DNA from: a bacterium
GTDB taxonomy: Bacteria > Zhuqueibacterota > Zhuqueibacteria > Oceanimicrobiales > Oceanimicrobiaceae
Direction: 5' to 3'
Assembly (NCBI GenBank): GCA_037446635.1
Contig: JBBIIG010000026.1
Span: 1 to 57,437 of the forward strand
Length of the DNA stretch: 57,437 nucleotides
Shown: positions 1 through 57,437 of the stretch, piece by piece
Position numbering within the stretch: position 1 is the first letter of the stretch
Layout: the number at the start of each line of letters is the position of its first letter
Made by a program: the position numbers and the translations under genes
The notes under the pieces: model-generated
Told to the model about the DNA's origin: nothing
Databases searched by the model: none
Seen by the model: only the letters and a program-made list of their open reading frames with translations

Positions 1-206
1 TGGGAACGGATACCCTGCGTGTGCGCTCTCTACTTCCTCGACGCGGAGCGTCTCCCACTTGCGCTCCCACGCCGAGCATGGGAGCGAGTAAACCTACGTT
101 CTCGTTCCCACGCTCTGCGTGGGAACGGATACCCTGCGTGTGCGCTCTCTACTTCCTCGACGCGGAGCGTCTCCACTTGCGCTCCCACGCCGAGCGTGGG
201 AGCGAG
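1..206. repeat. Tandem ~119-bp palindromic REP-like units (GTTCCCACGCTCTGCGTGGGAAC...GCTCCCACGCCGAGCGTGGGAGC); first copy cut by window edge
   Basis: Sequence from 1 recurs at 120 almost identically; each unit contains hairpins. Confidence 0.85.
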
Positions 207-222
207 ATCGCGAGGCCTGTTC

Positions 223-3200
223 CTACTGGTAAACCAAAAACAGCACGTTCTCCAGCCCCTTCTCAAACCGCAGTGACTTCACAATTTCGTGTTTTTCCGA
301 GAGCAGCGAGTTCAAAATGATGATGTCCGGCTTCACCGAAACCGCCTTTTCCACGAGCTCGCGACCGTTCGCTTCCACCACGTGGTAGCCGCGCGCCTGC
401 AGCACCTCCGCCAGCGTCTTCACGGTCGAGGCGTCTTCATCCACCACCAGCACCTTCTTTTTCGATTTCCCCTGCGCCAGCAGCGAGTCGATTTCCTTAA
501 ACAAAATTTCGGTGTTGATGGGCTTGGTGAGATAGCGATCGACGCCCAGGCGGTAGCCGCGATCTTTGTCCTGAACGATGGAGAGGATGATAATCGGGAT
601 CTCCATCGTTTCCGGATCGTTTTTCAGCACCGCGGCCAAATCGAAGCCGTTCATCTCCGGCATCATCACGTCTAAAATCACCAGGTCGGGCTTTTGCTCG
701 CGAATCTTGGCCAGGGCGTCGCGGCCGTTTTCGGCGAGTCGGACATGATATCCAGCTTCGCCCAATTCTTGATTAAGCAGCTCGCGAATATTCGCTTCAT
801 CATCCACCACCAAGATGGTTTGCTGGCCATTGCCGTTATTAGCGGCGCTGGTGACGACGCGTTCTTTCAGTTGTTTGACCAGAGCCTCGAGATCGAGATG
901 GCGAGTTACCACCTTAATCGGCAAAGTGAATGAAAACGTGCTGCCTTTACCCGGCTGGCTTTCCACCCAGACGCGGCCGCCGTGGTGTTCCACGATTTCT
1001 TTGCAGATGGGCAAACCCAGTCCGGAGCCTTTGGGTTTGTCGGTCAGTGTGTCGCCCACCTGTTTGAATTTTTCGAAGACCTTAGACTGATCCTCTTTGG
1101 AGATCCCGATGCCGGTGTCGATGACGCTGACGAGGATCTCGCCGTCGGTGCGTTTGGCTCGACAGGTGACCGAGCCTTTATCGGTGAATTTCACCGCGTT
1201 GGAGATCAGGTTAATGACCACCTGAATGAGCTTGTCACGGTCGCCAACCAGCTCGGGCAGATCGCTTTCGATTTTTTTGATGAATTTCAAGTCGGTGGTT
1301 TCAAACAGCGACGAGGTGGCAGCGCTGGCCCTTTCGATAATATCCGCCACGTCGATGGGCTCCTGGCGCCATTCGTATTTGCCGGCTTCGATTTTAGCCA
1401 AGTCCAGCAGATCGTTGATGAGCTTGGTCAGGCGCTCGCCCTCGGAAACCACGACGTCGAGATTTTCCGCCACCTGTTTCATCGCGCGCTGGGTTTTTGA
1501 GTCTTCGGCATTGGTCACCGGGAAGACGCGTTCTTCGAGCCGCTTTTTCACGATCTGCGAAAAGCCGATCACCGAAGTGAGCGGCGTGCGCAGCTCGTGG
1601 CTGACGGTGGAAAGGAAGGCACTCTTGGCCTCGTTGGCTTCTTCGGCCGCAGCGCGCGCTTGCTGGGTTTCTTCGAACAGGCGGGCGTTGTGTAACGCCA
1701 CGCCGACGTTGGCGGCGATGGTGGCCAGTAAGCGCAGATCGGCTTCGGTGAAGCGGTTCTCCTGCTCCGTGCTTTGCACGCTGATGGCGCCGATGTACTC
1801 GTTGCCCACCGGAATCGGCACGCCTAAGTAGGACGCAGCCGGCGCGCCAATATTTTCCACGCCCAATTGCCTGGTGTGTTTATCCACCTCTTCGTTTATG
1901 AGCAGCGGTTCCCCCGTCAAAATGATTTTAGAGGTGAGGCCCTCGCCCATTTGTATTGGAGAAAAGTCTTCGCCGTAGCCATAAGGGAATTTGATCACGT
2001 TGCTTTCTTTATCCCACAAGGCCACGTAAACGATATCGGCTTTGAACAGCTCGCGCATCTTGTCGCCCACCAATTTAATAAGCGCATCGACTTCAAGTTT
2101 GGAGGCTAGCGCTTTGCTGATGCTATTCACCGTAGCCAACTCGGCGGCGCGCTGGCGAATTTCCTGCTCGCGCTCGGTGAGCTGGCGGTAGGCCACGGCG
2201 TTATCCAGGGCGATGCTGGTGTAGGTCGCCAGGTTGCGCAGCAGGTTGAGATGATACTCAGTGTAAGCGTTCTTCTGATAACTCTGAATGGTGATGACGC
2301 CCAACACCCGCTCCTGCGAAACCAGGGGCAGGTAAATCAGCGATTGCGCCGCTTGCGAATAGGTGCCATCTTCCAGCAGGCGCCGCGGGTCTTTGTATTC
2401 GCTGACATATTTGCTAAAATCCTGATTCACATCGTTGATAAAAACTGGCTGGCGGTTTTCGATGCACCACACCGGAAACTGGTTTTTGTCCCGAGTGTCG
2501 CGAGTGTAGGGCGCGTAGCGTTTGCCTTTTTCAATTGCAAACTTATACTCAATCAATTGCTTCCTGGGGTGATAAATGCCCACCCCGAAGATGGTGGCGT
2601 CGGCCAGTTGATTGACGTGCTCGTAGAGCTTGTAAAAGATGGTTTCGAAATCCAGCGACGCGGTGATTTCCTTGCCCATCTCGCTGAGCAGCTCGACGTT
2701 CTTTTTGCTCTTCTCCGTTTCGCTGAGCAGCCGTTTGGTTTCATCGAACAAGCGGGCGTTCTCCAGCGCCACCCCCATGTTGGCAGCCAAGGTAGCCAGC
2801 AGGCGCACATCGGAGTCGCCAAAAGCGTGCTCGCGATCCAAATCCTGCACGGTCACCACGCCGGTCGCTTCCTGGCCGAGAATGATGGGCACACCCATGT
2901 ACGATTTCGGAAATTCGCCGGCGATGACCTCTTCACCGGTACGCGCGATCATCTCCTGCGCGGTTCCGAAAACCAGCGGCTTGCGCGTTTGAATAATTTC
3001 GAGTCGATCCGGATCGCAAGCTTGCGGTTTTTCGAGAAAAAACCTTTGGCCGCGCTCGATCATGTAGCGATGATGAATCATCTGAGTTTTGGGATCATAG
3101 AGCGAGACGGTCACCACTTGCGCTTTGAAAACCTCGACAATTTTGTCTCCGACCAAGTCGATGATGCCCTGGAAGTCGAGCTGCTGCGCCAACCCCTCGC

Positions 3201-6200
3201 CGACCTTGTTAATGATCGAAAGCTCGGCGGCGCGCGTCTCGGTTTCTTTCAGCAGACGATTGGTTTCGTCGAACAGGCGGGCGTTCTCCAAAGCCACGCT
3301 CATGCTGTTGGCGAGGGTTTGCAGCAGGCGCAAATCGGAGTCGGTGAAGGCGTTTTCGCGATCAAGGTTTTGCAGCGAAATCACACCCTTCGCTTCGCTG
3401 CCCACCACCAGCGGCACAAATAAGACGGATTTGGGCATTTCGCCCGAGAGCACGGGGTTTCCATATTCGGCAGCCCGTTTCTCAAGTGCTTCATTGATTA
3501 AAAGCGGCTGGCGGGTTTCGATAACGTGCCGCCGAAACCCGATCAGTGGGATGGGCTCATCCGGGAAGCGCACGCCGCGTTCGATCGTGTAAGGAAACCG
3601 CAAGAGGTTGGCGCTGCGGTCGTAAATGGCAATATCCACCACCTGCGCGTCGAAAATTTCGCGGATCTTGTCGCCGATGAGATCATAAATCGCCTGCATC
3701 TCCAATTTGGAGGCCAGCCCCTGCTGCACGCTGTTGATGATGGCCAGCTCATTCACCTTTTGCTGAAGCTCCCCGGTGCGATCTCTCACCGTCTGCTCCA
3801 ACTCACGCTTGTGGGCTTCGAGCTGGCGGGTGCGCATTCTCACCAGGCCAAAAATCGCCAAACCGCCAAACAGAAAATAAAGCAGATAGGCCCACCACGC
3901 CCGATACCACGGCGCGAGGATGGTGAACTCATACACCGCCTCCTGGCTGAGGTGCTGATAAATGTTTTTGGCGCGCACTCGAAACCGGTACTCCCCTTCC
4001 GGAAGATTGGTGTAGTCGCGTTTGGTTTCCTTGCTCCAGTTGGACCAGTGATTGTCGAATCCTTCCAACATGGATTGGTATTGGGTTTCGTTGGGATTAT
4101 CGTAGCTGGCGGCAGCGAACTCAAAACGCAGGGCGTTGTGGGTGTAGGGCAATTGGGGCATGTCATTGCCAGCGCTTTTCAGCGAAGCAATTTTTTCCGT
4201 GTTACCGAGAGATGGCTTCGCCTCGCTCGCAATGACAGGAGAAGCGAACCCGCCGTAAATCAGCGAATCGTCCCCGACCGTCACCCGGCGGATGAGCGCA
4301 AAATAATCGGCGGCGTAATTTTTTTGGATGCTGGGATCGTAGCGCAGCATTTTTTCAATGCTGCCAAACCAGACGACGCCGCTATCCTCCGGATAAATAT
4401 AGGTGATGGCAGTATCGGCAAATCGCAAAAATGGGGTCTTCTCCGTGCGGTACGAGCCGTCCGGTTGCCGTTGCAATTGCGCGACTTCCCGGCCGAAATT
4501 AACCCAGATATTGCCCTGGTGATCCTCGCGCACACCGCTGGCGCTGCCGGTGCTGCCAAATCCCACCACCCCCAGCAGCGAATCCGGCTCAAACCGCTGG
4601 CGGGATTCATCAAAGCGGAACACGTCGTCGGTGGTGACAAACACGGGCCGGCCCGCTGCCATATAGACCGATACGCCGCCATCGTTAGACAAACCATGGC
4701 GGCTGTCAAAGTGATCAATCTGGGGATTTTCCAGCGACGCGCCGTTAAAACGAACCCGATACACCCCGCTGTTGCCCGTGCCAAGCCATAACTCGCCCGG
4801 CTGCGGCTCGACGACAAACGAAATGTATGACGTGATTCCGGGGATGCGGGCCTCCAGTTGCCAATCCATCCCCCGGCTGGGATCCCGGCGAATTGTAACC
4901 AGCCCGTCGGTGAGCCCCGCAAAAATGCGGTTGCCGTCGAGCTTGGAGCGATGCAGCCACTGCGGGGAAAACGACAGTCCGACGTTTTTGATGATCAGCC
5001 TGGCTCGGCGGCCTTCAATGCGATACAGCCCGCTGCTCCCCGCCAGGAGCTCCTCGCCAACGGCCAACAGGTGAAAGGCCTGGGGGTTGCCGGCTTCCAG
5101 TCCCGTCACTGGTTTGAACGTCGCGCTGGCGGCATCCAGGTAAAATATGCCGTTGGCCCCGGCAACATATAACATACCCTGATGGCGCAGCACGTAATAA
5201 ACTCCACCCACCAATCCGGAGGCCGCATCGAAAAGCGTGAGCGGCGAGGGCGTCTCCATAATGGTGATGCCGCCTTCCGGGGCGAGCCACACCATTCCCT
5301 GCCGGTCGGCAAACACCGCGGTAATGGTATTGCCCAGCGCCCCCAAACTGGTATTGAGATACTGCAGCGCCCGGCCCTGGCGGTCCATTATCACAAAGCC
5401 GCTGTTGAGGGTGCCTAACCCGTAAAGGCCGCTGGGCAGGACGGTGGCGTCATAAAGCGTGCTGCGGCGCAAAAAATCATCGATTTCGGTTTTGAAGGGA
5501 CGGAACGTTTTTCCATCAAACAAAAAGAAACCGCGGTTGAACGTGCCCACGAGATACTTCTCCGCTTCGCCCTTCTCACCGTCGGCAAACGGCAGCATCA
5601 CCTGCAGGCGGTCGTCGCGGAACTCTTCCCCGCCGGGCAACAGGTGCAACGAATCGTCCACCATTTTCATGAGACCGACGTCATTCTGCTGCACGTAATA
5701 CACGCCGCTGCGCCAGAAGGCATAACCAAACGCCCCCTGCGGTTCCCACACCTTTACTTGCCATTTTTCCTCCGAACCGGAAGATTGTTTCGCTTCACTC
5801 GCAATGACAGGTTGGGGGGTGAATCGAAAGATGCGCTCGCGTGTTTGAAAGTAAACGCCCTGCGGGGTGACGATTGTAGTCCAAACGTAATTGAACTTCC
5901 GTTGCGCTTCATTCACTTGCGGCAGCAGTGAAACATAGTGCAATTCTCCCGCGGCATCCGGCGCGAGGTAACCAAAGTCCGCGCTGGCGCCCACATAGAT
6001 TCTGCCGCTGCCGTCCAGCGCCAGCGAACGGGCGAACGTTTTGTTGGCCGCCGGGATCATCCGCCAGGTGGCGCCGTCAAATTCCATCACGCCCGGCGCG
6101 GTGCCGATATACATCACCCCGCGCTGGTCTTGCACAAAGGCCCAGCTTTGGGGATCCCCGCCGATCTCGCTCGAACGGTAGTTGGTGATGAGCGGCCGCC

Positions 6201-6285
6201 CGACTTCGTTGCTTTGCTGCGCTCGGATTAACAATGGTGAACCGAATGCGGCGACAAGAACGACCATCAAAATAGCTTTTTTCAT
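223..6285 (-). CDS. Hybrid sensor histidine kinase: signal peptide, beta-propeller/Y_Y_Y periplasmic sensor, TM, 4 GAF, HisKA, HATPase, REC and degenerate REC
   Basis: YTNLPEGEYRFRVRAKN (Y_Y_Y); PWYRAWWAY TM; four GAF repeats; SHELRTPL H-box; NLISNAVKF, DTGIGI, GSGLGL; LDVMMP receiver. Confidence 0.92.
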   Translation of the reverse strand: MKKAILMVVLVAAFGSPLLIRAQQSNEVGRPLITNYRSSEIGGDPQSWAFVQDQRGVMYIGTAPGVMEFDGATWRMIPAANKTFARSLALDGSGRIYVGASADFGYLAPDAAGELHYVSLLPQVNEAQRKFNYVWTTIVTPQGVYFQTRERIFRFTPQPVIASEAKQSSGSEEKWQVKVWEPQGAFGYAFWRSGVYYVQQNDVGLMKMVDDSLHLLPGGEEFRDDRLQVMLPFADGEKGEAEKYLVGTFNRGFFLFDGKTFRPFKTEIDDFLRRSTLYDATVLPSGLYGLGTLNSGFVIMDRQGRALQYLNTSLGALGNTITAVFADRQGMVWLAPEGGITIMETPSPLTLFDAASGLVGGVYYVLRHQGMLYVAGANGIFYLDAASATFKPVTGLEAGNPQAFHLLAVGEELLAGSSGLYRIEGRRARLIIKNVGLSFSPQWLHRSKLDGNRIFAGLTDGLVTIRRDPSRGMDWQLEARIPGITSYISFVVEPQPGELWLGTGNSGVYRVRFNGASLENPQIDHFDSRHGLSNDGGVSVYMAAGRPVFVTTDDVFRFDESRQRFEPDSLLGVVGFGSTGSASGVREDHQGNIWVNFGREVAQLQRQPDGSYRTEKTPFLRFADTAITYIYPEDSGVVWFGSIEKMLRYDPSIQKNYAADYFALIRRVTVGDDSLIYGGFASPVIASEAKPSLGNTEKIASLKSAGNDMPQLPYTHNALRFEFAAASYDNPNETQYQSMLEGFDNHWSNWSKETKRDYTNLPEGEYRFRVRAKNIYQHLSQEAVYEFTILAPWYRAWWAYLLYFLFGGLAIFGLVRMRTRQLEAHKRELEQTVRDRTGELQQKVNELAIINSVQQGLASKLEMQAIYDLIGDKIREIFDAQVVDIAIYDRSANLLRFPYTIERGVRFPDEPIPLIGFRRHVIETRQPLLINEALEKRAAEYGNPVLSGEMPKSVLFVPLVVGSEAKGVISLQNLDRENAFTDSDLRLLQTLANSMSVALENARLFDETNRLLKETETRAAELSIINKVGEGLAQQLDFQGIIDLVGDKIVEVFKAQVVTVSLYDPKTQMIHHRYMIERGQRFFLEKPQACDPDRLEIIQTRKPLVFGTAQEMIARTGEEVIAGEFPKSYMGVPIILGQEATGVVTVQDLDREHAFGDSDVRLLATLAANMGVALENARLFDETKRLLSETEKSKKNVELLSEMGKEITASLDFETIFYKLYEHVNQLADATIFGVGIYHPRKQLIEYKFAIEKGKRYAPYTRDTRDKNQFPVWCIENRQPVFINDVNQDFSKYVSEYKDPRRLLEDGTYSQAAQSLIYLPLVSQERVLGVITIQSYQKNAYTEYHLNLLRNLATYTSIALDNAVAYRQLTEREQEIRQRAAELATVNSISKALASKLEVDALIKLVGDKMRELFKADIVYVALWDKESNVIKFPYGYGEDFSPIQMGEGLTSKIILTGEPLLINEEVDKHTRQLGVENIGAPAASYLGVPIPVGNEYIGAISVQSTEQENRFTEADLRLLATIAANVGVALHNARLFEETQQARAAAEEANEAKSAFLSTVSHELRTPLTSVIGFSQIVKKRLEERVFPVTNAEDSKTQRAMKQVAENLDVVVSEGERLTKLINDLLDLAKIEAGKYEWRQEPIDVADIIERASAATSSLFETTDLKFIKKIESDLPELVGDRDKLIQVVINLISNAVKFTDKGSVTCRAKRTDGEILVSVIDTGIGISKEDQSKVFEKFKQVGDTLTDKPKGSGLGLPICKEIVEHHGGRVWVESQPGKGSTFSFTLPIKVVTRHLDLEALVKQLKERVVTSAANNGNGQQTILVVDDEANIRELLNQELGEAGYHVRLAENGRDALAKIREQKPDLVILDVMMPEMNGFDLAAVLKNDPETMEIPIIILSIVQDKDRGYRLGVDRYLTKPINTEILFKEIDSLLAQGKSKKKVLVVDEDASTVKTLAEVLQARGYHVVEANGRELVEKAVSVKPDIIILNSLLSEKHEIVKSLRFEKGLENVLFLVYQ
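4161..4237. repeat. Complete GTCATTGC...GCAATGAC palindromic element inserted in frame in the kinase
   Basis: TGTCATTG and CAATGACA inverted ends; encodes VIASEAKPSLGNTEKIASLKSAGND; same family as intergenic copy 15471-15592. Confidence 0.8.
5783..5810. repeat. Half copy of the same palindromic element, in frame in the kinase
   Basis: Minus strand CTGTCATTGCGAGTGAAGCGAAACAATC encodes VIASEAKQS. Confidence 0.75.
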
Positions 6286-6454
6286 ACTGTTTGCCCTCGA
6301 GGCTTGGTAGAACTTTTGAAACAGCTTTTTAAAAAATTACAGTGTTTAGAGGTGAAAAGTTGGAAACACGGCTTCTCTGGAATTGTGGCCTGATTCCAAA
6401 AATTACCTCGACGTCATGTGGGGGAGATGATTAAAATTGAAGCCGGCGGGTGGT

Positions 6455-6483
6455 ATGTTATTAATAATTCGTCAAAAGGTCAA
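6455..6483 (-). promoter_or_regulatory. Putative sigma70 promoter of the kinase gene
   Basis: TTGACC-N17-TAACAT on minus strand. Confidence 0.5.
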
Positions 6484-6609
6484 CAACTATTTTGAAATCC
6501 CTGAATTTAGACTGGCTGGCTGAAGTCGATGTCTCTTAGGATCCGAGTTCCTATTTCAGGCTTATCCCTTCACACTCCCCACCAGTTTAATGGACGCGCG
6601 CGTGAAAGT

Positions 6610-7452
6610 TCATCCTTTCACGCTTCCGAGCGTCAACCCGGAAACCAGCCAGCGGCTCAACACGACGAACAGAATCACCACCGGCAAACTCACCACCAGC
6701 GCGCCGGCCGAGTACAGGCCCCACTTCACTTCCATGCTCGATTGAAACATCTTCAATCCCAGCGGCAGGGTGAAGCGGCTTTGATCTTGAATCAGCGCGG
6801 CCGCGACGAGATACTCCGACCAGGCGGTCATAAACGAAAACAGCGCGGTGATCACCAGCGCCGGCGCGGCCAGCGGCAGCACGATCGTCCAAAAGGTTTT
6901 GAACGGCGGGCAGCCGTCGATGCTGGCGGCTTCTTCGAGGCTGTAGGGAATGGTGTCGTAGTAGCCCTTCATCTGCCAGGTGGTGAAGGGCAGCGCGGTG
7001 GCGGAGTAGGCGATGATCAGCGCCCAGTAAGTATCATAAAGTTGAAGTTTTATGAGCACAATGAACAGCGGCAGCAGCAGCATCGTGAGGGGAAACATTT
7101 GTGTGGCTAACAAACCCAGCATTGCGAAGTTTTTACCGGTAAATTTATAGCGCGAGAAGGCATAACCCGCGGTGGCCGCCAAACCGACTCCCACCACTGT
7201 GACAGCGCCCGAGACCATCAGGCTGTTGCCCAGCCACAGCAAAAAGGGTTCTTTGAAAAAGAGATCAGAGTAGGTGCTGAGCGTGGCGTCTGGCGGAATG
7301 ATGTCCAGCGACTTTGTGAGCAGCCGATCGCCGGGCCGCAGCGATATAGAAATCAAACTAAGAATTGGAAAAATGGCGAAGGCAGTGAAGGCCATTAGAA
7401 CTGCATAAGCGCCAACTTTTCCCGGCAGAGATAATTCACGTGGATTTTTCAT
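6610..7452 (-). CDS. malG: Maltose/maltodextrin ABC permease, MalG-like
   Basis: EEAASIDG EAA loop; QMFP; WQMKGYYDTIP; TM segments. Confidence 0.85.
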   Translation of the reverse strand: MKNPRELSLPGKVGAYAVLMAFTAFAIFPILSLISISLRPGDRLLTKSLDIIPPDATLSTYSDLFFKEPFLLWLGNSLMVSGAVTVVGVGLAATAGYAFSRYKFTGKNFAMLGLLATQMFPLTMLLLPLFIVLIKLQLYDTYWALIIAYSATALPFTTWQMKGYYDTIPYSLEEAASIDGCPPFKTFWTIVLPLAAPALVITALFSFMTAWSEYLVAAALIQDQSRFTLPLGLKMFQSSMEVKWGLYSAGALVVSLPVVILFVVLSRWLVSGLTLGSVKG

Positions 7453-7461
7453 AGTTCTGTC

Positions 7462-7494
7462 AAATGCCAGGCACTTTCAAAGTGCCTGGCATTT
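7462..7494. repeat. Perfect palindrome with 16-bp arms between malF and malG
   Basis: AAATGCCAGGCACTTT-C-AAAGTGCCTGGCATTT. Confidence 0.8.
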
Positions 7495-7499
7495 TTTAG

Positions 7500-8393
7500 T
7501 TAATAAACTGCTTCCGTCGCGCGGGTGCGCCGCACAAAATTCCAGCCGAAAATTATGAGAATGGCAAAAATCACCATCGAGAACGCCGCGGCGTAGCCCA
7601 TGCGAAAATAGCGGAACGCCGCTTTGTACACCCACGATACCAAAATGTGCGAGGTGTCCGAAGGCTCGCCGCCATTGCTCACCAGCCACACCACGTTGAA
7701 ATTGTTGAACGTCCAGATTACGCCCAACGTGACTGCCGGCACCATCACCGGTTTCAAAAGCGGCAGCGTGATGGTGCGCAATTTGTCAAACCAAGAGGAG
7801 CCGTCGATTTCTGCGGCTTCGTAGAGCTCGCGCGGAATACTTTGCAGGCCACCGAGCGCCACCACCATCATGAAAGGAAATCCCAGCCAGATGTTGGCAA
7901 TCAGGCACGCGGTGAACGCGCCCCATTCATCGTTGAGCCACGAGAAGTTCCAGCCAAAAAGTTTTTGCAGCAGCAGCGACACCGCGCCGTATTCGCTGTT
8001 GAACATGCCGCGCCAAGTGAGGGCGGTGATGTATTGCGGCACTGCCCAAGGCAAAATCAAAATCGTGCGAAAGAACGAGCGTCCGCGCAGATCTTTGTCG
8101 AGAATCAGCGCCAGCCAGATGCCGATGGCCACGTGAAAGAACACGTTGATGACCGTCCACAAAATGGTCTTCATAAAATAATACCAGAACACACGGTCGG
8201 TGAACACAGCGATGTAATTGTCGATGCCGACGATGCGCCAGTCGCGGAAATGCTGCAAATTCATGTTGGAAAAGGAGACCACCACGTTGTAAACGAATGG
8301 AAAGACGATCACCAGTCCCATGATCAGAAACGTGGGAGAGGTGTAGATGAGAGCGAGTCGATTGTTTTGAACTTCGCCGGCGCCGGCTGCCAT
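7500..8393 (-). CDS. malF: Sugar ABC permease, MalF-like
   Basis: ILPWAVP; NIWLGFPFMM; ELYEAAEIDG; TFNNFN. Confidence 0.85.
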   Translation of the reverse strand: MAAGAGEVQNNRLALIYTSPTFLIMGLVIVFPFVYNVVVSFSNMNLQHFRDWRIVGIDNYIAVFTDRVFWYYFMKTILWTVINVFFHVAIGIWLALILDKDLRGRSFFRTILILPWAVPQYITALTWRGMFNSEYGAVSLLLQKLFGWNFSWLNDEWGAFTACLIANIWLGFPFMMVVALGGLQSIPRELYEAAEIDGSSWFDKLRTITLPLLKPVMVPAVTLGVIWTFNNFNVVWLVSNGGEPSDTSHILVSWVYKAAFRYFRMGYAAAFSMVIFAILIIFGWNFVRRTRATEAVY

Positions 8394-8428
8394 ATTTTTG
8401 TGTACTCCGGTTTTCCTTCAAGTTGAGA

Positions 8429-8974
8429 TCATTGCCGTCGAATGGCGTAGCGAGCTTTTCGATCTTCCACCCTAAAACCGATGCGGCGTTTTGGAGGATC
8501 GGGCGGCGACGTCAAGAGCCGGAGGGCCTCGAAGACGACGGCAAATTTTTGATCGTATTTCTTCTCCAGCTCTGCCAATTTCTTTTCAAAGTCTTTTTCG
8601 GAAGCGAGAAGCTGACGCAGTCGAACGAAAACTCGCATGATGGCAATGTTGACCTGAATCGCCCGCTCGGAATTCAGAACCGATGACAGCATGGCCACGC
8701 CTTGTTCTGTGAATACAAGTGGAAGGTATTTTCTATGCCTGCCGCGCCCTTTTTCTAAGGTCGCATTTTGCGACCTTAGAACCTGGTACTCTTCACTTGT
8801 CAATTGGAACATGAAATCCGGTGGGAATCGCTTGGCATTTCGTCGGACTTGTTCATTCAATCGCTTTGTAGAAACGCCGTACAACCATGCGAGATCACTA
8901 TCCAGCATCACTTTTTGTCCGCGAATGAGCAGGATGCGTTTTTCAATGAGCTCCGTCGGCACAAGTTCCGGCAT
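8429..8974 (-). CDS. ORF6N-domain DNA-binding protein
   Basis: IRGQKVMLDSDLAWLYGV; NEQVRRNAKRFPPDFMFQL; FTEQGVAMLSSVLNS; C-terminal RRIGF; AGGAGG RBS. Confidence 0.88.
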   Translation of the reverse strand: MPELVPTELIEKRILLIRGQKVMLDSDLAWLYGVSTKRLNEQVRRNAKRFPPDFMFQLTSEEYQVLRSQNATLEKGRGRHRKYLPLVFTEQGVAMLSSVLNSERAIQVNIAIMRVFVRLRQLLASEKDFEKKLAELEKKYDQKFAVVFEALRLLTSPPDPPKRRIGFRVEDRKARYAIRRQ

Positions 8975-9062
8975 GATGTTCCTCCTGGCAAAACGATTTA
9001 CGTTTTACGTCTCACGGCGTGACCTCGCCCTAAGCTTCTCCTTTAAAAGAGGAGAGGGGACT

Positions 9063-10280
9063 TCAACGGTTCTCCCGAATCAATTTCTCCGCCTGCGCCT
9101 GCATCGCGCGCGCGGCTTCTTTAGGCGTCATGTTGCCGGTGAAAATCGCCTGGTAACTCGGGCGCATGGCGTCCCAAATCCAGCGCAGCTCAGTCACCAC
9201 CGGCATGGGCCGGCCCACTTCCAATTGGTAAATCGAGCTTTGAATGATCTCATTATTTTTTACAATCTCACTTTCAAATGCCTCTTTGCGGGAGGGAATG
9301 GCGCCGGTGAGTTTGGTGAATTCCAATTCGATCTCCGGCGAGGTCAGGTACTTCAATAATTCGACCGTCACCTGCAATTCTTCGCCTTTCAAATTGACGT
9401 TGAGCGAATAGCCCAGCGGCGAGATCATCGGCGTGGGCCAGAGGCCGGTTTCGTCGATCATCGGGATGCGGGTGATGCCGATGTTCATGTTGAGATCGGT
9501 GTAGGTGCTGAACGACCACGGCCCGTTGATGATCATCGCGGCGTAGCCGTCTTTGAAAAGCTGGTTGGCAAATTCGTAATCTGCCTCTTTGGGAATAATT
9601 TGATATTTGTTGCGCAGATCGTAGATGAGCTGCGCCGCTTTCACCGTGGCCTCGGTGTCGAGCGTGGGGCGATTTTCCTCGTCCATGATCCAGCCGCCGT
9701 AACCGCCAATGAACGGAATGAAAAAAAACGGCTCGATGAAATTCCAGGTGAGCACGTAGCGCACGGCGCCGCCGTCGGACTTTGCTAAGCGATCTTTCAG
9801 CAGAATGAGCTCGCTGATCGTGCGCGGCGGGTTCGGCACCAGGTCTTTGTTGTAAATCAAACACAGGTGATTGCCAACTTGATCGGCTATTTGGTAGAGA
9901 TGATCGCGGTACCAGGTGTTGGCAGAAAAGGGCTCGCTAATAAAACTGTCGAGATATTCTTGATCGATATACGGTTCGATGGGCTGGATCACTTGTAAGT
10001 CCACCAGCGGCCCGACGTTATCGCTCGGGCCGAGCAGCAGTGCCGGACCGCGCCCCGCCAGCGACGAGATGATAAAATTGGTGCGCAGCTCTTCGGGTTC
10101 GTAAAATCGTTCTTCAAACGTCCACTCCGGATAGCGCTCGGCTTTGAACCGCTGCAGCACGTCGTTCATTAACTTGCGTTCCACGGGCCGGCGATAGTGC
10201 CAGATCATGATTTTCTTTTCATCGCGGCTGCAGCCGAGGATTTGCAGGGCAATGATGCAAAGAATAACGATGTTTTTCAT
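9063..10280 (-). CDS. malE: Maltodextrin-binding lipoprotein, MalE-like
   Basis: Lipobox ILGC; LIYNKDLV; AMIINGPW; PMPVVTELRWIW. Confidence 0.8.
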   Translation of the reverse strand: MKNIVILCIIALQILGCSRDEKKIMIWHYRRPVERKLMNDVLQRFKAERYPEWTFEERFYEPEELRTNFIISSLAGRGPALLLGPSDNVGPLVDLQVIQPIEPYIDQEYLDSFISEPFSANTWYRDHLYQIADQVGNHLCLIYNKDLVPNPPRTISELILLKDRLAKSDGGAVRYVLTWNFIEPFFFIPFIGGYGGWIMDEENRPTLDTEATVKAAQLIYDLRNKYQIIPKEADYEFANQLFKDGYAAMIINGPWSFSTYTDLNMNIGITRIPMIDETGLWPTPMISPLGYSLNVNLKGEELQVTVELLKYLTSPEIELEFTKLTGAIPSRKEAFESEIVKNNEIIQSSIYQLEVGRPMPVVTELRWIWDAMRPSYQAIFTGNMTPKEAARAMQAQAEKLIRENR

Positions 10281-10320
10281 TCAGAAGTTGTTGATTGAAA
10301 GAGGCAGAATTTCGTGAAGT

Positions 10321-10350
10321 CGTAGGGGTGATTCATGAATCGCCCCTACG
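10321..10350. repeat. GTAG-type REP palindrome
   Basis: CGTAGGGGTGATTCATGAATCGCCCCTACG. Confidence 0.7.
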
Positions 10351-10408
10351 AGGTTCTTGCTTGTTTCCAAGCTCTTTTGTAGCGAGTGTGAAAATTAAAA
10401 TCCGATGT

Positions 10409-11512
10409 CTAAAGTTTTATCGCTTGTTCCGTTTCCACATCAAAAAAATGCGCCTTTGCCATGTCAAACACCAGGTTGATTTTTTGATCCTCGTTCGGCT
10501 GGGTTTGCGTGCCCACCCGCGCCACCAGCGGATGCACGCCGGTAGTGACGTAAAGAAACGTCTCGTTGCCCATCGGCTCCATTACCTCCACCAGCAAAGC
10601 GGCTTCGGCGCGATCCTTCAAAGTGGGCGCGACCGCGGCGTCGTAAATATCCTCCGGGCGGATGCCGAAGGTGATCTCGCGATCAAGATATTTCTCCAGC
10701 ACCCTGCCATAGTCTGCCGGCAGCTTGAGCTTCAAACTGCCATCGCTGAACACCAGGCCGTTTTCACGAAAGATTTTTCCGTTCATAAAGTTCATCGCTG
10801 GGCTGCCAATGAAGCCGGCCACAAATTTGTTTTGCGGATGATTGTACAAATTGAGCGGCGTGTCGATTTGCATCACCAGTCCGTCTTTCATCACCACGAT
10901 GCGATCGCCCATGGTCATCGCTTCCACCTGATCGTGGGTGACATAAATCATGGTGGTTTGCAGCCGGCGGTGGAGCTTGGAAATCTCTGTGCGCATCTGC
11001 ACCCGCAGTTTGGCGTCGAGATTGGAGAGCGGCTCATCGAACAAAAACACTCGCGGGTTGCGCACAATGGCGCGGCCCACGGCCACGCGCTGACGCTGGC
11101 CGCCGGAGAGCGCCTTGGGTTTGCGATCCAACATGCTGGTGATGCCGAGGATATCCGCGGCTTCGTATACGCGTTTTTTGATTTCTGCTTTTGAAAACTT
11201 CCGCAGCTTGAGGCCGAAGGCCATGTTGTCAAAAACCGACATGTGGGGGTAGAGCGCATAGTTTTGAAACACCATCGCGATGTCGCGATCTTTCGGCGGC
11301 ACGTCATTCACCAGTTTGTCATCGATGTACAGCTCGCCTTTGGTGATTTCCTCGAGGCCGGCGATCATGCGCAAAGTAGTGGACTTCCCGCAGCCAGAGG
11401 GCCCCACTAACACCACAAATTCCTTATCCGCCACGTCGATGGTGACGTTGTTCACCACCACGTGATTTTTTTCATAAATTTTGCTGATGTCTTTGAGCAT
11501 TACGCGTGCCAT
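10409..11512 (-). CDS. malK: Sugar ABC transporter ATP-binding subunit (MalK/MsmX/UgpC family)
   Basis: [41 protein letters not shown]-terminal TOBE region. Confidence 0.9.
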
Positions 11513-11580
11513 AGTGAGCCCTTTTTTGAAAGTGAATCATTTTTCAAGTGGTCGCTTGCAGAGTCAATTTAGCCGCTGAA

Positions 11581-11609
11581 ATGTTAAGCATTTTAGCGGC
11601 TTTTGTCAA
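11581..11609 (-). promoter_or_regulatory. Putative internal sigma70 promoter for the ABC genes
   Basis: TTGACA-N17-TAACAT, overlapped by inverted repeat AGCCGCTGAAATG/CATTTTAGCGGCT. Confidence 0.55.
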
Positions 11610-11615
11610 CAAATA

Positions 11616-13406
11616 TTAATTGCTTATCGGAGCTAAAATTGCCGCCCATTTTGGGGGTAATTGAATTTGCGCGATGCCGTTTTTGAGCGCATAGAATTTC
11701 TCATTCAGCAGGTCGTGAACTTGCATTTGATTTTTCCAAATTATCGGCAGCGCGATTTCATGATCGCGGCTGCCAGTGTTCAGAATCACCACGATTTCAT
11801 CTTTTTCAAACCTTCTGGCAAAAGCGTACACCTCGCCCTCGTCATCTGTGAGCCGGGTAACGAAGGTGCCGCGACGAACGGCTGGATGCTCGCGCCGAAT
11901 TTTGATCAACTTCTGATAGTGGGCGAAGAGCTCGCGATCAAAACGATTCTCGTCTTCGTCTTTGAGATCAGGGCGAACGCTGGCATAACTTTCGTTTTCG
12001 TAGATCAGATCGTCCCACAGCATCGGCTTGCGGTCGTCCGGATCATCCGCGCCCCATACGCCGGCTTCGCTGCCGTAGTAAATGGACGGTGCGCCGGGGT
12101 ACATCAGTTGAAAAACGGCGATGAGTTGCTGGAGCTGCAAATCTTCACGAGTCGGTTTGCGGGGATCGTAATTCGGGTTACGGCGCGGACCGGCGTTGCG
12201 ATCATAATAGCGATCCGGATTTCTAATCATGCTGGCCACGCGATCGGTGTCGTGGCTGTCGATGAGGTTCATCAAAATGTGATTGGTTTCTTGGGGATAC
12301 ACTGCGCGCAGCCGCGCCAACTCGGCGTCAAATTCCGAAACCGAGTAGCGATTTTTTTTATCAATGAAAAACTTGACCATCGCTTTCGCCAGCGGGTAGT
12401 TCATCATCGAATCTACACGTTGGTTGGCGATCCAGTCCGGCGCTTCCTCCCAGATTTCCGCCACCACGATGGCTTGTGGATTAATCGACTTCACCAGTTT
12501 GTACCAATCTTCCCAGAATTTCGGATGGACGTACTTGGCGACATCCAGCCGCCAGCCGTCGATGCCGTCGCTGGGATCGCCGTCGCCGTTGGGGTCCATC
12601 CAGCGGCGGGTGATGTTGTAAACATAATCGCGCACCGGCGGCACCAAGCCATTTTCATTTTCTTTGAATTCCGGCATACCTTTGTAGCCCCACCAGCCCT
12701 TGTAATCGAAATCGTTTTCCGGCGTGGCGGGGTCGTCCCAGCGGACGACCTCGAACCAATCTTTATATACTGAGCGCTGCTGATTTTTTAAGACATCCAG
12801 AAAAGCCCAAAAGTCCGTGCCGCAGTGATTGAATACGCCATCGATGACGATGCGGATGCCCATCTCATGGGCTTGCGCAATTAAATTCAAAAACACGCTG
12901 TCGGCAGAAGTGAACGTCCAGGTTGTGGGGTCTTCCTTTTCCGATTGGATGGCAACCCAGTCGCCGTCGCGGTTATTGCCAAAATTGTTATCAATATGGT
13001 GGTAGGTGGTGGCGTCATATTTGTGCAGCGAGTGTGCCTCGAAAATCGGGTTGAAGTAGATGACGTCCACGCCCAACTCTTTCAGGTACGGCAATTTTTC
13101 GATTACGCCGATGAGGTCGCCGCCGTAACGCCGGTCGAAAACGACGTCGTAAAAGTTGGAGCTGCGTTCGACTTCCCACGGTTGTAATTGGTACCAGTCG
13201 GAAGTCCACGGGCTCACTTGCCAGGAGATTGGTCGATTACCCACCACTTCCGTTTTCAGCGGATCGTTGTGTGGGCTACCGTTGCGAAAGCGTTCGGGGA
13301 AGATCTGGTACCACACAGCACCCTTTGCCCATTCCGGGGTGCTGGTTTGACCGTACGCCGACGCTAGTTTAATGAACAGAATCAAAATGGTTATTTTCGG
13401 TCTCAT
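11616..13406 (-). CDS. GH13 alpha-amylase/neopullulanase/cyclomaltodextrinase-like glycosidase, secreted
   Basis: YQIFPERF; DGVFNH; DGWRLDVA; AEIW; DSHDTDR; N-terminal signal peptide. Confidence 0.9.
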   Translation of the reverse strand: MRPKITILILFIKLASAYGQTSTPEWAKGAVWYQIFPERFRNGSPHNDPLKTEVVGNRPISWQVSPWTSDWYQLQPWEVERSSNFYDVVFDRRYGGDLIGVIEKLPYLKELGVDVIYFNPIFEAHSLHKYDATTYHHIDNNFGNNRDGDWVAIQSEKEDPTTWTFTSADSVFLNLIAQAHEMGIRIVIDGVFNHCGTDFWAFLDVLKNQQRSVYKDWFEVVRWDDPATPENDFDYKGWWGYKGMPEFKENENGLVPPVRDYVYNITRRWMDPNGDGDPSDGIDGWRLDVAKYVHPKFWEDWYKLVKSINPQAIVVAEIWEEAPDWIANQRVDSMMNYPLAKAMVKFFIDKKNRYSVSEFDAELARLRAVYPQETNHILMNLIDSHDTDRVASMIRNPDRYYDRNAGPRRNPNYDPRKPTREDLQLQQLIAVFQLMYPGAPSIYYGSEAGVWGADDPDDRKPMLWDDLIYENESYASVRPDLKDEDENRFDRELFAHYQKLIKIRREHPAVRRGTFVTRLTDDEGEVYAFARRFEKDEIVVILNTGSRDHEIALPIIWKNQMQVHDLLNEKFYALKNGIAQIQLPPKWAAILAPISN

Positions 13407-13511
13407 GTTAAATTTCCGGGTTCTATTTGTTCGCTGCCCCCTTTTCTGCGAAGCGACAAATCCATTTTAACATTCCCCTCCTGGGAGGGGGTCGCGCAGC
13501 GGCGGGGTGGG

Positions 13512-15431
13512 TTACTTGATCTGATCTAACTGCCGTTTCAAATCCGCGGCATCCGGAAAATTGGGCGTAATCTCAAACAGCTTTTTTAGGGATTCTTTGG
13601 CCTGATCATATTGCCGATTCAAAGCGTAAGCGCCGCTGAGATTATACAAAAGTTGTGGATCCCGCGGCGACATGTTCGCGGCTTTTTCCAGATACGGCAG
13701 CGCTTCTTTGACGCGGCCGTTGTTCAGATAAATCGTCCCCAGCCATTTGTTAGCATACGCACTCTCTTCCAACTCCAAAGATTTCTGCAAATACGGAAAC
13801 GCGCGGCCGAAATCCTGCAATTTAATGAGCATCTGCGCCGCCCGCAGATAGGGCGATACGTTGAAGGGCGTAATGTATGTCAACGAACGATATTCCGCAA
13901 ACGCCTTTTCAAATTGGCCGCGCTTCTCAAAATATTCGGCAAGCGCAACATGGGCGCGTTCAAGGTTGGTGGTTTTATCCAACCAGACGTTTACTGCCAG
14001 CGATTCGGCTTTGGTTGTGGGACGATAATCGATGAGCGCGCGGTTGGGCAGCGATTTCGGTTGGAACGGCCAGTTGCCTTTCAAAATGCGAATGCGGATG
14101 TCGGCGTAGGCCGAATCCAGCTCGGTGAAGCCCCAGTTTTCGCGATAGTATATTTCCGGTCGGATGCGGCTCGCCTCCCAATTTGCGGCGATGAAGCCAT
14201 GTTGGCGCATGGTTTCAAAAAAAGCATCGGCCATCAAAAAATAGCCATCGATATTGGGATGGAGATGCTCGAGCATCAAGTTGTTGCCGATGAGACCGTG
14301 CGGCGACGCCTTTTCAAAATAGGATTTCATTGGCACGACCGGCGCGTTGAAGGCCGCGGCGACGCGGTGGATGATGTCGTTGAAATCTTCCGCGGCGCGA
14401 AACCGCAGGCCGTCGAGATCTTTGGCGCGGTAATATTCGGTTTTTGCGGCTTCGAAAGCGCCAGCTTTTTCCATTTGCTGTGCCCGGCGGAACACGCTCT
14501 CGGCGTCCGGAAAGGAATCGTGAGTAACTGAAACGAAGGGTTTCAGATCGCGCACGTTGCTCACTACTTCGCTGAGTATCACCGGCACGCCGGCGGCGCT
14601 GGCCTTTTTTAAGATGTCGCGCAGATTGCTTTCGAATTGGCGCTGGCCCAGTCTATAAAGCGGGCTGCCATACGTGATAGTCTGCTCGCCGACCATGCGT
14701 TCCATCAACGTGGCGGAGGGATCGTTGACGGTGCCTTTAGAAAGCAAACGCTCGAGCCCGTTTTTGAATTGGCCGATGGCGTTGCGCACTAGCAAAAACG
14801 TTTTGAAGCGTTGCAGCTTCAAATAGAGTTTGACGAAAGCCGGAATTCTGCCCAGCGATTCGTTGGAGGCGGCGCCGAGCGCGCCATAGAATTCGTTGTG
14901 CCCGGCGTAGATGAGAATGGCGTCGGGTTTTTGCGCTAAAATTTCATCCATGAAATCGAGCAGGGTGTAAGAATTGATCGCCGTCATCGCTGTGTTCACC
15001 ACCTCGAGGTGGCGCTCTGGAAAAACGTCGGCGAGGCGGCGGTGCAGAATGCGCGGGAACATGACGTTGTTGGCATAGGGATAGCCGTCCGCGGTGGAGC
15101 CGCCCATCACGAAAATGCGGTAGCCGTTTTCCGGCTTGATTTTAAGAAACAGATCGTTGGGGGGATCGGGGACGGTGTTCTGCATGAAAAAGTAGCGGCG
15201 TCCCACCTGAGGGTTGCACATGTAGTAAGCGGAATAATCTTTGGGAGCGGAGATAAAAAGATCGAGGTTGCCGGCGTAGTTAAAGATTTGTAATCCAATT
15301 TCGAGCAGCAAGAAGAAGCTCACCGACAGAGCCAGCGCGATGACGCGATAGAGCTTTTCGCGTCTGGCGCTGATAAGCGGCTCAATACGGGTCTTTGGTT
15401 TTTTGGACTTTCGTTTTGTGGAGCTCGCCAT
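13512..15431 (-). CDS. Membrane-anchored SGNH/GDSL-like hydrolase with C-terminal TPR repeats
   Basis: N-terminal TM; GGSTADG; YAGHNEFYG; EHLHPN; TPR-like helices. Confidence 0.75.
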   Translation of the reverse strand: MASSTKRKSKKPKTRIEPLISARREKLYRVIALALSVSFFLLLEIGLQIFNYAGNLDLFISAPKDYSAYYMCNPQVGRRYFFMQNTVPDPPNDLFLKIKPENGYRIFVMGGSTADGYPYANNVMFPRILHRRLADVFPERHLEVVNTAMTAINSYTLLDFMDEILAQKPDAILIYAGHNEFYGALGAASNESLGRIPAFVKLYLKLQRFKTFLLVRNAIGQFKNGLERLLSKGTVNDPSATLMERMVGEQTITYGSPLYRLGQRQFESNLRDILKKASAAGVPVILSEVVSNVRDLKPFVSVTHDSFPDAESVFRRAQQMEKAGAFEAAKTEYYRAKDLDGLRFRAAEDFNDIIHRVAAAFNAPVVPMKSYFEKASPHGLIGNNLMLEHLHPNIDGYFLMADAFFETMRQHGFIAANWEASRIRPEIYYRENWGFTELDSAYADIRIRILKGNWPFQPKSLPNRALIDYRPTTKAESLAVNVWLDKTTNLERAHVALAEYFEKRGQFEKAFAEYRSLTYITPFNVSPYLRAAQMLIKLQDFGRAFPYLQKSLELEESAYANKWLGTIYLNNGRVKEALPYLEKAANMSPRDPQLLYNLSGAYALNRQYDQAKESLKKLFEITPNFPDAADLKRQLDQIK

Positions 15432-15449
15432 TTTTGATACATATTAACC

Positions 15450-15615
15450 GGGGCTGTCCAAAATGGTACTGTCATTGCCTGCCTGCTACAGGCAGGCGAG
15501 CGAAGCGAAGCAATCTCCTGATTTTGTGCGCAAATTATGGGATTGCCTGCCTGCGCAGGCAGGCTTCGTCGCTAACGCTCCTCGCAACGACAATTCTTAC
15601 TTTTTGGACAGCCCC
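15450..15615. mobile_element. Three-level nested MITE/REP-like element
   Basis: Outer IR GGGGCTGTCCAAAA/TTTTGGACAGCCCC; inner GTCATTG..CGAGCGAAGCGAAGCAATC element; two CCTGCCTG..CAGGCAGG mini-palindromes at 15478-15496 and 15546-15563. Confidence 0.75.
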
Positions 15616-15721
15616 AGGGGTTGTGTTCAGCAAAAAGGGCATGGGCCTGACGCCCACGCCCTTTCAAATTTTTTCTTCGGAGTGAAACGCTTAAACGTTT
15701 CACTCCGAGAGATAACAACGA

Positions 15722-17890
15722 TTACCGCACCAGCGTCATCTTGCGAATCTGCTTGAAAAAGCCGGTTGACATCTTCACAAAATAGATGCCGGAGGAAACG
15801 ATCTCGCCGCGATTGTTGTCGCCGTTCCACACTACGGTGTAGGTACCCTGCTTCATCTTTTGATCCACCAACGTCCGCACCCGTTGCCCCATAATGTTGA
15901 AGACTTCGACTTTGACATCGGCGTCTTGGGCGACGTGGTAGCGGATGGTGGTCTGCGGGTTGAACGGGTTGGGATAGTTCTGATCCAAAGCAAAGCTGAA
16001 GGGCAGCACCTCTCCGTCTTCCACGCTGGTGGGCGTGGTGAGATCCGGTGGCGTTTCGAATGGTAGATTGTCCTCGACCCAGTCAAGCGTAGGCAGGTTG
16101 AATTCCGAGGGCCAGGTAGTGGTGAGATCCAGAGCGATGTTTGTTGGCTGGACGAATTGATAATATCTCCGTCCAGCTTCGAAACCGCCGCCATTGGTGA
16201 TAATGGTGCCCGTGGTTGTGCCATAGCCGACGACAAACTCAATTTGATAGGGCGCCGGTCCGGTGGTGGTCATGCTGCCGGAATAAACCATGTCTCCGTC
16301 TTCGTCTTCCAACAGCACCATGTTAGCGTTGAAGGTCGGAAATCCTTGCGACAGCGCAAACAACGAGCCATCGGGTCGAATCCACACCGAGTCGGTAGCG
16401 GGGTTGAAAAGCGGAATGTTGGTGTTGCTGGCCGGATCGGTCGCCGGAACCATGTTGATATTCCAGGTGATGGTGATGGGATCGGGGATGACGCCGTTGC
16501 CCGGAATGCTGTTGAAGAAGTTGCGATTAAAGCCAAAATCTCCGGGAACGGCCTGCTCGGGATCACTGGTGTAAATATATCTGCGGTTGCCGCCGCCGGT
16601 CACTGCCGGTTCTTCCCAGCCGCTGTCTTCATTCTCGTGAATACCGGTATCGTTGATACCACGAATGAAGATATTCGGGATAAAATTCGGGCTGTTGGGA
16701 TCGACGCGCGAGGCATCCCAGCGCACGAAGTATTTGAATTCAATCGGCTCGCCGGGGAATTTCCGGAACGGCTCGGTGACGGTCCATTCATTTAGAAGCG
16801 GGTTGAAATTCATGTGGATAAAGTCATCCGGCAGCCCGACTTCGACGTCGAAGCCATTAGGGCCGATCACGTTGATCTGGTCGCCGAGAGCGCTGTCAAA
16901 CAACTCCAGTTGCTCCAGCGCTTCGGTGCTCACCCGGAAGGTTACAGTGGCATCGACGAGGACGCCTTGAACCGGGGCAGTATTATTAAAATAGACCCAG
17001 TGCAGTGTGGTATCGCCGCTTACGTTCACCAGGTTGGCAGTATAAGTAAAAATGCGGTTGCCATCCGGATCATTCGGATTGACGCGGCCTTCCCACTGGT
17101 CTCCGGTAGCGCCAGCCACCATGAAAAATTTGTAAGCTTGGTCGCTGCCAACATCGACGCTGTCTTTGGGTATAAAAGCATACCCGGACCAGAATGGATC
17201 GCCTTTGACGCCATTTACTTCTCTGGTTAAGATCACATTGGTGGCGCCCCAGTTTAAGACGCCGCCGGAGGTCTGATCGTTGCCGCGAACCCCCACCGAG
17301 CCGATAACCGGATCAAAGGTTTCGTTCTGAATTAAGCCCGCCATGTTGACGCGGAATTGAATGGCAATGGAATCCGGCTTGGCTTCGAAGGGCCGGAAGA
17401 ATTGATCCTTTGTGCTGCCGGTATTGTAATACTGTAACTGCACGGTGGTATCGACATCGCCGGCAATAAACATACGATTATTGTCATTGGCAACGCCATG
17501 AGGATTAATTATGCCAGCTTCCCAGCCGTCCCCAGGGCTGGTCCCAGTTTCGCTGTCAAACCCGGTCCAGATTTTATACGATATGGTATCGCCGGAATTC
17601 ATCTGGAAGGTTAGACTCCAATAATCGCCGCCGTCGTTGGTTAAAATTAAGTCAGAGGCAGCACTCCAGTCGATTGTGTTGCCGCCTGGTAGTTCAGCGG
17701 GTGCGGTTCTCACGGCTCCACCTAACGCGCCACGAATCTGCACAAACCCGTCCGTGTCCAGAGTATCCAAATTCGTGGACGTGTTGACCCGAAAAGTCAC
17801 GTTAATGGTCTGCGCCGAGACCGTCGGCGCCAGTCCAAATGTCAGGAGCAGGGCTCCCAACGTTACGACATGAAAAGCACTTTTGATCAT
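15722..17890 (-). CDS. Secreted protein with ~4 internal beta-sandwich repeats (possibly starch-binding) and T9SS type A/FlgD-like CTD
   Basis: Signal peptide; repeats VTFRVN/IQFRVNM/VTFRVS/ITWNINM; QNYPNPFNPQTTI...SSGIYF...RKMTLVR. Confidence 0.75.
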   Translation of the reverse strand: MIKSAFHVVTLGALLLTFGLAPTVSAQTINVTFRVNTSTNLDTLDTDGFVQIRGALGGAVRTAPAELPGGNTIDWSAASDLILTNDGGDYWSLTFQMNSGDTISYKIWTGFDSETGTSPGDGWEAGIINPHGVANDNNRMFIAGDVDTTVQLQYYNTGSTKDQFFRPFEAKPDSIAIQFRVNMAGLIQNETFDPVIGSVGVRGNDQTSGGVLNWGATNVILTREVNGVKGDPFWSGYAFIPKDSVDVGSDQAYKFFMVAGATGDQWEGRVNPNDPDGNRIFTYTANLVNVSGDTTLHWVYFNNTAPVQGVLVDATVTFRVSTEALEQLELFDSALGDQINVIGPNGFDVEVGLPDDFIHMNFNPLLNEWTVTEPFRKFPGEPIEFKYFVRWDASRVDPNSPNFIPNIFIRGINDTGIHENEDSGWEEPAVTGGGNRRYIYTSDPEQAVPGDFGFNRNFFNSIPGNGVIPDPITITWNINMVPATDPASNTNIPLFNPATDSVWIRPDGSLFALSQGFPTFNANMVLLEDEDGDMVYSGSMTTTGPAPYQIEFVVGYGTTTGTIITNGGGFEAGRRYYQFVQPTNIALDLTTTWPSEFNLPTLDWVEDNLPFETPPDLTTPTSVEDGEVLPFSFALDQNYPNPFNPQTTIRYHVAQDADVKVEVFNIMGQRVRTLVDQKMKQGTYTVVWNGDNNRGEIVSSGIYFVKMSTGFFKQIRKMTLVR

Positions 17891-18002
17891 AACTCCTCCG
17901 TTGTGTTTGGTGGTTAGTTAATCCGGCATTCTCTTTTAAACCAATTTTTCCGACATCACCTCCTTTGTAGCGTTTGAAGATGGTTAGTACGACACTGCTT
18001 TG

Positions 18003-19052
18003 TTAAAACCGCAATTCCAATGAAAAGCGATTGACCGCGTCCAAGTGTTTAAAATCCTGAAATGCGTAGCCTCCGGAAAACTCCACGCCGCTGGTTTTGA
18101 AATTCAAGCCCACTCCTAACGTCAAGCCTTTTTCCCGGTCGTCGAGGAAGAGATCGTTGAAGCCGCCGCGCAAAATCAGGGTTTCACCAAACAGGGCATA
18201 TTCGCCGCCGACGTTCAGGCTCTGGGCGTCATCGTTGGGGTTGAGGCCATCCACGGCAAACGTGAGGCGGTTGCTGCTGGTGGCGAAGGCGTCCCACGAA
18301 AGTCCTACGCGCATGATGAGCGGCGGCTCGTGATCGTCGGTGCGCAAGCGGCCGACGATGCTCTGGTTGTCGCCCTCCTTGCTGGGATCGATATCCACGC
18401 GCACGTTCAGATCGTCGCCGTCGATTTTCAAATTGGTGCCGAAATTGGAGATGCTCACCCCTAAGCGCACCCCGGGGAAGGGGGTATCATAGATCGTTCC
18501 CACGTCGAAAGCCAGGCCGATGGCGCTGGAATTCAAAATCGACTCGTGAATGAATTTAACGTTGCCGCCAATGGAAAAGCGGTCGGTGAGATTGCGGGCA
18601 TAGGTGACGCCTACCGCCAGGCTGCGCGCCGAAAAGGTTTCGCCGGTGCCATCGGGCTGTTCCACGGTCGTGATATCCATGTCGTCGGTGCCCAAAGTGG
18701 TCACGTTGAAGCCCACGCTGCCGGCGCTTTCAAAGGGCAGCACCACGCCAAAGTAATTGAAGGTCAAACCTGGCAGCCAGGGGGTGTGATCCACAAACAC
18801 CGCCTTTTTTTCGAGGCGCGCAATGCCGCTGGGATTCCAGAACATGGCGGTGGCGTCATCGGCGATGGAGACGAAGGCGCTGCCCATGGCCGCGCCGCGC
18901 GTTCCCACCGGAATGCGCAGAAAGATGGCGGCAGACGTTCCCACCTTTTTAACATCCTGCGCCGCCAGCTCGAGGTTAACGGCGCCTAGAGCAAACGCTG
19001 CGATCATCAAAAATAATATAATGCGATTTGATTTCATGGCTTGGTTCTCCAT
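18003..19052 (-). CDS. PorV/PorQ-family (UPF0164) outer-membrane beta-barrel
   Basis: GTSAAIFLRIPVGTRGAAMG; DATAMFWNPSG; AFDVGTIY; terminal Phe. Confidence 0.85.
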   Translation of the reverse strand: MENQAMKSNRIILFLMIAAFALGAVNLELAAQDVKKVGTSAAIFLRIPVGTRGAAMGSAFVSIADDATAMFWNPSGIARLEKKAVFVDHTPWLPGLTFNYFGVVLPFESAGSVGFNVTTLGTDDMDITTVEQPDGTGETFSARSLAVGVTYARNLTDRFSIGGNVKFIHESILNSSAIGLAFDVGTIYDTPFPGVRLGVSISNFGTNLKIDGDDLNVRVDIDPSKEGDNQSIVGRLRTDDHEPPLIMRVGLSWDAFATSSNRLTFAVDGLNPNDDAQSLNVGGEYALFGETLILRGGFNDLFLDDREKGLTLGVGLNFKTSGVEFSGGYAFQDFKHLDAVNRFSLELRF

Positions 19053-19071
19053 TCATCTCAGGTTACCCAAA

Positions 19072-22000
19072 TTATTTGATAATGGCAAAGGTGCCGGTTT
19101 TCTGGCCAATGCCGGGGGCGTCGAGGTGATAGACGTAAATGCCGTAAGCAATTTCGAGGTTGTCTTTGCTCAGCATGTCCCAGATGGCCTCGCCGTTATC
19201 CAATTCAGAATCGTGCTCGATGGTGTCGATCAACACGCCGCTGACGTTGAAGATGCGAATGGTGCATTTGCGCGGCAGGTGAATGAAGTGCAGCTCGCGC
19301 GGGCCACGGCCGCTGGCAAAGGGATTGCGCGGTTCCCAATTGGCGGCCGCGATATAGGGATTAGGCACCACTCTTATGCGATTCAATTGCTGGCGCGCCA
19401 ACTCCGCGGATTCGCCCTCGCCCCTGATGGTAAAACGGTAAACATCGCTGGAGAGGAAAGGCTTGCGTAGAATCACGGTGAGGGTGTCGCCCACGTCGGG
19501 GTTGCGGTTTTCCCGGGGAACGTTCCGCAAAATGAGCTGCCAGGTCCAAACCAACCTGCCGAACCGGTCCGGTTCCAAAAACAAGATGGCGTCCGTCAGG
19601 TTGGAGTTGGTGGGATGCGTGGTAAATTTGCCGTCGTTGCCGTGGATTTCGGCAAACGCAAACGTCACCGGCTCCTTGGTGTTAAAATTGATGACTTTAA
19701 AATTCACGTCTTTGGCGGGCAACGGCACAGCGGTGGTACCGGAACGAATGGTGGTATCTTTTGAGGTGGCGGTTCCCACCTCTCCGAAAATGATCTGATA
19801 GTCGTTGGGGCGCTGTTCGCCATTCAAAAGCAGGAATTGCACCGGGCTGAACTGAAAATTATAGATACCGCTGTTATTCCAACGAGAAGCTTGCGTATTG
19901 AGTTGTACGCGTTCCTCATTAACAAAGAATAATCGAAAGCCATCGATCAGCGGAGATTCTTCGCCCTGGTTGAAGATGCGACTTCTGAACAATTTCACCT
20001 CGTTGGCGGTGCGGTCGGTGAGGGTGAAATTTTTAGTGGTGAGAATATCGCCGGTGATCCTTCGAATCAACGTGTCCTGAAACGTGATCTCGTATTGATG
20101 GCCATCGTTAACAATCCGCGGATCGACGATGGTAAAGCCGATCTGGCCGCTGGAGGTGCCTTCGAGGTGGGTCAATTCCGTGACTCCCGCCGGCAGGTAG
20201 CCGGCCACTGGCGCTCTCGGCCTCACTACCGCCACATTGGGTCCGGTGCGAATGTTGCCTTCCGGATCGACATCGACGTTGATGGGCGTTTCGGTGGGGG
20301 AGATTTCGCCGGCGGCGAAACCGAAATCGTACGCGGTGACCGCATAGAAATAACGCTGGCCATTCACCAGCCCAGTGTCGGTGTAGGTATGCACGAGTCC
20401 GCTGTCGTCGCCCAAATTAAACAGAACACCGTTGATATCAACGGGATGCAGGCCGGTGATGCCATCCTCTTTGTCGAACTGTGCAATGGGCCGCAGCAAG
20501 GTGGGCACGCCCTCAGCGTCGGTGATCACTTTGGCGTCGAGGAAGGCGGCGTCGGTGGCGCGGTAAATGCGGTAGCCTTCGAAATCCTGAAACGGCCCGT
20601 TCAACCGCTTGATAAAACGGTCTTCGGAAAACTCGGCGGCGTCATCCCAATAGAGGGTCACTTGGCGATCGCCAGGCACAGCGGTAACGGTGACTTGAAT
20701 GGGCGCCTGCGCAAACTGGTAGTCGGTTTCGAATGCCGTAGTCGCCTGGCGCTGCTTGCGGATAGCGCTTTCGATATCAGCTTGTTTGGTGATGCCGCCG
20801 CCGGCCATGGCCACCGAAACCGCCATGCGCTGGCGTTGGCCGGGTTCGATGGGAAAATAGCCGGATGAGACATAGCCGTCGTATTCGCCGGTAGGTCTGG
20901 GCAAAAAGAAGCGGCCGGGGGTCATGAAGTTACGCCAGATGGTGGCGTCGGCGATGGTGCTGAAATTGATGGCGCCCGCCGGATCTTGAACCGCGGAAGT
21001 TATGCCAATCAAATCAGTCTCACTGACGTCGGTTTTATCAATATTGGGCTCGCCGGGAAAATTGGTGCCGGAGCCGCTGGTGGGCAAACCGTCGCCTTCG
21101 CCGGGGTCGCCGGTGTTAGCTACCCCGTCTAATCCCACGTCATCTTGCAGCGGGTTCCAGTCGTTGTCATTATCAAAGCGATCGTCGCGCGATTCGTCAA
21201 TCATGGGCGCGATGGTTTGGAGGGATGGCACCGCCGCTTTGCCGGAAACGAGAAATCCACGTTTGATGGTGTCGCCCACTGCAAACGAAAGATAATTGAT
21301 GTAACGAACCGGCCGCCGGTCGCCGGTGATTTCGTTGAATCTAAACAAGTGCAGCGTCGCACGTTCATCGATCAAGCCGTCCAAATCTTCATCCTGCGAA
21401 TTTGCTAATGTATCCTCTGCAACCGCCAGACCGCCGGGGGGCAGTTGAATTTGCCGGCCCAGCGTCACTACCGTTCCGCCGCCCTGCGGATATCCTACCA
21501 CTCGTCTTTCAAAAGTCAATGAGTCGATCACTACAATTTTATCGCCAGGAACGAGAGTTCGGGTCTCAAAATCATTGTTAGTGAAGAAAGGGATCACAAC
21601 GTTGGGGTCGCCGCTGATTTGTGAAATGAGCGGCGCGACCGCCGGGTTGATGGCCGGATCGGCGTCGCCGTCGTTATCGATGCCGTCCACAGCGTTGCCC
21701 GGGGTTTCGAGAAATTTGATGGAAGCTAAGCCCACCGGGTCGGAGCCGAAATTCTCGTCGCCGATGCGATCGGCGTCCGTCAAGAAGGCGATGCTGGACT
21801 GTAAGTCCACGAACGGCTGATCGTCCTGGGCGTCGCCGCCAACGATGTCGGCCAGCCAGATCAGGAACGAGGCTTTGGGGATGCGTTTGGTGCCGTCATT
21901 GAGTATATCGTGGATAAAGAAAATGACGTCGCTAATCAAAACCTGCGACCACGCGAAGGCCCGCACGTCCATCAGCAAGCCGAGGCCGCGGCGCGTGGGG

Positions 22001-22716
22001 TCGGTGGCGTCGGGAATATAATTGAAGCGATCATAGCGGTCATCCGAGGTTCTGTAAAACATTTCCTGGTCGGCGTTGAAAACGTGTTTTCCGAAGAAAC
22101 CGTTCCATGAACCGACCCACCCCGGATCAACCGGGTCTTCGCGCTTATCGCGCCAGCCGCCCTGCGCCGCGGTGGGCCAGGAATTGGGGTTGTCGCTGCG
22201 TGCAATGGAGTTGGCGTCGGGATTGAGAAAGCCCGGCACCGGCTCCAAATTCCAACTTCTGCCGTCCGGACTTTGCCGAAAGGTGGGTAAATCTAAGACC
22301 TGAATGGTGCGTCCAGTCTCGTCCACCACCTCGCCGGCTTTCCAAATGGCCACCAGCGCGACGTAAATGCGGTTGGTGTTTTTCGGCCATTCATAAGGAA
22401 TTTCATCCGGACGGGCGGTGGTGCGGCCGCTAAACCCGAAGTTGAACACCGTGGCGCGCACGTTGTTGCCGTCGATGTTGGATTTACGCCGGAAGTTGGG
22501 GTCGCCGCGGTTGTCCGACGGCACGTGTTCGTTCACCTGCGCGAAGGCTTCGCCGAAAACTATCATCAGCACTATTATTATAAGCAAACGTGAGACGTGA
22601 AAAGTGCGACGTGAAAGGGCAAACGGCAGACGGCAGACGGCAGACGATTTTCGTTTTTCGATTTCCGATGAGCCGGAAAGCTGATAGCTTGCCGCCTTAA
22701 TTGATTGAGTGCTCAT
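19072..22716 (-). CDS. Large secreted protein with Ca-binding-like DxDxDG motifs, an FN3-like segment and a T9SS-like CTD
   Basis: DGIDNDGD, DEDLDGLIDE, DDVGLDG; PGDRQVTLYWD..FEGYRIYR..NGQRYFYAVTAYD; IRVVPNPY..TIRIFNVSG..IAYGIYVY..FAIIK. Confidence 0.75.
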   Translation of the reverse strand: MSTQSIKAASYQLSGSSEIEKRKSSAVCRLPFALSRRTFHVSRLLIIIVLMIVFGEAFAQVNEHVPSDNRGDPNFRRKSNIDGNNVRATVFNFGFSGRTTARPDEIPYEWPKNTNRIYVALVAIWKAGEVVDETGRTIQVLDLPTFRQSPDGRSWNLEPVPGFLNPDANSIARSDNPNSWPTAAQGGWRDKREDPVDPGWVGSWNGFFGKHVFNADQEMFYRTSDDRYDRFNYIPDATDPTRRGLGLLMDVRAFAWSQVLISDVIFFIHDILNDGTKRIPKASFLIWLADIVGGDAQDDQPFVDLQSSIAFLTDADRIGDENFGSDPVGLASIKFLETPGNAVDGIDNDGDADPAINPAVAPLISQISGDPNVVIPFFTNNDFETRTLVPGDKIVVIDSLTFERRVVGYPQGGGTVVTLGRQIQLPPGGLAVAEDTLANSQDEDLDGLIDERATLHLFRFNEITGDRRPVRYINYLSFAVGDTIKRGFLVSGKAAVPSLQTIAPMIDESRDDRFDNDNDWNPLQDDVGLDGVANTGDPGEGDGLPTSGSGTNFPGEPNIDKTDVSETDLIGITSAVQDPAGAINFSTIADATIWRNFMTPGRFFLPRPTGEYDGYVSSGYFPIEPGQRQRMAVSVAMAGGGITKQADIESAIRKQRQATTAFETDYQFAQAPIQVTVTAVPGDRQVTLYWDDAAEFSEDRFIKRLNGPFQDFEGYRIYRATDAAFLDAKVITDAEGVPTLLRPIAQFDKEDGITGLHPVDINGVLFNLGDDSGLVHTYTDTGLVNGQRYFYAVTAYDFGFAAGEISPTETPINVDVDPEGNIRTGPNVAVVRPRAPVAGYLPAGVTELTHLEGTSSGQIGFTIVDPRIVNDGHQYEITFQDTLIRRITGDILTTKNFTLTDRTANEVKLFRSRIFNQGEESPLIDGFRLFFVNEERVQLNTQASRWNNSGIYNFQFSPVQFLLLNGEQRPNDYQIIFGEVGTATSKDTTIRSGTTAVPLPAKDVNFKVINFNTKEPVTFAFAEIHGNDGKFTTHPTNSNLTDAILFLEPDRFGRLVWTWQLILRNVPRENRNPDVGDTLTVILRKPFLSSDVYRFTIRGEGESAELARQQLNRIRVVPNPYIAAANWEPRNPFASGRGPRELHFIHLPRKCTIRIFNVSGVLIDTIEHDSELDNGEAIWDMLSKDNLEIAYGIYVYHLDAPGIGQKTGTFAIIK

Positions 22717-22742
22717 AATTTTTCCTTAAGTTTGGAACGTAT

Positions 22743-25529
22743 TTAAAATCCAAAGCTGGCGCCCACCTGAATGCGGCGCGGCTCGGAGAAGAAATCCGGA
22801 CGTACGAAAAATGTTTGGTCGGCCTGCAGCGAGCGCGAGTTGAAGGTGAAATCCGCCTCGCCGGTGTCGCCGAAAACATTAACGGGGTTTTTGGCGTCAA
22901 AGATGTTGAACAATTTTGCAAACAGTTTCACCCGGTAAGAACTAAAGTTGAAATTTTTAAACGCGGTAAAATCCAGGGTGAATCGGTTGGGCTTGCGCCG
23001 GCTGTTTTTTTCAAGGCCGAAGGTGATGTCCTGCCCAGTGCGACCAAACTGAATGATCTCCGGCGTGTAGGGTTGCCCGGAGTTAAACCGCTCGATTAGG
23101 CTTACCCCCCAATCGTTGCCGCCCACGAACAAGGTGGCGTTGAGCGCATGGGCTTGATCCCAGTCCAGCGGCGTGAGCTGTTTGGTAGGCTCGTTACCGT
23201 CGCGTTGCGCAAAAAACTCTTCATCAGGGCTGGAGTTGGTGCCCTCCGCGATTTGGAAGGTGTAATCGAGGTCGAAGGAATAATAATTGGAAAGACGCTT
23301 GCTAACCGCCAGGGTTATGCCAAACACATTGGCAAAATCACGATTGATGCGGCGGCCGTAGGAGACGCCGGCGATGGCCGCGTCGATGGGCTGGCTGGTG
23401 GAAATCCAGTCGCGAATGTCGCGGTAATACATAGTGAGATCGGCGCCGATGTTGTCGGAAAGCTGCTGCTGCAAGCCGATTTCATACATAGTGGTGCGCT
23501 GCGGGTTGAGGTCCGGGTTGCCGAAACCGTTGCCGGTTTTGCCGCCCTGCAGGCCGGAAGCCTGGGTTAATTTCAATTCGTCGCCGCGGTAGAGCTGCTC
23601 GTAATCCGGCGTCTGACGAAAGATGCCGTACGAGAAGTGAATGACGCCGCGCTCGGTGATGGGATAGGCCACTCCCAGCCGCGGGCTGAGCTGAGTTTTG
23701 ATGCTGGTCGTGCGGTACCAGTATTGTTCGCGGTCGGCCACGGTTAACCGATTGTCTTCGCGCTGCTCATCCAGGCTGATTTGGCCGTCGCCGTTGGTGT
23801 CGCGGAAAATGTTGATGAGCTTGAACGGCGAATAAATGTTGGGGTCGCTTAAATCCACCGGTACGCGGCCGTTGGGGTCGAACATATCAAAACGTAAGCC
23901 CACGTTGATTACCAGGCTTTCGTATTCGATTTTGTCTTGAAGGTAGGCCGCAAAAGTGAAGGGCTTGCGGATAATCAGGTCATGAGATTCCTCGGTGGCG
24001 GGCCGAATCTCCGGCGTGAACGGCTGTAATTGCTGGCCATTTTCATCCACGGCCGGCACCAGCCGGGCGTCTTCCATAAAAACCCGGTCCCATTTCAACT
24101 CGACGCCGGTTTTCACTTGATGACGCTTGGAAATCTGGCTGGTGAGGTCAAACTTGCCAATCCAGCTCTTGGTGTTGCGCGCGAAGCGTTCCACGTCCGT
24201 CCCGGCTCTGATGAATTGATTGGAGCCGCGGTTGGTGGAATCGGGATGCACGTAGCGCGGATCGAAGGGATCGTCGAAAAGCTGGGATTTCAACTCGTTG
24301 TACTTGTACGAGCCGGTCAATTCGTAAAAGGTTCGGCTGCTGAGCGCGTGGGTGAGGTTAGCGATGACCGCGCCGCCCTTTTCGTCATCGCCGCGATCGC
24401 CCAGCGGGTTGAGCTTCCAGTCGTGGCTGTAGGTGCCCCGTTCCTCCGTGCTGCCCAGCGCATCTATTTTGAACTTGATGGGCGCTGAAATACGCCATTC
24501 AAGGCTGCCCTGCCCACTCCAGCGCCGGGTAAAATTCAACGGCACGGCGCTGCTGTCGCCTAAATTCGGGACGAACGTGGTGTCGCCGTCCACCACCTCG
24601 ATGCGGTTGCGTCCGGAGGGCTGAAAGGCCAGAGGGCCGTAAAGCCAACCGTCGTTGTTCCAGCGCCGCCCGGTGACAAAAAACGTCACTCTGTTTTTTA
24701 TAATCGGACCGCTCAGCGAACCCTGAAGGTTGTAATTGCCGGTGGCGCTGAGATCGTCAATATTAAAAAATACATTGTCGCGGCTGCTCAGATAATCGCC
24801 GGTCCAGGCTTCAAAATTTCCGTGAAATTGGTTGCCGCCGGTTTTGGTGACGATGTTGATGACGCCGCTGAGGGCTTCGCCATATTCGGCGTTGAAAGTG
24901 CCGCTGATCACCTGCAGCTCCTGAATGGATTCGTTTTCCACCTGGAGGGACTGGGTGCGGGAGAAATCATCGGTGATGCGGATGCCGTTCACCATATAGG
25001 CCACTTCCGTGGCGCGCCCGCCGCGAATATGAAGGCCGCCGTCCGAGCCGCGGCTGATGCCGGCTTGCAGGTTGAGCAAATCGCCCAATTCCTGCACCGG
25101 CAGGCGGCGAATTTCCTCTGCCTGCACCCGCGCTTCGGCTGAGGTCAAATCTTTGCGGACGATGGGCCGCTCTGCGGTGACCACCACCTCCTGGCCCAGT
25201 TCCACCGCCTCCGAGCGCATCTTGAAATCAATAGTGGTGGTGAGGTCGGTGAGCACCTGCACTCCCTGTGTGATGACCGGGCGATAACCGATGAAGTCGC
25301 AGCGCAGCTCGTAGGTGCCCGGCGGCACCCGCAGAATGAGATAGTTGCCATCGAGGTCGGTGGCCGCGCCCATGGTGGTGCCGGTGATGATCACGTTGGC
25401 GCCGGGCAGGGGTTCGCCGGTGTCCGAGTCTGTGACGACGCCGGTGATTTTGCCGAATTTCTGCGCCGTCACTGGAGCGCACAAAACCAAAACCAGCAAC
25501 GCAACCATACACAGTTTGATCTGGTTCAT
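22743..25529 (-). CDS. TonB-dependent receptor with N-terminal CarboxypepD_reg-like domain (not SusC type)
   Basis: GKITGVVTD..GEPLPGANV; HIRGGR plug; GTFNAEYG; LSPRLGVAYP; PRRIQVGASFGF. Confidence 0.9.
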   Translation of the reverse strand: MNQIKLCMVALLVLVLCAPVTAQKFGKITGVVTDSDTGEPLPGANVIITGTTMGAATDLDGNYLILRVPPGTYELRCDFIGYRPVITQGVQVLTDLTTTIDFKMRSEAVELGQEVVVTAERPIVRKDLTSAEARVQAEEIRRLPVQELGDLLNLQAGISRGSDGGLHIRGGRATEVAYMVNGIRITDDFSRTQSLQVENESIQELQVISGTFNAEYGEALSGVINIVTKTGGNQFHGNFEAWTGDYLSSRDNVFFNIDDLSATGNYNLQGSLSGPIIKNRVTFFVTGRRWNNDGWLYGPLAFQPSGRNRIEVVDGDTTFVPNLGDSSAVPLNFTRRWSGQGSLEWRISAPIKFKIDALGSTEERGTYSHDWKLNPLGDRGDDEKGGAVIANLTHALSSRTFYELTGSYKYNELKSQLFDDPFDPRYVHPDSTNRGSNQFIRAGTDVERFARNTKSWIGKFDLTSQISKRHQVKTGVELKWDRVFMEDARLVPAVDENGQQLQPFTPEIRPATEESHDLIIRKPFTFAAYLQDKIEYESLVINVGLRFDMFDPNGRVPVDLSDPNIYSPFKLINIFRDTNGDGQISLDEQREDNRLTVADREQYWYRTTSIKTQLSPRLGVAYPITERGVIHFSYGIFRQTPDYEQLYRGDELKLTQASGLQGGKTGNGFGNPDLNPQRTTMYEIGLQQQLSDNIGADLTMYYRDIRDWISTSQPIDAAIAGVSYGRRINRDFANVFGITLAVSKRLSNYYSFDLDYTFQIAEGTNSSPDEEFFAQRDGNEPTKQLTPLDWDQAHALNATLFVGGNDWGVSLIERFNSGQPYTPEIIQFGRTGQDITFGLEKNSRRKPNRFTLDFTAFKNFNFSSYRVKLFAKLFNIFDAKNPVNVFGDTGEADFTFNSRSLQADQTFFVRPDFFSEPRRIQVGASFGF

Positions 25530-25539
25530 ATTTTCTCCA

Positions 25540-27240
25540 TCAGTTAGTTTTCAAATTGAGATCCAGCAACTTGTCAGCCCAAACCTTCAGCTCAGTGGCT
25601 TCACGAAATTCCTCGATCTTTGCGCGGCGGAAGTCCCCCCACAAAATGTAGCGCACGGCCTCTTCCACCTCGGGCCGCGCCTCTTCAAACGCGCGCGGAC
25701 GCGGCGGTTTTTTGTCGATACACTCTAAAAACACGTACATCGAATCCATTTGGAGGGGGCCAGTGCGTTCGCCAATTTCCAGCGCGAATATTTGCGGTGA
25801 CCACGGGCCAATTTCCTCCGGCGTCAGCCAGCCCAACTCGCCGCCGCGTTCGCTGCTCCAGCGGCGCACCGAATGGTTGCGGGCGAGTTCCGCAAACGGC
25901 GCGCCCTGCTTGAGTTTTCGGGCGACGAGATCGGCGTCCTTCTTTTCGCGCAAAACAATTTCCCGCAAGTTGATCTGCGCCGGCGCGGCAAAGCGCTGCG
26001 CTTCGCGGCTGAAATAACTGCGCAGCGAATCTTCCGGAACCATCATTTCATTTCTCAGGGTGTCTTCCATTCGCCTCAGAAGATAGCCGTCCCAGCTTTC
26101 CGCCACCTTTTGCCGGTAATCCGTTTTTTTGTGGAGCTTATCTTTTTTCGCTAACTGGAGAATGCGTTCCCGCACCACCAGCCCGGCAATGAATTCTTTA
26201 AATTGCGATTCGTTTTTAATCCATTTGTGCTGCCGCGGCGAAGTGAATTGCGCTTTCTTTTGGAACGTCGCGACCTCCCATTTGCCTATTTTGGAACGAA
26301 CCAGTTCCTGGCCGCTCAAGTCTGCAATTTTAATGCGGGCTACATCGCTTTCCTCCAACTGTTGATCCGGCTGCTGCGATTGAAACGCCGCAAACAATTC
26401 TTTCACCACGGGCTCATTGAATTGAATGTCAAGTGTGCGATTCAAGGAGTCCACAAAAGCAACCGTGGCTTTTTGCAGCTTGCGCTCGCGCCAGTAGCGC
26501 TCCAGTTTATCTTTGTGTTTGGCGTATTCGAATTCGGTAATTAACGGTTTGGTAACGCGGTCATCGACGCGGATGATGCTGTAGCCGTCGGTGGTGGCCA
26601 CCGGCCGGGAGATTTCACCAACTTTCAGATCGAAAGCGGCTTCTTCGAATGCCGGCTCCATTTCATCGACAGTGAAGTAGCCTAACGAACCGCCAGAGTC
26701 ACGCAAGTGCGGGTCGCGAAAAATGACTTCGGCCAATTCTTCAAAGCTGGCGCCGGCTGCGAGGGCGTGGTAAAGGGAGTCAGCGCGTTCTTTGTTGGGC
26801 GCATATAAATGGCGCGCTTTGATGCGGGTGTTGAGCCGAATGTACAACTCCTGCAGCTCACGGTCGCTGACGGTGATTTTGTCCGCAATCATTTTTTTGT
26901 TGAAGGCGTTCAGCAATTCCTGAATCTCGAGGCGCTGGCGTTCGTGCCGGGCGGGTTCGTCTTTATCGAGGCCGCGGCGTTCGGCTTCGGTGATGAGCAC
27001 TTCTTCATCAACGTATTGATTCAAAATCTGGCGGCGGGCCTCGTAGGTGTCGAAGACGCCTTCGCCGGTGCGGAGGCGAAAGTCTTGATAACGCTTGATG
27101 AATTCACCCTGGTCGATAGTTCGGTTGCCGATGACCGCCAGCGTGGGCTGATTGCGTTCGGGCGTGAAATAAAAAACGTAACCGATCAGTCCGATGAGAA
27201 AAAGACTGATTATGATTAGAACGGACTTTCTAATCGACAT
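25540..27240 (-). CDS. Membrane-anchored peptidyl-prolyl isomerase with two parvulin (PpiC) domains
   Basis: IKARHL..FEELA..GGSLGYF..MEPAFEEAAF; FAELARNHS..GGELGW. Confidence 0.85.
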   Translation of the reverse strand: MSIRKSVLIIISLFLIGLIGYVFYFTPERNQPTLAVIGNRTIDQGEFIKRYQDFRLRTGEGVFDTYEARRQILNQYVDEEVLITEAERRGLDKDEPARHERQRLEIQELLNAFNKKMIADKITVSDRELQELYIRLNTRIKARHLYAPNKERADSLYHALAAGASFEELAEVIFRDPHLRDSGGSLGYFTVDEMEPAFEEAAFDLKVGEISRPVATTDGYSIIRVDDRVTKPLITEFEYAKHKDKLERYWRERKLQKATVAFVDSLNRTLDIQFNEPVVKELFAAFQSQQPDQQLEESDVARIKIADLSGQELVRSKIGKWEVATFQKKAQFTSPRQHKWIKNESQFKEFIAGLVVRERILQLAKKDKLHKKTDYRQKVAESWDGYLLRRMEDTLRNEMMVPEDSLRSYFSREAQRFAAPAQINLREIVLREKKDADLVARKLKQGAPFAELARNHSVRRWSSERGGELGWLTPEEIGPWSPQIFALEIGERTGPLQMDSMYVFLECIDKKPPRPRAFEEARPEVEEAVRYILWGDFRRAKIEEFREATELKVWADKLLDLNLKTN

Positions 27241-27279
27241 AGCAATCCGCTTTTTTGGATTAAAGAAAAACAGAGAAGA

Positions 27280-29124
27280 TCAATTTAGAATCAGGCCTGT
27301 TTTTCCGGGAATTTCCAGTACTAAGTTCTGTCCGTCGCTTTGAAAAGTCTGTTGAGTTAGTAAATCATTATAACCTGATTTTGAGCCCATTTTATTCGTC
27401 GCCAAAGTGATGGGTTGGGCACTGCTGGAGTTGTTGACGACGACCGTTAAAATTTCGGAATCATTGAAGCGTTTGAAAACGAAAACGTCTTTGGCGTTAT
27501 CAGTGAGCAGCGTTGCGATTTTACCGGTTTGCAGGGCCGGATGCGCTTTGCGGATCGCAATGAGCGTCTTGTAGTGATTGAACAAATCCGGATTAAAACG
27601 ATTTTCATCAGACGGCCGCGGTTTGTTCAGAGGATGCGCGGCTTCATTATCATAAGTCAAATCTGCCCACAGCATTGGTTTGCGGCAGTCGGGATCGTCG
27701 GCGCCCCACATGCCGGCCTCGTCGCCGTAATAAATCGTGGGCGCGCCAATGTAGGTCATGTGGAAGATTGCGATGAGTTTCTGAATGGCGATTTCGTCGG
27801 CGTTGGGTTTGCGGACGTCGTAGTCGGGATTGTCGCGCGGCGAGTCGCGGTGATCATAGACATCGTCGTAATTGATGATTTGCGAGGCAAGGCGGTCGGT
27901 GTCGTGACTGTTCAGCACGTTGAGCAGGCCGTAGTTCACCGGCTCGCGGTAATCGTTCCGCAACTGCAGCAGCCGGCGGTCGAATTCGGAAGGGGAGATT
28001 TTGTTTTTCTTATCCACAAAAAAGTGCATGATTTCGGCGGCGAGGCGATAATTCATCACGGCGTCGAAGACGTCGCCTTCCAACCACGGACGGGCGTTGA
28101 ACATTTGATTGTTATTCCAATCTTCCCACCAGACTTCGCCCACTAAATAGGCTTCGGGATTGATGTTTCGGACGTGCGTTCGGAACTGCCGCCAAAACGC
28201 CGAGCTCACTTTTTCCGCCACGTCGAGCCGCCAGCCGTCGATACCATCCGAGGGGTCGCCGTCGTTGTTGGGGTCCATCCACCGTTTCACGGCCTGAAAA
28301 ACATAATCCCGCGCTTCCGGGACGAGGCCGTTTTTATCTTCGCGAATTTCCGGCAGCTCTTTGACGCCCATCCAGCCCTCGTAATCGAATTCGTTTTCCG
28401 GGGTGGCGGGATCATCCCAGCTTGTGATGGTGAACCAGTTGGCGTAGCGAGAGTTCTGTTGCTGAGCCGCCACGTCGCGAAAGGCCCAGAAATTCAACCC
28501 CACGTGGTTGAACACGCCGTCAATGACGACGCGGAGGTTGCGGCGATGGCATTCGGCTATTAATTTCAGAAAGAGAGAATCGGCGGTGGTCCATTTCCAG
28601 GTGTCGGACTGATCGGGAATTTCGCTGGCGATGATGCTGCGGTCGCGGTCGGGGTCAGGGCCAAAATTGTCGTCGATGTGATGGAACGTCGCCCCGTCAT
28701 ATTTGTGCAGCGAAGGCGACTCGAATAGCGGATTGAAATAGATGGCGGTGATGCCCAGATCTTGCAAGTAGTCTAATTTATCGAGCACGCCCTGCAGGTC
28801 GCCGCCGTAGCGCCGGCGCTGAACGTGGTAGTAAAAATCTTTTTGTGAACTTTCCCACGATTGCAGTGCGTACCAATCGCCGGTCCACGAAGAGACCTGG
28901 TAGGGCAGCGCAGTGTCGTGCGGCCACGAGCCGATGATATCTTGCAGTTGCGGATCGTTGCCGGGGTCGCCGTTGCGGAAACGCTCCGGAAAAATTTGGT
29001 ACCAGACTGCCTGCTGCGCCCAGACCGGAACCTCCTCCAGAGGCGTGATCGGCTTTTGCGTGGATTGACAGCCCAAGAGCAGATACCAAACTATCCAAAC
29101 CGAAATTGTTTTTGAAATTTTCAT
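27280..29124 (-). CDS. GH13 alpha-amylase-family glycosidase, lipoprotein; paralog of 11616-13406
   Basis: Lipobox LLGC; YQIFPERF; DGVFNH; DGWRLDVA; GEVW; NSHDTDR. Confidence 0.9.
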   Translation of the reverse strand: MKISKTISVWIVWYLLLGCQSTQKPITPLEEVPVWAQQAVWYQIFPERFRNGDPGNDPQLQDIIGSWPHDTALPYQVSSWTGDWYALQSWESSQKDFYYHVQRRRYGGDLQGVLDKLDYLQDLGITAIYFNPLFESPSLHKYDGATFHHIDDNFGPDPDRDRSIIASEIPDQSDTWKWTTADSLFLKLIAECHRRNLRVVIDGVFNHVGLNFWAFRDVAAQQQNSRYANWFTITSWDDPATPENEFDYEGWMGVKELPEIREDKNGLVPEARDYVFQAVKRWMDPNNDGDPSDGIDGWRLDVAEKVSSAFWRQFRTHVRNINPEAYLVGEVWWEDWNNNQMFNARPWLEGDVFDAVMNYRLAAEIMHFFVDKKNKISPSEFDRRLLQLRNDYREPVNYGLLNVLNSHDTDRLASQIINYDDVYDHRDSPRDNPDYDVRKPNADEIAIQKLIAIFHMTYIGAPTIYYGDEAGMWGADDPDCRKPMLWADLTYDNEAAHPLNKPRPSDENRFNPDLFNHYKTLIAIRKAHPALQTGKIATLLTDNAKDVFVFKRFNDSEILTVVVNNSSSAQPITLATNKMGSKSGYNDLLTQQTFQSDGQNLVLEIPGKTGLILN

Positions 29125-29133
29125 TCAAAAAAA

Positions 29134-30156
29134 TTAATTCAATAGATTGACGCCGCAGCTTTCGCGCACCACCAACTCCGTTTGAAAACGCTTTTTGAAA
29201 TTTTCCGGACGCTGCCCAGAAATTTTTTCCATGAGCCGCTCCACTGCCAACTCCCCCATGTGCATGATGGGCTGGCGCATGGTGGTCAGGCCAACGTATT
29301 GCGACATTTCGATATCGTCGAAGCCCATGACCGCGATGTCTTTCGGGATATTCAGGCCGTGCTCGCGAATGGCCTGCATGGCGCCCACGGCCTGAATATC
29401 GCTGGAAACAAAAACCGCGCGCGGCTTGCTTTCGCCCAAGCTGAGCAAGCGCTGCATGGCGGTGTAACCGGCTTCTTTATTAAAGCCGTCGGCTTCGTTG
29501 GTGAAGTCACAAGCGACAAAATAATTTTCACAAAAGGGCAGGTGATTTTTCTCCAGCGCCCTTTTAAAGCCCTCGAGCCGCAGCCGCGCCGGAATGCTTT
29601 TAAGCTGGCCGTCGATCATGGCGATGGGGGAGTAGCCGGCGGCAATCAAATGCTGCGTGGCGCGGAAAGCGCCGTCAACGTTGTCCACGGTGATGCTGTC
29701 GAGATCGGGATGGTCGCTGTCCACCAGCACAATCGGAAAATGTTCGTTCACAAAGCGGCTCACAAATTCGTGGGTTATTTCCAGCGACACCAGCAGCACG
29801 CCATCGACTTTGCGTTCCTCGAGAGTACGCTGTAAAAAGGTTTCCTTTTTATGGGTCACGTCCACGCTGTACAAGATGAGGTCGTTTTTATACTCGGTGA
29901 TTTTTCTTTGAATGCCGCGCAAAAGCTCGACAAAAAAATAGCCCGTAAAGAATGGGATGATGCAGGCGATGGTGTTGGTTTTTTTACGGGCTAAACTTTG
30001 TGCTACAGTGTGTGGAAGGTAGTTGAGCTCTTTGATAGCCTTTTGAACTTTGCGCCGCGTGGCCTCGGAAATCTGCGGGCTGTTATTGATAACCCTTGAT
30101 ACCGTTCCGATTCCGACGCCAGCTTTTTCGGCGACGTCGTAAATAGTGACAGGCAT
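29134..30156 (-). CDS. LacI-family transcriptional regulator
   Basis: TIYDVAEKAGVGIGTVSRVIN HTH; sugar-binding domain; LVVRESC. Confidence 0.95.
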   Translation of the reverse strand: MPVTIYDVAEKAGVGIGTVSRVINNSPQISEATRRKVQKAIKELNYLPHTVAQSLARKKTNTIACIIPFFTGYFFVELLRGIQRKITEYKNDLILYSVDVTHKKETFLQRTLEERKVDGVLLVSLEITHEFVSRFVNEHFPIVLVDSDHPDLDSITVDNVDGAFRATQHLIAAGYSPIAMIDGQLKSIPARLRLEGFKRALEKNHLPFCENYFVACDFTNEADGFNKEAGYTAMQRLLSLGESKPRAVFVSSDIQAVGAMQAIREHGLNIPKDIAVMGFDDIEMSQYVGLTTMRQPIMHMGELAVERLMEKISGQRPENFKKRFQTELVVRESCGVNLLN

Positions 30157-30217
30157 AGCCTTCAGGCTCAGTATGAAAGGTGAAGATTGGTCTCAGAATC
30201 GAAAGGAAACGAGAACC

Positions 30218-30231
30218 TGGAAGTGCTTCCA
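30218..30231. promoter_or_regulatory. Putative LacI-family operator
   Basis: Near-palindrome TGGAAGTGCTTCCA just downstream of the promoter. Confidence 0.7.
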
Positions 30232-30243
30232 AACGACAGCCTA

Positions 30244-30272
30244 AGTATAGAAAAGAAAATAACGTTTGTCAA
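30244..30272 (-). promoter_or_regulatory. sigma70 promoter of the starch locus
   Basis: TTGACA-N17-TATACT. Confidence 0.75.
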
Positions 30273-30369
30273 GATTTTTTTTTGGTTTTTAATATTTGGG
30301 TAATGGGCTGCTATAAAATGACCTTGACTTTTTATAGAGAAATTCTATATTGACAGCCGTTAACCATTC

Positions 30370-30442
30370 GGCGGTGTAGCTCAGCTGGCAGAGCAGCGGA
30401 ATCATAATCCGCGTGTCGGGGGTTCGACTCCCTCCACCGCTA
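30370..30442 (+). tRNA. tRNA-Met(CAT), probably elongator; CCA not encoded
   Basis: Cloverleaf: GGCGGTG/CACCGCT acceptor, GCGGA-ATCATAA-TCCGC anticodon arm, GTTCGA T-loop; upstream TTGACT-N16-TATATT. Confidence 0.93.
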
Positions 30443-30453
30443 CGCTCAGCGAT

Positions 30454-30489
30454 GATCAGACACTGTTTAAAACAGTGTCTGATCTTTTT
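30454..30489 (+). terminator. Intrinsic terminator after the tRNA
   Basis: GATCAGACACTGTT/AACAGTGTCTGATC stem followed by a T run. Confidence 0.8.
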
Positions 30490-30505
30490 AAGTAAGCCCT
30501 AAACC

Positions 30506-30799
30506 ATGACGCCCCGCAAAAAACTTTCCGAAACCGAAATCAAAGAAAAGCTCTCCGCCCTCCCCGGCTGGAGCATCGTGAATGGCAAGCTCCACAAAAC
30601 CTTCCAGTTTCCATCGTTCATCGCGGCCTTTGGTTTTATGACAGAAGTGGCGCTCGCCGCCGAAGCTTTGAACCATCATCCGGAGTGGTTCAACGTTTAT
30701 AATAAAGTAACCATCGATCTTTCCACTCACGATTTGGGGGGCATCAGCACGTTTGATTTTGAGCTGGCACAGAAGATCGAAAGCCTTTTAGCTCGATAG
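30506..30799 (+). CDS. phhB: Pterin-4a-carbinolamine dehydratase
   Basis: AEALNHHPEWFNVYNKV; LSTHDLGGIS. Confidence 0.92.
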   Translation: MTPRKKLSETEIKEKLSALPGWSIVNGKLHKTFQFPSFIAAFGFMTEVALAAEALNHHPEWFNVYNKVTIDLSTHDLGGISTFDFELAQKIESLLAR

Positions 30800-30991
30800 T
30801 GGCCCCCGCCCTACCCGCTTTCCCATTTTGCCCCCCCCACGAACATTAACCACGCGCAAACCGACTTCGATTTTTTTAAAGATAAAGCCTGCTTTTGCCG
30901 AATTTGATAGAGAATAGCTGTCGCCGTTTTTTAATTTCGCTGGTTTAAATGATTGCCACGAGCGACGGCCACTGAATTGGATTTGCTAAAT

Positions 30992-33313
30992 ATGTCAGAA
31001 ATACACGCCGCTGAGCTCAGCCGCAACGTCGAGAGCGATCAGCTCTTTCGGAAAATGTTCGAGCAGGGGCCGCTGGGAATGGCCATCGCCGATCGCCAGA
31101 TGAGGCTCCTCAAAGTCAATCCCCAATTGTGCCGGATGTTGGGCTACCGCGAAGACGAGTTGGTAGGCCGCACGATTGCCGAGATCACCCATGCGGATGA
31201 TGTTGTTAGAGACGTGGCGCTTTCAAAACGGCTGCTGGCCGGCGAGCTGCCGCATTATTCGGTGGAAAAACGTTATCTCAGAAAAAACGGCGAACCCATT
31301 TGGGTGGCGTTGACCGTTTCACTGATTACCGGCCAACATGGCGAGCCGGTTTATGCATTGGGGATGATCGAGGACATCTCCGCGCGCAAGCAAACAGAGT
31401 TGGCGCTGGCCCAGGCCCTGGCTTGGCAGCAAGCCATTTTCGAAGGCTCTCGCGACGCCATTTTCATCACCGACGCCCAAGCCCATTTCATCGAAGTCAA
31501 CCGCGCCGCCTGCGAGCTAACGGGTTTTTCGCGCGCCGAACTACTGATGATGAGCATTTCCGATCTGCACGAGGAGATCGATCTGCAGGCGTACCGCTTA
31601 TTTCACGGGCGCATCCTTGCTGGCGAGGAAATTATCACCGAAGCGAAAATTCTCCGCAAAGACGGCTCAAAAGTCGATACCGAGTTTAACAACCGTCGCA
31701 TCATCATTTCCGGCGTCCCCTACATGCACACGGTGGCGCGCGACCTGACGGAACGCCGACGCGCCGAGGAAGAACTACGTAAACTTTCGCACGCCGTTGA
31801 ACAGAGTCCGGCCTCGGTAATTATCACGGACCCCCGCGGCCACATCGAATACGTCAACCCCCGTTTCTGCCAGCTCACCGGCTACTCCGAGGCGGAGGTG
31901 ATTGGCAAGCAGCCCAGCATTTTGAAATCCGGTTACCATTCCCACGAGTTTTATAAACAGCTCTGGAAAACCATCACTGCCGGCAAACAATGGCGCGGCG
32001 AGTTTTGCAACAAGAAAAAGACCGGCGAGATTTACTGGGAATCCGCCTCCATTTGCGGCATCCGCAATCAGCAGGGGGAGATCACTCATTTCGTAGCCGT
32101 CAAAGAAGATATCTCCGAACGCAAACGCATCGAAAGCGATCTCAAAAAATCCGAAGAAAAGTACCGCACCCTTTTTGAGGTTTCTCAGGACGCGGTGCTG
32201 ATCACTCAGCCCGACGGAAAAATTCTCGACATCAACCCCGCCGGCGTCGAGATGTTCGGTTATCACAGCAAAGAGGATTTTTTCAACATCGGCAACGCCG
32301 CCGCACTATATGAGAAACCTACCGAACGCGCGCCGTTAATTAACCAACTTCTCGCCCACGGCTCAATTAAAGATCATGAAATACGGATGAAGAAAAAAGA
32401 CGGCGCTTCATTGGAGGTGTTGCTCACCTCTGCTACCATCCAAGATGAGAATGGCGAGCCGCTGGCGCTCTACGCCATTTTGCACGACCTCACCAATCGC
32501 AAGAAAATCGAGCGCCAGCTTTTGCACGCTCAAAAGATGGAAACCATCGCCACGCTGGTGAGCGGCATTGCCCACGATTTCAACAATCTGTTGGTGGTGA
32601 TTCTCGGCAACCTCGAATTTGTGCTGGAAGACCTCCGGCCCCACGATCCCATCCTGCCTAATTTGCAGCGCGTGGAAGAAGCGGCGCTGAAGGCGCGCGA
32701 TTTGATCAGCAAGCTGCTGAGCTTCAGCCGCCGCCAGGCGCTTAAGCCGCAGCCCATGAACTTGAATGCCGCCATTAAAGATGCGCTCGGTATGATGCAA
32801 ACGATCGTCGGCAACAATATTACTGTGGAAACCCGGCTGGCGCGCAACCTCAATTCCGTTCTCGCCGATCCCCTGCAAGTCCATCAAATTTTGATGAACC
32901 TGTGCGTCAACGCCCGCGACGCCATGCCCGGAGGCGGCCGGATTTTCCTCACCACCAAAAATATCAGCGCGGAGGAAATAAACGGGCTTCTGCAAACGAA
33001 TGGTTCGCGCCATTTTGTGCAACTAACGGTGAGCGATACCGGAGTGGGCATGAACAAAAAAATCCAGTCGCGGCTTTTTGAGCCCTTTTTTACGACCAAG
33101 CAAATTGGCAAAGGCACCGGCCTCGGACTGTCGGTGGTGTACGGCATCGTCAAACAGCATAAGGGGTACATCGAAGTTGAAAGCGAGCCCGGCGCCGGCG
33201 CCACCTTCAAAATTTATCTCCCAGCATCCGCGCCTCCGGAAAATGGGAAATCGAATAGAAGCAACTACGCGAAAACAAAGGAGACCATTCATGGCGAAAA
33301 TTTTGGTAATTGA
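30992..33313 (+). CDS. Cytoplasmic multi-PAS sensor histidine kinase (start could be 30953)
   Basis: Four PAS/PAC repeats; IAHDFNNLL; NLCVNARDAM; FEPFFTTK; GTGLGL. Confidence 0.9.
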   Translation: MSEIHAAELSRNVESDQLFRKMFEQGPLGMAIADRQMRLLKVNPQLCRMLGYREDELVGRTIAEITHADDVVRDVALSKRLLAGELPHYSVEKRYLRKNGEPIWVALTVSLITGQHGEPVYALGMIEDISARKQTELALAQALAWQQAIFEGSRDAIFITDAQAHFIEVNRAACELTGFSRAELLMMSISDLHEEIDLQAYRLFHGRILAGEEIITEAKILRKDGSKVDTEFNNRRIIISGVPYMHTVARDLTERRRAEEELRKLSHAVEQSPASVIITDPRGHIEYVNPRFCQLTGYSEAEVIGKQPSILKSGYHSHEFYKQLWKTITAGKQWRGEFCNKKKTGEIYWESASICGIRNQQGEITHFVAVKEDISERKRIESDLKKSEEKYRTLFEVSQDAVLITQPDGKILDINPAGVEMFGYHSKEDFFNIGNAAALYEKPTERAPLINQLLAHGSIKDHEIRMKKKDGASLEVLLTSATIQDENGEPLALYAILHDLTNRKKIERQLLHAQKMETIATLVSGIAHDFNNLLVVILGNLEFVLEDLRPHDPILPNLQRVEEAALKARDLISKLLSFSRRQALKPQPMNLNAAIKDALGMMQTIVGNNITVETRLARNLNSVLADPLQVHQILMNLCVNARDAMPGGGRIFLTTKNISAEEINGLLQTNGSRHFVQLTVSDTGVGMNKKIQSRLFEPFFTTKQIGKGTGLGLSVVYGIVKQHKGYIEVESEPGAGATFKIYLPASAPPENGKSNRSNYAKTKETIHGENFGN

Positions 33314-33653
33314 CGATCTCACCGAAGCGCGCGAAATCGTTCGCAAAATGCTGGAGCGGGGCGGGCACACGGTGGTTGAAGCTGCAAACGGTTTGCAAGC
33401 GAAAAAATTAATGCGACAGGCTTCCGTGGATGTGATCGTCACCGATATTTTGATGCCGGACATGGATGGTCTCGAAACCATTCGCTTTTTTCGGAAAATG
33501 CAGCCCAAGCTGCCGATCATCGCCATGACCGGTTCCATCAGCGAGCCGTTTATGGAAGCGGCGCAGACCTTTGGCGCGGTGCACGGGTTATTCAAACCCT
33601 TCAAACAGGCCGAATTGCTGGCGGCCGTGGAACAGGCGCTATCGCAAGCTTGA
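33291..33653 (+). CDS. Single-domain response regulator (CheY-like)
   Basis: [29 protein letters not shown]. Confidence 0.88.
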
Positions 33654-33786
33654 GTTTTTGCGTAGGCCGTCGATACTTATTGTATTAGTGCCAGCATTCT
33701 CGGCTGTCATCGCGATTTTACACAGGAACTTTCAAAGTCAGAGAAAGGACTCTCAGTTGCACTTGGCTGTAGAAAAATCTAACGGC

Positions 33787-35136
33787 ATGAAACCAGAAAT
33801 TCGGCTTTTGCTGGTGGAAGGCAATCCCGCCGATGTACGCCGGCTGCAGGAAATTTTACAAGCATCACCCAGCGCGCAAAATTTTATCCTCGTCGCGGTA
33901 CCAACTCTGGAACTAGCGCTGCAGCACATATCAGCTAATTCATTTGATGCGGCGTTGTTGGATTTGAATTTGCCGGACGGCGGCGGCCTCGCCAATCTTG
34001 AAGAAATCCGCAAACGGAATCCGCAAACGCCGGTGGTGATTTTGACCGGATTAGACGACGAAGAGCTGGCGGCAGAGGCCATGCGCAAAGGCGCGCAGGA
34101 TTATTTAATCAAAGGCCAAATGGACGGCGATCGCTTGCGCCGCGCCATCCGCTACGCCATCGAACGCAACCGACTGCTTCTGGCGCTGTCGGAAGAATGG
34201 AACAAACGCAAAAGCAAGAACAATTACGAATTTTTCAACACTGCGAACGGCGCCGTTTTCTTCGAGCGCACCAAGATGGAAAATCTTCTCCGCAGCGCCG
34301 TGGAGAAAGGGGAGATGCGGCTCTATTATCAACCGCAAGTGGATTTGCGCAGCGGCGATTTAAGCGGCGTCGAGGCGCTGCTGCGCTGGCAGCACCCGCA
34401 GCTCGGCCTGCTGCCGCCCGCCAAATTTATCCCCCTCGCTGAAGAGACCGGCTTGATTGTTCCCATTGGCGAATGGGTTTTGCAAACCGCCTGCGCTCAG
34501 GCGCGCGCCTGGCAGGATGCCGGACTGGGTCCGCTGAAGGTGGCGGTCAACCTTTCGGCGCGGCAATTTCACGCTCTGAATTTGAAGGAGATAATTAGCG
34601 CGGCGCTGGCCCAAAGCGGCCTGCCGCCGAATTTGTTGGCTTTGGAGCTCACGGAAACCGACGCCATGCAGAACGTCGAGTCCACCATCTCCACCCTGCA
34701 GAGTTTGAAGAAGATGGGCGTGCAAATCGCCATCGACGACTTCGGCACCGGCTACGCCTCGCTGAGTTACCTTAAACGTTTCCCCATCGACACCTTAAAA
34801 ATCGATCGCTCGTTCGTAAATGGCCTGCACGATTTTCACGACGATTGGGCGATCACCTCCACCATCATTTCCCTCGCGCACCGCTTGAAACTGAACGTGC
34901 TGGCGGAAGGCATCGAAAACGCCGAGCAGATTGCCTACTTGCGTTCTCTCAAATGCGATATGATTCAGGGCTTTTATATCAGCCGCCCGCTGCCGGCCGA
35001 ACTGGTGGGAAAGCTTTTGGAGGCCGGCAATCTCTCCAAAATTTTGCCGGTGTCCAAAACCGAGGTGCGAGTGGTGGAGGAAGCGGTTGCAGCTCGGCAG
35101 GTTGTTTACGTGGAAGAACTTGCAAGCCAGTGTTGA
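33787..35136 (+). CDS. REC-EAL c-di-GMP phosphodiesterase
   Basis: LLDLNLPD receiver; [38 protein letters not shown]. Confidence 0.88.
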
Positions 35137-35137
35137 A

Positions 35138-35290
35138 TCAATCCCACTTTTGATCGTCGAAGATGCGCAGGATTTCCAGCTTCTGGTCAGTGCTCAGGTT
35201 GTACTGATCGAGGATGCGCCAGAGGTTCTCGCCTTTCTCCAGCCGTTTTTGAATCTCTTTTAAAATTTTCGGATCGGGCGGTTTCGTCAT
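35138..35290 (-). CDS. Small 50-aa hypothetical protein (not in ORF track)
   Basis: MTKPPDPKILKEIQKRLEKGENLWRILDQYNLSTDQKLEILRIFDDQKWD; purine-rich AAGGAATAGGA upstream. Confidence 0.6.
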   Translation of the reverse strand: MTKPPDPKILKEIQKRLEKGENLWRILDQYNLSTDQKLEILRIFDDQKWD

Positions 35291-35365
35291 CGTCCTATTC
35301 CTTAATTTTAGAAAACGTTCCTCCCCCCTTTTTAGCTTTTTAAAATGAGAGATTCTGATGATGGG

Positions 35366-35752
35366 TCAGCCGTTCAAAGCGCTGTTGGCTTTTTTGTCGT
35401 CGGTGGTGGAAAGCACCAGCAGGCTGCTTTGGCCAGTCGCCGTGGCGTAGGCCTGCTCGATGTTGATTTTTTTCTTCGCCAGGTTGTTGGCCAGCTCCGC
35501 CAGCGCGCCGGGGTGGTTCTTCAATTCCACCGTCAGCACGCTGCCCTCGCCATACATCAGGCCTAATTTGTGCAGAATTTCTTTGGCGCGCTCGGTATCG
35601 TCAACGATAATTTTAACGATGCCCCATTCCAGATCGTCTGCCACCGTGATGGCGCGGATGTTAATGTTGGCTTTGGACAGCGCCGCGCACAACTCCCCCA
35701 GACTTCCAACTTTGTTTTGCACAAAGACCGAGAGTTGCTTTTCGATCGCCAT
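35366..35752 (-). CDS. Tandem ACT-domain protein
   Basis: QLSVFVQNKVGSL; NHPGALA..INIE; GGAGG RBS; upstream TTGATT-N17-TATACT. Confidence 0.85.
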   Translation of the reverse strand: MAIEKQLSVFVQNKVGSLGELCAALSKANINIRAITVADDLEWGIVKIIVDDTERAKEILHKLGLMYGEGSVLTVELKNHPGALAELANNLAKKKINIEQAYATATGQSSLLVLSTTDDKKANSALNG

Positions 35753-35958
35753 GTTTCGCCCCTCCGTTTTATAATTTTAGTATAACCATGCCGCGCTGCA
35801 AAATCAAGCGAAATATCCGGGCTTGATTTTTTAGCCGAGGGGTGGTATTATTCATAAACGCAAAGCTGGCGCAAAAGCGGTTAAAATTTTTCCTTGCGCC
35901 CTTTGCGTTATCTTAGCGAACTTTGCGGTTTGAAAAAGTTAGTGAGGAAGGCCCGAGT

Positions 35959-36264
35959 ATGATCAAGCACATCGTCATGTGGAAATTAAAAGATTTTGCC
36001 GAGGGCGCCGACAAAGCCGAAAACGCCCGCCGGCTGAAAGCGAAATTGGAGGGCTTGCGCGGCGTGATTCCCGAATTCAAAACCGCCGAGGTGGGGATCA
36101 ACTTTGCCGCCGGCGACGCCGCGTTCGACGTGGTACTCTACTCCGAGTTCGAGAGCAAAGATGCGCTGCGGGCGTATCAAAATCACCCCGAGCATCAAAA
36201 GCTGATTCGTGAGTTTCTCGATAAAATTCGCATCGACAAAAAAGTTGTGGATTACGAAATCTAA
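35959..36264 (+). CDS. Dabb family (stress-responsive A/B barrel) protein
   Basis: MIKHIVMWKLK; YQNHPEH; VVDYE. Confidence 0.88.
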   Translation: MIKHIVMWKLKDFAEGADKAENARRLKAKLEGLRGVIPEFKTAEVGINFAAGDAAFDVVLYSEFESKDALRAYQNHPEHQKLIREFLDKIRIDKKVVDYEI

Positions 36265-36328
36265 AACTTGTCCAAAACTTTGCTAACCTTTGAAGGTTTA
36301 GTAAAGTTATTTATGATGATCACATTCC

Positions 36329-37393
36329 ATGAAAATTGCCATCACGGCCGACCTCCATCTCACCACCCGCAACCAGCACCCCGAACGTTATTCGGCGCTG
36401 GCAAACATTTTTGAGCAGATGCTGAGCCGCGGCATTCACACGCTGATCGTGGCCGGCGATCTCTTCGATGAATCCAGCAGCAACTACGGCGAGTTCGACG
36501 CCTTTTGCAAACAACCCCAGTTTGCTGGCCTGCGGCTGCTCATCCTCCCCGGCAACCACGACGCACGCCTCGCCAACCATTCCTTCACCGCCAGCAACCT
36601 CGAAGTGTTTTCCGAACCCACCCTGCGCGCTTTCGCGGAGAACGGGCTGAAATTTCTGTTTCTGCCTTTCAAGCGCGAGCGCACCATGGGCGACGACATC
36701 GCGGCGCACGCCCATCAGCTTCCCGCCAACAAATGGGTGCTGATTGGCCACGGCGATTGGGCCGAGGGCATGCGCGATCCCAATCCCTACGAGCCCGGCG
36801 TGTATATGCCGTTGACGCGCGCAGACGTCGAGACTTTCAAGCCGGCGCGCGCCATTCTCGGCCACATTCACAAACCGTGGGACGGCGCGCGGGTGCACTA
36901 CGCCGGCTCCCCGTGCGGCCTCGCCATCAACGAAACCGGCCGCCGCCGCTTTCTGATTCTCGACACCGACACCGGCGCGGTAACCTCGCAAACGGTGGTG
37001 ACCGACGTTTTGTTTTTCAACGAAGTTTTTGTGGTGCTGCCGCTGCGGGACGAGATCGAATTTTTGAAAAAGCAGATCGCCGATCGCATCAAAAGTTGGG
37101 GACTGGCGCCCGTGGAATATTCCAAAGTGCGGCTGCAGGTGCGGGCCCTGGGGTACAGCGCCAACAAACGCCGGCTGCACGAAACCTTCAAAACCGCGTT
37201 TGCGGAATTTTCGTTCCACCGCGATCAGGAGCCAGAGCTTTCGCAAGTGGCGGAGGCCGACGACCTCAACCGCGCCGAAATCGCCCAGCAAGTTTCCGCG
37301 TGGCTCGAAAAGCTCGAGTGGAATTCCGCGCCCGACCAGCCAGACAAACATCAAATCCTCCTCGAAGCGCTGCACCTCATTTATGGAAATTGA
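36329..37393 (+). CDS. Mre11/SbcD/YhaO-like metallophosphoesterase nuclease
   Basis: ADLH; AGDLFD; PGNHD; LGHIH; YAGSP. Confidence 0.85.
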   Translation: MKIAITADLHLTTRNQHPERYSALANIFEQMLSRGIHTLIVAGDLFDESSSNYGEFDAFCKQPQFAGLRLLILPGNHDARLANHSFTASNLEVFSEPTLRAFAENGLKFLFLPFKRERTMGDDIAAHAHQLPANKWVLIGHGDWAEGMRDPNPYEPGVYMPLTRADVETFKPARAILGHIHKPWDGARVHYAGSPCGLAINETGRRRFLILDTDTGAVTSQTVVTDVLFFNEVFVVLPLRDEIEFLKKQIADRIKSWGLAPVEYSKVRLQVRALGYSANKRRLHETFKTAFAEFSFHRDQEPELSQVAEADDLNRAEIAQQVSAWLEKLEWNSAPDQPDKHQILLEALHLIYGN

Positions 37394-37395
37394 TC

Positions 37396-39501
37396 ATGCC
37401 GGTGTTCATTCAAGAAATCAACGTTCAAAACTTAGGGCCGCTGCGCCAACTGTCGCTGCCGCTTAAAAAATTCAATTTGATTTACGGTCGCAACGAACAG
37501 GGCAAAACCCATTTGGTGGAATTTGTGATTCGCGCGCTGTTTCGCAACGCCAAAGAGTGGGGTTTGCGGCCGCAGCAGGGCGGCGGCAAGGTGCTGGTGG
37601 CCGGGCTGCGCAATGGCCAGCCGACGGAGTTCAGCGCCCTCTCTCCAAAAAAATTGGAAGATTTTTGGGAAGAAGGCAGCGTCGGCCTGCCGCCGGATTT
37701 TTCCAAATTGCTGGTGGTGAAGGGCGCGCAGGTAGAGCTGGCCAACACCGCCGGCGGCGTTGACAAAACGATTTTGAAACGCATTCTTTCCAGCCGCGAG
37801 CTGTTGGATAAAATCGAAAAAAAGATTTCTTCCAGCATTCAAAAATGCGAGCTGGCGAACGGCGACATTTTGGGGCCCAACACCGGCGAGCGCAAAAAGC
37901 GCAACGAGCTGCGGGAGGAGCTGGCGAAGATCGACGAGCTGTTCGGCGCGATCGACAAAAGTTTTTCCGGCGGCCGCCGCCAGGCGCTGCTCGATGAGCT
38001 CGAAACGTTGCAGCGCCAGCGCGATGCACAAATGCGTGCAAAACAGTTTCTGGCGTTTCAAACGAACGCGGAGTTGCAGCGGCTGCGCGAGGAACGCCGG
38101 CGAATTCCCTCGGAGAAAATTCAAGAGGTGCGCGGCGAGCTGAATTTGCTGAGGCAGAAAACGGCGGAGTACCGCGCCAAACAGGACGCGCTGCGCGAAG
38201 CCGAAACCCGCAGCCAGCACTACCCTTGGTTGAAGAGCGCCCGCGATGTGTATCGCCAGGCGCTGGACAGCGACGCGGCGCCGGCGCCGCACGGGCTGGC
38301 GATCGTTTCTGCGGCGCTGATCGTTTTGGCCGCAGCGTTGACGTTTCTCCTGCCTGCGCAGGCAGGCGATTTTTCGATTTTGACGGCCGCGGCGCTGGCC
38401 GGCGCGCTGGCTTGCGGTGGGTTTTATGTTCACAAGCTGCGCCGCGCCGCCCAGCGCGTGCCGGAAAGCCTTGAGCTAACAAATCTCCAGCAGGAATTTA
38501 AAAACCGTTTTGGCCGCGAGCTCGCCGGTCTGCCCGCGATTCTGGAGCTTCTCCAAACTCTGGAAGAAGATTACAATCACGCCCGCTTGCTCAAAAAGCA
38601 ACTCGCGGAGGAATACAACTTCATCAAAAGCGGGCAGCGAAAATTGGATGAGCAGATGGCGGTTTTGACCGGCGAGAAAAAGGATCCGAAAACCTGGGAA
38701 GAGGCGCTGCGGCTGCTGGAAAATCACGCGCAAAAATTAGATACTCAAATTCACGAGAAGGATAAATTGCTGGCGAGGCTCTCGGTGGACGCCTCCGATT
38801 TTCTGGCCGAGCGTCCGGAGGTGGAATACAGCAAGCAGCGGCTGGAGGCGTTGGAGGAAACCTGCCGCCGGCTGCAGGCGGAAATCGCGGCCGAAACCCG
38901 CAAGCTTGAAAGTTTAAAGCAGCGAATTTGTGACGTCACGCGCGAGGATATCGCCGCGGACTGGGAGGCGCTGATCGAAAAGCTGCGGCAAAAGCGCGAG
39001 CACATCGCTGAAGAGTATAAACAGAAAACCGCGGAGATCGTCGGTAAGATCGCGGTGCGGGAGGTGATCGCCGAACTGCGCAAAACCGAGGACAGCAAAA
39101 TTCTGGCGGGGTTGAAATCGCCCGAGGTGGAGACGCCGCTGCAGCAGGTGACCGGCCGTTACCGCAGCCTGGCGCTGGATGGCGATAAACTGATGGTCTC
39201 CGATCCCTTCAACACGTTCTCGCTTTCCGAGTTGAGCAGCGGCGCGCAGGAGCAGGTGCTGCTGGCGCTGCGCATCGGGTTCTGCGCGCGGCTAATGGGA
39301 CGAGATCGCCTGTTTCTGATTTTGGACGATGCCTTCCAATATTCCGATTGGCAGCGCCGCAAATTGCTGGTGGAGAAAGTCGCGTCGCTGGCGCGCGACG
39401 GCTGGCAGATCATTTACTTCACGATGGATGACAACTTGCGGGAATTGTTTGACGCCGCCGGCAAAAATTTCGGCGAGGAGTATAAGTTTGTCGAGCTGTA
39501 A
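37396..39501 (+). CDS. Rad50/SbcC/YhaN-like ABC-type ATPase with coiled coil and central hydrophobic hairpin
   Basis: GRNEQGKT Walker A; LSSGAQEQ signature; ILDDAF Walker B; ATG 2 nt after nuclease stop. Confidence 0.85.
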   Translation: MPVFIQEINVQNLGPLRQLSLPLKKFNLIYGRNEQGKTHLVEFVIRALFRNAKEWGLRPQQGGGKVLVAGLRNGQPTEFSALSPKKLEDFWEEGSVGLPPDFSKLLVVKGAQVELANTAGGVDKTILKRILSSRELLDKIEKKISSSIQKCELANGDILGPNTGERKKRNELREELAKIDELFGAIDKSFSGGRRQALLDELETLQRQRDAQMRAKQFLAFQTNAELQRLREERRRIPSEKIQEVRGELNLLRQKTAEYRAKQDALREAETRSQHYPWLKSARDVYRQALDSDAAPAPHGLAIVSAALIVLAAALTFLLPAQAGDFSILTAAALAGALACGGFYVHKLRRAAQRVPESLELTNLQQEFKNRFGRELAGLPAILELLQTLEEDYNHARLLKKQLAEEYNFIKSGQRKLDEQMAVLTGEKKDPKTWEEALRLLENHAQKLDTQIHEKDKLLARLSVDASDFLAERPEVEYSKQRLEALEETCRRLQAEIAAETRKLESLKQRICDVTREDIAADWEALIEKLRQKREHIAEEYKQKTAEIVGKIAVREVIAELRKTEDSKILAGLKSPEVETPLQQVTGRYRSLALDGDKLMVSDPFNTFSLSELSSGAQEQVLLALRIGFCARLMGRDRLFLILDDAFQYSDWQRRKLLVEKVASLARDGWQIIYFTMDDNLRELFDAAGKNFGEEYKFVEL
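38349..38366. repeat. 18-bp palindrome CCTGCCTGCGCAGGCAGG in frame in the ATPase
   Basis: Identical to the insert at 15546-15563; encodes LPAQAG. Confidence 0.7.
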
Positions 39502-39636
39502 CGCAAAGCTCCGCTTTGCGCCTCTCAAAACAGAGCTTTGAGTTACGTGCGCATGTGCCGCGAAATAATTTTTGCGTGGAAATTGTAATCAAAATCAGTG
39601 ATTCTAAAAATTCAAATTTGATCGGAGGGATTCAAG

Positions 39637-40317
39637 ATGTGGAAAAATTTTTTCTTTTTTGCAGGGGCGATTTTTATAACGGCGCAATTGAGTTGTTTGG
39701 GAGACGATACCCCCACCACGCCGCCGACGGACAATCGCCCAGTGATCACCACGATCGAGGCCTCGCCATTTACAATTCAGCCGGGGACCGCTTGCGCCAT
39801 CAGCGTTACCGCCAGCGACCCCAACGATGATCCTTTGACCTTTTTGTTTGAGGCAATCGGCGGCGAGATCGTAGGTTCCAACAACACGGCGATATTCACC
39901 GCGGATGGCAATGAAGGCGTCGCCTGGGTTAAAGTGACCGTCAGCGATGATGAGGGACTGAGTCGCGTGGGATTTGTGACCGTCAATAAATTCGTCACCG
40001 CGCCGTTGATCAGCTTGGGCGTGCTGTCGCTGGACGCCGCCAGCACGGCTAACCAGTGTCTGGCGTTCTCCATTCTTCCGACCCAGGAAATCATTTTGTT
40101 GAACACAATTATTGAAAATCCCATCGGTCAAACATTCAACATTACCGGGCCATCGATCATCCCCGCGGGGCAGGTCTTTGCGCTGCAGCCGCAGGGCTCG
40201 TGCTACAATTTGCACGCCGGAACCTATTCGTTCACCTTCCGAATTCGGCGGAATTTTGATGAGACGCCCTTTGATTTCGTCGCCACTCATGTCCAGCCGG
40301 CCGGCCCGCCGTTGTGA
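39637..40317 (+). CDS. Lipoprotein with Ig-like (PKD/cadherin-like) domain
   Basis: QLSC lipobox-like; NRPVI..VTASDPNDDPLTF..VTVSD; GGAGG RBS. Confidence 0.65.
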   Translation: MWKNFFFFAGAIFITAQLSCLGDDTPTTPPTDNRPVITTIEASPFTIQPGTACAISVTASDPNDDPLTFLFEAIGGEIVGSNNTAIFTADGNEGVAWVKVTVSDDEGLSRVGFVTVNKFVTAPLISLGVLSLDAASTANQCLAFSILPTQEIILLNTIIENPIGQTFNITGPSIIPAGQVFALQPQGSCYNLHAGTYSFTFRIRRNFDETPFDFVATHVQPAGPPL

Positions 40318-40324
40318 AATTAAA

Positions 40325-40459
40325 AACCCTGGGCTGTCCAAAATGTCGATTTTTGTTGAATGTCATGCCCGCATGCTTTTAGCGAGCATTCGATAAAATC
40401 ACAACTCCCGCTAAAAACATGCGGGAGTGACTGATGGGCTTTTGGACAGCCCCAGGGTT
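40325..40459. mobile_element. MITE-like element with GGGCTGTCCAAAA IRs and GTCATGCCCG..CGGGAGTGAC core
   Basis: Terminal IRs shared with 15450 and 41924 copies. Confidence 0.75.
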
Positions 40460-40465
40460 GATTTT

Positions 40466-41875
40466 TTAAAACGGCATGTTGAACGGCGAGACGCGGTTAT
40501 CCGCCAGAATTTGATTCATGTCGAAGGCAATGATCACGTTGTCTCCCGCGATGGTGAAATGATCGAGACCATCGCCGGCCGGGATGTAGCCTGGAACCAA
40601 CACCGCGGTGCCGAGATCGCCGGCGTTAATGGAGGTGTTGGTTTCGATCTCCAGCTCCATCATCGGCAAGCGAATGCCGAGATCGTTCATCCGCCTTCCT
40701 TCATAAAAGAAAATTTCCTGGCGCGCGAGATAGAGAGTGCGGAAGATGGCAACCGCATCCGTCAGCGCCGCCACCGCCGCAGCGTTGAGGCTGGTGGCGG
40801 AAATCGTCGGCACAGGCACCACGGCCCCGCGCGGTAAAATCAAGCCGTCGATGGCCGGCGCCGTCGGGCTGGCCTGCACGGTTCCGCCCTGCGGCCGGCC
40901 CAAACGGGGATCGGGATCGAAGAACGATCGCCGCGGCCGGCTGTCGGCCAGGTTGATGGCGTTCACCAACTGCTGGACCGCGCCGGCGTTGTCGCCATCG
41001 GAGAGCGCAGCCTCGGCCAAAATCAAATAGGCTTCTTCCAATTTGACCGCGGGGATATCGGAATCGCGATCGATGTATTTAGGATCGAGAAAATCCAGCC
41101 GCGGCAGAGGCTGCACGTCGTTGAGCGCCCGGCTCACCGCAAATTGAAACGGGTTGTTGATGTTGTTGGCGGCGTCGTAGCGCGCGGGAAACACAAAGTT
41201 ACCGGCGCCGGCCAGCGCAAGATTGGCCTCTTGAACAGCGTTGGTTTTATCGCCCAGCAGACGGTAGGCCCGCGCTCTGACGATGTGAATGCGGGTAGCA
41301 AAATCTCCCTGGGAATTGGTGTTTAGCGCCTGGGTGAAATCAGCGAGCGCCAATTGCAGCAATTGCGCCGCCGGCACCGCGGGCCCGCCTTCCACCACCG
41401 GCGCCGCCTGGAAGTTTTCGCCGGCCAGCAGATTGGCCATGCCGCGGTAAAAATAGGCCTCGGCTAATTGCTCGGGCGTGGCCTGAATATCGCTGGGGAT
41501 GACGACGGTGATGGTGAAATCCGCCAGCGCCCGTAATTCCTGAATTTCGAAATAGGGCCCGCTGGTGGTGTGGTTTAGAGTCAGATCGTCCGGGCGGATG
41601 TTTCGGGGGAAGTCGGTTTCCGGCGAAATGAAAGTGGCGACGTTGTCGTAGTTGTCGGAGATCACGTCGGTGTAGTAGGCCACGTCTTCGATGGCGTCCG
41701 AAAACGCGAAGGCCACGCCGTTTAAGAACGGCCCGGTGGCGCCGGTGCCGCCCTCCCGCAGGCTCTCTTCAGTTGTCTGTGGGTTGCGCACATCGGTGGG
41801 GTCGAGAAAATCGCAGCCCGCCAGTGCGAATGCCGCCAGCAGCGCGCCGGGGATAATCATGGATTTAAATTTCAT
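40466..41875 (-). CDS. RagB/SusD-like lipoprotein
   Basis: LAGC lipobox; EAYFYRG; RARAYRLLGD; EEAYLILAEA; RQEIFFYEGRRMNDL; directly downstream of SusC. Confidence 0.8.
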   Translation of the reverse strand: MKFKSMIIPGALLAAFALAGCDFLDPTDVRNPQTTEESLREGGTGATGPFLNGVAFAFSDAIEDVAYYTDVISDNYDNVATFISPETDFPRNIRPDDLTLNHTTSGPYFEIQELRALADFTITVVIPSDIQATPEQLAEAYFYRGMANLLAGENFQAAPVVEGGPAVPAAQLLQLALADFTQALNTNSQGDFATRIHIVRARAYRLLGDKTNAVQEANLALAGAGNFVFPARYDAANNINNPFQFAVSRALNDVQPLPRLDFLDPKYIDRDSDIPAVKLEEAYLILAEAALSDGDNAGAVQQLVNAINLADSRPRRSFFDPDPRLGRPQGGTVQASPTAPAIDGLILPRGAVVPVPTISATSLNAAAVAALTDAVAIFRTLYLARQEIFFYEGRRMNDLGIRLPMMELEIETNTSINAGDLGTAVLVPGYIPAGDGLDHFTIAGDNVIIAFDMNQILADNRVSPFNMPF

Positions 41876-41923
41876 GCTTGTCTCCTCGTAAATTTTAAGT
41901 TCATAATTTTTGGAAATCGGGTA

Positions 41924-42039
41924 GAGCTGTCCAAAAATCCGATTTTAGTTGAATGTCATGCCCACATGTTTTTAGCGGGCATCCATAAGACTCCCGCTAA
42001 AAATATGCGGGAGTGACAGATTGGCTTTTTGGGCAGCCC
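41924..42039. mobile_element. Second copy of the 40325 MITE-like element, between susC and susD
   Basis: GAGCTGTCCAAAAA...TTTTTGGGCAGCCC with near-identical core. Confidence 0.75.
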
Positions 42040-42096
42040 TTTTTTACATCGCAGACTAAAAAGTCTGCGGCTACTGCAACCGCGGCTGCTGAAATC

Positions 42097-44940
42097 TTAG
42101 ATGCCCACTTGCAAGCCGAAGCGAACTTCCCGCGGCGGCGGCAGTGTGAAGAAGTTGATGCCGCCAACGTCGGTGTTGGTGACGTTGCCGGTGGTCAGGC
42201 CGTGCACCTCGGGATCCATGTCGTCGTTGTCCGCAAAAATGAACGCATTCCGGATGCTCGCGAACAGCATCAGGCTGGTGTTGAAATATTTTCGGGGGAC
42301 GCGATACGACGCGCTGATCTCCCGAATCTTGAAAAAGCTGGCGTCTTCCACAAACACGTGCGACGCGGTGACGAAGCTGTAGCCGTCGGGCACCTTGCTG
42401 GCTTGCGGCTCGCCGCCGTTAAAGAAGCGCAGCACCGAGCCGGTATTCAACGAGTAGCCGCCGCTCTGGCCGTCGCCCAAAATATTGAGCTGGAAATTTT
42501 TCAAGATGACGAAATTGGCGCTGATCGAGTAATAGTTGTCGGCCAGCGGCGAGAGCTCCAAAACCGTCTCGAAATCGCCGTCGAATTCGCCAGTAACCGG
42601 ATCGCGAACCGGCTTATTGGTGCGGAAGACGCCCACCGGCTTGCCTTCTTCCACGCGCTGCGGCAGAAACGAAAAGCCGCCGAGGCTAAAGGGCTGAGCG
42701 CCGCCGAGACTGGCGACTTCGTTGTTCAAAGTCGAGAACGAACCCTGCAGCGAGAAGCGGAAGTTGCGGTGGTCGATCACCGTGGCGTTGAGGCCGATCT
42801 CGATGCCGTTGTTTTCAATGACGCCGACGTTGCGCAACTGGTTTCCCAAACCGGAGGCCGGCTGGCTGGGCACGGTCAACAGCGCGTCTTCGGTTCTTTC
42901 ATCAAACACCGTGAACTCGACGCCGATGCGGTCGTCCAGCAGGGCGGCGTCAAAGCCGTATTCGATGGTGCGAGTTTTTTCCGGCGCGAGATTGGGATCG
43001 CCGGGGTTGCCGAAGCTCGCCGCCACACCCTCCAAAAATGAAACCTGGTTGAAAGTTTTATCGCGGGTGAACGGGTCCGGGAAGCTGCCGGTTTTTCCCC
43101 ACGAGAAGCGGCCTTTCAACTGGTTGAGCAGTTGCCCCCACGGCAGCTTGCTCCAAAACGGTTCGTCGGAGATGCTGTAAGCGACGCCAAATTTGGGATA
43201 CGATTGCAGACTCACCTCGTCGCCAAACGCGGTGTTGCCGTCGAAACGGATGCCGGCGTTCAGAAACAAACGATCTTTGATTCCGATCTGCTCGTTGAAG
43301 TAAAACCCGCCGCTGAACACTTCCTGGTTGGATTCCAGCGGCGCAAGATTGGCGGCGTTGTCGAAATCATCGGTGCCGGGCAAGCCGAACTGCGTGGCCG
43401 AAACTTGCGATTCGCGATCGTCCTCGCGGAAACCCTGCGCGCCGAAGGTAAACGTCGAAGTAAAAAATCCCTGCTGGGGATATTTAATGGTGCCAGCGTA
43501 ATCGATGGTGGTGGTCAGGAATTCGCGGTCGGAGCGGAACAGGCCGCCGCCGGGCGTGCTGGTTACGTTTTGCGAAGCAATCGGCAGAAATTGGCGCTCT
43601 TCGCTTTTGCGATAATCTACCCCTACTGTCAAGCGCGTGGAAAAATATTTGGAAGCGTCGTAGGTGGCAGTCGCTCCCACGTTGAAGCGGTTGACGTTAT
43701 AGGTGAGATCAGGCAGCAGATATTCATTCAACAGCGCGATTCGCTGCTGCTCGTCCACGCCTTCGCCAAAGAATTGCGGGTCGCGCGACTCGATGGCGCC
43801 GTAAACATCGGCGATGGCGTTGTTGTTGTACATGCGCTCGTAATCGTCCCGCACCAGGCCGCTGGAAAAATCGATCTGCAGCTTCTCATTTGGGAAGGCG
43901 CGCAGCCCGGCGCGAAACGAAAACTGGCGGTCATCGTTTTTGGGCAGCACGCCCTCGCTCTCCAAAACGTGTCCGCTCAAATGATAGGTCATGAACTCGC
44001 TGCCGCCGTCCAAGCTGCCGGAGTATTTTTGAAAATAACCGCTGTCCAGCAGGCGGTCTTTCGTGAAATCTTCGATGATGAATTTGGTTTCCGGACTGTT
44101 CACGCCCTGTTCGACTTTGAAGTTGAAGCGCGGCGCGCCGGCCTTGCCTTTCTTGGTAAAAATCTGAATCACCCCGGAAGCGGCCTCCGAGCCGTAGAGC
44201 GTAGAGGCGGCGCCGCCTTTGGTCACCTCCACCCGTTCAATATCGCCAACTAAAATATCCGAAAGGGCGCTGGTTGCCAGGCCGCCGGTTTGCTGCTCGA
44301 GGCGGAAGTTGTCGTTGTTGTCAACCCGCACGCCGTCAATGTAAATCACCGGCGTTTGGCTGGAGTTGACGCTGGTGACGCCGCGCAGGCGCACCCGGCT
44401 GCCGGTGCCGGGCGATCCGGAATTGATGTTGACCGTGCCGCCAGCGACCCGCCCCTGCAAAAGATGATCGATGGATTGCACCGGCGCGGCTTCGATTTGT
44501 TCGCGGTTGATGGTGGCGATGGCGGTGGCGAGCTCCTTTTTCTTCACCTCGTAACCGGTGCCGGTCACCACAATTTCGTCCATCTGCAGCGCGCTCGCTT
44601 TGAGAGAAAAATTAAGCCGAATCTCCTCGCCGGCAATGACGGTAATCTCATCCTCTCGCGAGTGGTAGCCAACGTAATTGGCCACGACCACGTATTTTCC
44701 CGGCGGGACGTTGGAGATTTTGTACGACCCATCGCTGCCGGAGGCCGCCCCCAATACCGTGCCTTTGATAAAGACGTTGGTTCCAACCAGCGGCTCGCCG
44801 GATTTCTGATCGATAACAATTCCGGTGACGATACCGGTGTTCTGCGCCAACGCCGCGCTGGTAAAGACGCACAGCAACAACGCCGTCAATAAAATGCGCC
44901 GCCGGCGAGAATTCGAGAGCTTCGTTCGAGTAGATTGCAT
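42097..44940 (-). CDS. SusC/RagA-family TonB-dependent transporter
   Basis: LQGRVAG; RLRGVTS..PVIYIDGV; IERVEVTKGGAASTLYGSEAASGVIQIFTKKG; VEDASFFKIREIS. Confidence 0.92.
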   Translation of the reverse strand: MQSTRTKLSNSRRRRILLTALLLCVFTSAALAQNTGIVTGIVIDQKSGEPLVGTNVFIKGTVLGAASGSDGSYKISNVPPGKYVVVANYVGYHSREDEITVIAGEEIRLNFSLKASALQMDEIVVTGTGYEVKKKELATAIATINREQIEAAPVQSIDHLLQGRVAGGTVNINSGSPGTGSRVRLRGVTSVNSSQTPVIYIDGVRVDNNDNFRLEQQTGGLATSALSDILVGDIERVEVTKGGAASTLYGSEAASGVIQIFTKKGKAGAPRFNFKVEQGVNSPETKFIIEDFTKDRLLDSGYFQKYSGSLDGGSEFMTYHLSGHVLESEGVLPKNDDRQFSFRAGLRAFPNEKLQIDFSSGLVRDDYERMYNNNAIADVYGAIESRDPQFFGEGVDEQQRIALLNEYLLPDLTYNVNRFNVGATATYDASKYFSTRLTVGVDYRKSEERQFLPIASQNVTSTPGGGLFRSDREFLTTTIDYAGTIKYPQQGFFTSTFTFGAQGFREDDRESQVSATQFGLPGTDDFDNAANLAPLESNQEVFSGGFYFNEQIGIKDRLFLNAGIRFDGNTAFGDEVSLQSYPKFGVAYSISDEPFWSKLPWGQLLNQLKGRFSWGKTGSFPDPFTRDKTFNQVSFLEGVAASFGNPGDPNLAPEKTRTIEYGFDAALLDDRIGVEFTVFDERTEDALLTVPSQPASGLGNQLRNVGVIENNGIEIGLNATVIDHRNFRFSLQGSFSTLNNEVASLGGAQPFSLGGFSFLPQRVEEGKPVGVFRTNKPVRDPVTGEFDGDFETVLELSPLADNYYSISANFVILKNFQLNILGDGQSGGYSLNTGSVLRFFNGGEPQASKVPDGYSFVTASHVFVEDASFFKIREISASYRVPRKYFNTSLMLFASIRNAFIFADNDDMDPEVHGLTTGNVTNTDVGGINFFTLPPPREVRFGLQVGI

Positions 44941-45105
44941 CTTCGATACCTCCTTAAATTGAATTGAAATTGAAATAGCTGCGCAAGCGAAAATGACATC
45001 GCGACCTATGAGTCGCTCACATAGCCGTTCACGAGACTCACCTCCTTAGGTATAAAAAATTTTATCTTCTATTCTCACGCAAAGTCGCCAAGGCGCGAAG
45101 GAAAC

Positions 45106-45135
45106 CGGAGTGCAAAACTTAAGTTTTGCACTCCG
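45106..45135. repeat. Perfect 30-bp palindrome
   Basis: CGGAGTGCAAAACTTAAGTTTTGCACTCCG. Confidence 0.8.
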
Positions 45136-45218
45136 TTCTTGAAAGCGCTATCGGCTCGTTTGATTAGAATGGTGTAAAAAAGAGGCACAAAAGGTTGGAC
45201 AAAAACGAAAATTTTGGC

Positions 45219-45247
45219 TTGACTTTGTCGAAGGCAAAATTTATATT
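45219..45247 (+). promoter_or_regulatory. sigma70 promoter with no downstream ORF
   Basis: TTGACT-N17-TATATT. Confidence 0.6.
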
Positions 45248-45252
45248 GCGGG

Positions 45253-45320
45253 TGTTTGTCAGGCTGTCCAAGCCTTTCATGCCGGCTCAGTGAGAGGGGC
45301 TACTCTCACTGGGCTTTTTT
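45253..45320 (+). ncRNA. Candidate ~68-nt sRNA antisense to the susC leader
   Basis: Promoter followed by a small hairpin and a 12-bp terminator stem GCTCAGTGAGAG/CTCTCACTGGGC plus T6. Confidence 0.5.
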
Positions 45321-45358
45321 ATTGCTCCCTCCAAATAAGATTTTCACCGCTCTATTTT

Positions 45359-45374
45359 TGCAATCAATATGCCA
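45359..45374 (-). promoter_or_regulatory. Putative sigma54 (-24/-12) promoter facing susC
   Basis: TGGCATATTGATTGCA with GG-N10-GC spacing. Confidence 0.55.
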
Positions 45375-45601
45375 GGAAATTTCCGGCAAAAATAATTAGA
45401 ATAGAATCAAGCGATAATTAAAAGGGGAGCAAAGTTCTTTCGTGCAATTGCTTGCATCCAGCGGCGGCGTCGAATTGCACTGTCAAATTTTGTGCAGAAG
45501 GGCGGAGTGAAAAAAGCAGGGCGCCAACGCGGCTGCCGGTGAATTTGCAAACGGCCGATTGGCGCCAAATTGTGGTGCTAAATTTTAATCAATGTTTTGC
45601 A

Positions 45602-46909
45602 CTAAAACCAAAACGGCAGGTCGTCATCTTCTCTGGGGTTGACCAAACGAAACTCTCCGAAGCCGGCGATATCGACGAAGACAAACTTGCGATTCAAATT
45701 GATATATTCCCAGACTTCGTAGGTTCGAAAACCAAGGTTGGTTTTGTAGCGATCGACATAAGTGGGCCGTCCGCATTTGACGTAAACTTGGCCTTGCTCC
45801 GATTCCCACCCCTCGCCTTTGGCGTAAATGAATTTTTCGTTGGCATAGCTGATGCGCTCTAAAAATTCCATCTGCAATTCATTTTGAGCCGTTTCCGGAA
45901 TCGGATCGCGTTTTTGCCAGAATTTGGCCAGGCCGAGCGCGCGTTCCGCGCTGGGCAGGGATTTCAAATCATCGAGTTCTTTTAAAGATGCGAAGACGGC
46001 AAGCTGCCGCATGATTTTGCTGAATTCGGTATCGGATAAAAGCTCTTTTCTGCCGACGATTTTGAATTCGGTGCGGTTGGAAAATTCCGTTCCGCTGTTG
46101 TCCCACACTGTCAGCGCCAACGTGTAGGCGCCGGGTTTGAGGTCGCCGATGGCAAGCCCCACACAAAGGGTGGAAGGGGCGTCGATGAAAGTATAATCAA
46201 AATCGAATGTCTTGGTAGCGACGCCTTCGCTGTTCATTATCGACAACTCGGCTCGCAAACTGCCGCCGCTGCCGTTGTGACTGTTCGGCAGGTTGTAGAT
46301 TTCGCTGTACACAAAGATCGAGTCCTGACTAAGCGGCAGGGTTTTGGAGACGCACGGTTGGATGTTCATTTGGTTCTTCCTCAAGCCCAGTTGTTGGTTG
46401 GAGCTTGACAACGCCGTGGCAAGCTGCAAATCGCTCAACGCAGGTTGGGTCCAGTAATCCGGGACCACGAGGTTTTGGTGGGCGTCAAAGTGCGATCCCG
46501 CTTCCAAATCCCGGATGCGGACGGAGATGAGATATTCCTGCGGCGACACAATTAAAGGAATTCGCACCAAATGGGGCTGCGCCTTTGCAATTTCCTTAAA
46601 ATTATTGACGGTGATGGAGTCGCGATAGGTGAGGTTGCTGGTTTTAAACGAGGTGAGATTTTGGACGGCGATGGCAATTTCGTAGCGCGCGCTGAACCAC
46701 TCCTCACTTTTGACAAATTGCAGGTTTGCCGCGGGTATTTCGCACAGAATTTCCACCACGGTTTTTTGTTTTTGATCAGCGCGAAAGGTGAGAAAATCGA
46801 TGGCAAAGCTGTTCTCGCGCACGGCGTCCGCGCCGGCAAAAAGCGGCACGGCGGCGAGGGTTACCGCGACTAATAAAAAAGTTTTTAGAATTAATCCGAC
46901 TCGATCCAT
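45602..46909 (-). CDS. GWxTD-domain protein with variant motif GWESE
   Basis: FWQKRDP.PET..NE....F..RI.YANEKF; GWESEQGQVYVKCGRP; YEVWEY; FVFVD..GFGEFRL. Confidence 0.8.
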   Translation of the reverse strand: MDRVGLILKTFLLVAVTLAAVPLFAGADAVRENSFAIDFLTFRADQKQKTVVEILCEIPAANLQFVKSEEWFSARYEIAIAVQNLTSFKTSNLTYRDSITVNNFKEIAKAQPHLVRIPLIVSPQEYLISVRIRDLEAGSHFDAHQNLVVPDYWTQPALSDLQLATALSSSNQQLGLRKNQMNIQPCVSKTLPLSQDSIFVYSEIYNLPNSHNGSGGSLRAELSIMNSEGVATKTFDFDYTFIDAPSTLCVGLAIGDLKPGAYTLALTVWDNSGTEFSNRTEFKIVGRKELLSDTEFSKIMRQLAVFASLKELDDLKSLPSAERALGLAKFWQKRDPIPETAQNELQMEFLERISYANEKFIYAKGEGWESEQGQVYVKCGRPTYVDRYKTNLGFRTYEVWEYINLNRKFVFVDIAGFGEFRLVNPREDDDLPFWF

Positions 46910-46986
46910 GAGCTACCGTCCTTTTAATTGTGAGAACGATTTCCAACAATTAAAAGTATCGGTAGCCAATTCATTTTTTTGAGCCG

Positions 46987-47376
46987 CTATTTTACATTTA
47001 TCAAGAAAGCCCCACCGGTGTGGCCGGTTCCGAAACGAGTGGTGGCTTCGGAGGGCTGCAAGAAGCGGATCTCCAAAACGTTCAGCGTCGAAATGTTGAC
47101 CAACGATTCCACGCCGCCATAGCGCGCGTTGTTCACGTAAACCATCGGCTCCGAGGAGTCGGAAACGTTGACGGATTTGACCCCGCGCCGCTGGCTTTGC
47201 AGAAGCCATTCCGGTTTGAGCTGTTGGATGGCGTCAAACACATTGGTGGTGCCGGAGTTGACGATTTCTTCTTCGGTGATTAGATATCTCGAGCTGCGAG
47301 GTTTCTGATTGCCGTTGCTGGCGGCGCAGCTCCACAGTAAAAGAGTGGCGGCGAAAACAAATACACATCGGCGCAT
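46987..47376 (-). CDS. Small lipoprotein resembling a stand-alone TonB-receptor plug domain
   Basis: LWSC lipobox; LITEEEI..NVFDAIQQLKP; PMVYVN; EIRFL.PSEATTRFGTGH.GGA. Confidence 0.75.
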   Translation of the reverse strand: MRRCVFVFAATLLLWSCAASNGNQKPRSSRYLITEEEIVNSGTTNVFDAIQQLKPEWLLQSQRRGVKSVNVSDSSEPMVYVNNARYGGVESLVNISTLNVLEIRFLQPSEATTRFGTGHTGGAFLINVK

Positions 47377-47432
47377 GGTTCCTCCTTTAAAATTATTTTG
47401 TGTAAAATCAGATTCTATTCGCTAGCGAAAAA

Positions 47433-47624
47433 TTAATGATAAACCAGTCCCGCGCCGGCGCTGGCGGCCAGAGTGCGGATCATACCCCATTTAAAATGAA
47501 ACAGCGCTGCAAACGCGCCGGCTGCGATGACCGCCGCGGCGAGATCGAGCGTTTCCCATTGCGGAATCAGCAATCGCATTCCCAGCGCATGCGGTTCGTT
47601 CAACGAACCAAAAAGCGTGTGTAC
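47433..47624 (-). pseudogene. Likely C-terminal remnant of a chromate transporter (ChrA family)
   Basis: VHTLFGSL..LLIPQWETLDLAAAVIAAGAFAALFHFKWGMIRTLAASAGAGLVYH*; in-frame stop 6 codons upstream. Confidence 0.55.
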
Positions 47625-47788
47625 TGTTGACGGCCACTTTTACCCACACCCAAAACGCGTCGCGTCGGATGCCGATCCGCAAAGCGGAAAAGCGCACGCC
47701 GTGGCTGGCCAAAGGATCGTCCTTGCTGACAATTTAAGGATTAGCTCGATTTCCATCGCAATAGCTCGCCTTTCGCAAATCATTAATA

Positions 47789-49363
47789 CTAAATCCGGAA
47801 AATGCTGTCATAATGATGTTGCGCCAGTTTCAGAAAATCTTCGCGAACCGTTTTCAGCGCTTTCGGCAGGTATTTCATGATGTCCTCGGCCACAATCCCA
47901 TCCTGGCCGATCTCCGCCGCGGCAAGATCGCCGGCAAGGCCGTGCAGAAACACGCCCATGCGAACCGCGGCCTCGAGCAGCATTCCGAGGCCGGCCATTG
48001 CGGCGATGGCGCCGGTGAGAACGTCGCCGCTGCCGGCGGTGGCCATGCCCGGATTGCCACTGAGGTTGATGAACACGTGGCCGTCCGGATAGCCAATCAG
48101 TGAGTGCGCGCCTTTGAGAACAATCGCCGCGTTGAGTTGGCGCGCCGTTTCTTGCAGCACGTCAATTTTGTTTTCGGAGATTTCGCTGATATCTTTTTGG
48201 GTGAGCCGCGCCATTTCCGCGAGATGCGGCGTGAGGATCGTCGGCGCTTTACGTTTTTTGATGCAGTTCAGATCCGCGGCGATGGCCGTCAGCCCGTCGC
48301 CGTCAATGAGCAGCGGTAGGGGAATTTGCGCCGCCAGCGTTTGCACTAACTTTTGCGTTTCTTCATTGAGAGAAAGCCCCGGTCCCAGCACTACGAAATC
48401 GGCTTTCGCACAAAACTCCAAAATCTGTTTTTTATTTTCCAACGCGATGCTGCCGGATGCCGTTGCCTTTTGCGGCACGAAAATGATTTCGCTGCCCTTG
48501 TTGCCGATGAAGGGCGCCACCAGCTCCGGCGCGGCGAGGAACGAAAGACCGCCGCCGGCTTTTAGAAACGACATCGCCGCAAAATAGGGCGCGCCCAAAT
48601 AATTGGCGGAGCCGGCGATGAACAGCGCTTTGCCGTAGTTGCCTTTATGAGTATCGCTGAAGCGCGGCAGCAAGGGAATCGGATCATTGGTGGCGATTTT
48701 TATTTCTGGTGAATGGTATAGCTCCGGCGGAAACGAAATGTGCGTGACGTACAATTTGCCGCCGTTATCGCAGCCGGGATAAAGCAGGTTGCCCAATTTG
48801 GGAAGGCCGAACGTGATGGTGAAATCGGCTAACACGGCGGCGCCCATGATTTGGCCGGTGTCGCCGTGAATGCCGGAGGGAATGTCGAGGCTGACGATGG
48901 GCAAATCGGTCTCGTTCATCATTTCGATGACTTCGAGAAAGAGGCCATCGACTTTGCGCGTCAAGCCGGTTCCGAAAATGGCATCGACGATGGCGTCGGC
49001 TTCGTCAAGCGCGTCCCAAGCAGCGTCGGCCGATTCCAGTGCGAGGATTTCGATGTCGAGCCGGCGGGCGATGTCGTAATTGGTTTTTGCGGCGCCTTTG
49101 AATTTGTTGGGATCGCCCAAAATGAACACCGTGACCTCGGCGCCGTTGGAATGCAGCTTGCGCGCCACCACCAGGCCGTCGCCGCCGTTGTTGCCCACGC
49201 CGCAGAAGATCACAAAATTGCGGAACTCGACGCCAATTTCTGATCGAATGACAAAGTAGGCGGCATCGCCGGCATTCTCCATCAGCAAATCTTCTGTGAT
49301 GCCGAATTCTTCGCTGGCGCGGCGATCCAGCTCGCGCATTTCACTGACGCGTGAGATTTTCAT
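47789..49363 (-). CDS. nnr: Bifunctional NAD(P)HX epimerase/dehydratase
   Basis: LMENAG; GNNGGDG; DAIFGTG; HKGNYG; TPHLAEMARL; MATAGSGDVLTG. Confidence 0.93.
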   Translation of the reverse strand: MKISRVSEMRELDRRASEEFGITEDLLMENAGDAAYFVIRSEIGVEFRNFVIFCGVGNNGGDGLVVARKLHSNGAEVTVFILGDPNKFKGAAKTNYDIARRLDIEILALESADAAWDALDEADAIVDAIFGTGLTRKVDGLFLEVIEMMNETDLPIVSLDIPSGIHGDTGQIMGAAVLADFTITFGLPKLGNLLYPGCDNGGKLYVTHISFPPELYHSPEIKIATNDPIPLLPRFSDTHKGNYGKALFIAGSANYLGAPYFAAMSFLKAGGGLSFLAAPELVAPFIGNKGSEIIFVPQKATASGSIALENKKQILEFCAKADFVVLGPGLSLNEETQKLVQTLAAQIPLPLLIDGDGLTAIAADLNCIKKRKAPTILTPHLAEMARLTQKDISEISENKIDVLQETARQLNAAIVLKGAHSLIGYPDGHVFINLSGNPGMATAGSGDVLTGAIAAMAGLGMLLEAAVRMGVFLHGLAGDLAAAEIGQDGIVAEDIMKYLPKALKTVREDFLKLAQHHYDSIFRI

Positions 49364-49387
49364 TTGTATCCTCACTTTTAGGCATAG

Positions 49388-49552
49388 CGCAGAGAGCAAA
49401 GTGCATAGCCTACGCGAGTGCGATGAGCGTAAACGGAGAACAAGGAACGCAGCTCGCTCCCGAATCCTTCACTTCGTGCTTTTTGTCTTACTCTTTCGCT
49501 CTACGCTATTTCGCTACTCGAGCGACATGCGCTATGCGCTTTGCTCTCTGCG
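49388..49552. repeat. Heptamer-based inverted repeat element overlapping the yggS 3' end
   Basis: CGCAGAGAGCAAAGTGCATAGC at 49388 and its reverse complement (21/22) at 49531. Confidence 0.7.
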
Positions 49553-50191
49553 TCCAAACAACTTCGTCCCGATGCGAATCATGTTCGCCCCTTCTTCAAT
49601 GGCAATGAGATAACTATCACTCATCCCCATCGAAAGAAACTTCATCTCGACATTGGGCAGATTTAATTTTTCGATGCGCTCGAAAATAAGGCGCGTGGTT
49701 TTGAAGTAGGGCCGATACTCTTCGGGATGATCGAGAATGGGGCCCATCGTCATCAAGCCCTGCACGCGCAGATTTTTGAACGCGCTCAATTGCGCGGCCA
49801 ATTCCTCGACTTGTTCCGGGAGAACGCCGGCTTTGTTTTGCTCGCGGCCGCTGTTGACTTCAATCAGCACCGGCATCACTTTGCCCATCTCGGCGCAGCG
49901 GCGATCGACTTCTTCCGCCAATCGAACTGAATCCAGCGTTTCGATCATATCAAATAATCTCACCGCTGGCTTGACTTTGTTGCGCTGGAGATGCCCGATC
50001 ATGTGCCACTGGACGATCTTGCCAATCGCGTCGAACATGCGCTGCGCTTCCTGCACGTAGTTATAACCTAAGATTTTAATGCCCGCGCGAATTGCGGCGC
50101 GGACTTCATCCAGCGTGCGCGTTTTGGCGGCGGCGACAACAGTAACGTACGGCGGCAGATCATTCAGGAAATTTGTAATTTGCTCAATCAA
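49532..50191 (-). CDS. yggS: YggS-family PLP-homeostasis protein
   Basis: WHMIGHLQRNK; GLMTMGP; LSMGMSDSY; IRIGTKLFG. Confidence 0.93.
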   Translation of the reverse strand: MIEQITNFLNDLPPYVTVVAAAKTRTLDEVRAAIRAGIKILGYNYVQEAQRMFDAIGKIVQWHMIGHLQRNKVKPAVRLFDMIETLDSVRLAEEVDRRCAEMGKVMPVLIEVNSGREQNKAGVLPEQVEELAAQLSAFKNLRVQGLMTMGPILDHPEEYRPYFKTTRLIFERIEKLNLPNVEMKFLSMGMSDSYLIAIEEGANMIRIGTKLFGRREQSA

Positions 50192-50348
50192 CGTAATTCC
50201 ATCGCGAGATTATTTAAAATATATAAATGTGGGAGCAGTAGTCAAACGAATTTTTCGTCTCAACACGGCGCTGGTTTTCAGAAAAGTCTTGACATTTTTT
50301 GATCAAAGTCGTATTTGTTATTAGCCGCTTTAATTTGAAAGTTTTCTA

Positions 50349-50690
50349 ATGCAAAATTTTATTGCCACAAGTCCTTTTCCCGAGCTGGAACTGTTGTGTT
50401 TTTTTTCGTTGAGTCAAACCGGCTGGGCCATGGCGTTCATGATTTGGCAGCTTTTAAGCGTGAGCGTTCATTCTCTCCAGCGCTCCGCTCAAAACATGCC
50501 GGTATTAGTAAGAGAGCTGCGGCTGTGGGAAATGGGCTGGCGGCTCACATTGCAAACGGAGTGCAATCGCATTTATTTTTATCCGCTCTTAAGCGCCCAC
50601 TATCTTCTCCTACGCGACGGCCACGATATTTTTGATTTCTTCAAAACCTTCCTGCTCAATGATGTTTCTCCTCCCGCTTTAGCGGTTTGA
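50349..50690 (+). CDS. Possible hypothetical protein
   Basis: 113-aa ORF in AT-richer intergenic region, ends SPPALAV; no recognisable motif. Confidence 0.3.
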   Translation: MQNFIATSPFPELELLCFFSLSQTGWAMAFMIWQLLSVSVHSLQRSAQNMPVLVRELRLWEMGWRLTLQTECNRIYFYPLLSAHYLLLRDGHDIFDFFKTFLLNDVSPPALAV

Positions 50691-50778
50691 TTACTGTTTG
50701 AGATTCGGGGCAGTCAGTATTTTTTGATTTGACATCCCCAAAGTTCAGCGATCACCTCTTGTTGAAAGGAGTAACATC

Positions 50779-50976
50779 ATGAGCAAACGAAAAAAACGCT
50801 TCGAAGCAAAGACTTCCGCACACGACGCTGCGGTCAAAGATCAGCCCGAGATCGTGGAGCAGAAACTGGAGGCGGACGGCGCGACCGCCAAAAAAGAAGT
50901 TAGCGGCGTCTGGGCGCTGCTGTTGTTTGCCGGATTTCTACTGCTGATTTTTTTGTTAGAGTTTCTGGGACGATAG
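50779..50976 (+). CDS. Small protein with C-terminal TM helix
   Basis: AAGGAG RBS; basic N-terminus; hydrophobic tail. Confidence 0.65.
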   Translation: MSKRKKRFEAKTSAHDAAVKDQPEIVEQKLEADGATAKKEVSGVWALLLFAGFLLLIFLLEFLGR

Positions 50977-51110
50977 GCGCTTCGGCATGTTCATTGGATT
51001 CCGAGGGTCGAAACGAAATTATGCAGCCTCACGGCCGCCTTTGCGCCGAGTCTAAAGGATTGGCTGGCCAAGAGGACCATGTTGATTTTATTCCCTAACA
51101 TCAAACCGCT

Positions 51111-51557
51111 TCAGCGGGTCTTCCTGGGCTTCTTGCTTCCTTTCCGCTTCGACTTGCGAGCGAATTCCAGCAGCGATTGCTCACTTAACGCGCTCACGAT
51201 CTGCTCGCGGATATCTCGCCACTGAGAATGAATGGAGCAGGGGTTGCGTTCGCTGCACTCGTCTAATCCCAGCGCGCACTCCTCCGTTAAGGTTGGCCCA
51301 TCGATGATGCTCACCACCTCTAACAACGAAATCTTTTCCAACGGTCGGGCAAACGAAAATCCGCCGCCTCGCCCTTTCGTTGAAGTCAGGATTCCGTGCT
51401 TAACCAAAGTTTGAAAGGTCTTGGCCAGAAACGGCGCCGGGGTTTCGCTCAGCTCGGCCAGCTCTTGCACCGTCCAAAATGTTTTCTCGGGATGACTCGC
51501 CATTTCCATTAATCCCCGCAACGCGTATTCGCAACCGCGACTAAACAGCACGGACAT
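51111..51557 (-). CDS. Rrf2-family Fe-S transcriptional regulator
   Basis: CEYALR; FLAKTFQTL; STKGRGGGF; CALGLDECSERNPCSIH. Confidence 0.92.
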   Translation of the reverse strand: MSVLFSRGCEYALRGLMEMASHPEKTFWTVQELAELSETPAPFLAKTFQTLVKHGILTSTKGRGGGFSFARPLEKISLLEVVSIIDGPTLTEECALGLDECSERNPCSIHSQWRDIREQIVSALSEQSLLEFARKSKRKGSKKPRKTR

Positions 51558-51680
51558 ATATCGGTTCCTCCCTTAAATGTAGAGCGCATCGAGCAGGGCA
51601 AAGCTTTAATTGTATCATTTTCAAAATCCGTTGATTATTCAAACTAATATAAAAAGAGAAACGAAAAGCGCAACTTAAAA

Positions 51681-51742
51681 TCGGATAAAAAAATCTTAAA
51701 AAAGTGCTTTAAATTAGTTAATAATAAGACAAATTAATCCGA
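51681..51742. promoter_or_regulatory. Two inverted copies of a TCGGA-N8-TCTTA site, candidate Rrf2 operators
   Basis: TCGGATAAAAAAATCTTA (51681-98) and TAAGACAAATTAATCCGA (51725-42). Confidence 0.55.
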
Positions 51743-51787
51743 TTAAAACCTGGGACGATAATTCTCACTTACAATCAAAGAAACCAA

Positions 51788-52129
51788 TTGAAGATGCAAG
51801 AAAAGGAAACAAGTGGTCTTTCAGCAAAAGTAAGCTGCATGATTGAGCTTTTAGGTTATCAGGAAGAAGCCGTCGTCAGTCGTACCCTGATCAAAAAAGA
51901 AACCGGCAACGTGACCCTGTTTGCATTTGCCAAAGTCCAGGAGCTGAGCGAACACACCGCCCCCTTCGACGCCCTGGTGCACGTCCTCGACGGCCAAGCC
52001 GAGGTGACGATCTCCGGCAAGCCCTTTCACTTGAGTGCCGGCGACATGATCGTTATGCCGGCCAACGAGCCGCACGCGCTGAAGGCAGTTGAGAATTTTA
52101 AGATGGTGCTGACGATGATTCGATCATAG
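51788..52129 (+). CDS. Cupin-domain protein
   Basis: TLFAFAK.QELSEHTAPFDA; MPANEPHAL. Confidence 0.88.
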   Translation: MKMQEKETSGLSAKVSCMIELLGYQEEAVVSRTLIKKETGNVTLFAFAKVQELSEHTAPFDALVHVLDGQAEVTISGKPFHLSAGDMIVMPANEPHALKAVENFKMVLTMIRS

Positions 52130-52218
52130 ATTAGGGAGGGGATGTCATGCTCGAATGCTTTTGTCGGGCATCCATCACCCGTATAATCTGATTCTGAACA
52201 CAAACGAAGGGTAATACT

Positions 52219-53826
52219 ATGAAGCTGCGCTGGTTGATGGCGATTTTGCTATTGCCGCTTTTGTGGTTACTCAGTTGTACCTCGAAAAAAACCGAAGATC
52301 TCACGCCCGGCCCCATTGCATTCGACCTTCTCCCCACTACCACAATCAGTTCCTCACCGTCTCTGCTTACAACTGGAAAGAAAATTTACGACCAACAGTG
52401 TGCGCCCTGCCACGGCCTCGATGGCAAGGGCGAGGGCGAAGCCGCATACCTGCTCTATCCCAAGCCGCGCGATTTCGTAGCCGCCCAATATCGTCTCGTC
52501 TCAACCTGGGAGCGCGTTCCCACCGACGAAGATTTGTACTTCACCATCTCGCGCGGCATCCCTGGCTCGGCCATGCCATCGTGGGCGCACCTGCCGGAAG
52601 AAACCCGTTGGGCGCTCGTGCACTACATCAAATCCTTCGCGCAAAAACCATTTGCGGCAACCACTACCGAAAGTAGTGGCGGCAAAGGTATCATCAGAGT
52701 TCCTGCAGAGCCGGCGTATGATGATTCCGCGCAAGCTCGCGCCAAGATGATGTTTGCGCAGGCGTGCGCTCCGTGCCACGGCGCCACCGGCAAAGGCGAC
52801 GGCGTGCAGCTGCAATTCGATGACAAGGGTCTGCCTACTCGTCCCCGCGATTTGACGCAGGGAATTTTCAAAGGCGGCGCCGAGCCGGAACACATTTATC
52901 GCCGCATTGTCGCGGGCCTCCCCGGTTCACCCATGCCCATGAGCGATTGGGCCTACGGCGACGACGCCTGGCACCTCACCCATTTCGTGCTATCCCTTTC
53001 CAGCCCGCAGCAGCGCGAGCGGGTGGAAATGAAAAAATTCCGCATTGTGGCGCGGCGGGTGGATGACATCCCCGAGCATCCGGACGCCGGCGTGTGGCGC
53101 GACGGCGAAGGCGTGAATCTCCACATGATGCCCCTGTGGTGGCGCGACGACCGCCCCGAAATTCTCAACGTGAAAGCCGTGCACGACGGCAAGCAATTGG
53201 CCATTCGTTTGATGTGGGCAGATGAGTCGCATGATCACACTGCCATCCGTGTGCAGGACTTCCGCGACGCCGCGGCCGTGGAATTTGCGCTCAATGACGA
53301 CCCGCCCTTCTTCGGCATGGGCGAGCGCGGCCAGTTCGTCAACCTGTGGATGTGGAAGTCCGAACGTCAGGCCGACCTCGAGCCGGCGTTTCAGGATATC
53401 GACAAAGTTTATCCCAACATCGGCATCGATTCGTACCCCAACTCCATGCGCTCGGCGCTGGAGCAGCCCACGCGCAACGCGCTCACTCTCGCCTCCGATC
53501 CGACTTACATCACCGGCTGGGGCGCGGGCAACATCGTTTCGGATCCACTGCGTCAAAGCGCTGCCGAGGATTTGCAGGCGCAGGGTTTTGGCACACTGAA
53601 AGCGCGGCCGCGTCCCGATCAGCAGGTGATAGCAAAAGGAGTCTATGATGTCGGCACCTATCGCGTGGTGCTGCGCCGCGCGTTTAATTCTAACGGCAAA
53701 AACAGCGTCAACCTCAGGCCCGGCAAAGTGGTGCCGGTGGCGTTCGCGGTGTGGAACGGTAGCGCCGGCGATCGCGATGGCAAGAAGTCGGTAACCATCT
53801 GGCAAGAGCTTGTAATTGAAGAATAG
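52219..53826 (+). CDS. Lipoprotein: diheme cytochrome c fused to a type II DMSO-reductase heme-b (EbdC-like gamma) domain
   Basis: LLSC lipobox; two CAPCH motifs; GSAMPSW, GSPMP; DAAAVEF..FGMG; VAFAVWNGSAGDRDGKK. Confidence 0.85.
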   Translation: MKLRWLMAILLLPLLWLLSCTSKKTEDLTPGPIAFDLLPTTTISSSPSLLTTGKKIYDQQCAPCHGLDGKGEGEAAYLLYPKPRDFVAAQYRLVSTWERVPTDEDLYFTISRGIPGSAMPSWAHLPEETRWALVHYIKSFAQKPFAATTTESSGGKGIIRVPAEPAYDDSAQARAKMMFAQACAPCHGATGKGDGVQLQFDDKGLPTRPRDLTQGIFKGGAEPEHIYRRIVAGLPGSPMPMSDWAYGDDAWHLTHFVLSLSSPQQRERVEMKKFRIVARRVDDIPEHPDAGVWRDGEGVNLHMMPLWWRDDRPEILNVKAVHDGKQLAIRLMWADESHDHTAIRVQDFRDAAAVEFALNDDPPFFGMGERGQFVNLWMWKSERQADLEPAFQDIDKVYPNIGIDSYPNSMRSALEQPTRNALTLASDPTYITGWGAGNIVSDPLRQSAAEDLQAQGFGTLKARPRPDQQVIAKGVYDVGTYRVVLRRAFNSNGKNSVNLRPGKVVPVAFAVWNGSAGDRDGKKSVTIWQELVIEE

Positions 53827-53836
53827 CGTTCGGGGA

Positions 53837-54043
53837 AATGGATTAATGGATTAATGGATCAATGGATCAATGGATCAATGAACGATTCCATCCCTTGAAG
53901 GGATGGAATCGTTGCGCGTCTCGTTTGCTGTTGTGAATTCAAAATGCAAGATCACAAAAAACAAAATTCACATTTTCGTCTCACGTCTGACGTCTCACGT
54001 TTTACTGATCCATTGATCCAGTAATCCAGTAATCCAGCACTCC
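53837..54043. repeat. Inverted octamer arrays enclosing a palindrome and heptamer repeats
   Basis: (AATGGATY)x5 at 53837; complementary array 54004-54043; palindrome 53881-53913; CGTCTSA repeats at 53977. Confidence 0.8.
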
Positions 54044-54076
54044 AATAAGCAAACTCCGAAACGATAGGAGAAACAA

Positions 54077-57000
54077 ATGGACGAGAAAATCTTCGAGCAC
54101 TTTGGTGAAATGGATCGTCGGAAATTCTTGCGCTGGTTGGGAATGAGCACTGGCGCGGCAGTGGTGAGCATAAACCTGCCGCTGAAACTGCTCGCCGCAA
54201 CGAATCCTGATCAGAATCCGCTCGCCGGTGCCGTGAATCGTGATTGGGAAAAAATCTACCGCGACCAGTACAAGTACGATTCGTTTTTCGACTGGGTGTG
54301 TTCGCCTAACGACACCCACGCCTGCCGCGTGCGCGCGTACGTTCGCAACGGCATCGTCACGCGTCTCGGTTCCACGTATGATTATCAAAATTACAAGGAC
54401 CTTTACGGCAATCACGCCACTCACAACTGGAATCCGCGTCAATGTGCCAAAGGCTTCACTTTCCATCGCGTGATTTACGGGCCGTATCGCCTCAAGCATC
54501 CCATCGTGCGCAAAGGCTGGCTGGCGTGGGCCAACGCCGGGTTCCCGGAGCTGACGCCGGAGTTGAAATCGAAATACAAATTCGACAGCCGCGGCGATGA
54601 TGAGTTCATTCAAATCGCATGGGAAGATGCGTTCGATAACATCGCCAAAGCGCTGCACGCTATCGCGAAGCGCTATAGCGGCGAAGAAGGCAAGAAGCGT
54701 TTGCTGGCACAGGGCTATCAACCCGAGATGGTGGAGGCCACCAAAGGCGCCGGCACCCGCTGCATCAAAATGCGCGGCGGCATGGGACTGTTGGGCGTCA
54801 TCGGCAAATATGGGATGTATCGTCTCAACAACTCGCTGGCGCTGCTGGACGCCAAAATCCGCGGCGTCGGCCCGGATCAGGCGTTGGCCGGCCGCAATTT
54901 CTCCAATTACACCTGGCACGGCGATCAGGCGCCGGGGCATCCGTGGGTGCACGGTCTGCAAACTTCGGACTGCGATTTCAACGACCTGCGCTTCTCCAAG
55001 CTCATCATCATGGACGGAAAAAATTTGGTGGAGAACAAGCTCACCGATTCCCACTGGTTCATCGAGTGCATGGAGCGCGGCGCGAAGATCGTGGTGATCG
55101 CGCCGGAGTACGGTCCGCCCTCCACTAAAGCCGACTACTGGATTCCGATCCGTCCCGCCACCGACGCGGCGTTGTGGCTGGGCGTCACCAAAATCATGAT
55201 CGACAATAAATGGTATGATGAAAATTTTGTGAAGAAATTCACTGACTTCCCGCTGCTAATTCGCAAAGATAATCTCAAGCGGCTGCGCGCCCACGAAGTG
55301 TTTCCAAATTACAAAAGCGATCTCTCACCCGATGGCCCGTCGATGAAAATTCAGGGATTGAAAAAAGAGCAGCACGAAAAGTTGGGCGACTACGTGATTT
55401 GGGATGAAAAAGAAAATCGCGCCAAAGCCGTCACCCGCGACGACGTCGGCGAAACGATGGTGAAGAAAAATATTCAGCCGGCGCTGGTCGGCAATTTCAA
55501 AATCAAATTAGTCGATGGCAAAGAAATCGAAGTGATGACGCTGTGGAGTCTCTATCAAATTCATTTAAAAGATTACGACATCGACACCGTGTGCGACATC
55601 ACGCACGCGCCGAAAAAATTGGTGCAGCAATTGGCCGAAGACATCGCGACCATGAAGCCGGTAGCCATTCATCAGGGCGAGGGCATCAACCACTGGTTCC
55701 ACGCCACCGAGATGAACCGCGCCGCGTATCTGCCGCTAATGCTCACTGGCAACATTGGACTGCCCGGCGCCGGCTGTCACACGTGGGCTGGCAATTACAA
55801 AGCCGCGCTCTTTCAAGGCTCGCCGTGGACCGGGCCCGGCTTCAAAGGCTGGGTGGCCGAAGATCCCTTCGAACCCAATCTTGATGAAAACGCCAGCGGC
55901 AAAGATGTCAAAACTCATGCCTACACCAAAGACGAGGAGCCGGCGTATTGGAATCACGGCGACAAAGCGCTGATTGTGAATACGCCGAAATACGGCCGCA
56001 AAAATTTCACCGGCGAAACCCACATGCCCACGCCCACCAAAGCGCTGCTGTTCAACAACGTCAATCTCATCAACAACGCCAAGTGGGTGTATGAGATGAT
56101 CAAAAACGTCAACCCGAACATCGAGATGATCGTCTCGTTCGATATTCAGATGACCGCGTCCATCGAATACGCGGACCTCGCGCTGCCGGCCAACTCGTGG
56201 CTGGAGTTCGAGGATTTGGAAATCACCGCGAGCTGCTCGAATCCATTTCTGCAAATCTGGAAAGGCGGCATCCCGCCGGTGTTCGACAGCAAAGACGACC
56301 TCGCCATCATCGCCGGCATCGCCAAAAGTTTGGCAAAGGTGACCGGCGACACCCGCTTCACCGATTATTTCAAATTCGAATACGAAGGCAAGCGCAGCGT
56401 TTACATCCAGCGCTTGTTGGATACCAGCACCACAACCTCCGGCTACAAGCTGAAGGATATCATGGCCGGCAAATACGGGCCGCCGGGAGGCGCGCTGATG
56501 CTGTTCCGCACCTATCCGCGCATTCCGTTTTACGAGCAGATCAAAGACAGCGAGCCGTTCCACACGGACACCGGGCGCCTCCACGCCTACGCTGACGTCC
56601 CCGAGGCCATCGAGTACGGCGAGAATTTCATCGTGCATCGCGAGGGACCGGAAGCCACGCCGTACTTGCCCAACGTCATCGTCAGCTCCAATCCATTCAT
56701 TCGTCCTGATGATTACGGCATCCCGGCGACAGCACAGCACTGGGACGAGCGCACGGTGCGCAACATCAAAATGCCGTGGAGCAAAGTGAAGACGACGAAA
56801 AACTTTCTGTGGGAAAAAGGCTTCCAATTTTATTGCCTGACGCCGAAAACCCGCCACCGCGTGCACAGCAGTTGGTCGAACGTCGATTGGCACATGCTGT
56901 ACGATTCCAACTTCGGCGATCCGTACCGCCTCGACAAACGCGCGCCCAGCATCGGCGAGCACCAGCTGCACATCAATCCGCAGGCGGCGCGCGATCTCGG

Positions 57001-57437
57001 CATCAACGACGGCGATTATGTTTACGTCGATGCTAACCCGGCGGATCGGCCGTACATCGGCGCGAAGCCGGGAGATTTCTTCTATCGCGTCTCGCGCTGC
57101 ATGTTGCGGGTGAAATACAATCATGCCTATCCCTACAACATCGTGATGATGAAACACGCGCCGTTCATCGCTACTGAGAAAAGCGTGCGCGCCCACGAGA
57201 CGCGTCCCGACGGGCGGGCGTTGTCGGCGAACACGGGCTATCAGGCCAACTTGCGCTACGGCTCACAGCAGTCCATCACCCGCAACTGGCACATGCCGAT
57301 GCACCAGACCGACAGCCTGTTTCACAAAGCCAAAGCGTTCATGGGATTCATCTTTGGCGGCGAAGCGGATAATCATGCGGTGAACACGGTACCGAAAGAA
57401 ACACTGGTGCGCGTGACCAAAGCCGAAGACGGCGGAA
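54077..57437 (+). CDS. nxrA: Tat-exported type II molybdoenzyme alpha subunit, Nitrospira/anammox-type nitrite oxidoreductase/nitrate reductase-like; 3' end outside window
   Basis: Manual translation: AGGAG RBS; MDRRKFL Tat motif; WEKIYRDQYKYD; CSPNDTHAC..NPRQCAKG; NYTWHGDQAPGHP; GEGINHWFH; about 1120 open codons. Confidence 0.88.
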   Translation, partial: MDEKIFEHFGEMDRRKFLRWLGMSTGAAVVSINLPLKLLAATNPDQNPLAGAVNRDWEKIYRDQYKYDSFFDWVCSPNDTHACRVRAYVRNGIVTRLGSTYDYQNYKDLYGNHATHNWNPRQCAKGFTFHRVIYGPYRLKHPIVRKGWLAWANAGFPELTPELKSKYKFDSRGDDEFIQIAWEDAFDNIAKALHAIAKRYSGEEGKKRLLAQGYQPEMVEATKGAGTRCIKMRGGMGLLGVIGKYGMYRLNNSLALLDAKIRGVGPDQALAGRNFSNYTWHGDQAPGHPWVHGLQTSDCDFNDLRFSKLIIMDGKNLVENKLTDSHWFIECMERGAKIVVIAPEYGPPSTKADYWIPIRPATDAALWLGVTKIMIDNKWYDENFVKKFTDFPLLIRKDNLKRLRAHEVFPNYKSDLSPDGPSMKIQGLKKEQHEKLGDYVIWDEKENRAKAVTRDDVGETMVKKNIQPALVGNFKIKLVDGKEIEVMTLWSLYQIHLKDYDIDTVCDITHAPKKLVQQLAEDIATMKPVAIHQGEGINHWFHATEMNRAAYLPLMLTGNIGLPGAGCHTWAGNYKAALFQGSPWTGPGFKGWVAEDPFEPNLDENASGKDVKTHAYTKDEEPAYWNHGDKALIVNTPKYGRKNFTGETHMPTPTKALLFNNVNLINNAKWVYEMIKNVNPNIEMIVSFDIQMTASIEYADLALPANSWLEFEDLEITASCSNPFLQIWKGGIPPVFDSKDDLAIIAGIAKSLAKVTGDTRFTDYFKFEYEGKRSVYIQRLLDTSTTTSGYKLKDIMAGKYGPPGGALMLFRTYPRIPFYEQIKDSEPFHTDTGRLHAYADVPEAIEYGENFIVHREGPEATPYLPNVIVSSNPFIRPDDYGIPATAQHWDERTVRNIKMPWSKVKTTKNFLWEKGFQFYCLTPKTRHRVHSSWSNVDWHMLYDSNFGDPYRLDKRAPSIGEHQLHINPQAARDLGINDGDYVYVDANPADRPYIGAKPGDFFYRVSRCMLRVKYNHAYPYNIVMMKHAPFIATEKSVRAHETRPDGRALSANTGYQANLRYGSQQSITRNWHMPMHQTDSLFHKAKAFMGFIFGGEADNHAVNTVPKETLVRVTKAEDGG

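What the first reader, a model, noticed from the sequence alone, without database searches (positions are those of the whole stretch)
13512..27240. SusD-less, T9SS/PorV-based outer-membrane module inside a starch utilisation locus
Seen: co-oriented, closely spaced genes for a PPIase, a non-SusC TonB receptor, a 1214-aa secreted protein with a CTD-like tail, a PorV-family barrel, a 722-aa T9SS cargo and an SGNH-TPR protein, between GH13 genes, lacI and malEFGK, with no SusD. Known: Bacteroidota PULs use a SusD lipoprotein lid, and PorV binds CTD-bearing T9SS substrates at the surface. Inference: the 1214-aa protein, held by a locus-specific PorV, takes the place of SusD, and the 722-aa protein captures glycan, feeding a MalEFGK ABC system. 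That would be an alternative polysaccharide-uptake architecture, which I am not aware of being characterised.
Basis: partly seen in the sequence, partly recalled or inferred. Interest (0 to 1): 0.82.

Follow-up and report, generated by a model that had tools for sequence, protein, structure and literature searches.

The report
SusD-free starch importer with barrel-tethered partner
A starch-use gene cluster encodes an outer-membrane importer next to a large uncharacterised protein and a small membrane barrel that likely tethers that protein to the cell surface; the trio recurs beside different sugar-degrading enzymes in several little-studied bacterial groups and is predicted to do the job of the well-known SusD capture protein.

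Summary
The six genes are real, co-oriented and lie in a LacI-type starch operon without SusD. The conserved core is three genes: a non-SusC TonB-dependent transporter (TBDT), the 1214-aa protein and a PorV/PorQ-family barrel. In three other genomes, 46 of 48 genes carrying this protein's tail have a TBDT within 6 kb and 45 have a barrel within 8 kb. This genome holds six copies, four beside glycoside hydrolases for different substrates; 0 of 16 other TBDT loci have one. The 1214-aa protein has no lipobox and folds as a beta-supersandwich, Fn3/Ig stalk and PorZ-like tail: not SusD, and no GH15/65/94 catalytic barrel. The 722-aa cargo models as tandem beta-domains, three matching CBM20 folds. 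Across genomes the tail goes with SprA and is largely separate from SusD-rich, GldM-positive genomes. Best reading (0.6): T9SS-exported, barrel-held capture partner of the TBDT; direct contact is inferred. Corrections: MalEFGK, SGNH-TPR and PPIase are accessory, not all copies are glycan-linked, and GldL/M/N were not found. The gene order is in print only as unremarked annotation in Rhodothermus. This scan noted the module before, on other DNA and elsewhere in this genome.

The parts
30244..30272 (-). sigma-70-type promoter-like site (11 of 12 consensus matches) upstream of lacI
   Evidence: consensus match only
30218..30231 (-). LacI-type palindromic operator just downstream of the promoter, conserved at the head of orthologous starch loci
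29134..30156 (-). LacI-family regulator
   Evidence: Pfam LacI + Peripla_BP_3
27280..29124 (-). GH13 (neopullulanase/cyclomaltodextrinase-like), lipobox-type signal, no CTD
25540..27240 (-). SurA/PrsA-like protein with two parvulin domains and an N-terminal hydrophobic anchor; accessory, likely periplasmic chaperone
   Evidence: 65 of 80 loci
22743..25529 (-). Core 1: TonB-dependent transporter (N-terminal extension, plug, PF25183 barrel), not SusC
19072..22716 (-). Core 2: 1214-aa protein, cleavable-type signal ending at residue 59, no lipobox; undescribed family
20725..22506 (-). Beta-supersandwich domain of the 1214-aa protein (mature residues about 12-290 and 510-605) with an acidic, Asp-rich insert (about 21013-21669) between its two parts
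19423..20709 (-). Fn3-like domain and further beta-sandwich domains (stalk)
   Evidence: Fn3 Z 9.5-9.7 over mature 611-775
19075..19374 (-). PorZ/PorU-like C-terminal domain, distinct from the generic type A tails of this genome
18003..19052 (-). Core 3: PorV/PorQ-family barrel specific to this locus
   Evidence: NF033709 199.8/90; PDB PorV 6H3I E 1.4e-6
15722..17890 (-). 722-aa T9SS type A cargo: tandem beta-sandwich domains, three matching CBM20 folds, no catalytic domain found; SusE/SusF-like role inferred
13512..15431 (-). SGNH hydrolase + TPR with N-terminal membrane anchor; accessory (26 of 80 loci, often inverted)
11616..13406 (-). second GH13, cleavable-type signal, no CTD
6610..11512 (-). 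malK, malE, (ORF6N gene), malF, malG: inner-membrane ABC step, specific to this locus

Best explanation
The three core genes likely form an outer-membrane import unit in which the 1214-aa protein is predicted to leave the cell through the type IX secretion pore SprA, likely stays bound by its PorZ-like tail to the neighbouring barrel, and would present its beta-supersandwich domain to the TonB-dependent transporter as a capture lid in place of SusD. For this copy: secreted amylases encoded elsewhere cut starch (inferred), the type A cargo with CBM20-fold domains holds it at the surface (fold shown, binding inferred), maltodextrins pass lid and TBDT using TonB/ExbBD (inferred), the two GH13 enzymes trim them and MalEFGK carries them across the inner membrane under LacI control (gene identities shown, order inferred). 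Shown: gene content, linkage, joint duplication, folds as models, genome distribution. Inferred: export route, barrel binding, ligand binding, contact with the TBDT. Step odds: starch/maltodextrin locus 0.9; export and retention on the cognate barrel 0.8; direct lid role 0.6.
For: Linkage: (above); in three KSB1 genomes 46 of 48 tail-bearing genes have a TBDT within 6 kb (38 within 300 nt) and 45 a barrel within 8 kb (40 within 300 nt). The three genes duplicate together: over 45 triads distance correlations are 0.70 (TBDT barrel vs N-terminal domain), 0.75 (TBDT vs barrel), 0.55 (tail vs barrel), and same-substrate loci are nearest neighbours. Substrates vary: GH13; GH16/GH3/GH9; GH42/GH39/GH106; GH20 in this genome; GH28/PL, GH43, GH2, GH94/GH3, GH5 in two others; 0 of 16 other TBDT neighbourhoods of this genome hold a GH or PL. 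Anchor: no lipobox-Cys at the mature start; tail profile hits PorZ 5M11 (E 6.7e-4) and PorU 6ZA2 (E 0.013), structure Z 10.5 to PorZ; PorZ and PorU CTDs are not removed (PMC11285876, passages); none of 102 generic type A cargo genes has a barrel directly downstream whereas the five best tail matches all do. SprA in 36 of 37 genomes with two or more tails. Replacement pattern: 688 tail matches in 58 of 61 genomes of this phylum against 37 SusD matches in 23; of 14 genomes with six or more SusD matches 13 have no tail and one has a single weak one (80, 96, 99). Precedent for a cognate barrel holding its cargo: PorP-PG1035, SprF-SprB (PMC9143113, abstract, 98; PMC12618676, abstract).
Against: No experiment exists and nothing here demonstrates ligand binding. 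Linkage and joint duplication fit any shared pathway, not only contact. The SusD/triad split follows lineage, so the genomes are not independent, and PF07980 misses some SusD-like proteins; genomes with up to 5 SusD matches also carry triads, and the Rhodothermus xylan locus lists a TBDT plus CTD-bearing hypothetical genes next to a canonical susC/susD pair (PMC6987092, passages), so strict substitution is not required. 8 of 22 copies in two genomes and one of six here have no carbohydrate marker nearby. GldL/M/N were not found, so how SprA export is energised is open. The same fold occurs in enzymes (GH174 Z 14, mutarotases Z 13.5).
Confidence: 0.6

Rival explanations
1. The TBDT works without a lid, as recalled for Caulobacter MalA and Xanthomonas CUT transporters, and the barrel-held protein is a separate surface binding protein or adhesin that only raises local substrate concentration.
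For: Lidless sugar TBDTs are known (recalled, no call). One same-family TBDT in this genome has no partner genes (C2:140839). A few copies have the partner gene 1-4 kb from the TBDT or lack the barrel.
Against: A loosely acting binder would be gained and lost like the CBM20 cargo or SGNH-TPR; instead the partner stays with the TBDT in 46 of 48 cases whatever the substrate, and its N-terminal core is as conserved as or more conserved than the TBDT barrel between orthologous copies (for example 0.69 vs 0.62, 0.82 vs 0.67, well-aligned columns only).
Confidence: 0.2
2. The 1214-aa protein is a surface enzyme (endo-acting hydrolase or epimerase) with a supersandwich catalytic domain, playing the part of SusG.
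For: Matches to GH174 endo-fucanase (Z 13.6-14.0) and aldose 1-epimerases (Z 13.5); many invariant acids and aromatics within the starch subfamily; neither GH13 of this locus has a CTD.
Against: Best matches (Z 18-19) are the N-terminal sandwich domains of GH15/GH94/GH65 enzymes and no (alpha/alpha)6 barrel follows in the model. Across 45 paralogues the best-kept residues are G, P, W, N; no His or Glu reaches 60% and the best acid 73% (first 300 residues only). One fold serves starch, pectin, beta-glucan, GlcNAc and non-sugar loci. The genome has other amylase-like genes with CTDs.
Confidence: 0.08
3. The TBDT is an Oar-like export or energising device that uses TonB to bring the large protein, on its barrel, out of the cell in a T9SS without the Gld motor.
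For: Oar of Myxococcus is needed for PopC secretion (PMC6434023, abstract); the barrel matches PF25183, which I recall as the Oar-like barrel model. None of the 37 genomes with two or more tails has GldM over cut-off, and none of the 19 GldM-positive genomes has more than one weak tail match.
Against: About 100 generic type A cargo genes here have no TBDT partner and need export anyway. The loci carry periplasmic-type hydrolases, inner-membrane sugar transporters and LacI regulators but no other outer-membrane importer. The GldM pattern follows lineage.
Confidence: 0.08
4. The large protein is periplasmic and receives substrate under the TBDT; the tail is only an Ig-like domain.
For: It has a Sec-type signal and no hit to curated CTD models; the periplasmic-type PPIase is linked to it.
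Against: The tail matches PorZ/PorU CTDs, the barrel follows it almost always, CTDs bind PorV's extracellular loops (PMC10994853, passages), and 17 of 18 genomes without SprA have no tail.
Confidence: 0.04

Closest known systems
SusC/SusD (RagA/RagB) pairs with SusE/SusF in Bacteroidota polysaccharide utilisation loci
   Same: A TBDT with an N-terminal extension followed by a dedicated partner gene, many paralogous copies per genome each beside substrate-specific CAZymes, a regulator and an inner-membrane transporter; an extra non-catalytic starch-binding surface protein; some copies without CAZymes.
   Different: TBDT below the SusC cut-off; partner is not a lipoprotein and is nearly all beta (supersandwich, Fn3, CTD) instead of a helical TPR protein; a third gene, a PorV-family barrel, travels with the pair; the starch binder is a T9SS cargo with CBM20-fold domains.
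PorZ-PorQ and PorU-PorV of the T9SS attachment complex
   Same: Uncleaved CTD of the same sequence and structure type; barrel of the PorV/PorQ family.
   Different: Body is not a beta-propeller or a C25 sortase; occurs in up to 27 matches per genome, linked to TBDTs; the genome has its own PorU and PorZ-like genes elsewhere.
Type B CTD cargo with cognate PorP/SprF shuttles (SprB-SprF, PG1035-PorP)
   Same: Cargo gene next to its own barrel gene; anchoring by staying on that barrel (inferred here, shown there).
   Different: Tail is not type B and the barrel is PorV/PorQ-family, not PorP/SprF; known type B cargo are adhesin-like and not tied to importers; found here in genomes without GldM.
Rhodothermus marinus alginate locus tonB-hypA-hypB (PMC9530828) and xylan locus Rmar_1070-1073 (PMC6987092)
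   Same: Printed gene order TBDT (2805 nt), T9SS-sorting-domain protein (2181 nt), PorV/PorQ family protein (1056 nt) inside a locus with characterised lyases; size fits the short (about 700-aa) partners seen here.
   Different: Listed as hypothetical genes with no comment on function in the passages read; I did not obtain those sequences, so family membership is inferred from annotation, order and size.
N-terminal beta-supersandwich of GH15/GH65/GH94 enzymes (galactose mutarotase-like fold)
   Same: Z 18-19, rmsd about 3 A over 235-265 residues, followed by a linker helix.
   Different: 6-12% identity; the catalytic (alpha/alpha)6 barrel is replaced by Fn3/Ig domains and a CTD.

Membership tests
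SusD/RagB (1214-aa protein) | Lipoprotein signal with Cys at the mature N-terminus | tested here: not met
   Signal ends in A-F-A then Gln; no lipobox in the window protein, pattern hit in 3 of 45 paralogues only inside the hydrophobic stretch
SusD/RagB (1214-aa protein) | Match to SusD Pfam families | tested here: not met
   0 Pfam and 0 NCBIfam families at E 0.01
SusD/RagB (1214-aa protein) | Mainly helical, TPR-containing fold | tested here: not met
   Model (pLDDT 84) is strand-dominated; longest helix 20 residues
SusD/RagB (1214-aa protein) | Binds ligand and caps the cognate TBDT | not testable with these tools
   Needs binding assays, pull-down or cryo-EM
SusC/RagA (928-aa TBDT) | TBDT architecture: N-terminal extension, plug, barrel | tested here: met
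   PF13715, PF07715, PF25183; plug matches to solved TBDTs
SusC/RagA (928-aa TBDT) | TIGR04056 over cut-off and adjacent susD | tested here: not met
   95.3 of 368.25 bits, N-terminal part only; no adjacent susD
PorV/PorQ family (349-aa barrel) | NF033709 over cut-off | tested here: met
   199.8 of 90 bits
PorV or PorQ proper (349-aa barrel) | Equivalog models NF033710 / NF033711 over cut-off | tested here: not met
   82.1 of 250 and 95.7 of 220; the genome has about 20 relatives of this barrel
T9SS type A cargo (722-aa protein) | TIGR04183 tail | tested here: met
   39.1 of 23 bits; model tail Z 10.4 to PorU CTD
T9SS type A cargo (1214-aa protein) | TIGR04183/PF18962 tail | tested here: not met
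   No hit; no hit to a profile of the generic tails
Uncleaved PorZ/PorU-type CTD (1214-aa protein) | Sequence and fold likeness to PorZ/PorU CTD | tested here: met
   5M11 E 6.7e-4, 6ZA2 E 0.013; Z 10.5, rmsd 2.6 A, 92 residues; PorZ model tail hits the C6 paralogue, E 3.6e-9
Uncleaved PorZ/PorU-type CTD (1214-aa protein) | Tail retained after export, bound to barrel | not testable with these tools
   Needs surface proteomics
Type B CTD / PorP-SprF pair | Type B tail and PorP/SprF-family barrel | tested here: not met
   No type B model hit for the 1214-aa protein, no PorP/SprF model hit for the barrel
GH15/GH65/GH94 enzymes (1214-aa protein) | (alpha/alpha)6 catalytic barrel after the N-terminal sandwich | tested here: not met
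   Model has no helical barrel; alignments cover the partners' N-terminal domains
GH174 / aldose 1-epimerase (1214-aa protein) | Catalytic residues in the sandwich | tested here: inconclusive
   Fold Z 13-14; no family-wide His/Glu in the first 300 residues; residue-level superposition not available
CBM20 (722-aa protein) | CBM20 fold | tested here: met
   Z 9.4-11.2 for model ranges 1-131, 146-282, 286-433; Pfam CBM_20 16.4 of 23.3 bits here, 46.8 in an orthologue; fourth domain not matched
Complete Bacteroidia-type T9SS | SprA, PorU, PorZ | tested here: met
   SprA and PorU over cut-off, PorZ-like full-length at 244 of 260
Complete Bacteroidia-type T9SS | GldL/GldM motor and GldK/GldN ring | tested here: not met
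   GldM not found while two control genomes ring; GldL, GldN not found but without a ringing control; GldK not searched; genome 97% complete

The most novel reading that the evidence does not exclude
TBDT + barrel-tethered beta-supersandwich protein + private PorV-family barrel is the standard nutrient-capture machine of several phyla related to the Bacteroidota: a lid delivered by a GldM-less type IX secretion system, evolved independently of SusD, with its own class of uncleaved tail, thousands of sequence clusters and up to two dozen substrate-specific copies per genome.
Probability: 0.5. Interest if true: 0.88.

Novelty: new variant of a known kind. Interest (0 to 1): 0.78.

Why it matters
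PUL prediction rests on the susC/susD pair, so loci of KSB1, Calditrichota, Ignavibacteria, Balneola/Rhodothermus and Marinisomatota built on this triad would be missed; the tail profile gives a marker for them (median 11 matches per genome in this phylum). If the lid reading holds, it is a second, unrelated solution to assisted TonB import, ties type IX secretion directly to uptake, adds a class of cognate CTD-barrel pairs, and supplies a large family of uncharacterised binding proteins whose ligands can be guessed from neighbouring enzymes. It is testable in cultured organisms.

Tried and rejected
Complex prediction: TBDT barrel without plug (661 aa) with two stretches of the supersandwich from the orthologous pair of L030, cut to fit 1000 residues: score 0.19, mark 0.32, verdict 'no answer'; no evidence either way. 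The barrel-tail pair was not folded. RNA runs: none was listed. PDB sequence search of the 1214-aa protein: nothing at E below 0.1. ESM Atlas: only unnamed clusters, no structure search. Foldseek on both multi-domain models gave mostly generic Ig/Fn3 chains; no SusD chain was listed in 49, 50 or 126, which by itself excludes nothing. GldM/N/L searches had no ringing control; only GldM was re-run with one. The search meant as a Bacteroidia control (78, class of the genome holding L026) gave 87 of 101 positives; that record's flanking genes equal those of the Balneola loci, so I did not use it as a Bacteroidia control. My greedy ORF filter dropped some barrels that overlap a neighbour; recounted in 87 and 93. 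The operator is not significant within the window alone (12 of 100 shuffles reach 4 matches); its support is conservation. Neighbours of the third surveyed genome (G029, 123 proteins) were not scanned. Rejected: MalEFGK as part of the module; SGNH-TPR as a hidden SusD (membrane anchor, GDSL match, patchy). Nine paper searches found no functional study; the library lacks most subscription papers and I opened no supplements.


Full report
OBSERVATION. The genes are as described. They lie in a minus-strand run lacI, GH13, PPIase, TBDT, 1214-aa protein, barrel, 722-aa cargo, SGNH-TPR, GH13, malK, malE, an ORF6N gene, malF, malG. A near-consensus sigma-70 site (30244-30272) is followed by a LacI-type palindrome (30218-30231). 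With one mismatch allowed the palindrome occurs in 15 of 80 orthologous loci, most often just before lacI, a GH13 or the PPIase, and in 4 of 48 regions around paralogues, two of them the GH13 loci and one their nearest neighbour.

THE CORE IS THREE GENES. In 80 loci from GTDB genomes whose titles name KSB1, Calditrichota, Ignavibacteria, Balneola, Marinisomatota and a few 'Bacteroidota' records, the TBDT is directly upstream in 71 of 73 loci with flank and the barrel directly downstream in 60 of 64 by ORF calling; two loci with no called partner ORF were left out; of the four barrel misses two are filter artefacts and two have the barrel within 5 kb. Counts over the 80 loci (47 of them 20 kb or longer): PPIase 65 (46), cargo cluster 61 (45), GH13 40 (33), LacI 32 (26), SGNH-TPR 26 (17), sodium symporter 9, GH31 6, MalE 3, MalF 2, MalK 2, MalG 1. 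So this subfamily is a starch system, and the ABC transporter is local.

PARALOGUES AND SUBSTRATES. The genome has six copies: this one, C1, C3, C6, C21 and one that I infer is split between the ends of C8 and C2. Neighbours: GH16, two GH3, CBM9 and GH9 (C8/C2); GH42, GH39, GH106 (C3); GH20, ROK, CBM9 (C21); sugar ABC binding protein, weak GH9-like and CBM4/9 hits (C1); no CAZyme, a GWxTD gene (C6). At E 1e-9 four of six have a glycoside hydrolase, against 0 of 16 neighbourhoods of other TBDTs (57 proteins of 300 aa or more scanned, several windows cut by contig ends). The single susC/susD pair shows no CAZyme by inspection of its neighbours. From a 13-row alignment of the tail I took the 50 matches of three other genomes; 48 were counted (one scored as a generic tail, one was a 100-aa frame not recovered). 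A TBDT lies within 6 kb of 46 and a barrel within 8 kb of 45; the two without a TBDT are the weakest and longest. For two of the genomes I scanned neighbours: of 22 regions, 9 hold a GH or PL (starch, pectin twice, GH2 three times, GH94/GH3, GH5/GH3), 2 sulfatases, 3 only a LacI regulator, 8 none of these. Like SusC/D, the module is glycan-enriched but not glycan-only. Over 45 triads the three genes' distances correlate (0.55-0.75, permutation p 0.001; nearest neighbour shared by TBDT and N-terminal domain in 28 of 45). This shows joint duplication, not contact.

THE 1214-AA PROTEIN. It has 1298 relatives among 7994 candidates scored, none with a Pfam label among the 120 listed, and no family or PDB sequence match. 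The AlphaFold2 model of the mature chain (pLDDT 84, pTM 0.75) shows a beta-supersandwich formed by residues about 12-290 and 510-605, an Asp-rich insert between them (absent or shorter in paralogues; calcium binding is my guess from recalled motifs), a linker helix, an Fn3 domain, further beta domains and a CTD. Best matches are the N-terminal domains of dextran dextrinase, glucoamylase and GH94 phosphorylases (Z 18-19), then GH174 and mutarotases (Z 13-14); no helical catalytic barrel follows. Short paralogues (about 700 aa) keep N-terminal region, Fn3-like segment and tail. There is no lipobox. The tail differs from the 102 generic type A tails of the genome, none of which has a barrel gene directly downstream, while the five best tail matches all do. 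Its nearest solved relatives are the PorZ and PorU CTDs (the WD40 rows in 102 are repeat noise), which are not cleaved (PMC11285876, passages). The profile finds 5222 clusters at 50% identity at E 1e-10, an upper bound because multi-repeat proteins also score.

THE 722-AA PROTEIN. The model (pLDDT 92) is a chain of beta-sandwich domains plus a CTD behind a low-confidence linker. Three domains match CBM20 structures (Z 9.4-11.2), and an orthologue passes the Pfam CBM_20 cut-off. No catalytic domain was found. It is the likely counterpart of SusE/SusF and, having a generic tail, would use the common PorV/PorU route. Amylase-like genes with CTDs lie elsewhere in the genome; 19 orthologous loci carry a CTD-bearing GH13 inside the locus.

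SECRETION SYSTEM AND DISTRIBUTION. SprA and PorU pass their cut-offs, a PorZ-like gene is just under. GldM, GldN and GldL were not found; GldM rings in two control genomes but not here, nor in a complete relative. In 61 genomes of this phylum the tail has 688 matches in 58 genomes and SusD (PF07980) 37 in 23; some tail matches are PorZ-like, about one in seven here. In 81 genomes of the phylum holding L026, 37 have two or more tails; 36 of these have SprA, none has GldM over cut-off and none more than 5 SusD matches; of 14 genomes with six or more SusD matches 13 have no tail; the 19 GldM-positive genomes have none or one weak match; 17 of 18 genomes without SprA have none. These genomes are related, so this is a lineage pattern and no statistical test; that the GldM-positive, SusD-rich group is Bacteroidia is my inference.

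MECHANISM. CTDs bind the extracellular loops of PorV at the SprA translocon (PMC10994853, passages); type B cargo stay on cognate barrels (PMC9143113 and PMC12618676, abstracts). A non-lipoprotein with a PorZ-type tail and a private barrel is best read the same way. Its near-invariant link to one TBDT family, the joint divergence by substrate and the scarcity of SusD make a capture or lid role the most economical reading (0.6). Rivals: independent surface binder beside a lidless TBDT (0.2), surface enzyme (0.08), Oar-like export or energising role (0.08; PMC6434023, abstract), periplasmic location (0.04).

LITERATURE. Nine searches found no functional study. The order tonB, T9SS-sorting-domain gene, PorV/PorQ-family gene is printed in a figure legend for the Rhodothermus marinus alginate locus (PMC9530828, passages); the xylan locus table lists a TBDT followed by hypothetical genes with CTDs, next to a separate susC/susD pair (PMC6987092, passages). 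The Caldithrix abyssi genome paper reports growth on starch and does not contain the term SusD (PMC5317091, passages). Supplements were not read, and subscription papers are mostly missing. Earlier notes of this scan reached a similar reading; they are not independent support.

VERDICT. Real, widespread, apparently unstudied; works like SusC/SusD by inference but fails the membership tests for SusC and SusD. New variant of a known kind; interest 0.78.

Noticed in passing
G000 genome; SprA, PorU and about 100 type A cargo genes but no GldL/M/N found; in an 81-genome sample GldM and the triad do not overlap.
   Followed up: partly
G000 C14:55456-59161, C25:4310-9559, C25:21522-28909, C2:28004-37647, C42:26227-32282, C62:19749-22133, C93:1933-3852: Other genes with atypical tails lie next to PorV-family barrel genes but without a TBDT: more candidate cognate cargo-barrel pairs.
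   Followed up: no
G000 C6:58909-68182; L113, L100, L103: A triad copy in a housekeeping neighbourhood, often with a GWxTD gene and no CAZyme, conserved between KSB1 families; ligand probably not a glycan.
   Followed up: partly
window 8429-8974 (-): An ORF6N-domain gene sits between malE and malF inside the operon.
   Followed up: no
window 15450-15615: About 165-nt element with 14-nt inverted ends and inner palindromes between the cargo and SGNH-TPR genes; REP/MITE-like.
   Followed up: no
window 22580-22650 (-): Short imperfect 7-nt repeats lengthen the signal region of the 1214-aa protein; similar low-complexity stretches appear at the starts of other genes of this genome.
   Followed up: no
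window 30370-30443 (+), 30454-30484: tRNA-Met followed by a 14-bp hairpin, just upstream of the operon promoter.
   Followed up: no
G000 C92:1-1841 and C41:33040-33984; C4:85082-88717: Amylase-like genes with type A tails outside the locus, one probably split over two contig ends; candidates for the outside starch-cutting step.
   Followed up: partly
L024-L026: Records titled Chitinophagales/Bacteroidetes have the same flanking genes as the Balneola loci; the titles may mislead.
   Followed up: partly
L024, L026, L077, L119, L132: Some loci carry two tail-bearing partners, or two barrels, for one TBDT.
   Followed up: no
window 39604-44940 (-): A second TBDT (947 aa) followed by 469-aa and 245-aa genes with no Pfam match.
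   Followed up: no
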